Shown one piece after another: positions 1 through 52,457 of a stretch of 52,457 bases of DNA. The position numbers and the translations under genes are program-made. The notes below the pieces were generated by a model. The model saw nothing but the letters and a program-made list of their open reading frames with translations. It did no database searches and had not been told where the DNA came from. Position 1 is the stretch's first letter. Every line of letters starts with the position of its first letter. Origin of the DNA: Candidatus Cloacimonadota bacterium (GTDB lineage Bacteria > Cloacimonadota > Cloacimonadia > Cloacimonadales > JAFGVF01); NCBI GenBank assembly GCA_016838885.1, contig JAEKNW010000215.1:1-52457 (forward strand). The letters are read 5' to 3'.

Positions 1-80
1 GATAGTTTTTGAAAAATAATATAGATTTTTAATATACAATTAATCAAATTGTAGTAGCTTAACGAAAAGCTACAGGAATC

Positions 81-127
81 CTACTGCATTATTTGGGTTA
101 AAGCTCTACTGCACCATTCGGGTTAAA
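81..127. repeat. Two adjacent terminal repeats of an ACCC...GGGT MITE-like family
   Basis: 81-98 is the reverse complement of ACCCAAATAATGCAGTAG (seen at 48341 and 51859); 98-127 is an exact 30-bp match to 52027-52056. Confidence 0.75.
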
Positions 128-159
128 AAGATAGCAAATAATATGAACGGAGTCTTTTA

Positions 160-1239
160 ATGTTGAGTCAAATTGGATTAGCTATTTATGAAGTATATCT
201 GAGTATAGCTCCTTATCTTTTGATAGGGTTAACTTTCGCAGGATTACTACATATCTTTGTAGGGACAGATTTTATAACAAAATATTTAGGGAAAAAGGGT
301 TTTTGGTCTTCGGTCAAAGCTTCTTTATTAGGTGTGCCCATGCCTTTATGTTCGTGTGGAGTAATACCCACAGCTTTTCAACTTAAGAAAAGTGGTGCTT
401 CATCAGGAGCAACTGTATCTTTTCTAATCTCGACACCTCAAACGGGAGTCGATAACATTGTTCCTACTTATGCCATGTTAGGACCAATTTTCGCAATTTT
501 TAAACCTCTCTATGCCTTGTTTTCAGGGATTATTGGAGGAGTAGTAACAGATCTTCTCACTTCTTCACAGGATGAAATGTTACCTTTGGTAGGAGGGTCA
601 TCTTGCACAAGTGGTAGTTCATGTAACTGTCATGAAGATAGCCACAAAGGACATAATCATTCTGCGAAAAAAGCAGGAAAGTTAGCTGAGTTTTTTCATT
701 ATTCATATATTGAATTTCTGGATGATTTAGCACCTCAATTAGTAGTGGGGATAATTTTGGCAGGCTTTATTTCAATAATTCCTAATAATGTATTTGATTA
801 TGTAGCAGGGAACTATTTTCTGCAAATCTTAGTTGTTTTATTAATAGGAATTCCCCTCTATGTTTGCGATACAAGTTCGCTTCCCATAGCATTAGCTCTT
901 TTTGCAAAAGGACTTCTTCCCGGAGCTGTTTTTGTATTTTTGGTAGTTGGTCCTGCCACAAATGTTGCCACAATTACATTAATAGCTCGAAGCATGGGTA
1001 AAAAGATAATTTCTATCTATCTCAGTGTAATAGCGATAACTGGAGTCTTAGGAGGATTACTCATCAATTACATATATAGTTATTTAAATTTTCCAACTCC
1101 GCAAGCTTTAGATTCAGGCCTTGTCCATGAAGATACATCTCTTTGGATCATGGTTTTAACAGTTATTTTCTCAGGCTTTTTTTTACTTTCACTATTTAAA
1201 TATGTTAAATCCAAACTCACAAAACAAATAAAGAGGTAA
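160..1239 (+). CDS. SO_0444/DUF318 (ArsP-like) heavy-metal permease
   Basis: Multi-TM protein with LCSCGVIP and PLYVC motifs, central Cys/His-rich loop (CNCHEDSHKGHNH); adjacent to a metal chaperone. Confidence 0.8.
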   Translation: MLSQIGLAIYEVYLSIAPYLLIGLTFAGLLHIFVGTDFITKYLGKKGFWSSVKASLLGVPMPLCSCGVIPTAFQLKKSGASSGATVSFLISTPQTGVDNIVPTYAMLGPIFAIFKPLYALFSGIIGGVVTDLLTSSQDEMLPLVGGSSCTSGSSCNCHEDSHKGHNHSAKKAGKLAEFFHYSYIEFLDDLAPQLVVGIILAGFISIIPNNVFDYVAGNYFLQILVVLLIGIPLYVCDTSSLPIALALFAKGLLPGAVFVFLVVGPATNVATITLIARSMGKKIISIYLSVIAITGVLGGLLINYIYSYLNFPTPQALDSGLVHEDTSLWIMVLTVIFSGFFLLSLFKYVKSKLTKQIKR

Positions 1240-1241
1240 AA

Positions 1242-1445
1242 ATGATGAAAACTAATACTTATAAGGTACTAAATATGAACTGTAATCACTGTGTTGCTAA
1301 TATTACTAAAGCTCTGAAAGGTCTTCCAGGAGTTGAAGATTTGGCCTTTAATCTTAAGGTTAAGGAAGTTGAAGTTCAGGGAGACATATCTTCAGAAGTC
1401 GTAATAAAAGCTATCGAGGATGCAGGATATGATGTAGAAGTATAG
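1242..1445 (+). CDS. copZ: Heavy-metal-associated (HMA) domain chaperone, CopZ-like
   Basis: 67 aa, MNCNHC (MxCxxC) motif, C-terminal IEDAGY. Confidence 0.85.
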   Translation: MMKTNTYKVLNMNCNHCVANITKALKGLPGVEDLAFNLKVKEVEVQGDISSEVVIKAIEDAGYDVEV

Positions 1446-1448
1446 TCA

Positions 1449-1479
1449 GTTATGCCCGAATACTTCATTCGGGTATAAC
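1449..1479 (+). terminator. Stem-loop after copZ, probable terminator
   Basis: GTTATGCCCGAAT-acttc-ATTCGGGTATAAC, 13-bp stem with one G-U pair; no strong + strand U-tract. Confidence 0.55.
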
Positions 1480-1508
1480 CTGAAAAAACTAATTTATAAA
1501 AATATAAT

Positions 1509-1537
1509 TTGACAGCACTCAAGAAGTTTCAGATAAT
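1509..1537 (+). promoter_or_regulatory. Sigma70-type promoter of the EPS locus
   Basis: TTGACA-17 bp-GATAAT upstream of the 1661 start. Confidence 0.6.
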
Positions 1538-1660
1538 GTAAAAATGAGAGAATAATTGATTAATACAGGTTTTTTAAGAAAAAAATTGTGTTAAATAAAA
1601 AAATCAAATTATATTGAATATTAGATAACAAAATTTCATAATCAATAAACGGGGTGAGCA

Positions 1661-4048
1661 GTGAGAAAAAAGATATTATATATTGATGTGCCCTTTTACG
1701 GAATTCATGGTGGAGACAAGAACAGATCAAATTTTTTATGGCGTATTTTAAAAGAGAATTTCACAGTAGATTTATTACTATTGAAGGATGCAAAATCAAC
1801 AAATTCGATAAATGATCACCATTGTGAGAATAATACCTATTTTTTAGAAGTACTTCCAGCAAAGTTAAGTAAGTCAGAAGCTATTTATGAGTTTTCTAAG
1901 AGTGAGTTAAGTGCCTTTGCTAATATTTTGAGGACTAATCAGTATGATATTATTTTTATGAGGTTTATTTCTCCCGGATTATTAGCTATTGAAGCAAGTA
2001 AAGTTAGCCCTGAAACACAGATAATAGTTGATGTTGATATGTTATTCTCTAGAATAGCAGCTATGAACTGGGCAGATAATCCCCGTTTTAGAAACAAATA
2101 CTTTTATTTTGAGAAGAAAAAGTTAGAGAAATTTGAATCAATTTTCTTCAACCATAATTTTACTTTCTTATTTACCAATGAATTTGAAAGAGATATGATC
2201 CTGAAAAAAATGAAATTGGACCATAGATCGCGATATTTCAAAGTATTACCAAATATGTTCAAGCAAGTAGAAGTTGATCTAGTGCCAAGTCTGGATGAAG
2301 GGAAATACATTCTAATCTTTGGGACAATGAACTCGGTCGCCAATCAAGACGGCTTCAAATTCTTTGTAACTGAGATTTATCCCTACATTCGCTCGGTCTT
2401 AGTAGATTTAGGCATTAAAGTGTTAGTAGTGGGAAAAAATCCTCTAGATTGGCAATATGAGTATCAAGATGATAGTCTTCGCATAGTTGGTCCGGTTGAT
2501 GATATTAACAGCTATATAAAAAACGCACTATTTATCTTCCTACCTCTAAGAATTGCCTCGGGAACAAGAACCAGAATCTTAGAAGCAGCTGCATTGAAAA
2601 AAACAATATTCACTTCCTCAATAGGAGCGGAGGGATTCAACTTTACGCGCCAAGAGATATTTATTGAGGATTCAGCTGAAGAGATTATCCCTAAGCTTAT
2701 TTATCTCTTAAAAAAACCTGACGAATATGCGGACATGGGAGAAAAACTATATACTAAATGTATGCAATTTTATGAAGAGAGCGTAGTAAAAGAACAAGTC
2801 CTAAGCTATGCTCAAGAAACATATAAATATGAAGTAAATGATCGTTCAGGAGAGAAAATGAAAGTTAATGCAGGAAAGAGGATTTGTATCGTTACCAATA
2901 GGTTCTATCCTGAAGTAGGTGGAGCAGAAACTAATATTTATTACCAGGCTAGAATGCTAGCTGAATCAAACGATGTTACTGTTATTTGTCCTCAGAGAAT
3001 AGATAAGCCATATTTAGAAGTGATGGACGGGATAACAGTTTATCGACTTAAAGATTTTTATAATAGAAAAAAAGTTTATCCAAATAAAGCAGCTAAAACT
3101 CTCTGTTTCGATGTTTTTGGTTTGATTTATTTCGGAAATTATGATGTTGTTCAAGTTTTCCCGGCTATTAATCCAAACAATATGATTGCTTTCTTTGCAG
3201 CCAAGCTTTCTAAGACTCCAATAATTTTAGCATCTTTTGATTATTTGGACTATGCCTCTATAATCAAAAAAGAGGGAACTATTAATCCTAATGTGCTGAG
3301 ATTCCATAAACCAAATGCTAAACATGTCTATTTCTTGAAGAGGTTTGACTATATCTTTGCAATTTCAAATAAGGAAATTGAGTTTTATAAAAAATATAAT
3401 AAAAATGTTGAATATTCACCTGTTCCTATTCTCTTGGATGAATATAAGGGTGATAAACCAAATCCGCGGCAAAAATATGGTATAGCTAATTCGGATTTTG
3501 TCTATTTAGTATTGGGCAGAATTTGTAATGTTAAAGGACAAGATATAGCATTAAGAGCATTTAATCAGGTAAGTAAAGAGATTCCTAAAGCAAAATTAGT
3601 ATTTGTTGGAAGATTCGATTACGAACCAGACTTTTATGATGAGATGCAGAAATATATGAGAAAGAATGATTTGTGCGAAAGGGTTGTATTCACTGGGATG
3701 GTTGAAAGAGAAGAGGTTTTAGGTTGGCTTAAATATGCTGATATTCATGTAATCCCTGTTAGATTTATGAATTCGGGAGCTGTTGTAGTTGAATCATGGA
3801 TTAGTGAGACACCGGTGATCCAGAGTGATGTAGTTGATCCGAACCTCGTTGTTGAAGGCGAGAATGGTTATCTCTTCCCACGTGAAGATTCGAAAACTTG
3901 TGCTGTTAAGATGATAAAAGCCTATAATGAAAGAGCTTTATTGGGGCAATTTGCTCAGAAAGGTAAAGAATTGGTTGAGAAAAAATATACATATCAATAC
4001 TTAACTAATCTATATCTTCGGGTATATGATAGTTTAAAAAAGAGATAG
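1661..4048 (+). CDS. Tandem (double) GT4 family glycosyltransferase
   Basis: Two GT-B modules: PLRIASGTRTRILEAAA in the first; RFYPEVGGAE and GAVVVESW in the second. Confidence 0.85.
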   Translation: MRKKILYIDVPFYGIHGGDKNRSNFLWRILKENFTVDLLLLKDAKSTNSINDHHCENNTYFLEVLPAKLSKSEAIYEFSKSELSAFANILRTNQYDIIFMRFISPGLLAIEASKVSPETQIIVDVDMLFSRIAAMNWADNPRFRNKYFYFEKKKLEKFESIFFNHNFTFLFTNEFERDMILKKMKLDHRSRYFKVLPNMFKQVEVDLVPSLDEGKYILIFGTMNSVANQDGFKFFVTEIYPYIRSVLVDLGIKVLVVGKNPLDWQYEYQDDSLRIVGPVDDINSYIKNALFIFLPLRIASGTRTRILEAAALKKTIFTSSIGAEGFNFTRQEIFIEDSAEEIIPKLIYLLKKPDEYADMGEKLYTKCMQFYEESVVKEQVLSYAQETYKYEVNDRSGEKMKVNAGKRICIVTNRFYPEVGGAETNIYYQARMLAESNDVTVICPQRIDKPYLEVMDGITVYRLKDFYNRKKVYPNKAAKTLCFDVFGLIYFGNYDVVQVFPAINPNNMIAFFAAKLSKTPIILASFDYLDYASIIKKEGTINPNVLRFHKPNAKHVYFLKRFDYIFAISNKEIEFYKKYNKNVEYSPVPILLDEYKGDKPNPRQKYGIANSDFVYLVLGRICNVKGQDIALRAFNQVSKEIPKAKLVFVGRFDYEPDFYDEMQKYMRKNDLCERVVFTGMVEREEVLGWLKYADIHVIPVRFMNSGAVVVESWISETPVIQSDVVDPNLVVEGENGYLFPREDSKTCAVKMIKAYNERALLGQFAQKGKELVEKKYTYQYLTNLYLRVYDSLKKR

Positions 4049-4051
4049 TCA

Positions 4052-5224
4052 ATGAGAGCTTTAATCTACCACTCACTATACGGCTATGTTGGTGGGATAG
4101 AAAGATATATCCATAAAGTTGGTTCTTTATTCAAGAAAGAGGGATGGACTCTCTATGGCCTTTTTGAGTCCAGAGTCGATAATGTTGGAGATTTTGGTGA
4201 TATCTATAAAGATATTTATTTTGGGAATGAGAACAACTTAGATGATTTAATAAAGGAATTTTTTAGCTTAGAGATAGAGGTAGTTTTTATTCACAAAAGC
4301 AACAATATTAATATATTATCTGCTTTAAATAAGAATTTCTATACTATTAGCACAATTCACGACCATGATTATTATTGCTTTCGTAAGCATAAATACTTTC
4401 CCCTAAAAAGAATAAACTGCCCGCTACCAATGAACAGAATCTACTGTTCAATATGTTCCTTATTACTAAAAAGAGACAGTTCAAAGGCCTTAGGATTTTC
4501 TCTAATTAAGGCTCACGAAAAAATTGAATTGACTGAAGAGATTAAAGATGCCGATGCTACCATTGTATTATCTAAGTATATGATGAGAAATCTTGATCTC
4601 AATCGCTGGGATATGGATACGGTTTATAGAATTTATCCAATCCATCAAGTTACCCATACTGTTGATTATTTTCCACAAAAGACCTATCAGGCAAACTATC
4701 TTTTTGTCGGTCAACTAATCCGTGGAAAGGGGGTTGATATCCTAATTGAAGCCTGTCGGATCTTGAAACATGACTACTCTTTAAAGATCGTAGGAACCGG
4801 TAATGATTATGATTATATCAAAAAATTAATCGGCATGTATGGTCTGAATAGCAAAATTGAACTGGTTGGGTGGGTAGATGATGTAGAAAGATACTACTCA
4901 GAAGCAGACTTGGTAATAGTTCCCTCGCGTTGGCAAGAGCCTTTTGGCTTGATAGGAATAGAATCATTTAGTAGATGCGTACCTGTGGTCGGATTTGACG
5001 TGGGGGGAATATCAGAGTGGTTGCACCATGAAGAGAATGGTTATTTAGTAAGTAAAAAAAATAGCCAAGGTTTAGCAGAAGCTTTAGAATATCTGGACAA
5101 AAATTACCAACTCTTAGATAAATGGGGTAGAGCCGGTTATGACTATGTTAAAGAAAACTACTGTGAATCATGTTTCTTGCAATCCATTAAAAATATTCTA
5201 AACCAAGCAAAGGCTAAATTCTGA
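4052..5224 (+). CDS. GT4 family glycosyltransferase
   Basis: GGIERY N-terminus, FVGQLIRGKG, PSRWQEPFGLIGIE (EX7E). Confidence 0.9.
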   Translation: MRALIYHSLYGYVGGIERYIHKVGSLFKKEGWTLYGLFESRVDNVGDFGDIYKDIYFGNENNLDDLIKEFFSLEIEVVFIHKSNNINILSALNKNFYTISTIHDHDYYCFRKHKYFPLKRINCPLPMNRIYCSICSLLLKRDSSKALGFSLIKAHEKIELTEEIKDADATIVLSKYMMRNLDLNRWDMDTVYRIYPIHQVTHTVDYFPQKTYQANYLFVGQLIRGKGVDILIEACRILKHDYSLKIVGTGNDYDYIKKLIGMYGLNSKIELVGWVDDVERYYSEADLVIVPSRWQEPFGLIGIESFSRCVPVVGFDVGGISEWLHHEENGYLVSKKNSQGLAEALEYLDKNYQLLDKWGRAGYDYVKENYCESCFLQSIKNILNQAKAKF

Positions 5225-6522
5225 TGACTGAACTAGAGTATAAAGAGATAATTCTCAATAAATTCAAAAAGCAAAAAGCAATAGTAAATTGGTTTAAGTT
5301 GGCTATTGGTAAATTTTTTCAGCTTATTTTTATTCTCCTGATTATGCTCCTTTTTACAATTCCCATTTTTCTTATTTTATGCTTTAGAAAGATGTTTTTA
5401 GGCATTCCTATGTTCTCCTCAAGCACTATTCTTGGCCATAACTCAAAAATCATAAAAATAACTACTTTTAACCTTAAAGGGCATCTTTTAAAGCACTTCT
5501 CCCTAATCTACCAACTTCTAATTGGTCAGATTCATTTTGTCGGGAATAGTTTTTTGTCTGATGAGCTAGAGTCAGATGAAAATATTTTACTCATAAGCAA
5601 ATTTGGTTATCCGGGGATATTTAATCTTTGGTTTATCAGAGAAAGCACTAAAATAGCTCATGAAGGACTCATAGTTACTGAACTGGAATATCTGGCGACT
5701 AAGAGCTTCAAACGGGATTTATCGCTAATTATCAAAACATTTCCAGCCCTCTTATTCAGAAGTTCTGAACAGTCTTACCAAGAAAAATTAGAAATATTTG
5801 ATCTGGAATTTGATAATATTTCGATGAAAGAGGGGCTGACCTTAATAGAAAATACTATTGATTCTGATAAAAAAAAGAAATTCTTTTTTGTCAATCCTGA
5901 TTGTATGAATAAATTATATAAAGATGACCAGTATTTTTCTATCTTAGAAAAAGCTGACTATATCTTCCCCGATGGAATAGGGATAAGTATTGCCTGCAAT
6001 ATTTTAAAGACTCCTCTTCTGGAGAATGTAAATGGGACTGATATGCTTCCCTTTCTGTGCGAAATGAGTGAGAAAAAGAATTATTCCTTATTTCTTTTTG
6101 GAGCAAAACCGGGAGTTGCAGAAAAAATGAAAAAAAAGCTTGAAGAAAAATATACTAATCTTAACATTGTAGGAATAAGAAGTGGCTACTTCGATTGGGA
6201 TCGTGACAGTTCCTCTATTGTTCAAGAAATTAATGATTCTCAAGCCACTATTCTCTTGGTTGCTTTCGGAGTTCCACTCCAAGAAAAATGGATAAGCGAA
6301 AATTTTGCTAAATTAAAGCCAAACGTGTTAATGGGAGTAGGAGGTTTATTTGATTTCTACTCCGGTCAAATGAAAAGAGCCCCTAAATGGATGAGAGAAA
6401 TTGGAATGGAGTGGTTCTTTAGATTAATTAAAGAACCAAAACGGATGTGGAAACGATATATTATAGGTAACCCACTCTTTATCTATCGCGTTTATAAATG
6501 GAAGAAGAAAAAAAATAGGTGA
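5224..6522 (+). CDS. WecB/TagA/CpsF glycosyltransferase with N-terminal degenerate sugar-transferase domain
   Basis: FVNPD, PDGIG, NGTD, GVPLQEKW, GVGGLFDF, RAPKWM..GMEW..RL motifs; N-terminal ~180 aa resembles a phosphoglycosyltransferase domain. Confidence 0.88.
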   Translation: MTELEYKEIILNKFKKQKAIVNWFKLAIGKFFQLIFILLIMLLFTIPIFLILCFRKMFLGIPMFSSSTILGHNSKIIKITTFNLKGHLLKHFSLIYQLLIGQIHFVGNSFLSDELESDENILLISKFGYPGIFNLWFIRESTKIAHEGLIVTELEYLATKSFKRDLSLIIKTFPALLFRSSEQSYQEKLEIFDLEFDNISMKEGLTLIENTIDSDKKKKFFFVNPDCMNKLYKDDQYFSILEKADYIFPDGIGISIACNILKTPLLENVNGTDMLPFLCEMSEKKNYSLFLFGAKPGVAEKMKKKLEEKYTNLNIVGIRSGYFDWDRDSSSIVQEINDSQATILLVAFGVPLQEKWISENFAKLKPNVLMGVGGLFDFYSGQMKRAPKWMREIGMEWFFRLIKEPKRMWKRYIIGNPLFIYRVYKWKKKKNR

Positions 6523-6526
6523 TATC

Positions 6527-7240
6527 ATGGATAAAAGAATCAGAGACCAAAGAATAGAAAGATTGATGAAAATGACACAGAAGAAAAACAAGTCATCAAT
6601 CTCCTTTAAAATAGCCTTGTGGGACTACACTATTAAATCAGTTATTATGTTTAAGAAATTCTTAGATGTGATAGCTTCTTTAATCTTAATCATTTTACTA
6701 TCACCCCTCTTTGTAATTACTGCAATTTTAATCTATCTTGAAGACCCGGGACCTGTCTTTTATATTGCCCCAAGAGTAGGTAAAGATGGAAAGCATTTTG
6801 GCTTTATAAAATTTAGATCAATGGTGATGAATGCAGATAAAATTAAAGACCAGTTATTGGATCAAAATGAATCTAAAGCCGGGGTTATCTTCAAAATGAA
6901 AAGAGATCCAAGAGTAACTAAAACAGGTAGATTTATTAGAAGATTTAGTATTGATGAACTTCCACAGCTTTTCAATGTCCTTAAAGGAGATATGAGCTTG
7001 GTTGGCCCTAGACCTCCTCTACCCCGTGAAGTTGCAGAATATACTCTTTTGGATAGGAAAAGATTGCACGTAATGCCAGGCATAACATGTCTCTGGCAAG
7101 TAAAAGGTAGAAGTGATATTCCCTTTGATGAACAGGTGGAACTGGATATGCAGTACATCAAATCAAGTAGTTTTTGGAAAGATATAAAGATTTTGTTAAT
7201 GACTATTCCTGCTGTGATTAGTGGGAAAGGTGCTTATTAA
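6527..7240 (+). CDS. Priming phosphoglycosyltransferase (bacterial sugar transferase)
   Basis: KFRSM, DPRVT, SIDELPQLFNVLKGDMSLVGPRP, PGITCLWQV. Confidence 0.93.
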   Translation: MDKRIRDQRIERLMKMTQKKNKSSISFKIALWDYTIKSVIMFKKFLDVIASLILIILLSPLFVITAILIYLEDPGPVFYIAPRVGKDGKHFGFIKFRSMVMNADKIKDQLLDQNESKAGVIFKMKRDPRVTKTGRFIRRFSIDELPQLFNVLKGDMSLVGPRPPLPREVAEYTLLDRKRLHVMPGITCLWQVKGRSDIPFDEQVELDMQYIKSSSFWKDIKILLMTIPAVISGKGAY

Positions 7241-7260
7241 ATAAATAAACTGGAGGAACA

Positions 7261-7599
7261 ATGGAGTTAAGTTTTGAACTGAGAGAAAATGTTGGTGTAC
7301 TTAAAGTTAGTGGTAGATTGGATGCATATAATTCGACTGAATTCAAAGAGAGTTTTACCAAATATACCGAGCAAACGGTTAATTTCGTGCTTGATTTAAG
7401 TAATTTAGACTTCTTAGATAGTACTGGTTTAGGTAGTTTAGTTGCCTGCTTAAAAGCAATATCAGAAAAAGATGGCGATATTAGAATTGCAAATATGTCT
7501 GAAAAGCCACGCATGGTCTTCGAAATAACTAGAGCTTATAAAATCTTCGAAATATTTGATGATGTAGATGTTGCTATAATGAGCTATGAGGCTGACTAA
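7261..7599 (+). CDS. STAS-domain anti-sigma factor antagonist (SpoIIAA/SypA-like)
   Basis: GRLDA and FLDSTGLGSL with the conserved phosphorylatable Ser; GGAGG RBS. Confidence 0.9.
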   Translation: MELSFELRENVGVLKVSGRLDAYNSTEFKESFTKYTEQTVNFVLDLSNLDFLDSTGLGSLVACLKAISEKDGDIRIANMSEKPRMVFEITRAYKIFEIFDDVDVAIMSYEAD

Positions 7600-7612
7600 C
7601 CCCGAGGTTTAA

Positions 7613-9001
7613 ATGAAATGCCTAATTTACACCCGCGTTGAAGATATGACATGGAAAGAGGAGTGTTTTCATAAGACAAACCCCTACCTCTTGAAAATAG
7701 TCAATAAGCCTCATTTAGAGTATTTTATTGACTTCTGTTCCACTTTGCAGATTAACGAGATTAGAATTGTTAGCAACAATGCAACTAATGATTTGAGTGA
7801 TTACTTCAAAGAAGGGAAAAAATGGGGTGTCGAAATTAGTTATAATATTGCTAGACCAGAAGATACTCTGAAAAGAGTTCTGCTCAAAAACTTCTCCTTC
7901 TGCAAGGATGATGATGTATTAATTATCTCTGATTACTTCTTTTTAGAACATGATATCAAACTTCTCAAAGAAAAAAGTGAGGAGATTATTCAATTCATTG
8001 CATCACATAAAAGTAAATATCTTCAAATTCTAACCAAAGGGGCATCTGTAAAAGAAATCGAAGAGGAAGAGGATTTTCCAGAGAACCCCTATATGTCTGT
8101 TAAACTAATCACTAGTGTTATGGATTATTACAATCTCTCGATGGATATTCTCAGTAATCGATGCTGTAACTATGTTCTACCCGGTTATAGCTCAGAACCA
8201 CGTACCTACCTCGGGATGAATGTCTCATATCCAAAATCAGCAACTATCGATACACCTGTTATGATTGGTAATAATGTGAGACTAGGGGAGATGGTCGGGA
8301 TTGGTAAAAATAGCATTATTGGCGATAATATTATCATCGAGTCTTTGACTAATATCTCCAATAGTATTATTTATAGTGACTCTTTTGTTGGGAGTGATCT
8401 CGAAATTGATAACAAAATTATCTATCATAACAAGTTGATTTCTGGGAAAACCGGGCAAGTAATAATTATGAGTGATGATTACCTAATCTCCAGCATCAGT
8501 AAAGAGAAAGAGATTGGAAAAGTTCAAAAAAGTATCCATTTCATCATAGCTTTTATCCAAATTATCATTCAAACTATTCCCTTCCTACTAGTTATACCAT
8601 TCCTGTATTTTATCCATAGGAAATATAACCTCACCCAAATTTACTACCTTGCTAAAGATAAGAAGATTAAAAGGATGTTTAGTGTTGATAATGCTCGAAA
8701 ACATCCATTTATTAAGTTAATCAAGAAATTCTCATTAGATAAATATCCCTATCTTTTCTATGTGATTAGCGGGAAAATGCTACTTGTGGGTAATAAACTT
8801 TTTACTATGACTCGCCGACATAAAGAGATAATTACCAATTTACCATGCTACCAGCCGGGAGTTTATAGCTATTGGGAAAGTTTAAATCAAGGGTTTAGTT
8901 CTGAAGAAGAGATTCATGAACTATACTATATTAATAACAACAATTTTTGGAGTAATCTCTATATCTACTGCAAAATCAACTTCTTAAGGTTATTCTGGTA
9001 A
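7613..9001 (+). CDS. NDP-sugar pyrophosphorylase-like protein (degenerate NTP-transferase + left-handed beta-helix + degenerate sugar-transferase C-terminus)
   Basis: LLKIVNKP, GKKWGVEISY, hexapeptide repeats PVMIGNNVRLG..IGKNSIIGDNIII; lacks the GxGTR motif. Confidence 0.65.
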   Translation: MKCLIYTRVEDMTWKEECFHKTNPYLLKIVNKPHLEYFIDFCSTLQINEIRIVSNNATNDLSDYFKEGKKWGVEISYNIARPEDTLKRVLLKNFSFCKDDDVLIISDYFFLEHDIKLLKEKSEEIIQFIASHKSKYLQILTKGASVKEIEEEEDFPENPYMSVKLITSVMDYYNLSMDILSNRCCNYVLPGYSSEPRTYLGMNVSYPKSATIDTPVMIGNNVRLGEMVGIGKNSIIGDNIIIESLTNISNSIIYSDSFVGSDLEIDNKIIYHNKLISGKTGQVIIMSDDYLISSISKEKEIGKVQKSIHFIIAFIQIIIQTIPFLLVIPFLYFIHRKYNLTQIYYLAKDKKIKRMFSVDNARKHPFIKLIKKFSLDKYPYLFYVISGKMLLVGNKLFTMTRRHKEIITNLPCYQPGVYSYWESLNQGFSSEEEIHELYYINNNNFWSNLYIYCKINFLRLFW

Positions 9002-9006
9002 AGCCT

Positions 9007-9615
9007 ATGCACCTAATTCTAATTGGCGGAGGAACTAGTTCAGGTAAGACTACGATTGCAAAGCAGATTACTAGTCAGTTGAACAATCAAAATGTCTATA
9101 CCTTCTCTCACGATAATTACTACTATGATTTAGCGAATTTATCTCCTAAGGAGATTAAAAAGATTAATTTTGATCATCCGGATGCTATAGACAGCTCAAG
9201 GCTAATCTCCGATGTGAAAGATATTTTGAATAAGCAAGAGATTTATATTCCTGATTATGACTTTATATCTCATCGTCGTATTCAAGGTGAGTTTATCCAT
9301 AATCGTTACGATGTCATTATCCTAGAAGGGATATTCGCACTGTACTTCCCTGAGTTGGTTAAACTAGCTTCACTTAAAGTTTTCGTGGATACTGACGCAG
9401 ACTTAAGGCTTGCTCGAAGAATTGACAGAGATATTAACGAAAGAGGATTTACTATCAATGAAGTGCTAACTCAATATATCGAAACTGTCAAACCGATGCA
9501 TGATATTTTTATCGAAGGGACTAAAAAACAAGCTGATATCATTATACCCGGAGAGAAAAAGTTTGATCGCGTTCTAATCATGATTAATGGCTACTTAAAG
9601 GAATTATTAGGATAA
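9007..9615 (+). CDS. udk: Uridine kinase
   Basis: GGGTSSGKTT P-loop, HDNYY, NFDHPDA, VIILEGIF, RLARRIDRD, ADIIIP. Confidence 0.92.
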   Translation: MHLILIGGGTSSGKTTIAKQITSQLNNQNVYTFSHDNYYYDLANLSPKEIKKINFDHPDAIDSSRLISDVKDILNKQEIYIPDYDFISHRRIQGEFIHNRYDVIILEGIFALYFPELVKLASLKVFVDTDADLRLARRIDRDINERGFTINEVLTQYIETVKPMHDIFIEGTKKQADIIIPGEKKFDRVLIMINGYLKELLG

Positions 9616-9618
9616 ATT

Positions 9619-10746
9619 ATGGGAAAATATACTCTTACCGGCTCACAAGAATTTGATAATATGATCGATGACCAACTTAAAATGGTAACTGAAGAGATTT
9701 TAAACCTTATTCCACCCGATGATATCGCAGCAATTCTCTTAGGTGGTGGTTATGGACGAGGTGAAGGTGGGGTATTAATAGAAAATAACAAAGAATTTCT
9801 CTATAATGATTATGACCTCTTTGTTATCCTAAAAAATGTTAATTTGTTGAAAAAAAGAGATTACCAAAATAGAATCCATCTTATTCATGAGAAGTTTACT
9901 CCCCTCGTTAAAATTGATGTCGATGTAGGTCCCCTCCAAACTGTCAATGCTATTTCAAAGGCTCCCCATTGGATGATGTGGTATGAACTAAAAAATGGTT
10001 TCAAACTTCTCTGGGGAAACCAATCAATTAGAAGCTATTTCCCTGATTACCCCCACGATAAAATGCCATTAATGGAAGCATATAGACTTCTTCTAAACAG
10101 AGGAGTTGGCTTGTTACTCTGTAAACAACACTTTGAAACTTATGAAGAGACAGAATCTCAAGAGTTTATTCTCAGAAATATTAGAAAGGCTCAATTGGCT
10201 ATGGGTGATGCTTACCTAATTAAAAAGAAAAGCTTCCATTACTCTTACAAAAAACGAGATGAAATTTTCTCTGAACTGGAAAATGATCAAGATATGATTA
10301 ACTTAAATATCTATAATCATTACAAAATAGCCTACCAATTTAAAGAAAAACCACATAAACCTAATTTAACTAAAGAAGAGTATTTATCAGAATATCACAA
10401 TCTTCTTACAATCTATGAATCACTCTATAACTGGATATTTACTAATGAGGTCTCTGATAAACTAAACTTGGAGACCTATCAGAAAATCTTGAATGAGATA
10501 TTTACAGAAAAGAGAAATCTACCAGATTTATTTAAAAACATTTGCAAAAGTATAAAAATCAACTATTCTAAATTCGATATTAATTTAATATCTAAACACC
10601 CACGTTATAGATTGTTTATGACCTTACCGTATTTTTTGTTTAATCAACAAAATATTAGTTGCCAAAAACTACTTAGCTGTAATAATTGTAGTAATGAAAA
10701 AGATTTACTAAAATTCTTCTTTAATTTGTGGGAAAAAAATAATTAG
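9619..10746 (+). CDS. Pol-beta superfamily nucleotidyltransferase-like protein
   Basis: LGGGYGRGEGG followed by NDYDL (hG[GS]..DxD) and a later DVD; helical C-terminal part. Confidence 0.65.
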   Translation: MGKYTLTGSQEFDNMIDDQLKMVTEEILNLIPPDDIAAILLGGGYGRGEGGVLIENNKEFLYNDYDLFVILKNVNLLKKRDYQNRIHLIHEKFTPLVKIDVDVGPLQTVNAISKAPHWMMWYELKNGFKLLWGNQSIRSYFPDYPHDKMPLMEAYRLLLNRGVGLLLCKQHFETYEETESQEFILRNIRKAQLAMGDAYLIKKKSFHYSYKKRDEIFSELENDQDMINLNIYNHYKIAYQFKEKPHKPNLTKEEYLSEYHNLLTIYESLYNWIFTNEVSDKLNLETYQKILNEIFTEKRNLPDLFKNICKSIKINYSKFDINLISKHPRYRLFMTLPYFLFNQQNISCQKLLSCNNCSNEKDLLKFFFNLWEKNN

Positions 10747-10760
10747 GATAATAAAACATA

Positions 10761-12785
10761 ATGATAGATGAAAATAAAATTAGTGAGATTGAACAGCATA
10801 AAAAAGATGCTGAGCTAGAAGAGAAATCTCCTTTAGTTATAGATAAAAGAGTCTTATTGATCTCTTTTAGGTCTAAACTCAAGTGGATTATTCTTATTAC
10901 TCTCTCTTTCATGGTTCTTGTTTCTATCATTGTTTCAATTAAGGTTAAACCTGTTTGGCGAGCTAATTGTCGCGTCATTAGAATGCAGAAAAATATCTCT
11001 ACTCCTACTGATATGCCCTACCTCTATAATGCTTTTGATATTAACACAATTCTTGAAACTGCACGCTCACGTCCTATTATTCTTTCTATCATGAAAAAGT
11101 TGGATATGAAAGGTTATGAACCAGAAGACGTTGGAAGAATGATAGAAGTACAGAGAGGTAATCGTTCCAATGTGCTAAGTTTCAGCGTTACAGACAGTGA
11201 TCCTGAAAGAGCTGTTGAAATGGCCAATATTCTTGGAGAAACCTTCATTGAAACAAGCACCAGACTTCAAAACGCCAGTGCTGATAGCGTCTATAACTAC
11301 TATTACCAAGAAAGAGAAAAAAGTTTAGCTAATATCGCAAGACTGGAAAAAAGTATCTTAGAATTTCAAAAAGAAAATGATGTAATATCCATAGATTCTG
11401 AACGTGATCAATTATACGAAAAGTTAAAACTTGTTGAAGTTAGAAAAATCGAGTCTCTTATGAAAATCGATGAGATGAGAGTTAAAATTTCCGATTTAGA
11501 AAAGAAAATGGCTGAACTTCCTCAAGAAGTGATGATGACTTGGACATTCACTAATACAGACGAAAAGAAGCTGATTCTACTTAAAAAAGAGTTGGAACTT
11601 CTTATGACTCGTTATACTACTATTAATCCTAAGGTGCAGAATCTTCAAGCTGAGATAGATACCTTAGAATTAAAGATTGCTAATCCTGACAGAGCACCAG
11701 AACCGCCCGATAATACAAGTTGGGGACCAAATGGGTTGATTCAAACTTATGAAGTAGATAAGACTCGTTACGAAGGAGAATTAAAGGCTGCTAGAGCTAA
11801 TCTTATAGGTTATAATAACGAAATAAAGGGAATTAAAAATAACTTAATCCATTTTAATACCATCAATGATAATCATTTAGAACTTCAAAGACAGCTTGAG
11901 TTAAGCAAAGATGTTTTAAGAATTATTGAAGGAAGAATTGCAGAATCAAGGATGGCTCTTGATACTAATACTAATGATTTCCAATTGTTTGAACGTGCTG
12001 TTATGCCTAAATATCCTGTCAATATTAGTAAGAAAATTATTGTCTTAGGTTCTGGTATGTTTATGGGATTCATTCTCTTAGTATTCTTCATTGGTAAAGA
12101 ACTCTTTGATTTCAGAGTTAAATCAAAACTTGATTATGAGAAGTATATTGGGATTCCATTACTTGGTCAAATACCTTCTGAAGAGGGAGCTAATGCCAAT
12201 AAATTCTATGCTAACTTGCAATTCATGCTTGATAATCTGTTTGATGTCATTAAAGGGGTCCCAAAACCACCAATTATTACTATTGGTAGTGTTAATCCTG
12301 AAACAGGTAAGTCATTTCTTATGAATGAGTTTAGTAAGATGTTAGGCTCTACTTCTAAGGTGTTAATAATTGAGTGTGTCAAAGATTTATCCATTGAAAT
12401 AGAAGATTATGAAATCAATACTTATCTAGATGACGATAAACCTTTTGAAGTGAAAGAGATTTCAGCAAATATTAATAAATGTTATTTCTGGACTGGAGAA
12501 CAAATCTTCAAGAAGATGTATAAAACAAGCGACTTCCATAAACTTTATGGTCTTTTTATGGACTATGATTACATCCTTTGGGAATTATTCCCGTCAAATT
12601 ATAATATCCAACTCTACCATGCAGTTACTAAATCTGCAGATGCTAATTTGTTAGTTGGAAGATTTAGATATTCTCCAAAAACTGATTTATTTAATTTGGT
12701 TAATTATCTTCATGAAAAAGATGTTCAAAAAGTATATGGAATACTTAACAATATTCCTAAAGAGTATTACGTGGAAACTTTGTAG
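10761..12785 (+). CDS. Wzc/GumC-like polysaccharide co-polymerase
   Basis: Two TM segments flanking a long coiled-coil periplasmic region, YTTINPKV, IPLLGQIP; degenerate kinase C-terminus. Confidence 0.8.
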   Translation: MIDENKISEIEQHKKDAELEEKSPLVIDKRVLLISFRSKLKWIILITLSFMVLVSIIVSIKVKPVWRANCRVIRMQKNISTPTDMPYLYNAFDINTILETARSRPIILSIMKKLDMKGYEPEDVGRMIEVQRGNRSNVLSFSVTDSDPERAVEMANILGETFIETSTRLQNASADSVYNYYYQEREKSLANIARLEKSILEFQKENDVISIDSERDQLYEKLKLVEVRKIESLMKIDEMRVKISDLEKKMAELPQEVMMTWTFTNTDEKKLILLKKELELLMTRYTTINPKVQNLQAEIDTLELKIANPDRAPEPPDNTSWGPNGLIQTYEVDKTRYEGELKAARANLIGYNNEIKGIKNNLIHFNTINDNHLELQRQLELSKDVLRIIEGRIAESRMALDTNTNDFQLFERAVMPKYPVNISKKIIVLGSGMFMGFILLVFFIGKELFDFRVKSKLDYEKYIGIPLLGQIPSEEGANANKFYANLQFMLDNLFDVIKGVPKPPIITIGSVNPETGKSFLMNEFSKMLGSTSKVLIIECVKDLSIEIEDYEINTYLDDDKPFEVKEISANINKCYFWTGEQIFKKMYKTSDFHKLYGLFMDYDYILWELFPSNYNIQLYHAVTKSADANLLVGRFRYSPKTDLFNLVNYLHEKDVQKVYGILNNIPKEYYVETL

Positions 12786-12791
12786 GTTAAT

Positions 12792-13838
12792 ATGAATAAA
12801 ATAAAAATTATCTTATTTCTGATCTTGGTTCTTGTTATTGTAAGTTGTAGTAAAGAGGCATATATTGAAGAGAATATTGATGTCCCGGGAGAATACTTAG
12901 AAGAATCTTCTGTATCTACCCAGGAGGATCAGCAAACTATTGATGAGCTAACAAAGCTGCAACAAGTAAAAATGCCAACATATTTGATTGGCCCTGATGA
13001 TAAGTTTCATGCTTATGTCTATAATGAAGAAGATTTAAACACTAAAGAGCTTATTGTTAAGCGTGATGGAACTCTTACATTTCCCTTGATAGGAGAAGTA
13101 CATGTCGAAGGTTTAGAGCTGGAAGAGGCTACTAAGCTTATTAAGCAAAAACTTGAAGCTTATATCACTCATCCTGAAGTTACTATTATCCCTTATGAAA
13201 TAAATAGTGGAACAGTAACTATCCTGGGGAAGGTAACTTATCCTCAACAATATCAAATCAAAGGCGAAATGAGAATATTGGATTTAATTGCTAATGCCGG
13301 TGGTTTAGCTTTAGGTTATTTTCAAAATAATTCTATTGAATTAGCAGATTTAGAAAGATCCTTCATAGTCCGTAATAACAAAGTTTTACCTATTGACTTC
13401 TATGCTCTTATTAAACAGGGAAATATGCTTAATAATATTCCTCTCATGGGAGGAGATTACATCTATCTTCCATCATCAATTAATAGGGAAGTTTATGTTG
13501 TTGGTGAAGTGTTAGAGCAAGGTCATTTTGCCTTCAAAGAGAATATGACACTAGGACAAGTTATAGCTTATGCTCAAGGGTTGAAACCTTCTGCAAAGAC
13601 TTCAACTGTTTATTTAGTGAGAGGAAACTTAAAACACCCAAGATTATTTAAGATTAATTTGGATGCTATCTATCAAGGCAAGATTATGGACTTTAGATTA
13701 AAGCCCAATGATATTGTTTATGTCCCTAAAACCCCTATTGCTAGCTGGAACTTAGTATTAGAACAGATACTTCCAAGTTTACAAGCTGTTCAAACAGGCT
13801 ATATACTGCAAAATATTATTGAAGATACTAACAATTAA
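12792..13838 (+). CDS. wza: Wza-like polysaccharide export lipoprotein (Poly_export + SLBB)
   Basis: Lipobox IVSC, YLIGPDD, DGTLTFPLIGEV, repeated SLBB motifs (VYVVGEV, DIVYVP). Confidence 0.88.
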   Translation: MNKIKIILFLILVLVIVSCSKEAYIEENIDVPGEYLEESSVSTQEDQQTIDELTKLQQVKMPTYLIGPDDKFHAYVYNEEDLNTKELIVKRDGTLTFPLIGEVHVEGLELEEATKLIKQKLEAYITHPEVTIIPYEINSGTVTILGKVTYPQQYQIKGEMRILDLIANAGGLALGYFQNNSIELADLERSFIVRNNKVLPIDFYALIKQGNMLNNIPLMGGDYIYLPSSINREVYVVGEVLEQGHFAFKENMTLGQVIAYAQGLKPSAKTSTVYLVRGNLKHPRLFKINLDAIYQGKIMDFRLKPNDIVYVPKTPIASWNLVLEQILPSLQAVQTGYILQNIIEDTNN

Positions 13839-13843
13839 GTATC

Positions 13844-15196
13844 ATGACTGAAGCCTTAAGTGCCTTTAAGTATGTAATTTTCTTTGCTGTGATGCTGATT
13901 GGAGTGCCATTAGGCTATTCTTTTTCGCTTAAATATGATAAGGTAGAGAGGGCTATATTTTTCTTAATGGTGTTTTTTACTGTTAAGATGGAAGATATCA
14001 ATTTCGTTTCAAGAGAAACAGAGAGGTTAACTTCCAAGGGTTTTGAGATTGGGATGGTTGATATTTGTACAATGATTATCTTTCTTGTAGTTATGCACAA
14101 GAAAGGTATCAAAAACAGAATTCCCAAAGGGGCTCATTGGTATTTTGTTTATTTTGGCTTAAGTGTAATATCCATAATTAATGCTGATTTTGTTCTTTTT
14201 TCTATGTTTGAAGTATGGAAAATGATCAGAATGTACTTTTATTTTTGGACTATCTATAATTATATTGATACAGATAAGAAGTATTTTGATTTTCTCAAAG
14301 GTGTAGCTGCCATTACCGTTTTTGTATTTTATGAAGTGATTAAGCAGAAGTATTTAGATGGGAAGTTTCAAACTGCGGGTCCTTTCCCGCATCAGAATTC
14401 GCTTGTGATGTATATGATTATCTATGGTTCCATTGCCTTTTCTTATCTAATTAACAAAGCTGACTTAGCTATAGATAAATTAGTTGTCTGGTTGATGATT
14501 TTTGGGATGTCATCAGTATCAGTTATTTCCACCCTGTCTCGGGCAGGGTTAGCTTTATATGCTTTTGCCATTGTAATTGTTTTAGGTTTATCCTTTTTTA
14601 ATGGGTTTAATCCGAAGAAGATTGCAGTTACTTTTCTGTTGATTATTATGAGTTTAGCAGTTTTAGCAAAAGCTTGGGATTCAATCACGGAGCGCTTTAG
14701 CACAGCACCAGAAGAATCTGCCTTGGTGCGGGTTTCTTTAGCTCAAGCAGCAGTGAAGATGGCTGGCGATAAGAAGTTAGGTTATATGGGGGTGGGATTA
14801 AATAATTTTGGTAGAGCGATTAACCCTCCATATCCCTATAGTTCACATATTGAGATGCATGATGAAGAAGATGAAGAGGAGAGAAATGGTTTAGTAGAGA
14901 CCATTTATTTAATGATAGCTGCTGAATCCGGGTGGCACACATTAGTATTCTTCTTTGTATTTCTCTTTTATTATTACTTCTTGAACTTAGTAAATGTCTT
15001 TAGATATAAAGGGAGCAACCTGCAATTCCTGTCCATAGGATTAGTTGGAGGCTTGTTAGCAATTTATATTGAGTCTGGTTTAGAATGGGTGTTAAAGCAG
15101 ACGAATAACTTCTATCAATTGATGTTGATTTTTGCTTTAATTGCATCAATGGATAGGCTATATCATATAAAAGTTAGAAAGGGTGAATTGAAATGA
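13844..15196 (+). CDS. O-antigen ligase/Wzy polymerase family protein
   Basis: Many TM segments, GPFPHQN, TLSRAG, GVGLNNF, AAESG. Confidence 0.8.
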   Translation: MTEALSAFKYVIFFAVMLIGVPLGYSFSLKYDKVERAIFFLMVFFTVKMEDINFVSRETERLTSKGFEIGMVDICTMIIFLVVMHKKGIKNRIPKGAHWYFVYFGLSVISIINADFVLFSMFEVWKMIRMYFYFWTIYNYIDTDKKYFDFLKGVAAITVFVFYEVIKQKYLDGKFQTAGPFPHQNSLVMYMIIYGSIAFSYLINKADLAIDKLVVWLMIFGMSSVSVISTLSRAGLALYAFAIVIVLGLSFFNGFNPKKIAVTFLLIIMSLAVLAKAWDSITERFSTAPEESALVRVSLAQAAVKMAGDKKLGYMGVGLNNFGRAINPPYPYSSHIEMHDEEDEEERNGLVETIYLMIAAESGWHTLVFFFVFLFYYYFLNLVNVFRYKGSNLQFLSIGLVGGLLAIYIESGLEWVLKQTNNFYQLMLIFALIASMDRLYHIKVRKGELK

Positions 15197-15600
15197 GGAC
15201 ACCACAAGAAGAACAAGAAAAGAATATTAAACAGATAGGAAGCGATAGATTTAGAGAGAACTTGAATATTGAACAGCGTAATCAGCTTAAATCTATGTTG
15301 AAAAAGATGTTACCTCCTGTTCCTTCCATTGGTATTATAGATATTAGGTTTTCTTTTTGGTTTTTTAGGCAATGGTATGTAGTTTTTATTTTTGGTAGAG
15401 ATACTCGAGAAGGGTTTAAGACTCTTGATAAAGGTGATGTTGATAGATCATTAAGTATTGTAGCGAAAGCAACAACGTATATAGTTATGATGATTACTAT
15501 TCTGATAATGTTGTTATTCTTACTTTATGCTTTAAAGAGTGTGATTGGAATAGATTTGTTTCCAGACAAGCATTTAAGTGATTTTTTGCCTTGGAAATAG
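15193..15600 (+). CDS. Hypothetical membrane protein in the EPS operon
   Basis: ATGA overlap with the upstream gene; C-terminal TM segment; no family recognised. Confidence 0.6.
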   Translation: MRTPQEEQEKNIKQIGSDRFRENLNIEQRNQLKSMLKKMLPPVPSIGIIDIRFSFWFFRQWYVVFIFGRDTREGFKTLDKGDVDRSLSIVAKATTYIVMMITILIMLLFLLYALKSVIGIDLFPDKHLSDFLPWK

Positions 15601-15618
15601 AGTGGAGATGGAGTATTA

Positions 15619-16575
15619 ATGAAATATAATAAAACAGTTGTTACAGCATGTGATAGTAATTATATTTGGGGTGCTTATATCTTAGTTGCCTCCCTATGTT
15701 ATTTTAATGTAAAGAGTTATAAAAAGGTTTTAGGAATTATATTAACTGAAGAGGAACAAGAATTGCTCAATCAATTTCCGGATACACAAGTAGTAAATAG
15801 TAATCGGGAGACAGATAAGAGTGTTTGTTTAATGAAGCCCCATGCTTTTTTCTCTGCTGAGACAGATTTGATAGCTTGGATGGATTCTGATTGTATTGTT
15901 ACCGGAGATGTTACGGATTTTATTGAAGTTGAGGATGATGAGCTTCAGATTAGGTTTAGGTCTTTTGAAGAGAATTCAGGAGTTTATCGTAATTATTATG
16001 GAAAGAATGACGAACCAGGCTTAATACCCCATAAAGTTCTTGATACATGGAGAGTAGATGTTAATGATTATGATGACCCTCAAATATCAACCGTATGTGA
16101 AACGAATTGTTTTGTTATCAGGAAAAAGAACCTAGACTTTATTCAACTATGGAAAACTCAGATGGAGAAGGTGATTATAGATAATAACTTACAGGTTTAT
16201 GATAAAAATAGTGTGGGTTATTTCATGACGGATGAATCTGTTTTAAATTCATTAATGGCTTACTCAAGCAAAGCTTTAAAGGTAAAAGAATATCAATTTG
16301 ATAAAGATAAAAGCAAATTATTAGTTCACTTTGGTTTAAATCCTAAACCTTGGATACATTGGACAAAGCGTGGATTGTTACATTATGATTTAACAATGGA
16401 GATTCTTGATTGGTGCAAAAGGCAGGGATATAAGTTACCTCCTTTTCCATCATCTTTTAGACCAAATAATAAATATAAAGAGCTCTTAATGGCTAATATC
16501 AGACATTATTTTAACTCTTTTAAATACCGAGTTTCTACTACTCTTCACAGTTTTCATAGAAAGGTAAGAAATTAA
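15619..16575 (+). CDS. GT-A fold glycosyltransferase-like protein (GT8-like)
   Basis: TACDSNY start, WMDSDC (DxD), DESVLN, HFGLNPKPW resemble GT8 motifs. Confidence 0.6.
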   Translation: MKYNKTVVTACDSNYIWGAYILVASLCYFNVKSYKKVLGIILTEEEQELLNQFPDTQVVNSNRETDKSVCLMKPHAFFSAETDLIAWMDSDCIVTGDVTDFIEVEDDELQIRFRSFEENSGVYRNYYGKNDEPGLIPHKVLDTWRVDVNDYDDPQISTVCETNCFVIRKKNLDFIQLWKTQMEKVIIDNNLQVYDKNSVGYFMTDESVLNSLMAYSSKALKVKEYQFDKDKSKLLVHFGLNPKPWIHWTKRGLLHYDLTMEILDWCKRQGYKLPPFPSSFRPNNKYKELLMANIRHYFNSFKYRVSTTLHSFHRKVRN

Positions 16576-16577
16576 CA

Positions 16578-17726
16578 ATGAAGATATTAATTATTTCCAA
16601 CTATTACCCACCTCATTTTAAGGGAGGATATGAATTATCCTGTTATGAAGTAACAACTTATTTATATGAACAGGGTGAGGATGTCTTGGTTTTATGTGGA
16701 GATTATCTAAAGAATGAGCCTGATAATCGTAGCAATTATAGAGTTGTTCGTAAGTTAAAATACATAGATTATTTGAGTGATGATTATTGGAACAAGAGTA
16801 AGGTTGAAAAAGATAATTATGAAATGACAACTAGAATTCTTGATGAATTTGAACCTGATTTTGTTTATTTCTGGAATCAACAATATCTCTCTCTAGCACC
16901 CTATTGGGCTGTTAAGAGAAGAAAGATAGCTCATGTATTTGATATTGGGGATGTATGGCCTTTAAAGTATTATAGAGAGGGTTTCAAGGCAAAGGTGAAG
17001 TCTTTTATCAAGAGATTGTTACCTAATTTCAGAGATGCCAAGATGGAGGTTAATCCTGTGATTATCTTATCTGAATGGATGCGACCATTGTTTGTTGAGA
17101 AATTTGGGTCTAAGGAAATCTATAATATTCCTAGAGGGGTAAAGCTCAAAGAAGATCTTCAAATAAACTCAAAAGCTGATGATATCAAGCTGATGTTTGC
17201 TGGAAGAATCGAGCCTCTCAAGGGACTTGAGCTGATTATCAATGTTCTCTCAGGCTTACAAGCTTATAAATGGACATTAGATGTTTATGGTGATGGAGAT
17301 GAAGATTATCTAGAGAGAATAAAATTACTTATTACAGAGAAGTCTTTAGGCCAAAGGGTAATTCTCAAAGGCAAGCTATATCCTTTAGATGAAGCTTACC
17401 AGACTCATGATGTTTTTCTCTTTCCTACTTTAGCAAAAGAGGGCTTTGGTCGGGTTGCTATTGAAGCAATGTCTTATGGTCTTCCTGTTCTTACGGTTAA
17501 TAAGTATGGTCCCAATGATATAGTAGAAGACGGATATAATGGATATAAGGCTTCTCCAAGTGATCTTTCTGCTTGGGCAAATAATTTAAAACAAATATTG
17601 TCAGATAAGGATTTATTGATTAAAATGTCTAATAATGCCCTAGAAACAGTCAAAAATAAATATGATATTGAACTTATCAACAAACAAAGATATGATATTA
17701 TAAAAGATATTTACTACTCAAAATGA
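16578..17726 (+). CDS. GT4 family glycosyltransferase
   Basis: YPPHFKGGYE, FAGRIEPLKG, EGFGRVAIEAM. Confidence 0.9.
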   Translation: MKILIISNYYPPHFKGGYELSCYEVTTYLYEQGEDVLVLCGDYLKNEPDNRSNYRVVRKLKYIDYLSDDYWNKSKVEKDNYEMTTRILDEFEPDFVYFWNQQYLSLAPYWAVKRRKIAHVFDIGDVWPLKYYREGFKAKVKSFIKRLLPNFRDAKMEVNPVIILSEWMRPLFVEKFGSKEIYNIPRGVKLKEDLQINSKADDIKLMFAGRIEPLKGLELIINVLSGLQAYKWTLDVYGDGDEDYLERIKLLITEKSLGQRVILKGKLYPLDEAYQTHDVFLFPTLAKEGFGRVAIEAMSYGLPVLTVNKYGPNDIVEDGYNGYKASPSDLSAWANNLKQILSDKDLLIKMSNNALETVKNKYDIELINKQRYDIIKDIYYSK

Positions 17727-17733
17727 GGTTTTT

Positions 17734-18543
17734 ATGATTAAAGCACTTAAGATAGTTAACTTGTTATTACTTTTTTCTTTTATTGCTGGATGTGCTCCTT
17801 ATCGGAAGTCAATCTACATTCCTAAGGGTGTATTTGAAGAGAAAATTCTTATTCGCTCTGAACCTACAGAGGCCATGGTTTATATTAATGGACGCCAAGT
17901 GGGGGAGACTCCCTTTCGGACATCTCTATTTTATGCTGAAGATAGGTTAATCAACATCAAAGCAGTTCCTATTTATCCTAATCAATTTACCCAGAATATC
18001 TTTGTCAGGGTTCCTCCTATACCTAAGACAATGACTATCTATATGAATGAGAAACCGAACTTTATTTTTGAGACAGAGGATGAGGAAGTTACTCCTCCTG
18101 ACAAGCGACCTCCTGTCGAGCTTGTGAGATATGACACTCTTTATGTAGATAGAATTTCATATTATACAACTCCTACTATTTATTTTGAGTTTGATAAGGT
18201 TGATATAAATAGAGATGATTCTGCTAAGTTAAGAAATCTGGTTCAATTTTTGAAAAAGAACCCGGAAATTTATGTTGATATTCTTGGTGCTGCTGATGTT
18301 AGAGGAGGAGATAGCTATAATATAACTCTTTCTCTGAATAGAAGTAAGGCTGTTGCAGATTTTCTTAATAAGTATGGTATCCCACAAGATAGGCTATATA
18401 CTAGGGGTGTAGGTAGAACAACAATTTATGATGAGTTAGGAAAAGCTATGTCTCATCAGGAGAGTAGGACTGTTATCTTTAATTTATATGTTAACAGGGA
18501 TGATTTTGAAAAAATGAAAAGAGAGTATGAGGATAAGGACTAA
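17734..18543 (+). CDS. PEGA + OmpA-like domain lipoprotein
   Basis: Lipobox IAGC; IRSEPTEAMVYINGRQVGETP (PEGA); IYFEFDK..GAAD..YNITLSLNRS (OmpA C-terminal). Confidence 0.85.
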   Translation: MIKALKIVNLLLLFSFIAGCAPYRKSIYIPKGVFEEKILIRSEPTEAMVYINGRQVGETPFRTSLFYAEDRLINIKAVPIYPNQFTQNIFVRVPPIPKTMTIYMNEKPNFIFETEDEEVTPPDKRPPVELVRYDTLYVDRISYYTTPTIYFEFDKVDINRDDSAKLRNLVQFLKKNPEIYVDILGAADVRGGDSYNITLSLNRSKAVADFLNKYGIPQDRLYTRGVGRTTIYDELGKAMSHQESRTVIFNLYVNRDDFEKMKREYEDKD

Positions 18544-18545
18544 TA

Positions 18546-20141
18546 ATGGCTGAGAATAACTTAAATCTAAGAAAAAGAATGATTGTGAATACTATGTCTA
18601 ACTATGGCAAGTTACTTATCGGGATGATGATAACAATCTTCTTAACTCGGGTTTTGTTCTTGGGGTTAAGTCGGGCTGATTATGGATTTTGGGCACTTTT
18701 ATGGTCAATTTTTGGTTATTCCTTGTTATTAGATTTTGGATTTGGTGCTTCTATTCAGAAATATACTTCAGAAAGTGTTGTAACTAAAGACTGGAATAAG
18801 TTCAATAAGATAGTAAGTACAGTCTTTTTCAATTACACCTTTGTCTCGGTTATTATCATGTTAGTTTCAGTGATTTTAGCTTACAATATCCAGCATATAT
18901 TCACCTTTGAATCAGATTCCATCGAATATTACAAGCGAGCTTTGCTAGTCTTTGGTATAGGTTCCTCAATCGTTTTCCCCATAGGCTTTTTTACAGAAAT
19001 CTTACGCGGTATGCAAGCTCTTCACCTTCGCAATATTGTGGAAATCATTGTAGCAATTCTCAATTTCACAGGAATGCTCTTGATAGTCTATTTCTTCAAA
19101 CTAGATAAACCCTTAATCTGGATGGCTATAGTTGCCATCGGCACTACTTTTATCTCAAGTATCCTAATGGGGATGATCTCACACAGACTTATCCCAGAGT
19201 TAAAAATTCGCTGGCGCTTTTATGATAGAAAGATGCTAAAATCAGTAATGGGTTTTTCTATGTATGCTTATTTAATAACCTTTACTAACCTTATTATCTT
19301 TAAAACGGACCAGCTTGTTATCTCAATCTTTGGTTCTGTTGCTTTAGTGGCTATTTATCAAATATCATCTAGGTTAGCTGAAACATTCAGAACTTTCTCA
19401 AAGCAATTTTTAGATAATCTTGGTCCGGTCTCAGCCACCCTTTTTGCTGCCGGTAATAAGAGTAAGATGGCAGAGATTATGATTCAATCAACCCGCTTAA
19501 TGGGCTTCATTTCAACTTTATTTCTAGTCCCTTTGTTAGTCTATGTCAGACCTCTACTCAAGATTTGGTTAGAATTAGAAGACATTACCGGAGTCATTGT
19601 CGCTGTAATTCTCTTACTCTCAATGTATGTATTACTCTTCTATCGATCAACATCTGTTTATATGCTTTTAATGGCTAATGAACAGAAGAAATTAACAAAA
19701 ATTGCCTTGATAGAATGTATAGCAAACCTTGTTCTTAGTGTTTTCTTAATCAAATATTTAGCTACCATAACAGCCTATTTTGGCTATTCCCTACCTGCTA
19801 ATGGAGAGATAATTGGAGTTGCTTTAGGCACTTTTATTCCTAATATTATTCTAGCTGTTACCTTCAATTTACCTATTGCTGTTAAATTCTGTGAAACTTC
19901 ACTCTGGACTTTCTTAAAGACATCTATTCTTAAAACGAAAGTTGCCGGATTGGTCTATATTACAGTAGCCATTGCTCTCTATAAACTTATAGAACCAAGC
20001 AATATCTGGGTAATTCTACTCAATTCAGGCCTTGCTGTAATTGTCTATATTGCTATATTCTACATGATTGGATTTGAAGGCTGGGAAAAAAAGCAACTTA
20101 AAGGATTTATAGCCACAAAGCTTAAATTAAGAAGAGTGTAA
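18546..20141 (+). CDS. Wzx-type oligosaccharide flippase
   Basis: ~14 TM, ADYGFW, LLDFGFG, KTDQLVIS; last gene of the EPS cluster. Confidence 0.85.
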   Translation: MAENNLNLRKRMIVNTMSNYGKLLIGMMITIFLTRVLFLGLSRADYGFWALLWSIFGYSLLLDFGFGASIQKYTSESVVTKDWNKFNKIVSTVFFNYTFVSVIIMLVSVILAYNIQHIFTFESDSIEYYKRALLVFGIGSSIVFPIGFFTEILRGMQALHLRNIVEIIVAILNFTGMLLIVYFFKLDKPLIWMAIVAIGTTFISSILMGMISHRLIPELKIRWRFYDRKMLKSVMGFSMYAYLITFTNLIIFKTDQLVISIFGSVALVAIYQISSRLAETFRTFSKQFLDNLGPVSATLFAAGNKSKMAEIMIQSTRLMGFISTLFLVPLLVYVRPLLKIWLELEDITGVIVAVILLLSMYVLLFYRSTSVYMLLMANEQKKLTKIALIECIANLVLSVFLIKYLATITAYFGYSLPANGEIIGVALGTFIPNIILAVTFNLPIAVKFCETSLWTFLKTSILKTKVAGLVYITVAIALYKLIEPSNIWVILLNSGLAVIVYIAIFYMIGFEGWEKKQLKGFIATKLKLRRV

Positions 20142-20183
20142 TAATTTTAGTCTAGAATAATTACTAACGTCGAAGGAAACAAT

Positions 20184-21095
20184 ATGAAAATCTTAAAACC
20201 GGAAATATTAGGGGTAATTGCCATCTCCATAGCTGCTATAGCATGGGGTTTAGATGGAATAGCCTTAACTCCAAAACTCTATAATTTAGATGTCCCTTTT
20301 GTAGTATTTATGCTACATGTAATCCCGGCTATCTTAATGACCCCATTCTTAGGCAAGTATTGGAAAAACCTGTTAAACTATAAATTTCAGGATGTGTTAA
20401 GTCTGTGGATTCTAGCTTTTTTTGGTGGTGCCTTAGGGACTATTTCTATTGTAAAAGCACTATTTTTAGTCAAATTTGATCATCTGTCAGTGATTGTCAT
20501 TTTACAGAAACTTCAACCTCTTTTTGCTATAATATTAGCTATGATTTTTCTAAAGGAAAGGCCAAACAAGCAGTTTTGGATATGGGCATTTATTGCTTTA
20601 TTAGGAGGATATTTTCTTACTTTTGAGTTTCATCTACCAAAAGTTTCTCAGCAAGCTAATCTTATTGAAGCTTCTTTGTATTCCTTATTGGCAGCCTTTT
20701 CATTTGGAGCCGGAACTGTATTTAGTAAGAGATCTTTATCTCGCCTAAACTTTAAGGAAGTTACCTATTTTAGATACTTCTTCACCTCCATAATTGTCGG
20801 CCTTTTTGTTTTCACAAGTGGGAAGATGGGTTATTTTCAGCTGGTAACAAAAGTAAATTGGTTTTATTTATTCTTGATATCCTTAACAGTCGGCATCGGG
20901 TCAATCTTTTTATATAATTATGGACTAAAGCGGGTAAAAGCAATAGTCTCTACCATCGCAGAACTACTTTTTCCTATATCATCAATCTTTTTCGATTATG
21001 TGATTAATGGTAACAAGCTCTCTCTAATCCAGATGATAAGTGCTGGGGTAATGGTCTTGGCGATAATTAGGATTAGCAAGCAATACTCCCATTAG
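20184..21095 (+). CDS. DMT/EamA family transporter
   Basis: Ten TM segments in two repeats, LQKLQPLFAIILAMIFLKE. Confidence 0.85.
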   Translation: MKILKPEILGVIAISIAAIAWGLDGIALTPKLYNLDVPFVVFMLHVIPAILMTPFLGKYWKNLLNYKFQDVLSLWILAFFGGALGTISIVKALFLVKFDHLSVIVILQKLQPLFAIILAMIFLKERPNKQFWIWAFIALLGGYFLTFEFHLPKVSQQANLIEASLYSLLAAFSFGAGTVFSKRSLSRLNFKEVTYFRYFFTSIIVGLFVFTSGKMGYFQLVTKVNWFYLFLISLTVGIGSIFLYNYGLKRVKAIVSTIAELLFPISSIFFDYVINGNKLSLIQMISAGVMVLAIIRISKQYSH

Positions 21096-21198
21096 GTTTG
21101 AGTTTTGTGATTAATATTGACTAAATAAATGTGGTTAAATAATTGGTATTGACTATTATTATAGAAGTAAAAAAAATAACCTATAAAATGGAGGAACG

Positions 21199-21429
21199 AT
21201 GTTAGATAAGAAAAGAGTACAAGAAGTTCTTGATATGGTAAGACCTTCTTTACAAGCTGATGGTGGTGATTGCGAATTAGTTAATGTTCGTGAAGATAAC
21301 GTGATAGAAGTTAGATTACAAGGTGCCTGTGGTTCATGTCCTATGGCTACATTAACCTTGAAAGCCGGTATTGAAAGAGTATTGAAAGATGAGATACCAG
21401 AAGTCAAAGAAGTAATTCAAGTAAGATAA
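21199..21429 (+). CDS. NifU/NfuA C-terminal domain Fe-S scaffold protein
   Basis: [11 protein letters not shown] and GACGSCP motifs; GGAGG RBS. Confidence 0.92.
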
Positions 21430-21497
21430 ATTAGTTAGATAAAGATGTTTTATTTTTGATTATCAAGAGTAAAACATCTTTTTTTCTTGGAGATAAT

Positions 21498-22271
21498 ATG
21501 AGAAATAGAGATTTGAATTTTGAGATTATCAGGATTGTCGATTTCATCAAAACTATGATTAAGAATTCTGGTTTACCCAAGCTAATTATTGGTTTATCCG
21601 GTGGGATAGACTCAGCACTTTCAGCAGCATTAGCGGTTGAAGCAATAGGTAAAGAGAATGTGATTGGTCTTATGCTTCCCTATAAGGATAGTTCTCAGGC
21701 TAGTTTCGATGATGCCAAAACAGTAGCTGATCATTTAGGAATAAAGTACCATAAGGTAGAGATAACTTCCATGGTTGATGCTTATTTTTCAGCTTATGAG
21801 CGTGATGCAGATGCTTTAAGAAGAGGTAATTGCATGGCAAGAATGAGAATGATTGTCTTATATGATTTCTCAGCCAAATACCGCGGTTTAGTAGTTGGAA
21901 CTGGAAACAAATCTGAGCTCCTAACAGGTTATTGCACCCAATATGGAGATTCTGCCTGTGCTTTCGAGCCAATCGGTCATCTTTATAAAACCGAAGTGTG
22001 GGAGATGGCGCGAATTCTTAATATCCCTGATGTGGTAATAAATAAAAAGCCTACAGCAGATTTATGGTCTAACCAGACTGATGAGCAGGAGATGGGTATC
22101 ACTTATGTGCAATTAGATGAAGTATTATATCTTAAATATGAGTTAGCTTTATCTAATGAGCAAATGTTGAAGGAAGGACTTACTTCTCAAGATTTGATGA
22201 TTGTTGAAAAGCTCTATAATAATTCAAAATTTAAAAGAGTTATGCCCCCAATGTTAGAGGAGATAGATTGA
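21498..22271 (+). CDS. nadE: NH3-dependent NAD+ synthetase
   Basis: GLSGGIDS, ARMRM, GTGNKSE, GYCTQYGD, KKPTADLW; ATG at 21498 has a GGAG RBS (track start 21456). Confidence 0.93.
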   Translation: MRNRDLNFEIIRIVDFIKTMIKNSGLPKLIIGLSGGIDSALSAALAVEAIGKENVIGLMLPYKDSSQASFDDAKTVADHLGIKYHKVEITSMVDAYFSAYERDADALRRGNCMARMRMIVLYDFSAKYRGLVVGTGNKSELLTGYCTQYGDSACAFEPIGHLYKTEVWEMARILNIPDVVINKKPTADLWSNQTDEQEMGITYVQLDEVLYLKYELALSNEQMLKEGLTSQDLMIVEKLYNNSKFKRVMPPMLEEID

Positions 22272-23479
22272 GTTTATTTAAGAAAAACAGATGTAAGTTA
22301 TGTAAGGAAGAGAGAGGGGTAAGAGAATGTCCCAGAAGTGGTAAGACAATATGTTGGCACTGCTGTAATCAGATGAGAAGTGATATGCAATGCCCTGATC
22401 TTTGTTCATATCATCTTCCACCCCAGAAAAACTTAGAGTTCAATATAAAATCTGATTCATTACAAGAATCTAATGCTTTAGTCCTAAGGCTTTTTGATCT
22501 TTGGGGAATGAAGGTTCATCCGGAAATAGACGAGCTAGCACCTATTGAATTAGCCCAAACAGAAGAGGGACGAGAAAAATTAGAGACATATTTTTCTAAG
22601 ATAAAGTTTTTAAACACTCTCCCCATTAATAAAATAAGGCAGAAACTGCAACTCCCAGCTATAGATCTTCCTTCTGACAATGATTTTGAGAAGCATGCTA
22701 CAGAAATAATGACTATCTTAGCAGATCAAGATTGGGATGCTCTGATAAAATATTATTATCATCAAGAAGAACTTCAATCGCAAGAAAATAGGGACTTATT
22801 TATTAATAGAAATAAAAAGTTCAGAGTTTTTAAGAAAATTAAAGAATTCTCCCTAATCAGCTCTTCCTTGAATGATGAAGCAAAAGAAGCTCTTGTTCAT
22901 TTTGATGTTAATAAGAAAGCAGAACTTACCATCAATATGATTAAAATTGGTGGTGAATGGAAAATGAAGAGTAGAATAATCGGCCAACCTCAACTTTTTT
23001 ATGGGGAAGATACTGCTATTAAGCATATTGCCACCCTATTAAGTAAGAACGAAATGGACGAAGTTTTTACGCTATGCGAGCAATATCGTACCATCTATCC
23101 TGATTCAGCAGATATTGAATACTATTGGGGACTCTACCACTCGATTTCAGAAAATGTTAAAGAAGCCCGTAAGCACTTCGAAATCTCATATATATTAGAC
23201 CCAACTTTTGCTGAACCTCTCTACAATATCGGCTTTATCTATCAGGTTGAACATAAGAATGATAAAGCCCGTGAGATTTATTATCGTGTATTAGAGCTTG
23301 ATCCTAATGAAGTTAAGAGTATAAATAACTTAGCTATTTTACATATTGAAAAGAAAGAATGGAAAGAAGCTTTAACTTACCTGGAAAAATGTATAAAAAT
23401 AAATCCTGATTATGATATTGCCCAAAAGAATTATGATATTGTGAAAAGAAAGTTGCAAGGAGATGGTCTAGATATCTAA
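22268..23479 (+). CDS. TPR protein with Cys-rich N-terminus
   Basis: N-terminal CKLC..C..CWHCC..C..C cluster; C-terminal TPR repeats (YNIGFIY, LELDPN, NNLAIL). Confidence 0.7.
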   Translation: MSLFKKNRCKLCKEERGVRECPRSGKTICWHCCNQMRSDMQCPDLCSYHLPPQKNLEFNIKSDSLQESNALVLRLFDLWGMKVHPEIDELAPIELAQTEEGREKLETYFSKIKFLNTLPINKIRQKLQLPAIDLPSDNDFEKHATEIMTILADQDWDALIKYYYHQEELQSQENRDLFINRNKKFRVFKKIKEFSLISSSLNDEAKEALVHFDVNKKAELTINMIKIGGEWKMKSRIIGQPQLFYGEDTAIKHIATLLSKNEMDEVFTLCEQYRTIYPDSADIEYYWGLYHSISENVKEARKHFEISYILDPTFAEPLYNIGFIYQVEHKNDKAREIYYRVLELDPNEVKSINNLAILHIEKKEWKEALTYLEKCIKINPDYDIAQKNYDIVKRKLQGDGLDI

Positions 23480-24567
23480 TGAATTTAAAATATCTCAAAC
23501 AAGCTATTCAATTAGCAGAGAATGCTCGCGGAAAATGCTCTCCAAATCCCTTTGTGGGTTGCCTTATCATTAAAGATGATAAGCTGGTTGGACAAGGATT
23601 TACTCAGCCTTGGGGACAAGATCATGCAGAAGTTCAAGCCCTCAAAGAAGCAGGTCAACTTGCTCAAGGAGCAGATCTATATGTTACCCTCGAGCCATGT
23701 TCTCATTATGGAAAGACCCCTCCTTGTGCTACAGCAATTATTAAAGCCGGGATTAAACGCGTATTTATCGGGATTAAAGACCCAAATCCGCAAGTCTCAG
23801 GGCGGGGGATAGCTATGTTGGAAGAAGCTGGGATTGAAGTTACCTCTGGTCTTATGGTTGCTGAGATTACTCACCAGTTGGAATATTTTCTTACTTATAT
23901 TCAAAGAGACAGGCCTTTTGTCTTTATCAAAAGTGCTGTCTCAATAGATGGGAAAATAGCAGATGAGCTTGGTAATTCTAAATGGATAACTAATGCCAAA
24001 TCACGGGAACGTGTTCATCGCTTAAGAGCTGAAGCGGATGCCATTATTACCGGGGTTACCACAGTGAATCAAGATGATGCTATGTTCAATGTGCGATTAG
24101 ATAACTATGAGGGTAAGCAACCTCTTAGAATAGTCTTAGATTATGATTTAGAAATAAATCTAAATACTAAACTAGTCAAATCAGCTCATGAAATTAAGAC
24201 TATAATCTACACTTCCCAAGAAAATACATCTTCGCCTAAAGCAGATATTTTGAAAAAGAATAACATAGAAATTAGATGGTCTAAAAGTGTAGGCAATAAC
24301 TTCATCCTTAAGCATATTCTCAAGGATCTTAAATTAGAATATATCTCAGTAGTAATGGTTGAAGCAGGTCCACGTTTGGTCTCATCTTTTATCAGAGAAA
24401 ACCTTGTGGATAAACTCTATTATTTTATAGCACCAAGTCTTATCGGAGGAAGTAATTCTGCCTTTAAAGATGTTGGTGTGGCAAATATCTCTGACCAAAA
24501 AAAACTAAAACTATTCTCATCAGAAAATATTGACGGAGATATCTTGTTAATATATTATTTTGCTTAA
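23479..24567 (+). CDS. ribD: Bifunctional riboflavin deaminase/reductase
   Basis: PNPFVG, HAE, TLEPCSHYGKTPPC, SKWIT, VMVEAG. Confidence 0.95.
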   Translation: MNLKYLKQAIQLAENARGKCSPNPFVGCLIIKDDKLVGQGFTQPWGQDHAEVQALKEAGQLAQGADLYVTLEPCSHYGKTPPCATAIIKAGIKRVFIGIKDPNPQVSGRGIAMLEEAGIEVTSGLMVAEITHQLEYFLTYIQRDRPFVFIKSAVSIDGKIADELGNSKWITNAKSRERVHRLRAEADAIITGVTTVNQDDAMFNVRLDNYEGKQPLRIVLDYDLEINLNTKLVKSAHEIKTIIYTSQENTSSPKADILKKNNIEIRWSKSVGNNFILKHILKDLKLEYISVVMVEAGPRLVSSFIRENLVDKLYYFIAPSLIGGSNSAFKDVGVANISDQKKLKLFSSENIDGDILLIYYFA

Positions 24568-25817
24568 TCAAATAGCATTTCTAATTCATCCTTGCCGGTA
24601 GAATCAAAGAAATAGTCCGATGTTATCTCACACCCAGGGTAATAGTGTTTGATTATTCTGCTATAATCCCAGCCTGCATAAGATTTTAAATATCCCCCTG
24701 ATTGACAAAAACCTACTCCATGACCATAACCTTTTCCTTGGATAATGAAGTTATTGCCACTAACTTTAATAATAGCTAAAGTAGAAGGAATCCCTCCTAG
24801 AATAGCTCTTATCCTATCCTGAGATGTAATTGTTTCCTTACCCTGAGAAGTATTAAAAGTGATTTTGTTAATCCTTCCTGAATTATCACGAGAATCAACT
24901 TTAGCTGAATATACTTTGGAAAACTTACCCCTATTAGCAACAGTATTCATGGCTACAGTTCGTTTCCACTGATAGCTGTCTTTAATCCAATTAGGAAGTT
25001 TGGTGTAGTGAGGGTAAACTTTAGCCGGGTCCTTCTTGATCCAATCTTCCACATTTCGATAAGTGCTCATATCTTTCCCTTTCAGATAATCGATATCAGC
25101 TTTATCTTTCAAGTAAGGATAACCCTTCCCACCCCAAACTTGCTCTACATTAGCTAGATAACCACCTCCATAACTGTTAAAAGGAGTGAAGGCAACTTGG
25201 CCTTGATGAGTAACTAGCATGTAGGCTGTGGCATTTGAGGCATCAATCACGTTTTGAGGTACTTTCTTGCTTGTATTAAAGACTTGAGAATAGGTATCTG
25301 CCCGTAAATCCCATGGATAACGGTTGTTCTTCATGGATTCATAGATAGCGTAAGAGCGAGCAATAATGGCTTGAGATTTTAAAGCTTCAGCCGGAGCTCC
25401 TGAACCAATTTCACTCATTACCACGAACCTGGTGTAAGATTCTAAATTCATTAAATTCATTACAGCAATCTTGCCCTTATGCTCACGAATATGAATATCA
25501 CCGGAAAATTGTTGCTTATTATTACCTGCTAAGTAAAAGTTACCGGTTATCGAGATTTCTAGCTTATAGGCTTCATCTTTAAAAGTTTCTCTATCTAATT
25601 TTAAGGTAATCATGCCCTGAGATAAGTTATGGATTCTCAAACTTTTACTTTGATATTCACTACCATTTACAAATACTAAACCATCTGTGGTCAGGTTGAT
25701 ATCATTATCTAATTTTACCAGTATTTTTAAAAATACTTCATTCCCTATCGTCATATAGGCAGGTAATTTTGAAACTAGCAAAAGTAAAATTATAAAAAGA
25801 GTTCTTCTTTTATTCAT
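24564..25817 (-). CDS. SpoIID/LytB domain protein (lytic transglycosylase-like)
   Basis: VVMSEI..EALKSQAIIARSYA, SQVF, GKGYGHGVGFCQSG, IIKHYYPG; N-terminal signal. Confidence 0.9.
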   Translation of the reverse strand: MNKRRTLFIILLLLVSKLPAYMTIGNEVFLKILVKLDNDINLTTDGLVFVNGSEYQSKSLRIHNLSQGMITLKLDRETFKDEAYKLEISITGNFYLAGNNKQQFSGDIHIREHKGKIAVMNLMNLESYTRFVVMSEIGSGAPAEALKSQAIIARSYAIYESMKNNRYPWDLRADTYSQVFNTSKKVPQNVIDASNATAYMLVTHQGQVAFTPFNSYGGGYLANVEQVWGGKGYPYLKDKADIDYLKGKDMSTYRNVEDWIKKDPAKVYPHYTKLPNWIKDSYQWKRTVAMNTVANRGKFSKVYSAKVDSRDNSGRINKITFNTSQGKETITSQDRIRAILGGIPSTLAIIKVSGNNFIIQGKGYGHGVGFCQSGGYLKSYAGWDYSRIIKHYYPGCEITSDYFFDSTGKDELEMLFD

Positions 25818-25847
25818 TAATGAATCCTTATTCTCATGATGTTTACC

Positions 25848-25876
25848 ACTTTACTCAATATGTAAATTGATGTCAA
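25848..25876 (-). promoter_or_regulatory. Sigma70-type promoter of the SpoIID-like gene
   Basis: Minus strand TTGACA-17 bp-TAAAGT. Confidence 0.45.
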
Positions 25877-25914
25877 GTAATTGTGCTTTGGATTTACTTC
25901 GAGAGGGCTTATTA

Positions 25915-26380
25915 ACTGGGAGTACCACTGGGAACGCCACTGGGAGCGCCTTCATCCCTGAAGGCAAAAAGATGAATGCCGGCAAGATGCTCTTGTGGAG
26001 TGGAAGCGTCCCGCTTCCACAACCAAGCTTTATCAAACTTGGTTAAATCTGGCGGCAAGATGCCCCCAGTCCATATCCCCTCGTTTCAGCTAGCAGGAGA
26101 TTGACAGCTGAGATACATTCTGGCAACAAGTGGTATGGAGTGGAAGCACCCTTGCTTCCACAACCAAGCTTTTCAAAGCTTGGTGAAATCTGGCGGCAAG
26201 ATGCCCCCAGTCCATATTCCCTCGCTTCAGCTAGCAGGAGATTGATAGTTGGGATACATTCTGGCGACCAGTGGTATGGAGTGGAAGCGTTTCTGGGAGC
26301 ATCACTGGGAGCGCCTTCATCCATGAAGGCAAAAAGATGAATGCCAGCAAGATGCTGGCGCTCCCAGTGGCGCTCCCAGG
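25915..26380. repeat. Palindromic REP-like repeat array, left flank of the DGR island
   Basis: ~140-bp tandem units (TGGAAGC at 26001, 26141, 26282) with GTGGAAGCG-tcc-CGCTTCCAC and CCAAGCTT..AAGCTTGG hairpins; 12-bp ACTGGGAGCGCC end modules; GC-rich relative to flanks. Confidence 0.9.
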
Positions 26381-26415
26381 GTTTTCAAAAAGACTATATT
26401 GTTTTAAAATTTTAT

Positions 26416-26449
26416 TTGACAACTTTGCACTAAGATCAATAATTTGATC
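26416..26449 (+). promoter_or_regulatory. Sigma70-type promoter of the DGR operon with an inverted repeat over the -10
   Basis: TTGACA-16 bp-AATAAT; GATCAA-taat-TTGATC palindrome at 26434-26449. Confidence 0.5.
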
Positions 26450-26464
26450 AAATGTGGAGGAATT

Positions 26465-27598
26465 ATGAAAAAAATATTTCTATTTATATTGTTTGGAGCT
26501 GTATCAGCTCTAATGGCAAACAATGTTCCTGTGGTATCTAATATTTCAGCTTCACAGCGAGGAGATGGAAGTTATATTGTAGATATTTACTATAATGTGC
26601 ATGATGCTGATGGAGACCCAATGACAATTACTTTACAAGTCTCTCCTGATAGTGGATTGACCTGGACTTTTAGCTGTACTCAAATCTCAGGTGATGTTGG
26701 AGCTAATATTTATTCCGGTAATAATAAGCATATTGTCTGGAATTTAGGCTCAGAACATCCCAATATTGCAGGTAATAGTTTTAAGTTTAGAATCAATGCT
26801 TATGATGGTATTGATGTTGACCCATTTGACTGGAGTTATGTAAGTGCCGGTACTTATACATGGGGACAAAATGACCAAATGCAAACTCTTGATTATGATT
26901 ATATGATAATGACCTATGAAGTAACAAATGCCCAATATAAGCAGTTTCTTGATGAAGCCCTAGGTATGGGAACAGCATGGATTTCGGGTAATTATGTTCA
27001 GGCTTATTATCCTGGTGATGAACATATCTCAGCAGGTAATCAAAATCTCTATGCTTTGGGTACACCATCTTCTTACAAATATGCTCAAATTTCATTTTAT
27101 GAAGGTGATTTTTATATTAATGAGCCAAGTGGTTATAACGATGGAGATTTTGACAACCATCCTGTAGTTTATGTAACATGGTTTGGTGCTTGGGCTTTTG
27201 CTCAGCATTATGATTTACGGCTTCCCACAGAACAAGAATGGGAAAAAGCGGCTAGAGCTTCTACAGGATATGAATATCCTTGGGGAAATTCATTAAGTGG
27301 TAATAGAGCTAACTATCGTGATTCAGGAGATCCCTGGGATAATGGAACAAGCCCGGTTGGTTATTATAATGGACAAAATGGGACTATAGACAGTCCTTCT
27401 CCTTATGGACTATATGATATGTGTGGCAATGTTCATGATTGGACTGATAGCTGGTATAATTCTGCCAATCGAGTCTTGCGTGGCGGTATTTGGGGCTACA
27501 GCTCTTACTACGACTATTTACGCTCGTGGTACCGCTACTACTACACTCCGACAAACAGCAGCTACAGCATCGGTTTTCGATGTGCCAGGACTCCATAA
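26465..27598 (+). CDS. DGR target protein: secreted, N-terminal Ig-like domain + FGE-sulfatase/SUMF1 (CLec-fold) domain with C-terminal variable region
   Basis: GGAGG RBS then MKKIFLFILFGAVSALMA signal; YEVTNAQY, HPVVYVTW, RLPTEQEWEKAAR, YPWG, GLYDMCGNV, RVLRGG, GFRC; 3' end matches the TR. Confidence 0.93.
   Translation: MKKIFLFILFGAVSALMANNVPVVSNISASQRGDGSYIVDIYYNVHDADGDPMTITLQVSPDSGLTWTFSCTQISGDVGANIYSGNNKHIVWNLGSEHPNIAGNSFKFRINAYDGIDVDPFDWSYVSAGTYTWGQNDQMQTLDYDYMIMTYEVTNAQYKQFLDEALGMGTAWISGNYVQAYYPGDEHISAGNQNLYALGTPSSYKYAQISFYEGDFYINEPSGYNDGDFDNHPVVYVTWFGAWAFAQHYDLRLPTEQEWEKAARASTGYEYPWGNSLSGNRANYRDSGDPWDNGTSPVGYYNGQNGTIDSPSPYGLYDMCGNVHDWTDSWYNSANRVLRGGIWGYSSYYDYLRSWYRYYYTPTNSSYSIGFRCARTP
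27463..27587 (+). repeat. DGR variable repeat (VR)
   Basis: 125-bp ungapped match to 29136-29260 with 15 mismatches, all at TR adenines. Confidence 0.97.
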
Positions 27599-27630
27599 TG
27601 GACCCTTGTGATTTGTACCTTGGTACTTGT

Positions 27631-27651
27631 AAATCGGGCAAAGCCCGATTT
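27631..27651. other. DGR target-recognition hairpin/cruciform downstream of VR/IMH (may double as terminator)
   Basis: Perfect 9-bp stem AAATCGGGC-aaa-GCCCGATTT about 33 nt after the target stop; T-run follows. Confidence 0.75.
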
Positions 27652-27677
27652 CGAATTTTTTTTAGAGATTGAATTAT

Positions 27678-28028
27678 ATGAATAATACTAAAGAATTACC
27701 AATTATTCAAATGACTTATGATATAATTAAGTGGTTGATTCCAAATATTGATAAGTTACCTAGAACTCAAAAGTTTGTGTTGGGAGATAGAATAGAAATA
27801 GCATTTTTAGATTTTCTAAAATACATTTCTTTAGCTTCTAAAACGAAAGATAAATATGAGATTCTTACCATAGCAGATGCCAAGCTCATGGAAATAAAAT
27901 TGCTGTGTAGATTAATAGTAGATTTAAAATACATATCTATTAAGCAATTTGAGTATTTAAGTAAACAGTTATCTGAAATGGGAAAAATGTTAGGTGGTTG
28001 GATAAAATCAATTGAGTGCAGAAAATGA
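27678..28028 (+). CDS. avd: DGR accessory variability determinant Avd (four-helix bundle)
   Basis: ~116 aa, LPRTQKFVLGDRI and GKMLGGW motifs; lies between target and RT (track start TTG 27669). Confidence 0.9.
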   Translation: MNNTKELPIIQMTYDIIKWLIPNIDKLPRTQKFVLGDRIEIAFLDFLKYISLASKTKDKYEILTIADAKLMEIKLLCRLIVDLKYISIKQFEYLSKQLSEMGKMLGGWIKSIECRK

Positions 28029-29422
28029 AAACATTCAAAAATCTTTGGGAAAGCTTTGTAAGTTATGAAAATCTATTTATTGCTGCTATAAAAGCCTGTC
28101 AAAGGAAACGTTATAAACCAGCAGTCTTAGAGTTCAATAATAATCTTGGAGAAAATTTGCTGCAACTTCAAAAGGAATTACAGGATGGAGAATACATGCC
28201 TGGTAGTTACAAGTATTTCAAGATTACAGAACCAAAGGAAAGAGATGTTTATGCTGCACCATATAGAGATAGAATTGTTCATCACGCTTTGTTAAATGTG
28301 CTTGAACCAATCTGGGAAAAAAGATTTTATTATCATTCTTATGCCTGCAGAAAAGAAAAAGGAATGCATAGAGCAATCGATATTTGTCAAAAATACATAA
28401 GACAAAATAAATATATTCTCAAATGTGATATCAGAAAGTATTTTCAAAGCATTGATCATAAATTGTTGATGCATATAATCAAAAAAAGAATTGCTGATAA
28501 AAAACTCCTTGATTTGATATTCATGATTATAAATTTTTCTCCCCAAATGGACACACCCTATATTCTCTATTCAAATGATGATTTATTTACATATTTTGAA
28601 AGAAAAAAGGGTGTTCCTATTGGAAATCTAACCAGTCAATTTTTTGCAAATGTGTTTCTTAATGAATTAGATCACTGGGTTAAGCATAATAATAAAATTA
28701 AACATTATATAAGGTATATGGATGATTTCCTTTTATTTCATAATTCAAAAAGCTATTTAAGAAATGTAAGGCAACAAATGGAAGGTTTTCTTGACTCGAT
28801 GAGGTTAACTTTACATCCTCAAAAAACACAAATACTCCCTTCAAAAGATGGAGTGGCTTTTCTTGGGTTTCATATAAAATCAGATGTTAAAAGATTAAGA
28901 AAAGCTAATATTCAAAGATTTGTTAAAAGAATGAAAATTCAACAAAAATTATATTCTAATTACTCTATTGATTTAGCATATATAAAACAATCTATAAATG
29001 CTTGGATTGGACATGCCGGTCATGGCGATACATATAAATTGATCGCTAAACTGTTGTATAACTATCCATTGAAGAGGGGAAGAGATAGAAACTTAAATGA
29101 TGATTATAAGTACTTTGCGAATAGATCGAAAGATTTGCCAATCGAGTCTTGCGTGGCGGTAATTGGAACAACAACTCAAACAACGACAATTTACGCTCGT
29201 GGTACCGCAACAACAACACTCCGACAAACAGCAACAACAACATCGGTTTTCGATGTGCCAATACTTAAAAAAATATCTGACCAAGAGCTTTACGGAGCTT
29301 TTGGAGATTATGGAGTCCAGATCTATTCCAGCTGTAAAAGGCGAAAAGAAAAAAACACGAGGCAGTTAGTAGGTAACGAAAGCTGCCAAAGTCTTTTTAA
29401 TAGTAACACGTTAAAGGTTTAA
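28025..29422 (+). CDS. DGR reverse transcriptase, with C-terminal extension reading through the TR
   Basis: [39 protein letters not shown] (DGR-type SQ), YMDD; ATGA overlap with avd. Confidence 0.96.
29136..29260 (+). ncRNA. DGR template repeat (TR)
   Basis: AAC-rich invariant copy of the VR (15 AAY codons in the target frame, 42 adenines); diverges after TGTGCCA (IMH*). Confidence 0.95.
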
Positions 29423-29432
29423 AGGAGAGTAA

Positions 29433-32400
29433 ATGAAAAAACTAATATTAATATTAATTATTTTACTAGGGATAGCATATTTATCTGCTGAAAGAGAATC
29501 TGCTTATGCAATTTCAGAAGTTGTGAGGTTAAACACAATTATTCCCTATCATGATGAAAGTTCATTTTCCTTATCAAGCAAATATAGATTGACTTCTTTG
29601 TTAGGAACCGGGTCTTTTGCAGTTTCTGAAAATGTTATATTAGAAACAGGAGGACAAAATTATTCAAGCTTGAGAGTTGTGCCTGTTGCCATGGCCCCCA
29701 ATCCTAGTACTATCCAGATACCAGAGTCTGGTTATGGCTATGCCTGGTTTGCTTTAGAAGGATTAATAGAGGGGAATTGGCTCCCAATTCATTCAAACAA
29801 TATAATTGCTCAAGATTCACAGGGACGAAGTTATAATTGTCAATCAGGCTCAGTATTGTATGGGTTTTTAACAGCTCCTTGGCAGATGCAGAATATAGGG
29901 ACTTTCTGTATTAAGATCGATGCAAACTTGATAGGAGATATAGGTTCAACAGAGAATTTTACTATAACAAGTGTAGATGGAAACTTGCTTTCATCAAGTC
30001 AAACTGTTAATGTAGAAGTTGTACCAATCGAATTTGTAGCAGGTTGGGAATATCGGTTGTGGTCGAGTATTGGAGTAAGCGCTAATGCTGGAATAGGTCC
30101 ATTAAGTATGGCTTCAGTTGGGGTTGGAATAGGTGGAGGATTAGGTTCTAATCTTGAAATTAAGTATGACTCATCTACGGACACATGGAATGAATTTGTT
30201 ATTAAGAGAACAGATGATCTTTTTTTGGAGGCAAATGCCCACGTTGGTGCTCCCAAATTCGGGGGTATACACCAAGGGGTTAGTGCAGAAGTGGAAGCAG
30301 GGATTAAATTTCCTTACACACAATCTTATGAATTTGATATAAATGACCTAGAGGGAGTTGAATCTCTTTTTGCATTCTATCTTATGTATGAACCTGCTAT
30401 TATTTACGCCGGTAGTCTTGCCAATAAGCAAACTGCAGTTTCATTGCTATCATGGTTGGCAGAGGGGATTATTGAAAACTCAGATGAATATAATTTAGGT
30501 ATTTCAAGAGTTTATGACCAATCAGGAATAGATATGTTTGCTGGTGCTGGAATTGATCTTGGTTGGGGGAATGAGAACTATCCGGTAGAATTTGGAGCAT
30601 CAGCAAGTTTTGGAGCAGAAGCCCATATTGGAATGAACTGGAGAAAATTTGTAAATAACAGGAGGGAGAGTGAACTATACACTTATGGTAACCTATCACT
30701 TTCTGCTCATGCAGGTTCAACCGGGAAAATCTGTGGAGTAAACTCTTCAAAATTCAAACTTGGGAAGACTTACGGAGGTTCATTAGGTGGAGGCTTTAGG
30801 TTCACTTCAGGTTCAGATCATAATGGATATTTAGATAAATTAAAATTAGAAATGTTTTATAATTCCGATGTAGCAGAGCTTAACATTGCAGGTATGAATG
30901 GAGAGCAATCTCAGTATAGTTTCTATCTGGAAGCAGAGCAAACTGATTTGATAAACTTGATGAATAATGCAGCCGATTTACCCTCCGAAATCTATAATAT
31001 TGGAGAATCTGCTTTTACTGCAGCAGTGGATAATAACTCTTTTAGTTCTGATATTTCCAATATCTTAGAAACTATCTACGAAGAACAAAACGATGATTAT
31101 CCGGTTTCTATAGCTTATGGTGTAGATGGTATGAGTAAAAGTTCTTCTGAGTATGAAATTGAGCTGGCGATTCCATTAGCTTCACCTTTACATCTTAATT
31201 TTGGAACCGGACTTTCCTTTGGTGATTATTATAAATATAATCTATATAATGGATATTGGGTAAGAGGCATGCCATATTTACAATCTGAAGTAGTTAATCC
31301 TCCTACAAAAAATCAAACTTTTACAGGGGTAATGAATGAACTCTGGGATAGGGTTACTAGTGGTGATACATGGAGTCAATTACGGGGTATTATTTTACGT
31401 CAATTACTAAAAACTGCAATAGGTTGGATTCCGGGCTTAAGGGATCAAGAACAAGCAATTGAAATTAATACAAATGGGTCTGAACTAATTATTCAAGAAT
31501 TTTCTATACCTACAAGTATTGATAGTGCCTTTGTAAGGTATTGGACTTGGAATGAAGAACCTCCACAAAGAAATATGAGCTATAATCAAAGGCAATCATT
31601 AAGCAACTTTAACAGAGCATTAAGAAGTGTAAGAGAAGAAGCTGTGGGAATGAAATATGGTATTGGGGGATTTTATTCTCTTGAACCTCACAATGAAAGT
31701 TTTGCTGATACAACTAAAATCAGAATTAAATACTCTGATGCAGAAATTACAGGTCTTGATGAATCAACACTCTCTGTTTATTGGGAAGATGAAGTAGGAG
31801 GATGGCATTATTTACCTTCCATTGTTGATACTGATTTAAACTATGTTGAAGCTCGAATTACTGACTTTAAAACTTATACTTTAGCCCCTGCTTTACCTCA
31901 AGGACAATTTGGAATGATGTCTAACCCTGATTCCTTAGAAGCAAATGGAGCTACAACTGCTATGATTACTTCTGACTTGATTACTAATAATAATGGTAGT
32001 CTTGTTGAAGATGGTACCGAGTTTACTATTCAAATCACAAACTCAATAATTATTACACCAGATGCAAATCTTCAGAAAGAAGGACATCAATTAATGTCTT
32101 CTAATGGGATTTTACAATATGAAATTCAATCAGGACAAGTTGCTCATCCAATTGAGATTGTTGTGGCTTCTATTAATGGATTTGCTTACTCAACCTTAAC
32201 AATAAACCAGTATGATTATTCTGCTCCTCAAGCACCAATCAATTTATCTGGTATACCTCTTCATAAATCCATATTGCTGAATTGGGAAGAAGCATCAGAT
32301 ATTGATTTAGCTGGATATGTTATTTCCTATGACACAGATCAAAGTGGAGAACCATATAACGGAACTGCAAATGTTAATGGAATAAATAGTCCTATTACTT

Positions 32401-32756
32401 TAGGATGCATAGATAGTTATCGTCTTTCTGGGTTAACAAATGATCAAACATATTACATTACAGTTCAAGCTTTTGATGTAGCAGGAAATGTTAGTGATTT
32501 TTCAAATGAAATAGTCCTTTTACCACAACTAAATGAAGTAAAGGATTTATCGATTCAAGCAAGTGTTAACGGTACAGTCTTAAATTGGTCTCCAGTTATA
32601 GGAGCAAACTCCTATAAAATTTATCGTAGTTCTTCACCTATAGAAAACTCTTCCAGAATAGAGTTGATAAAACAAACAACAGCTACTCATTATACTGATA
32701 TACAAGCATTGAATTCTGATAAATACTTCTATGTTGTGGTGGTGGTAGCTTATTAA
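29433..32756 (+). CDS. Large secreted protein with Gly-rich beta-strand region, Ig-like (Big_1-like) and fibronectin type III domains
   Basis: AGGAG RBS, signal MKKLILILIILLGIAYLSA; PDSLEANG..VEDGTEFT Ig-like segment; APQAP..LNWE..DLAGY..LTNDQTYYITVQAFD Fn3; second Fn3-like C-terminus. Confidence 0.75.
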   Translation: MKKLILILIILLGIAYLSAERESAYAISEVVRLNTIIPYHDESSFSLSSKYRLTSLLGTGSFAVSENVILETGGQNYSSLRVVPVAMAPNPSTIQIPESGYGYAWFALEGLIEGNWLPIHSNNIIAQDSQGRSYNCQSGSVLYGFLTAPWQMQNIGTFCIKIDANLIGDIGSTENFTITSVDGNLLSSSQTVNVEVVPIEFVAGWEYRLWSSIGVSANAGIGPLSMASVGVGIGGGLGSNLEIKYDSSTDTWNEFVIKRTDDLFLEANAHVGAPKFGGIHQGVSAEVEAGIKFPYTQSYEFDINDLEGVESLFAFYLMYEPAIIYAGSLANKQTAVSLLSWLAEGIIENSDEYNLGISRVYDQSGIDMFAGAGIDLGWGNENYPVEFGASASFGAEAHIGMNWRKFVNNRRESELYTYGNLSLSAHAGSTGKICGVNSSKFKLGKTYGGSLGGGFRFTSGSDHNGYLDKLKLEMFYNSDVAELNIAGMNGEQSQYSFYLEAEQTDLINLMNNAADLPSEIYNIGESAFTAAVDNNSFSSDISNILETIYEEQNDDYPVSIAYGVDGMSKSSSEYEIELAIPLASPLHLNFGTGLSFGDYYKYNLYNGYWVRGMPYLQSEVVNPPTKNQTFTGVMNELWDRVTSGDTWSQLRGIILRQLLKTAIGWIPGLRDQEQAIEINTNGSELIIQEFSIPTSIDSAFVRYWTWNEEPPQRNMSYNQRQSLSNFNRALRSVREEAVGMKYGIGGFYSLEPHNESFADTTKIRIKYSDAEITGLDESTLSVYWEDEVGGWHYLPSIVDTDLNYVEARITDFKTYTLAPALPQGQFGMMSNPDSLEANGATTAMITSDLITNNNGSLVEDGTEFTIQITNSIIITPDANLQKEGHQLMSSNGILQYEIQSGQVAHPIEIVVASINGFAYSTLTINQYDYSAPQAPINLSGIPLHKSILLNWEEASDIDLAGYVISYDTDQSGEPYNGTANVNGINSPITLGCIDSYRLSGLTNDQTYYITVQAFDVAGNVSDFSNEIVLLPQLNEVKDLSIQASVNGTVLNWSPVIGANSYKIYRSSSPIENSSRIELIKQTTATHYTDIQALNSDKYFYVVVVVAY

Positions 32757-32771
32757 TTTTCTAGGAGATGA

Positions 32772-33264
32772 GGTATGGAGAGGAAGTGTTCTTTATGGAG
32801 TGGAAGCGTCCCGCTTCCACAACCAAGCTTTATCAAGCTTGGTTAAATCTGGCGGCAAGATGCCCCCAGTCCATATCCCCTCGCTTCAGCTAGCAGGAGA
32901 TTGACAGCTGGGTTAGATTCTGGCAACAAGTGGTATGGAGTGGAAGCGTCCCGCTTCCACAACCAAGCTTTTCAAAGCTTGGTGAAATCTGGCGACAAGA
33001 TGCCCTTATGGAGTGGAAGCGTCTCGCTTCCACAACCAAGCTTAATCAAGCTTGGTGAAATCTGGCGGCAAGATGCCCCCAGTCCATATCCGCTCACTTC
33101 AGCTAGCAGGAGATTGATAGCTGGGATACATTCTGGCGACAGGTGGTATGGAGTGGAAGCGTTACTGGGAGCCTCACTGGGAGCGCCTTCATCCCTGAAG
33201 GCAAAAAGAAGAATGCCAGCAAGATGCTGGCGCTCCCAGTGGCGCTCCCAGTGGTACTCCCTGT
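32772..33264. repeat. Palindromic REP-like repeat array, right flank of the DGR island
   Basis: Same unit as 25915-26380 in the same orientation (TGGAAGC at 32801, 32941, 33014, 33153), ending in GGCGCTCCCAGT 12-mers. Confidence 0.9.
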
Positions 33265-33355
33265 GGCGTTCTCAAAAAAACACCACCACAATTATCTTGA
33301 CATATAATTAAAACACTAAAAAGCTATATCATATCAAACTAAAAGGTAAATAAAT

Positions 33356-34540
33356 ATGTTAACAGATAGAAAGATTCTCTTAGTAGTTACAGGTGGAATA
33401 GCAGCTTATAAGGCTATCGATTTAGCCAGCAGATTGAAAAAATTAGGGGCTAAGGTAAGGACAATTTTAACCAAGAGTGCCTTAGAATTTGTGGGTGAGA
33501 TTAATTTTCGAGCTATAACAGGTGAGCCGACTTATACTGATCAGTTTGACTTAGCTGAACCTATAGCTCATATTACTTTAGCTGATTGGGCTGATATAAT
33601 GGTAATAGCCCCTGCAACGGCAAATATCATAGGAAAGATGGCAAATGGGATTGGAGATGACTTAGCTACTTCAACCATTTTGGCTTTTCATAAACCTATC
33701 TTAGTAATACCTGCCATGAATGTAAATATGTATAATAACAAAGCTGTGCAAGATAACATTGAGAGACTGCAAATTCGGGGAATAAACCTGATGATTCCGG
33801 AAAAAGGTATGCTAGCTTGTGGTTATGAGGGACGGGGTAAATATCCACCAAATGAGGAGATTATCCCGGCAATACTTACTTATCTGCAATATGAACAAAC
33901 TATAAGCAGTAAGTATCTGATAACTTTTGGTGCCTCCCAAGAAGATCTTGATCCCATGCGGTTTATTACCAACCACTCTTCCGGAAAGATGGGAATAGCT
34001 TTAGCACGAGCTGCTTATTTAAGGGGGGGAGATGTTGATGTTATTCATAGCAGAATAAGTGAGACCCTACCTTATTACTTAGAGCAAATTTCTAAAACTC
34101 TTTCGGCAGAAGAGATGTTTAGTCAAGTCAAAGAAGACTTTACTAAGGCTAATGTAATTATCATGTGTGCAGCAGTAGCAGATTATACTCCTAAGATTAA
34201 AGAGGAACAGAAGATAAAGAAAAAAGAAGAGTTAAGTCTTGAGTTAAAGAGAACACAAGATATTCTTCATTACTTAGGAGAGAATAAGAGAGAAGGTCAG
34301 ATATTAGTGGGATTTGCTGCTGAATCTGAGAACCTAGTCGAGAATGCCGAGGCAAAGCTAAAGAAGAAGAATCTCGATTTGATCATTGCAAATAACATTT
34401 CTGTATCCCAAAGCGAAAGAAGCCTGGCTTACTTAATCACGCGAGATAAAGTAGAAGAGTTTCAAGGGACTAAGTTTGATTTAGCTCATAAGATTATTGA
34501 CATAATAGAAGCAATAAAAAAAGATGTTAATAAATATTAA
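33356..34540 (+). CDS. coaBC: Phosphopantothenoylcysteine decarboxylase/ligase
   Basis: TGGIAAYKA, APATAN, PAMN, LACG..G.G, DPMRFITNHSSGKMG, AAVADY, VGFAAE. Confidence 0.95.
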   Translation: MLTDRKILLVVTGGIAAYKAIDLASRLKKLGAKVRTILTKSALEFVGEINFRAITGEPTYTDQFDLAEPIAHITLADWADIMVIAPATANIIGKMANGIGDDLATSTILAFHKPILVIPAMNVNMYNNKAVQDNIERLQIRGINLMIPEKGMLACGYEGRGKYPPNEEIIPAILTYLQYEQTISSKYLITFGASQEDLDPMRFITNHSSGKMGIALARAAYLRGGDVDVIHSRISETLPYYLEQISKTLSAEEMFSQVKEDFTKANVIIMCAAVADYTPKIKEEQKIKKKEELSLELKRTQDILHYLGENKREGQILVGFAAESENLVENAEAKLKKKNLDLIIANNISVSQSERSLAYLITRDKVEEFQGTKFDLAHKIIDIIEAIKKDVNKY

Positions 34541-34564
34541 TAAGATAAAAATAAGGGTATAACT

Positions 34565-35317
34565 ATGGGAAATAAAGCAATTATAATAACCGGTGCTAAT
34601 GGTGCTATTGCTTCTGTCTTAACAGAAGAATATCTCCAAGAGGGGTATTTTGTTTTTGCTTTAATAAACAAAAATAGATTTAGATTAACAGATCTTGAAG
34701 AAAAATATTCTCATAGTTTATTTACTCAAGCTTGTAATCTAGAAGATTATAAGGCCTTAGAAGAAGCCATAAAAGAGTTGGAAACCAAACACGGCAATGT
34801 CCCGGATAAGTTGATTCACACAGCCGCTCTTAGGAGTAGTGACTTCTTACCTCTGACAGAAACCGATCCTGTTAAATGGTCATCAATAATTAATAGTAAC
34901 ATTATGGCTACTTATAATTTACTTCATATCCTTATTCCATATTATCAGAAGAATAAGATGGGAAGAATTGTTCTGCTAGGATCAAATATCAGCAGAACAG
35001 GACTTAAAAATGGTTCTGCTTATGCTGTTTCCAAAGGGGCATTAGGTAATCTAGTAAGGACTGTTACCCTAGAGTATGGCAAAGATAATATATTAATCAA
35101 TGTCCTTTCTCCGGGACCTGTTCAAGCAGACCAGTCTCATTTCCCTGAAGCTTATCGTAAGTTTCGCGAAGAGTATTTTGCCAAGGAGTTGCGAGGCACT
35201 CCTTTACAGAAATTAGTTGAGCCTCTCGATATCTTCAATGCTTGCGACTTTCTGCTTTCTGATCAGAATCGCTTAATTAGTGGAGAAGAAATATTTATAA
35301 CAGGTGGAAAATTATAG
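34565..35317 (+). CDS. SDR family oxidoreductase
   Basis: ITGANGAIA Rossmann motif, YAVSK (YxxxK), INVLSPGPV, ISGEEIFITGG. Confidence 0.88.
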   Translation: MGNKAIIITGANGAIASVLTEEYLQEGYFVFALINKNRFRLTDLEEKYSHSLFTQACNLEDYKALEEAIKELETKHGNVPDKLIHTAALRSSDFLPLTETDPVKWSSIINSNIMATYNLLHILIPYYQKNKMGRIVLLGSNISRTGLKNGSAYAVSKGALGNLVRTVTLEYGKDNILINVLSPGPVQADQSHFPEAYRKFREEYFAKELRGTPLQKLVEPLDIFNACDFLLSDQNRLISGEEIFITGGKL

Positions 35318-35319
35318 TT

Positions 35320-36363
35320 ATGAAGGGTGAGATAGATTTGTTAAAAAAGAGTAGTTATCATTATGATTTACCTGAAGAGTTGATAGCTCAATATCCTTTG
35401 AGTAAGCGTAGTTCTTCCAGACTTTTAGTCTTAAATAAAGAAAAGGGGCAAGTTGAGCATAGCCACTTCACAAGTATTGTAGACTATTTACAGAAGGGAG
35501 ATGTTTTGGTAGTGAACTCTACTAAAGTTATTCCAGCCCGTTTGATAGGGACTAAAAAAACGGGTGCTAAGATTGAAGTATTTTTACTTAATCACGTAGT
35601 TAATGATACCTGGAGATGCTTGGTTAAGCCAGGCAGAAAATGTCCCGTAGGGACGATTATTAAAGTTAATGATAATTTCTCAGGGATTGTAATGGACATG
35701 GCGAGTGAGGGGAGTAGATTGGTTAAATTTAGCTATGAGGGTAACTTTTGGTCTGCCTTGAGTGAAGCCGGTCATATCCCACTACCTCCCTACATCAAAC
35801 GCGAAGCTGAAGAAGCAGATAGCTCAAACTACCAAACTATTTATGCTAAGATTAAAGGCTCTGTTGCTGCTCCAACAGCAGGATTGCACTTCACTGATGA
35901 GATTCTTAACAAAATCAGGAATAAAGGGGTGGAAATCACTGAAGTTCTTCTGCATGTTGGTTTAGGTACTTTTAGACCTGTTAAAGCTGAGAACATAGAA
36001 GATCATAAGATGCACTCAGAATATTGCAGTATCAGTAAAGAGAGTGCTGATCTAATAAATAAAGCTAAAGCAGAGGGAAGAAGAGTTATAGCTGTAGGTA
36101 CAACTTCAACAAGAACCTTAGAGAGTTTTGCCAAGAACAATAGAGTAGATAGTGGTGATTTGTGGACAAGTATTTTCATCTATCCGGGTAAAGAATTTCA
36201 AATTATTGATGCTATGATTACTAACTTTCACATGCCTGAATCTACCTTAATTATGATGATTTCAGCCTTTGCCGGTTATGAAAATATAATGAAAACTTAT
36301 CAAATAGCTGTTGAAGAGCGTTATAGATTCTTTAGTTATGGCGACGCTATGCTAATTATTTAG
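35320..36363 (+). CDS. queA: tRNA preQ1 S-adenosylmethionine ribosyltransferase-isomerase
   Basis: LPEELIAQYP, PLPPYI, SVAAPTAGLHFT, LHVGLGTF, AVGTT, TNFH, YRFFSYGDAMLI. Confidence 0.97.
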   Translation: MKGEIDLLKKSSYHYDLPEELIAQYPLSKRSSSRLLVLNKEKGQVEHSHFTSIVDYLQKGDVLVVNSTKVIPARLIGTKKTGAKIEVFLLNHVVNDTWRCLVKPGRKCPVGTIIKVNDNFSGIVMDMASEGSRLVKFSYEGNFWSALSEAGHIPLPPYIKREAEEADSSNYQTIYAKIKGSVAAPTAGLHFTDEILNKIRNKGVEITEVLLHVGLGTFRPVKAENIEDHKMHSEYCSISKESADLINKAKAEGRRVIAVGTTSTRTLESFAKNNRVDSGDLWTSIFIYPGKEFQIIDAMITNFHMPESTLIMMISAFAGYENIMKTYQIAVEERYRFFSYGDAMLII

Positions 36364-36371
36364 GAGAAAAA

Positions 36372-37118
36372 TTGATTATTGATGAACACCCCTTGTTTGA
36401 TGAAATAATTCATAAGAATAAAATAAACAGCACCTCTAATCATGCTCTATCATTAATAAAAGAGAATTTGATTAAAGGTAATTTCTTAGTCATAGCTGAT
36501 GAACAGTCTGCCGGATCAGGTAGAAAAAAGAGTTTATGGCATTCTCCCCTAGGAGGACTATGGTTCAGTTTGGGACTCTATAATGTGGTTCAAGATAGTT
36601 CAATAACCCTTTTTATGGCAGTGCTTATTCACCAGACAATTATTGAAATCTATCCTTCCCTGCAAAGTGATTTAAAAATAAAATGGCCTAATGATATCAT
36701 GTTAGATCACAGAAAAGTGTGTGGGATTCTAACCTCATACCACTCTTGGGCTAAATATTTAATATGTGGTATTGGGATTGATACCAATATCTCCAAAATG
36801 CCTTTGGAACTTTCAAATATAGCAGTTTCTCTCAAAAACTATCTAAATATTGAAGTAAATAACTCCTTTCTCCTTAAAGCATTCCTTGATAAATTATACC
36901 AACAATTACCAGTTTTTTTAGAACATGGATTTGCTGAATACCAATACTATTTTAATCAATTTGATTATTTAAAAAATAGGATAGTAACCCTTGATACAGA
37001 GTTCCAGGTCTTCAAAGGGAAAGTTCTCAAAATCAACAAGAGCGGTGCTTTAATAATGGAGCTGGATGAGAATCTAATTCAACCTTTTTACTCAGGAAGT
37101 ATTGTAGAAATTGACTAG
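36372..37118 (+). CDS. birA: Biotin--[acetyl-CoA carboxylase] ligase (no HTH)
   Basis: STS, ADEQSAGSGR..W.SP, IKWPND, KVCGIL, GIGID. Confidence 0.9.
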   Translation: MIIDEHPLFDEIIHKNKINSTSNHALSLIKENLIKGNFLVIADEQSAGSGRKKSLWHSPLGGLWFSLGLYNVVQDSSITLFMAVLIHQTIIEIYPSLQSDLKIKWPNDIMLDHRKVCGILTSYHSWAKYLICGIGIDTNISKMPLELSNIAVSLKNYLNIEVNNSFLLKAFLDKLYQQLPVFLEHGFAEYQYYFNQFDYLKNRIVTLDTEFQVFKGKVLKINKSGALIMELDENLIQPFYSGSIVEID

Positions 37119-37200
37119 AAAGAAAAAAAATAAAGAAAAGTATTGACTTATAAGTGAATTTAAATTTTTTTTAAAAAAAGAATATTATCGTGGAGGATAT

Positions 37201-38865
37201 ATGAGAAAACTCATTGTACTAATATTGAGTGCATTTCTATTTGCCTGTAGTATGAATGTAAGTTCATTCGAAGAACAAGAAAAACCAGAAAAAGTCGATG
37301 GAGCGCTCAAAGTAGCTATACTTCCGCTCGAAAAATTAGATAATCAAAGTGGATATATCAAGAAAATCATGGAAGTTAGAGATCTTCAAATGTTGTTTGA
37401 TTTAACTGCTAACTATGTATTGATGGATATTGATCAAGTTGCCATGGTTTTAGATGATTATGGAGATGTTGCTATCGATGAACTAGAGAAAGAAGAAATT
37501 CTTGATATAGGAAAAGAATTGGGTGTTGATTTAGTTATAACCATGACTGTTGAAGAGATTAGAAATCCTCAATTTAGAGTAGCTTATACTCTCTTTTCCA
37601 TGAGAACCAGTGATGTTACAAGTGGCAGAACAACTGTACTTAAAAACAAAGAACAAAGATTAACTGCTCTAAGTGATGAATTTATGGGTACTGTTGATGA
37701 TTTCGTAAGTTCTGAAATGCTAAAACTTATTGATATTGCAAAACAAGCCTATAACACAAGACGTTATGATGTTTCTAGAGAATCATTCAATAATATTTTA
37801 CAAATAGATCCTTCACTTGATGAAGCTCGTTACTATCTAGGACTTATCAATCTTAAAGAAGAAAATTATGATGAAGCTCTCTCTTACTTCAATAACCTAG
37901 TTGAACAAGATACAACAGGGAACATTGATTATCTTGATATTCAGTATCAAGTATATTATGTTCAAGGTATGTTCAGAGAAGCTGCTGAACCCCTTAGAAA
38001 AATTGCTGAAATTAGAAACACTAAAGAAGACTGGCTCTTGTTAGCAGATTTATATACTAGAAATAGTGACTCAAGAAACGTCATAGATGCCGTTTCCAGG
38101 GCAATTGAACTAGATCCGGAAGATAGTGATGCAATTTATCGCTACGCTAATGTTCTATATGATACCCAAGATTATCAAAAAGCAATCCCTTATTTAGAAC
38201 AAGCTCTTGCCTTATTCCCTGAAGATGATATTGTGGTTACAAATCTAATCTCTGCTTACCAACAAACCGGTCAAATAGACCAAGCTATTAAAAATTACGA
38301 AGATATTGTTAAAAGAGATGGTAAAAATGTTAATGCTCGTCTTAATCTGGCAAATATGTACTTGTCAGCTGCCAAAGAAGCAGAAAAAGCGGGCAATACT
38401 AATACTGCTAGAACTTTTAAACAAAAAGCTACAAAAGCATATAACGATGTTGTGAAAATTGATGATACTAACGGAATCGTATATATACGTTTAGCTAATC
38501 TATACCTTGAAGAAAAAGATTATCAGAAAGCCACTACTAATGTTGAAAAAGCTATGATCTTTAGCCCTAATAATTATGCACCATTTATCATGTCTGCCCA
38601 AATTAAAAGAGTTCTAGGATTCGAGAAATATCAAGCTGCTGTTAAGCTCAATTCTGAAATCCCAAAAGCTGTTGGTTCAAAAGCTCAAACCTTAGCCAGT
38701 CAAAGAGACCAAGCAGTTGAAGAAGCTAGTAACTTCTACAGAGAAGCTGAAGAAAACTTAGAACAAGCTGCTAAAGTTACTGACAAAGCTCAAGTCCTCA
38801 ACATTGTGGAAAATAATTTAACAATGATTAGAGATTTAGAGGATAGATTAAGATCTAGCTTCTAA
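37201..38865 (+). CDS. TPR-repeat lipoprotein
   Basis: Lipobox LFAC; N-terminal VAILP (TolB_N/CsgG-like) segment; many TPR repeats. Confidence 0.8.
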   Translation: MRKLIVLILSAFLFACSMNVSSFEEQEKPEKVDGALKVAILPLEKLDNQSGYIKKIMEVRDLQMLFDLTANYVLMDIDQVAMVLDDYGDVAIDELEKEEILDIGKELGVDLVITMTVEEIRNPQFRVAYTLFSMRTSDVTSGRTTVLKNKEQRLTALSDEFMGTVDDFVSSEMLKLIDIAKQAYNTRRYDVSRESFNNILQIDPSLDEARYYLGLINLKEENYDEALSYFNNLVEQDTTGNIDYLDIQYQVYYVQGMFREAAEPLRKIAEIRNTKEDWLLLADLYTRNSDSRNVIDAVSRAIELDPEDSDAIYRYANVLYDTQDYQKAIPYLEQALALFPEDDIVVTNLISAYQQTGQIDQAIKNYEDIVKRDGKNVNARLNLANMYLSAAKEAEKAGNTNTARTFKQKATKAYNDVVKIDDTNGIVYIRLANLYLEEKDYQKATTNVEKAMIFSPNNYAPFIMSAQIKRVLGFEKYQAAVKLNSEIPKAVGSKAQTLASQRDQAVEEASNFYREAEENLEQAAKVTDKAQVLNIVENNLTMIRDLEDRLRSSF

Positions 38866-38887
38866 AAAATATCCTTTAATGTTCTTT

Positions 38888-38913
38888 AAGCCCTGCTTGC
38901 AGGGCTTTTCTAT
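38888..38913 (+). terminator. Rho-independent terminator
   Basis: AAGCCCTGC-tt-GCAGGGCTT followed by T-rich tail, 22 nt after the stop. Confidence 0.75.
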
Positions 38914-39007
38914 TGCTATAAAGGTGCACATCTCCTCCTAAACGCAGAGTTCCACAGAGGTCAAGAGGAGTTTCACAAAGTTTTAAGAAAGAAGATGAAG
39001 AGCTTTC

Positions 39008-39101
39008 ACTCGAATTAACTCGAATTAAAACGAATAAACACGAATTATTTTTCGCTGATCGCGAAAAGACGGGGAGACGGGGAGAAAGGGAGACGGGGAG
39101 A
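39008..39101. repeat. Short tandem repeats (CGAATTA 10-mers; GACGGGGA 8-mers)
   Basis: actcgaatta/actcgaatta/aaacgaata/aacacgaatta and gacggggagacggggagaaagggagacggggaga. Confidence 0.7.
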
Positions 39102-39146
39102 ATTCATCGTGTTAATTGGACACAGAGTATGAGCCCGTATGTCTTA

Positions 39147-39405
39147 AATCCCCTCTTCATTTGCTATAGCAAATGTTTCCAAGAGGGGTGGCATCGAAGA
39201 TGACGGGGCCTTTCTTCAATCCCCTCTTCATTTGCTCTAGCAAATGTTTCCAAGAGGGGTACATCATACGAAGCTTCCTACTTCGCTAAAGCTATGTAGG
39301 ATGTACTAGCGAAGTATGATGGCATCGAAGATGACGGGGCCTTTCTTCAATCCCCTCTTAATCCCAGAGGGATGAGTGAGAGGGGTGCCCAAAGGGCGGG
39401 GAGAG
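39147..39405. repeat. Nested palindromic tandem repeats (three AATCCCCTCTT...GAGGGGT units)
   Basis: Units at 39147, 39218, 39349; shared linker GGCATCGAAGATGACGGGGCCTTTCTTC; internal palindromes. Confidence 0.8.
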
Positions 39406-39487
39406 TAAAGAAGAGCATTTTGACATGGACTATATATATATGAAGGATGATGAATGAGAGATCGAGAGATGTCTTGATTTAAGTTTA

Positions 39488-39568
39488 ACCCAAAAATGCA
39501 GTAGACTTTTGTGTATAGCACTATATTCTTCTGCAATCTTCAATAAAATTCTACTGTATCAATGGGGT
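39488..39568. mobile_element. Short MITE-like element with ACCC...GGGT ends
   Basis: ACCCAAAAATGCAGTAGA ... TCTACTGTATCAATGGGGT; shares TAGCACTATATTC with the 51859 copy; TTA on both sides. Confidence 0.55.
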
Positions 39569-39580
39569 TTAACATAACTA

Positions 39581-39609
39581 TTGACAAATAATCCTACTAT
39601 TGAGAAAAT
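39581..39609 (+). promoter_or_regulatory. Sigma70-type promoter of the ligA operon
   Basis: TTGACA-17 bp-GAAAAT with TGn extension. Confidence 0.45.
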
Positions 39610-39630
39610 GCAAAAAAATATAAGGTTTAG

Positions 39631-43081
<3,451 letters not shown>

Positions 43082-43085
<4 letters not shown>

Positions 43086-44170
43086 GAATATTAGATAGAT
43101 ACTTAATTAAAGAGTTTATTAAAACTTTCATTGTGATATTTTTTGCCTCGTCAATTCTCTTTATCGTAATTGATATTATTGACCAACTTTCAAAAATGTT
43201 AAAATACGGGGCTACTCTTAATCAAGCCACTTTGTATTATATTCTTAGGTTACCCTACTTATTGACCTTAACCTCACCTGTAATTATGCTGATAACCGGA
43301 TTATTCCTAATGAATAATCTGGCTAAATATAATGAATCAATAGCAGTTAGAGCTGCAGGAATTAGCATCAAACGGATGTTATTTCCACTGATAATTATTG
43401 GTTTATTGGTCAGTATTATGATTGGTTGGTTCGGAGATTATGTGCTTCCAAAAGCTGAAGAGAAAAGACAAATCCTCTATCAGGTTGAAATAAAAAAAGG
43501 TGATGTGAGAGATAAATTACTAAGAACAAAGATATTCTTTCAAGAAGGAGATGAAACTCATAATTATGTGGCTTTCTTTAGTGGGCATAACAATGAGATG
43601 AGGGTCATTGATAAAACAATAGTTGCCCCTGATTTCTCATCAATTCTTACAAGAGCCGAAGCTACATCTGCTAAATGGGATAGCGATGAATGGCTTTATA
43701 AACAACTTTATCAACGTGATTTTAAAGCAGGAAGCCTTATAAAATATCAATATCAGGATGAGTTAAAAGATAATATCATGACTGTTACCCCAGAAGAATT
43801 TATTAGATCGGGCAAAGCTACTATGTCTATGAATTACCGTGAACTTAGTGCCTATATAGATAGACTAAAGAAACTAAATGATAATTACTCAAAAGAGTTA
43901 GTAGACCTCTATATGAAGATATCATTTCCTTTTGCTAATCTTATTATTCTCTTTTTCTCTTTTCCTATCGTCTCTAGTTCAACTAGAAGTAAAAATCGAG
44001 GTTATATTTTTATGATAGGTTTATCTGTTTGCTTCATCTTTCTAATCACATTTCAGATTACGAGGAGTCTTGGCTACAGTGAAGTACTTTCTCCTTTAGT
44101 AGCAGCTTGGGCACCTAATGTATTCTTTGCCATGGTTGGATTATATTTCTTACATAAAGCTGAGGTTTAA
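43082..44170 (+). CDS. lptG: LptF/LptG family LPS export permease (LptG)
   Basis: MRILDRYL, NESIAVRAAGIS, KISFPF, AAWAPN. Confidence 0.88.
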
Positions 44171-45322
44171 ATGAAAATAGTAGTTAAAAAATTTGGTGGG
44201 ACATCTGTTGGGAGCATTGAACGAATCCGCAATATTGCACGTAGATTACATCAAGAGATGGCATCTGATTGCAGATATGTAATTGTGGTTTCAGCAATGG
44301 GAGATACAACAGATGAATTAACAGATATGGCTTATCAACTAAGCAAAAAGCCCATAAAAAGAGAACTTGATATGCTTCTTACGGCCGGAGAGAGAATTAG
44401 TATGTCTCTGCTCTCTATTGCTTTACAGGAGTTTGGTATATTCTCAATTTCCTTTACCGGTTCTCAATCCGGGATTATAACAGACTCTAATCATGGTAAT
44501 GCCAGAATTATTGATGTTACAGCCTTTAGAATTAGAGAAGAGTTAGTAAAGCACAAAGTTGTGATCGTAGCGGGTTTTCAAGGTGTAAGCAGAGAGAAAG
44601 AGGTAACAACTTTAGGAAGAGGGGGATCTGATACTTCAGCTGTTGCCCTGGCAGCCTATCTTAATGCTGAGAAGTGTGAGATTTATACTGATGTAGATGG
44701 TATCTACAGTGCAGACCCACGGATAGTGCATGATTATGTAAAACTAGATGAGATAAACTACGACACTGTACTAGAGATGGCTTATGGTGGAGCAAAAGTT
44801 ATTCACCCGCGGGCTATTGAGTTTGCCAAAAAATACGATATACCTTTAGAAGTGAAATCTTCTTTTACCTTTAATACCGGAACTTTAATAAATAAGGAAT
44901 TACTTAATATGGAAGAAAAAAAAATAACTTCATTAGCCCAGAAAACAGGCTTGTTTAGATTCATAGTGGAAGCTGATTCACTCCACTTACTACAAGCTAT
45001 CAACAATGCTAACATTGATCTTTATGATTTTACTATCAATGGCAACAACACTATTATAGTTGAAAAAGAGAATTATGAAGAGACTTTAACTTCTTTAAAA
45101 CCCTTCCTCATCATTGAAGAGTGTGAGGTGCAGTCAATATCTATAATCGGACATAGGATTATTAATGATATTGACTTCTTAATGGCTTTAATCAAAGAAG
45201 TAAAATCATTAGATACTGAGATTAAAGATATTAAGAAGAACGCAGTGGGAATAAACTTAATAGTATCCACTCGCGATATTGATCAATTATTGAACAAATT
45301 ACATAAAAATTATATAAAATAA
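44171..45322 (+). CDS. lysC: Aspartate kinase
   Basis: KFGGTSV, VVSAMG, VAGFQG, TTLGRGGSDTSAVA, YTDVDG. Confidence 0.95.
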   Translation: MKIVVKKFGGTSVGSIERIRNIARRLHQEMASDCRYVIVVSAMGDTTDELTDMAYQLSKKPIKRELDMLLTAGERISMSLLSIALQEFGIFSISFTGSQSGIITDSNHGNARIIDVTAFRIREELVKHKVVIVAGFQGVSREKEVTTLGRGGSDTSAVALAAYLNAEKCEIYTDVDGIYSADPRIVHDYVKLDEINYDTVLEMAYGGAKVIHPRAIEFAKKYDIPLEVKSSFTFNTGTLINKELLNMEEKKITSLAQKTGLFRFIVEADSLHLLQAINNANIDLYDFTINGNNTIIVEKENYEETLTSLKPFLIIEECEVQSISIIGHRIINDIDFLMALIKEVKSLDTEIKDIKKNAVGINLIVSTRDIDQLLNKLHKNYIK

Positions 45323-45335
45323 TGGAGAATTATTA

Positions 45336-47366
45336 ATGAGTAAATATATAGTTACCAGTGCCTTACCCTATGCTAATGGTAAATTACACATTGGTCATGT
45401 GGCAGGTGCATATTTACCTGCAGATATATTTGTTAGATACTTAAGATTAAAAGAAGAAGATGTTATTTATATCTGTGGAACTGATGAACATGGAGCTCCT
45501 ATTTCTATCAAAGCAGAGAAAGAAGGTGTTTCACCCCAAGTTATTGTTGATAGATACCATCAATCTATAAAAGATAGTTTTGCCGGACTTCATATTGATT
45601 TTGATAACTTTTCCGGGACTTCTAGAAAACCTCATTATGACTTATCTCAGCAATTCTTTACGGAGTTACTGGAAAACGGTTATATTACCAGTAAAATAAC
45701 CCAGCAGTTCTATGATGAACAAGAGGCACGTTTTCTTCCTGACAGATATGTTGAAGGTACTTGTCCTCACTGTGGAGCTGATGGAGCAAGAGGTGATCAA
45801 TGTGATACTTGTGGGAAGTTGATAGATTCCATAACTTTAGTTAATCCTATTAGCAAAGTCTCGGGTTCTACTCCTGTTATTAGAGATACTAAGCAGTGGT
45901 ACTTAGACCTACCAAAATTCACTCCTCAGCTTAAAGAGTGGTTAGAAACAAAAACTTATTGGAAAGAAAATGTTCGAAACTTTATTCTTTCTTGGCTTAA
46001 TGAAGGACTAATCGAAAGAGCTATTACACGTGATATTAACTGGGGGGTTCCTGTTCCTTTAGAAGAAGCAGAGGGAAAAGTACTTTACGTCTGGTTTGAT
46101 GCTCCTATAGGCTATATTTCATCTACAATTGAGTGGGCACAAAAATTAGGTAAACCTGAGCTGTGGAAAGAATACTGGTTAGACCAAAATACTAAGCTAG
46201 TGCATTTTATAGGCAAGGATAACATACCCTTCCATACTATCATGTGGCCTTCTTTCGTGATGGGACAGAATGAGAATTATATTTTTCCTCATGATGTTCC
46301 TGCTAATGAATATCTTAATTTAGAAGGAGATAAGATTTCTACAAGCCGTAATTGGGCTATTTGGGTGGATGAGTTTATTAAATATTTTGATGGTGAATAT
46401 CTCCGTTACGTCCTAGCTGCTAATGCTCCTGAAAAGCAAGATAATGATTTCTTGTGGAAAGACTTTCAGAATAAAATCAATACTGAACTCAACAATGTTC
46501 TAGGAAACCTAGCTAACAGAGTATTTTCTTTTTCCAAGAAACACTTTGATGGCTTTGTTGAAAAACCTACTCAGCTAAATGAGTTATCATTATCTACTTT
46601 AAAGCAAGTAAAAGAGTTAACTAAAGAGATTGATTCTTGCTATAAAGAATATCAAGTAAGAAAAGCTGTAAAAACTATAATGGATATTGCACGTCTAGGA
46701 AATAGATACTTCGATGAAAGAGAACCATGGAAAGTTATCAAAACTGATAAAGAAGCTGTCCAAGAAACCATTTATACATCTTGTGAGATTCTAAGGGTTA
46801 TTTCAGTGGTAATGACACCTATTCTACCTAACTTTATGTTTGAACTACGCAAGATTATGGGCTTAACAACAAACGCAGTTTGGACAGAGTTAGATGCTAG
46901 TCCATATCCGATAAAGTTAGATAATATTGTTCAAATTTTCCATAAAGTTGAGGATAATCAGATTGAGGAGCAAATTAAACTCTTACAAGAAAACTCCAAA
47001 GCTAATCAAGAAGCTGAGAAAGCTAGTTTTCAAGACATTAAAGCAGAGATTGAATTTGATGATTTTCTTAAATTAGATATTAGAATTGCTGAAATTCTAA
47101 CTGCTACCAAGGTAAAAAAGACTGATAAGTTATTGCAAATCACTGCTGATATTGGAGGGAAAGAGATTGAACTCATTGCCGGACTTGCCAAAGCCTACAC
47201 TCCAGAAGAGATTATAGGGAAAAAGGTAGTTATGCTTCTTAATCTAAAACCAAGACAGATTAAAGGTATTCTCTCACAAGGCATGATTCTTGCCGCCGAT
47301 GATGGCGATACTCTCTCTATCTTAACAGCCCACAAAGATGTTAAAACCGGATCTGTGATCGGTTAA
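45336..47366 (+). CDS. metG: Methionine--tRNA ligase
   Basis: ALPYANG.LHIGH, GTDEHG, Zn knuckle, YVWFDA, KISTS, C-terminal tRNA-binding domain. Confidence 0.97.
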   Translation: MSKYIVTSALPYANGKLHIGHVAGAYLPADIFVRYLRLKEEDVIYICGTDEHGAPISIKAEKEGVSPQVIVDRYHQSIKDSFAGLHIDFDNFSGTSRKPHYDLSQQFFTELLENGYITSKITQQFYDEQEARFLPDRYVEGTCPHCGADGARGDQCDTCGKLIDSITLVNPISKVSGSTPVIRDTKQWYLDLPKFTPQLKEWLETKTYWKENVRNFILSWLNEGLIERAITRDINWGVPVPLEEAEGKVLYVWFDAPIGYISSTIEWAQKLGKPELWKEYWLDQNTKLVHFIGKDNIPFHTIMWPSFVMGQNENYIFPHDVPANEYLNLEGDKISTSRNWAIWVDEFIKYFDGEYLRYVLAANAPEKQDNDFLWKDFQNKINTELNNVLGNLANRVFSFSKKHFDGFVEKPTQLNELSLSTLKQVKELTKEIDSCYKEYQVRKAVKTIMDIARLGNRYFDEREPWKVIKTDKEAVQETIYTSCEILRVISVVMTPILPNFMFELRKIMGLTTNAVWTELDASPYPIKLDNIVQIFHKVEDNQIEEQIKLLQENSKANQEAEKASFQDIKAEIEFDDFLKLDIRIAEILTATKVKKTDKLLQITADIGGKEIELIAGLAKAYTPEEIIGKKVVMLLNLKPRQIKGILSQGMILAADDGDTLSILTAHKDVKTGSVIG

Positions 47367-47444
47367 GAAATAATCCTCCTATTACGATACTTTTGGCATT
47401 TTATAATTAATACAATATATTATAAAATAAAAAGTGAGGTCAAT

Positions 47445-48341
47445 ATGAAAAGATTAATTTTGATATTACTCATCGTAATAGGAGGAATAATTATGTATAG
47501 TCAAGACCGTAAATTAAATGATTTAGAAAAATATGTTATAGAGAATAAAGGGACAGAAGCTCCTTTTACCGGAGAATATGTAGAACATTTTGAAGATGGG
47601 ACCTACCATTGTAAGAAGTGTGGAACAGAACTATTTGATGCTTCAGATAAGTTTCATTCAAGTTGTGGCTGGCCTAGTTTTGATGATGCTCTGCCCGGTA
47701 GAGTAAAAGAGGTCCCTGACAAAGATGGAATAAGAACAGAAATAGTTTGTGCTAATTGTGGCGGGCATCTTGGCCATGTATTCAGAGGTGAAGGGTATAC
47801 AGATAAAAACCTTCGTCATTGCGTCAATTCTGTCTCTATGAAGTTTGAAGAAAGAAGCAAAGAAGCAGAAGCTTATTTTGCGGGCGGATGCTTCTGGGGT
47901 GTTGAATACTACCTACAGAAGTTGGATGGTGTAATTTCGACAAGTGTTGGATTTATGGGGGGGCATGTAGTAAATCCCGGATACTATGAAGTTGTTCGAG
48001 GTGGAACAGGACATATTGAAACTACCAAAGTTGTCTATAACCCTAACAAGATTACCTATGAGGAACTTACTAAATATTTCTTTGAAATTCATGACCCTAC
48101 TCAACTTGACAGGCAAGGACCTGATATAGGCCAACAGTACAGATCAGTGATATTTTACTCTTCTGAGCAAGAGAAAAGAGTAGCAGCTACTTTAATTCAA
48201 ACTTTGAAAAATAAAGGATATGACGTTGTTACTAAGTTAGAAGCAGCCCAAGCTTTCTATAAAGCTGAAAATTATCATCAAGATTACTATCAAAACAAAG
48301 GTAGTCTTCCTTATTGCCACTCATATAAAAAGAAATTTTAA
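47445..48341 (+). CDS. msrAB: Bifunctional methionine sulfoxide reductase (MsrB-MsrA order) with N-terminal hydrophobic signal
   Basis: GTEAPF, GWPSF, GHLGHVF, RHCVNS (MsrB); FAGGCFWG, HDPT, YHQDY (MsrA). Confidence 0.93.
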   Translation: MKRLILILLIVIGGIIMYSQDRKLNDLEKYVIENKGTEAPFTGEYVEHFEDGTYHCKKCGTELFDASDKFHSSCGWPSFDDALPGRVKEVPDKDGIRTEIVCANCGGHLGHVFRGEGYTDKNLRHCVNSVSMKFEERSKEAEAYFAGGCFWGVEYYLQKLDGVISTSVGFMGGHVVNPGYYEVVRGGTGHIETTKVVYNPNKITYEELTKYFFEIHDPTQLDRQGPDIGQQYRSVIFYSSEQEKRVAATLIQTLKNKGYDVVTKLEAAQAFYKAENYHQDYYQNKGSLPYCHSYKKKF

Positions 48342-48597
48342 CCCAAATAATGCAGTAGATCTTTGAGAAAAGCACTCTGGGATTGCGGGCTTCCAGCCCG
48401 TATTAGAAACAGACAACTCGTTGTCGGTTCTCCTCTGGGGCTTAATGGCGGACAGGATGTCCACGCTGTGTAATAATTAATATAATGATAGCTTTCAGAT
48501 GGGGGCAAGGATTGTATGGAGTGGAAGCGTCCCGCTTCCACAGCCAAGCTTCCAGCTTGGTAAATCTGGCGGCAAGATGCCCCCAGTCCATATCCCC
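48341..48597. repeat. Intergenic repeat mosaic between convergent genes
   Basis: MITE end ACCCAAATAATGCAGTAGA at 48341; REP-like hairpins at 48385-48401 and 48448-48464; one copy of the DGR-flank unit at 48514-48597. Confidence 0.8.
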
Positions 48598-48628
48598 GCT
48601 TTTCCAACCACCAAAACAAATCAACTAA

Positions 48629-49435
48629 TTATTCTTGGTTTAAATCTACAAGTTTATTTCTATACTGAAGCACATATATTCCTGAACTCATTCCTTTGAG
48701 TTTCCCATCTTTATCAGCATCTTGAAGAATATCAATAACCCAAACAGCTAACTCACTATTACCCTCTAAATTCTTTAAAGATCCTCGTGTTCTACCATCT
48801 TTTATCTCAAAATAGATCTTGCATATCTGAGAAACTTTCTTGGTTGGATCAAATTCTTTGCCTGCGAACAAGGAGCGGATAAGAGAATCATCTCCTCCAT
48901 AATTAGTATCTTGAAAGAAATCACTTGTTCCAGTGAATGAGATAAAGATAGTATCTTGTTTAGTTTTACTATATTTTCGGGTATTAATCTTAATTGGATC
49001 ATTATCTCCCAAAGATTCATGAATATCATGCTTGTCATAGTTGATTATATGCGAATTAGGAGCAACAACTTCACGATTTCTGTCTGCATAAGTAGAAGCT
49101 GTGTGGGTTCGATCTTGGAACCTGTCATTATCTTTATCTTCAAACAAATTAAATGAGTAATCTTCATCAGCAGGTGCTTCTATCTCGCTCTCCACAGTCG
49201 GTTTCATGAATTGATCAATGGGAACAGAGCTTGCTTCTTTGGTTTCTTTTTGAGCAATTTTAGTTTGCTTAACAGGCTCAATCTCAATTTTTTCCTCATC
49301 AGGAATTTTTTCTACTTCAATTGCCAGTTCTTTTACTTCAGGAGCTATATATTCTGGAATATCAATACTATAAAGAAATAATAACCCGTGCAGAAAAATA
49401 GAGATAATTAAAGGAAGGGAAAAGCTTTTTTTCAT
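48629..49435 (-). CDS. TonB-like energy transducer (divergent)
   Basis: N-terminal TM with SIFLH (SHLS-type motif), charged linker; downstream of exbB/exbD. Confidence 0.55.
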   Translation of the reverse strand: MKKSFSLPLIISIFLHGLLFLYSIDIPEYIAPEVKELAIEVEKIPDEEKIEIEPVKQTKIAQKETKEASSVPIDQFMKPTVESEIEAPADEDYSFNLFEDKDNDRFQDRTHTASTYADRNREVVAPNSHIINYDKHDIHESLGDNDPIKINTRKYSKTKQDTIFISFTGTSDFFQDTNYGGDDSLIRSLFAGKEFDPTKKVSQICKIYFEIKDGRTRGSLKNLEGNSELAVWVIDILQDADKDGKLKGMSSGIYVLQYRNKLVDLNQE

Positions 49436-49437
49436 GA

Positions 49438-49851
49438 TTAATCAACATTATAGCGTGTTGGGTAGGAGATTCTCTTAGCTCCTACTTCTGTTACAAGATC
49501 ATGGACAGGGACAATATTTTTCCATTGCACCTCTTCATCAACCCAAATTTCTACTTTTGAATCAGGTTCTTGAATTAATCTGGTTCGCATTTCATCAACA
49601 AAATTTGCTTGGCTATACTTCTTATCTTTATTATCGAGGCATAGATCATTATCTCTGGTAATGATAACTTTGATAATATTGCCTGTTGGGAGTTTGCTTG
49701 TACTTACCGATTGGGGTAAGGTAACTCCTATTGAATTAATATTTACAAAGTTAGATGAAAGGAGAAGGAATATGATTAAAAGAAAGACTACGTCTGTCAT
49801 CGAAATCAATACTGTAGAAGTAATTTTTCTCTTTTTAACATCTATTTTCAT
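49438..49851 (-). CDS. exbD: Biopolymer transport protein ExbD/TolR
   Basis: SMTDVVFLLIIFLLL TM with conserved Asp, LPQS. Confidence 0.88.
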   Translation of the reverse strand: MKIDVKKRKITSTVLISMTDVVFLLIIFLLLSSNFVNINSIGVTLPQSVSTSKLPTGNIIKVIITRDNDLCLDNKDKKYSQANFVDEMRTRLIQEPDSKVEIWVDEEVQWKNIVPVHDLVTEVGAKRISYPTRYNVD

Positions 49852-49853
49852 TA

Positions 49854-50459
49854 TTAATTCCTATTGCTTTCTCGGTGTTTGAGTATTACATGGTGCCCAA
49901 TTTCTTCAATCTTTCCTGCCATACTTTCAATAGATGAGACAAAATAGTTGTTGAAAATTAGTGCTACAATACCTACTACTAAGCCTCCGATAGTTGTTAG
50001 CATGGCTTCCCAAATACCATTAGCCAGCATACTGATATCAACTCCACCTTTAGCTAAACCAATGTTCATAAAGACTTTTACCATGCCTGAAGCTGTCCCT
50101 AAGAACCCTATTAAGGGAGCTACTGCAGATAAAGTCGATAATACACCAATATGGTTCTCTAAGCTTTTAATCTCAACCTTGGCCTTGTTCTCCATCTCTT
50201 CAGTGGCATCCTTCTCTCCATAACTTAAAAATTCAATTCCTCTTTTTAAGGTGTTAGGAAGCGGTGATTCAATTATACTACTTTTAATATAATCTTCTAT
50301 GCCTGAGATATTATCAATAGTCTCTAGTTCATTTGCAAATTCTTCATCTCGCTTCTTAGCTTTGAAGATTACGATAAATCTCTCAATAATCACTGCTATT
50401 GTTATTATGGATGCTAATAACAATACATACATTAATATTCCGCCTCTGGCTATAAACAT
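49854..50459 (-). CDS. exbB: MotA/TolQ/ExbB proton channel
   Basis: APLIGFLGTASGM, GIWEAMLTT.GGL.V. Confidence 0.9.
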   Translation of the reverse strand: MFIARGGILMYVLLLASIITIAVIIERFIVIFKAKKRDEEFANELETIDNISGIEDYIKSSIIESPLPNTLKRGIEFLSYGEKDATEEMENKAKVEIKSLENHIGVLSTLSAVAPLIGFLGTASGMVKVFMNIGLAKGGVDISMLANGIWEAMLTTIGGLVVGIVALIFNNYFVSSIESMAGKIEEIGHHVILKHRESNRN

Positions 50460-50543
50460 GCAGGCTCCTCCGATTTTTATAGAATTTTATTTACTTTTTA
50501 TATTTATGCTCCCCTCGCTCTTTGTCTTGAGGGATAGAGGTTT

Positions 50544-51626
50544 TTATATCTGTTTTAAATTACCATCAACATCCTGGGGTTGATTAAAATGTTCTTCCTC
50601 TAATTTTTCCATTTCAGCCAAGGCTGAATTTAGCATAAGAACCCTCTCACTATAGGTAACAAAAGCAGATTTAAAACCATTAATAATTATATTTTTCACA
50701 TCCTTATAAGAGAGCTTTAACTTGTCAATAACAAACATAAACTCGTCTGTAACTGTAGTATTAGAAACTGTTCTGTTATCGGTATTTAAAGTAACTCTTA
50801 ATCCATAATCGAGGTAGAAGCCAAAGGGGTGAACATCGAGAGATGGAACTGCTTTAGTATGGTAGTTGCTCTTAAAACAAATCTCTAAAGGAATTCTGTG
50901 ATCATTAACATAATTTAGCAAATCACCATCCTCAATCAAACGAGTACCATGCCCGATTCTGTGGGTCCCACAATAATGTAAGGCTTGATGAATACTATCA
51001 GGACCGTAAGCTTCTCCTGCATGGATGGTTATATTTAGATTATTACTTAGGGCTAATCTAAAAGCTTCTTCATGATCTTTTGCCGGATAATTATATTCAG
51101 CTCCAGCTAGGTCAAATCCAATCACTCCCTTGTTTTTATAAGCTACAGCCAACTCAGCTAATCTTAGGGAAGTAGCAGGATTTATGTTTCTAATTCCACA
51201 GATAATTACAGCAGTTTTAATATTATACATCAATTCTGCTTTACGTAATCCCCTTAATACAGCATCATTAACTTCTGTAAGTTTTAGACCTTCATTTGTA
51301 TGCAGGATCGGAGAGTAACGAACTTCTATGTATCTAACATTCTCTTTGGCTGAATCTTCTGCTAGTTCAAAAGCTGCTCTCTCTAAACCTTCCTCATTTT
51401 GAAGCACTAAGTTGGTTATATGAAAACCTTGAAGATATTCATCTAAACTCTTACATTCATCTCCGCAGGAAATCATTGTTAACAGCTTGGCCTTATCCAT
51501 AGTTGGTAATTTTATTTTATTCTTCTTCGCTAAATCTAATATAGTGTCAGGACGTACTGAACCATCCAAATGAACGTGCAGGTCTGTCTTTGGCAATTTT
51601 TCAATAAATTCTCTATTTAACTTCAT
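50544..51626 (-). CDS. add: Adenosine deaminase
   Basis: LPKTDLHVHLDGS, GFDLAGAE, TIHAGEA, RIGHG, NTDN. Confidence 0.95.
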   Translation of the reverse strand: MKLNREFIEKLPKTDLHVHLDGSVRPDTILDLAKKNKIKLPTMDKAKLLTMISCGDECKSLDEYLQGFHITNLVLQNEEGLERAAFELAEDSAKENVRYIEVRYSPILHTNEGLKLTEVNDAVLRGLRKAELMYNIKTAVIICGIRNINPATSLRLAELAVAYKNKGVIGFDLAGAEYNYPAKDHEEAFRLALSNNLNITIHAGEAYGPDSIHQALHYCGTHRIGHGTRLIEDGDLLNYVNDHRIPLEICFKSNYHTKAVPSLDVHPFGFYLDYGLRVTLNTDNRTVSNTTVTDEFMFVIDKLKLSYKDVKNIIINGFKSAFVTYSERVLMLNSALAEMEKLEEEHFNQPQDVDGNLKQI

Positions 51627-51654
51627 TTTTCCTCCTAAAGTTATCTAATAAGTT

Positions 51655-51683
51655 ATTATAATTAACTATCCTTATTCTGTCAA
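51655..51683 (-). promoter_or_regulatory. Consensus sigma70 promoter of add
   Basis: Minus strand perfect TTGACA-17 bp-TATAAT, followed by a GGAGG RBS. Confidence 0.8.
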
Positions 51684-51744
51684 AGAAAAAAAATAATTAA
51701 ATTTTGTGTGAATGATAAAGTTAAACCCAAGTAATGCCTCTTAA

Positions 51745-51826
51745 ATCCCGAAGGGATGCAGATATAGTAGGCAGGGTTCGAAGACCCTGTGTAAGAATCT
51801 CCCACAAACCTAAGCCCCGGAGGGGC
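51745..51826. repeat. Cluster of mini-hairpins (REP-like)
   Basis: ATCCC-gaa-GGGAT, CAGGG..CCCTG, GCCCC-gga-GGGGC. Confidence 0.55.
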
Positions 51827-51858
51827 GATAATCAATTAGATGTAAATAGTGGGTTTAA

Positions 51859-52052
51859 ACCCAAATAATGCAGTAGATCCTTGAGAATAGCACTATATTC
51901 TTTCTAGTGTTGGCGTAGCTTTAGCGAAGACTCATGCAAAAGTAACTTCCATAATTCTCCCGAATATATATATTATATGCCTTCAATTTCTGTAAGTTAT
52001 TTTGCTAAAAGAATCTGCACTCTTCTTTAAAGCTCTACTGCACCATTCGGGT
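51859..52052. mobile_element. MITE-like element (~194 bp) with ACCC...GGGT terminal inverted repeats
   Basis: ACCCAAATAATGCAGTAGA vs TCTACTGCACCATTCGGGT (16/19 inverted match); TAA on both sides; ends recur at 81-127, 39488, 48341. Confidence 0.65.
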
Positions 52053-52060
52053 TAAAGGAT

Positions 52061-52199
52061 AAAGTAGATTCTCCTTCATTATCCTCAATAATCATCTTCA
52101 TCCATTGAATAGCTTGTAGAGAGTATTTACCGATAGCGGTTTGTCAGATAGGGTAACTCCGGAAGCACCGTCAAAGACAGTATTAGCAACATCTGATAT
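52061..52199 (-). pseudogene. pyk: Pyruvate kinase gene fragment, frameshifted
   Basis: Minus strand reads ISDVANTVFDGASGVTLSD / -1 frameshift / TAIGKYSLQAIQWMKMIIEDNE, matching the pyruvate kinase SDVANAVxDGxDxVMLSxETAxGKYP motif. Confidence 0.7.
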
Positions 52200-52457
52200 A
52201 TGGCACTCTCTCAAGTAGAGTGGTAAGCAAATTATAGGACCCAAGAAAATAGAAAAAATTATTTTTATATTGTAAACAGTATTTTAAGAAAAGTTATCAA
52301 AAGTCAACTTTGCTCTTTATCTGCAAGCAGACTAGATTCTACATTTTTATAAGTGCCACAAATAGGCATTACAAAAGGGTTTGCCTAGTGATGCTTTAGA
52401 GTATCTCGATGAATCATCGGGATTTCATCGAGATACTTAAAGGAATGACTAAGGTTT

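Follow-up and report, generated by a model that had tools for sequence, protein, structure and literature searches.

Diversity-generating retroelements (DGRs) are, to our knowledge, the sole natural system that hypermutates a chosen segment of a protein. Reverse transcriptases (RTs) of the DGR clade are marked by an IGxxxSQ variant of RT motif 4, together with a YxDD motif. The number of DGRs on record exceeds 30,000 (Roux et al., 2021), and a clustering of the DGR RTs of Cloacimonadota has been noted (BMC Genomics, 2024); for these reasons, one further cassette is not news. The locus compared here lies in a window of 52,457 nucleotides (the whole stretch of DNA that was analyzed) from an uncultured Cloacimonadota-type bacterium. 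It is very probably a complete, chromosomally encoded DGR of the avd-RT-TR type, the gene order that is classified as Architecture B2 (Wu et al., 2018), and apparently a functional one that rewrites the tip of a single, presumably secreted binding protein. As such, it is a well-formed instance of an already classified type and not a new kind of system, and Table S1 of Wu et al. (2018) and Table S3 of the Handa et al. preprint may already list close relatives of the cassette or its RNA elements. Its use lies in being an unusually clean non-phage DGR with one target, in which candidates for the RNA elements of the Bordetella phage system can all be placed to the nucleotide. It further draws attention to a hypervariable and presumably secreted binding protein from a lineage of uncultured anaerobes.

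The DGR of the Bordetella phage BPP-1 (mtd-avd-TR-brt) transfers information from a template repeat (TR) to a variable repeat (VR) in an adenine-specific manner. The locus in the window shares this property, as well as an Avd protein, an RT with IGxxxSQ and YMDD motifs, and a C-terminal VR on a protein of the CLec fold. Further similarities concern the spacer RNA. In BPP-1, a hairpin follows the TR, priming occurs at a ...C-A-G motif, and a duplex forms between segments upstream and downstream of the TR (Naorem et al., 2017; Handa et al. preprint). Similar elements are recognizable here, and in both systems the primer RNA pairs better with the flank of the VR than with that of the TR, as was noted for IMH versus IMH* (Naorem et al., 2017). 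However, BPP-1 is a phage and its target is the Mtd tail fibre, whereas the DGR in the window is cellular and its target has an FGE-type domain. The TR of the window follows the RT gene and lies inside the RT reading frame. In addition, the (GC)14 element is lacking and the last block common to the two repeats is AT-containing, the stem-loop begins 43 nt beyond the VR end and has a T run, and the Avd is too diverged for a sequence match in the PDB (none at E <= 0.01).

DGRs of Architecture B2, such as the Nostoc-type DGRs of cyanobacteria, have the same gene order as this cassette (Wu et al., 2018). The TR is located just 3' of the RT in 40 of 49 related loci (TR/VR pair of at least 90 nt). 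Other features in common are a VR framework of the FGE/CLec type (...GFRC...), a conserved ...GAGTCC-AG... motif in the spacer, and a region related to Rfam RT-14. However, the RTs of these systems are only 40-46% identical to that in the window, and many of the loci have two or three targets whereas the genome examined here has one. Moreover, the TR and VR flanks are matched to a similar degree by the primer in cyanobacterial loci, whereas that in the window strongly favors the VR flank.

TvpA of Treponema denticola (2y3c) resembles the target in having the FGE-subtype CLec fold with variable residues at the C-terminal end, and in belonging, as a secreted or surface-exposed protein, to a DGR of a cell and not of a phage. 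However, the two proteins are only 20% identical, TvpA was absent from the matches when the PDB was searched with the target sequence, and the protein in the window bears an additional N-terminal beta-sandwich domain. The Treponema DGR is of Architecture C, with an HRDC accessory gene (Wu et al., 2018).

Organization of the Cassette and Its Repeats

The cassette is ordered as a target gene with the VR at its C-terminus, a terminator-like hairpin, avd, RT, and TR (Table 1). The initial annotation had proposed this arrangement and regarded it as complete; each of the defining parts of a DGR was tested and found to be present. The open reading frames (ORFs) of the target, avd, and RT are all intact, and the translation of the RT contains both of the catalytic motifs reported earlier (IGNLTSQ and YMDD).

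Table 1. Features of the cassette and their coordinates in the window.
Feature	Coordinates	Strand	Basis or details
Promoter-like site upstream of target (TTGACA, 16 nt, AATAAT)	26416..26443	+	Consensus match only, 11/12
Target gene, 377 aa	26465..27598	+	Pfam, AF2 model, Foldseek, signal-peptide-like N-terminus
Variable repeat (VR)	27463..27587	+	Codons 333-375 of target (377 aa)
VR 3' flank, IMH-like, spans TAA stop	27588..27599	+	Exact reverse complement of 29307-29318
Stem-loop and T run, terminator-like	27631..27663	+	9-bp stem (27631-27651), 3-nt loop AAA
avd accessory gene, 116 aa	27678..28028	+	NCBIfam NF033474, Pfam bAvd
Reverse transcriptase ORF, 465 aa	28025..29422	+	RT-homologous part to ~29134
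Predicted bracketing duplex, upstream arm (BPP-1 'cPRT Stop' counterpart)	29116..29127	+	MFE fold
Template repeat (TR)	29136..29260	+	42 A, 15 AAY codons in VR-equivalent frame
Spacer RNA region	29264..29395	+	Full-length, sub-threshold Rfam RT-14 (RF02921) match
Predicted 10-bp hairpin, UACG tetraloop (Avd-binding stem-loop counterpart)	29281..29304	+	MFE fold
Primer element (12 nt, 29307-29318) and putative priming A29319	29307..29319	+	Conserved ...CC-A-G motif
Predicted bracketing duplex, downstream arm	29320..29330	+	MFE fold
Predicted 3' hairpin of spacer RNA, 7-bp stem	29361..29387	+	MFE fold, RT-14 alignment

Realignment reproduced exactly the pattern given in the initial annotation, in which the VR and TR align without gaps over 125 nt and all 15 mismatches are located at TR adenines; no mismatch fell on a non-A position of the TR in these 125 nt. 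The probability that 15 of 15 mismatches would be located at A by chance is 1.1e-8 (hypergeometric). At the mismatched adenines, the VR has T at 10 sites and G at five. The break in homology after TGTGCCA that had been noticed earlier was borne out by the alignment. Beyond this common block, the VR goes on with GGACTCCATAA and the TR goes on with ATACTTAAA, and the two 3' flanks diverge directly after the common ...GCCA with non-A changes included.

The TR adenines are distributed as 19, 17, and five among codon positions 1, 2, and 3, respectively. In its AAY codons, which comprise 12 AAC and three AAT, the adenines occupy the first two positions, and adenine mutagenesis of the TR can generate stop codons at none of the codons. 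The search for remote VRs covered the entire assembly (3.34 Mb, 350 contigs). The matches by blastn were the TR and the known VR only, and an assembly scan with TR adenines masked, conducted with the whole TR or three sub-windows, found no VR besides the known one.

Target Protein

The FGE-sulfatase/CLec-type domain of the target spans residues 141-375 (Pfam PF03781, E = 3.9e-37), and the beta-sandwich domain N-terminal to it spans residues ~23-114. The AF2 model has a pLDDT of 89. The top Foldseek matches of this model are FGE structures, and TvpA was found at rank 41 (E = 2.7e-10; TM = 0.57 on the target). The VR occupies the extreme C-terminus of this FGE/CLec-fold protein. The N-terminus probably acts as a signal peptide, which would make the protein a secreted one. 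The assignment as a DGR with an FGE/CLec target, already made in the initial annotation, is supported by the A-specific differences between TR and VR, the Avd, the grouping of the RT, and the C-terminal location of the VR.

For transcription signals, the region has 16 promoter-like sites, compared with 15.2 in shuffled sequences, indicating no excess. The hairpin after the VR resembles an ordinary terminator. By analogy with the DNA stem-loop that promotes homing in BPP-1, this hairpin is also a candidate homing element.

Avd and Reverse Transcriptase

The Avd matches NCBIfam NF033474 (DivGenRetAVD) with 111.7 bits (cutoff 80) and Pfam bAvd with an E-value of 5e-19. The coupling between avd and RT described in the initial annotation is evident from the ATGA at 28025-28028, which is shared by the avd stop codon and the RT start codon. 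The sequence scan identified no promoter for avd-RT. The last 96 codons of the RT ORF run through the TR and the spacer in another frame, to 29422. This read-through was considered as a functional feature and rejected, as it is not conserved among relatives. Among the 40 loci with a TR downstream, the stop codon of the RT frame is located before the TR in 27, inside the TR in nine, and after the TR in four.

The PDB sequence search with the RT found 8ub7_A as the best solved relative (9.3e-46), compared with 7.7e-22 for the best group II RT. We take 8ub7 to be the Bordetella bRT. The text of the Handa et al. preprint does not contain this code. In a quick maximum-likelihood tree of 94 RTs, the RT of the window joins G040 and L032, both of which have TR/VR pairs (SH-aLRT 99). 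The same tree separates 87 rows, including the RT of the window, from seven multi-copy group II-like RTs with a support of 100. For this tree, 86 of 88 RT rows were used, and rows were dropped if they contained an internal stop or matched fewer than 300 residues of the query. Thus, the phylogeny places this RT with loci bearing TR/VR pairs and apart from the group II-like RTs. One row classified as 'other' (L017) was placed on the DGR side of the tree with a very long branch.

Spacer RNA

The spacer is predicted to contain RNA elements of the BPP-1 type, namely a post-TR hairpin, a primer segment, and a duplex that brackets the TR. The Avd-binding hairpin element is described in section 10 of the Handa et al. 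preprint. A29319 may be the priming nucleotide, based on its correspondence to spC55-A56-G57 of BPP-1. Visual inspection of the related loci suggested that the duplex arms keep their register with different sequences in ~9 of 49, and an exact arm of at least 8 nt is present somewhere in 14 of 49. Taken as a whole, the DGR RNA does not fold more stably than shuffled sequences (z = -1.26, not significant).

The Rfam model RT-14 (RF02921) aligns with the spacer over model positions 1-144, and the match begins 4 nt 3' of the TR. Both have the inner hairpin, the ...UAUUCC segment, and the 3' hairpin, whereas the outer stem in the window is non-canonical, consisting of non-pairs and a 6-nt deletion. 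At 36.3 bits (E = 0.0018 on 401 nt), the match does not reach the gathering score of 48.1. At the equivalent place, RT-14 exceeds the gathering score in three of the 20 related loci scanned (L100, L028, and L034). Judging from its position and these common sub-structures, the spacer probably works like RT-14.

Primer Element and Homing

The primer element is complementary to the VR flank at 12 of 12 positions and to the TR flank, which differs in sequence, at six of 12; the pairing with the latter spans only ~4 bp. A 12-nt complement between primer and VR flank was reached by none of 300 shuffles. Given these complementarities, the RNA primer and the cDNA would therefore form a continuous antisense strand over the VR boundary. 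Complementarity between the primer and the VR flank was proposed for BPP-1 by Naorem et al. (2017), who speculated on RNA-guided homing. Here, the 12-nt spacer segment directly 5' of the putative priming A may serve as a guide RNA that specifies where homing occurs, a tentative proposal that we consider possible and somewhat doubtful. If true, a short, reprogrammable RNA-DNA duplex would set both the TR-to-VR direction and the choice of target across a large DGR clade. With perfect pairing between primer and VR flank and poor pairing between primer and TR flank, the cassette is a good natural test case for how DGR cDNA locates the VR and enters it.

Comparisons among relatives gave mixed patterns. 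In the subclade of the window, the primer fits the VR flank over the TR flank in all three members (12/6, 9/6, and 10/6 of 12). As a rule for the entire clade, a preference of the primer for the VR flank was rejected. The VR flank was the better match in 15 of 34 loci, the two were equal in six, and the TR flank was the better match in 13; this comparison was motif-anchored, and loci that did not match the anchor regular expression were dropped. The longest exact complements to the primer region, determined for 61 flanks, have mean lengths of 6.70 for VR and 6.79 for TR. Complements of at least 8 nt between spacer and VR flank were found in 23% of the cognate pairs, compared with 7% of the non-cognate pairs. 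Of 34 related loci, 24 have two nucleotides beside the putative priming A that pair with the VR but not with the TR, and none shows the reverse, as scored by eye in a register chosen for the VR. An unconstrained complement search that permitted G-U pairs produced spurious registers.

In the mechanism that we propose, an RNA comprising the TR, the spacer, and the 3' end of the RT ORF would fold such that the predicted duplex brackets the TR, and the UACG hairpin would dock the Avd-RT complex. The primer element would fold back on the 3' end of the TR. The RT would then use this same RNA as both primer and template, and cDNA synthesis on the TR would involve misincorporation at adenines. The resulting cDNA, still linked to the RNA, would take the place of the VR in the sole target gene. 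The outcome could be up to ~3.6e21 variants of the putative ligand-binding face at the C-terminus of the presumably secreted FGE/CLec-fold protein. The one-way flow of information from TR to VR could be explained by the better pairing of the primer with the VR flank.

Alternative Explanations, Genomic Context, and Natural Variation

One alternative is that the locus is no DGR at all and that an RT of the group II intron or retron type is located by chance beside a duplicated gene fragment. This possibility is raised by the NCBIfam searches, in which the group II RT/maturase model TIGR04416 is the top match of the RT by score, and by public annotation, in which related phage RTs are often labelled 'retron-type'. 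However, the score of 176.2 bits is far below the TIGR04416 cutoff of 300, and the retron, DRT, and AbiA models are all far under their cutoffs as well (e.g., retron St85, 58.9 vs. 235; Drt3a, 63.9 vs. 200). The real group II-like RT of this genome (C77) is located across the branch with a support of 100. Moreover, a bona fide Avd is encoded upstream of the RT, the mismatches are all on adenines, and the repeat closes an FGE-domain ORF just as in known DGR targets. Rfam searches found no Intron_gpII match in 25700-29600. Within the limits of sequence analysis, this explanation is already refuted, and it is scarcely conceivable that it is correct. Taking the cassette as a DGR, its origin has a second possible explanation, namely that it is the cargo of a horizontally acquired island or a degraded mobile element and not a gene set of long residence in the chromosome; the target may serve the element instead of the cell. 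We consider this rather unlikely. The segment 26430-32793, which contains the DGR and a gene for a 1107-aa fn3 protein, is flanked by direct copies of a dispersed repeat, and the G+C content of avd-RT (0.26-0.30) is lower than that of the surroundings (0.33-0.40). Furthermore, both the DGR and the fn3 gene are missing from the interval between SpoIID and CoaBC in two complete genomes of the same genus, where the region is rearranged. In G001 and G003, SpoIID is separated from CoaBC by 13-18 kb that contain other genes, and the two are unlinked in G002, G004, and G006; synteny with these genomes defined no clean empty site for the cassette. G001, which is of the same genus, has a DGR-type RT at another location, with an identity of only 38%. 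The closest RTs are 56-60% identical, and those with 56% belong to a different family of the order and to a MAG that is labelled Candidatus Neomarinimicrobiota. Given the variable and repeat-flanked region and the 56-60% identity of the closest RTs, the cassette may have been acquired horizontally. On the other hand, a scan of the 37 other ORFs of at least 120 aa in the window revealed no integrase, transposase, phage structural, or plasmid gene, a search of the viral contigs found no close relative, and the identity of phage RTs to that of the window does not exceed 42%. The dispersed repeat is present on many contigs (199 blast matches), and because this repeat family is so widespread, the flanking copies may be a coincidence. 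An island would bear on the origin alone and leaves the DGR mechanism uncontradicted. The chromosomal, non-phage nature that the initial annotation had attributed to this DGR is consistent with the Pfam scan, in which the 37 ORFs include no phage genes and those with matches belong to cellular families; nine of the 37 have no match at the thresholds used, and the fn3 protein was scanned separately.

The DGR may also be intact in structure and silent now, with the 15 differences between VR and TR resulting from past homing. The weak pairing of TR and primer beside the putative priming site is compatible with this explanation, as is the scarcity of material for comparison of the VR, since the contig sets searched contain no near-identical locus (best identities of 56% among 40 relatives, 56% in genome_contigs, and 56-60% in metagenome_contigs; none in viral_contigs). 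However, the ORFs are open with intact catalytic motifs, the TR retains every AAY codon, and the RNA elements are all there. Natural variation was found in X1, the sole sequencing run listed (5% of sampled words; low-depth contigs with depths of 2-7). One 98-nt contig, aligned to 27510-27597, differs at seven listed positions, all of which are TR-A sites (p = 3e-4), and the contigs neighboring this VR variant differ at one of 133 and seven of 279 letters. Because these flanking contigs are 97.5-99% identical, the variant may come from a related strain, which would be compatible with a silent DGR. Nonetheless, changes restricted to A sites beside near-identical flanks point to homing after two populations split, and present silence is improbable. 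Thus, recent homing of this apparently functional DGR is indicated by a VR variant at TR-A sites alone, observed in a single low-depth contig that possibly represents a sister strain. A second X1 contig, aligned to the TR, has 11 A-site changes as well as a T>C change and an insertion of 3 nt; because of the latter two, it may be derived from a different, related DGR.

Identity and Organization of the Cassette

The cassette is a real and complete DGR whose architecture is already catalogued, and it belongs to an already-known kind of system. This bears out the initial annotation, which had described a complete chromosomal DGR with a secreted target; the system has one FGE/CLec-type, probably secreted target and resides in the chromosome of an uncultured Cloacimonadota-type bacterium. 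Its four DGR features are packed within 26.4–29.4 kb, all on the + strand, of contig C215 (52,457 bp, all of it in the window) in an assembly of 3.34 Mb (350 contigs; completeness rating 99.3%). The VR and TR differ at 15 of 125 nt, and all 15 differences are located at adenines of the TR, which has 42 (p ~1e-8 for such placement by chance); the changed VR sites are T at 10 positions and G at five. The ungapped alignment with mismatches restricted to TR adenines, the break in homology past the common ...TGTGCCA, and the RT motifs IGNLTSQ and YMDD had all been noted previously and were found again upon re-examination. A search for remote VRs across the assembly recovered none beyond the single VR in the window.

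Features of the DGR cassette and the flanking repeats
Feature	Position	Strand	Basis or remark
Dispersed-repeat array, left	25841-26430		141-nt unit; 2.1 tandem units at 25996-26288
Target ORF, 377 aa	26465-27598	+	ORF
VR	27463-27587	+	125 nt; ends 11 nt before target ORF end
Stem-loop and T run	27631-27663	+	Sequence
Avd ORF, 116 aa	27678-28028	+	ORF
RT ORF, 465 aa	28025-29422	+	ORF; ATG overlaps stop of 116-aa ORF as ATGA
TR-bracketing duplex, 11 pairs	29116-29127 with 29320-29330	+	MFE fold
TR	29136-29260	+	125 nt; ungapped copy of VR
Hairpin, 10 bp, UACG loop	29281-29304	+	MFE fold
Primer element, 12 nt, ATTATGGAGTCC	29307-29318	+	Between hairpin and downstream arm; followed by A-G
3' hairpin	29361-29387	+	MFE fold
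Dispersed-repeat array, right	about 32793-33264		141-nt unit
Dispersed repeat, additional copy	48514-48604		141-nt-unit family

The 116-aa protein scores above the NCBIfam curated cutoff for Avd (111.7 vs. 80 bits). For the RT, the best solved relative is 8ub7_A (9.3e-46), which we take to be the Bordetella phage bRT, whereas group II intron RTs trail at 7.7e-22 and weaker. Group II, retron, DRT, and AbiA identities were rejected, with all of those NCBIfam models far below their cutoffs. A quick maximum-likelihood tree with 94 RTs places the window RT in a trio (SH-aLRT 99) with those of the same-order relative G040 and locus L032, each of which carries its own A-biased TR/VR pair. This trio is on the 87-row side of a split (support 100), with seven multi-copy RTs of group II-like type on the other; the clustering with group II or retron RTs that the initial annotation had named as a refutation does not occur. 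The seven include the second RT of the same genome (contig C77, 592-1305, - strand; locus L005), which has 31% identity to the DGR RT and is cut off at the contig end. Its partner in the tree is a 12-copy element from G003, a genome of the same genus, which makes a group II intron RT the probable identity.

The TR is downstream of the RT and begins two bases past the end of the RT-homologous part. The same build is found in G040, G018, G014, and G001, the four same-order relatives with detectable TR/VR pairs. Of the 88 loci examined, 80 came from genome_contigs and eight from this genome and its relatives. An A-biased repeat pair occurs in 53 of them; the pair is at least 90 nt in 49, with the TR downstream of the RT in 40 of these and upstream in nine. 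The avd-RT-TR order corresponds to that catalogued as Architecture B2 (Wu et al., 2018). The RT frame remains open across the TR and spacer up to 29422, in a frame that differs from the VR-equivalent one. Since the RT-frame stop lies before the TR in 27 of the 40 TR-downstream loci (inside in nine, after in four), this read-through tail is regarded as incidental. G018 (locus L027) has an apparent second, upstream VR-like copy (coordinates 481-549 and 2912-3052), which over 69 nt differs from the TR there at 12 sites, 11 of them at A; this would mean two targets, compared with one in the genome of the window. Directly downstream of the closest relative's DGR (locus L025 in G040; 5070-5152, - strand) is an Rfam Intron_gpII domain (52.5 bits).

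Target Protein and Its Variation

Pfam FGE-sulfatase covers residues 141–375 of the target (E 3.9e-37). An AlphaFold2 model (58 homologues as input; mean pLDDT 89) has a signal-peptide-like N-terminal helix (residues 2–16), a beta-sandwich (about 23–114), and then an FGE-type domain. Foldseek searches with this model place formylglycine-generating enzymes at the top (E about 1e-14), with 2y3c, the DGR variable protein of Treponema denticola, as a structural match at rank 41 (E 2.7e-10). Homologues of the target keep the framework R-V-x-R-G-G-x-W ... L-R-S-W-x-R ... G-F-R-C invariant, the variable positions falling in between. Source records assign homologues to Candidatus Cloacimonetes or Stygibacter MAGs, and P0037, one of these, is encoded without a single difference in G040, which belongs to the same order; the host is thus most likely a member of Cloacimonadota. 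Read in the VR-equivalent frame, the TR contains 12 AAC and three AAT codons, and its adenines are located at codon positions 1, 2, and 3 in 19, 17, and five cases, respectively. No stop codon is reachable through adenine substitution, and the theoretical repertoire computed from the TR is ~3.6e21 proteins.

The sole sequencing run listed for this DNA (X1) is an aquatic metagenome stored as short, low-depth contigs (5% of words). One such contig (98 nt, depth 3.2) over 27510-27597 has seven listed differences from the window, all at TR-adenine sites (p = 3e-4, given that 27 of the 78 TR positions beneath it are A), and adjoining contigs differ from the window at 1 of 133 and 7 of 279 letters. 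This variant is read as evidence of homing after the divergence of two closely related populations, not as proof of present activity in the strain. Another contig, located on the TR, has 11 changes at A, one T>C, and a 3-nt insertion, and may derive from another DGR.

Spacer RNA and Primer Element

The Rfam RT-14 model aligns full-length at 29264-29395, with its first base 4 nt past the TR, at 36.3 bits (gathering score 48.1). Among 20 related loci scanned, three exceed the gathering score at the equivalent site (L100, L034, and L028 of the same-order relative G014). The minimum-free-energy (MFE) fold of 29095-29425 is no better than those of shuffles (z = -1.26). The Avd-binding stem-loop and "cPRT Stop" duplex that the Handa et al. 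preprint describes for the Bordetella phage RNP, and reports in 207 of 278 Avd-bearing DGRs, have predicted counterparts here in the UACG hairpin and the TR-bracketing duplex. Bracket-duplex arms of differing sequence sit at matching positions in about nine related loci (judged by eye), and a conserved ...CC-A motif directly precedes the downstream arm.

The primer element is the exact reverse complement of 27588-27599, the 12 nt directly 3' of the VR, which span the target stop codon. This length of complementarity was reached by none of 300 spacer shuffles, and the collinear TR flank matches the element at only six of 12 positions. The idea of complementarity between primer and VR flank originates with Naorem et al. 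(2017), who proposed it for BPP-1 and reported that A56 of spC55-A56-G57 primes cDNA synthesis; the ...CC-A-G motif here resembles that site. With A29319 as the priming nucleotide, a single uninterrupted antisense strand made up of primer RNA and cDNA would cross the VR boundary. As the addition of the present analysis, the idea holds strikingly in the window and its subclade, with VR and TR matches (of 12) of 12 and 6 in the window, 9 and 6 in G040, and 10 and 6 in L032. This locus is valuable chiefly because it offers a clean natural test of whether the primer segment of the spacer guides cDNA to the VR boundary.

A general rule for the clade, in which the primer match would be longer to the VR than to the TR, was rejected: among 34 anchor-motif loci, the VR match is better in 15, equal in six, and worse in 13, and the longest exact complements (mean 6.70 for VR vs. 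6.79 for TR; 61 flanks) also argue against it. The two nucleotides beside the priming A complement the VR and not the TR in 24 of the 34 loci (reverse in none, both in three, neither in seven). The count behind this widespread asymmetry was made by eye, in a register set by the VR and among related loci, and is suggestive only. In related loci, the coding strand of the 30–40 nt past the VR (27600-27630 in the window) is rich in pyrimidines (T 45%, C 27%). In loci from several phyla, CCCT(T)-type motifs (GACCCTTG at about 27601-27608 in the window) occur in 41 of 62 VR flanks (30 of 49 loci) vs. three of 62 TR flanks; they could be part of target-site recognition.

Genomic Context and Origin

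The earlier statement that the window lacks phage genes stands, as none of the 37 other ORFs of at least 120 aa is phage-like by Pfam, with nine having no match at the thresholds used. Those matched are cellular families, namely a polysaccharide synthesis/export cluster, NadE, RibD, SpoIID, CoaBC, QueA, LigA, LptF/G, MetRS, MsrAB, ExbBD, and adenosine deaminase. The gene that follows the DGR (29433-32756) encodes a protein of 1107 aa, with an N-terminus resembling a signal peptide and an fn3 domain at the C-terminus. It starts 11 nt past the RT-frame stop and overlaps the DGR spacer region at its end. This protein has no similarity to the TR and is therefore not a DGR target.

The DGR and the fn3 gene are bracketed by directly oriented arrays of the 141-nt-unit repeat, which is relatively G+C-rich, has internal inverted repeats, and gives 199 blast matches spread over many of the assembly's contigs, frequently at their ends. 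The G+C content of avd-RT is below that of its surroundings, and the nearest RTs have only 56–60% identity. In two complete same-genus genomes (G001 and G003), the SpoIID-CoaBC interval is rearranged and contains neither the DGR nor the fn3 gene. Taken together, the flanking repeats, the low G+C content, the absence in same-genus genomes, and the distant RTs are compatible with horizontal acquisition. A 136-aa ORF (32901-33311) is probably not a gene, because it lies inside the right repeat array and has no Pfam match. Upstream of the DGR, the large polysaccharide biosynthesis and export cluster (1661-20141) includes several group-1 glycosyltransferases, WecG/TagA, Bac_transf, Wzy_C, Poly_export/SLBB, and OmpA-like genes.
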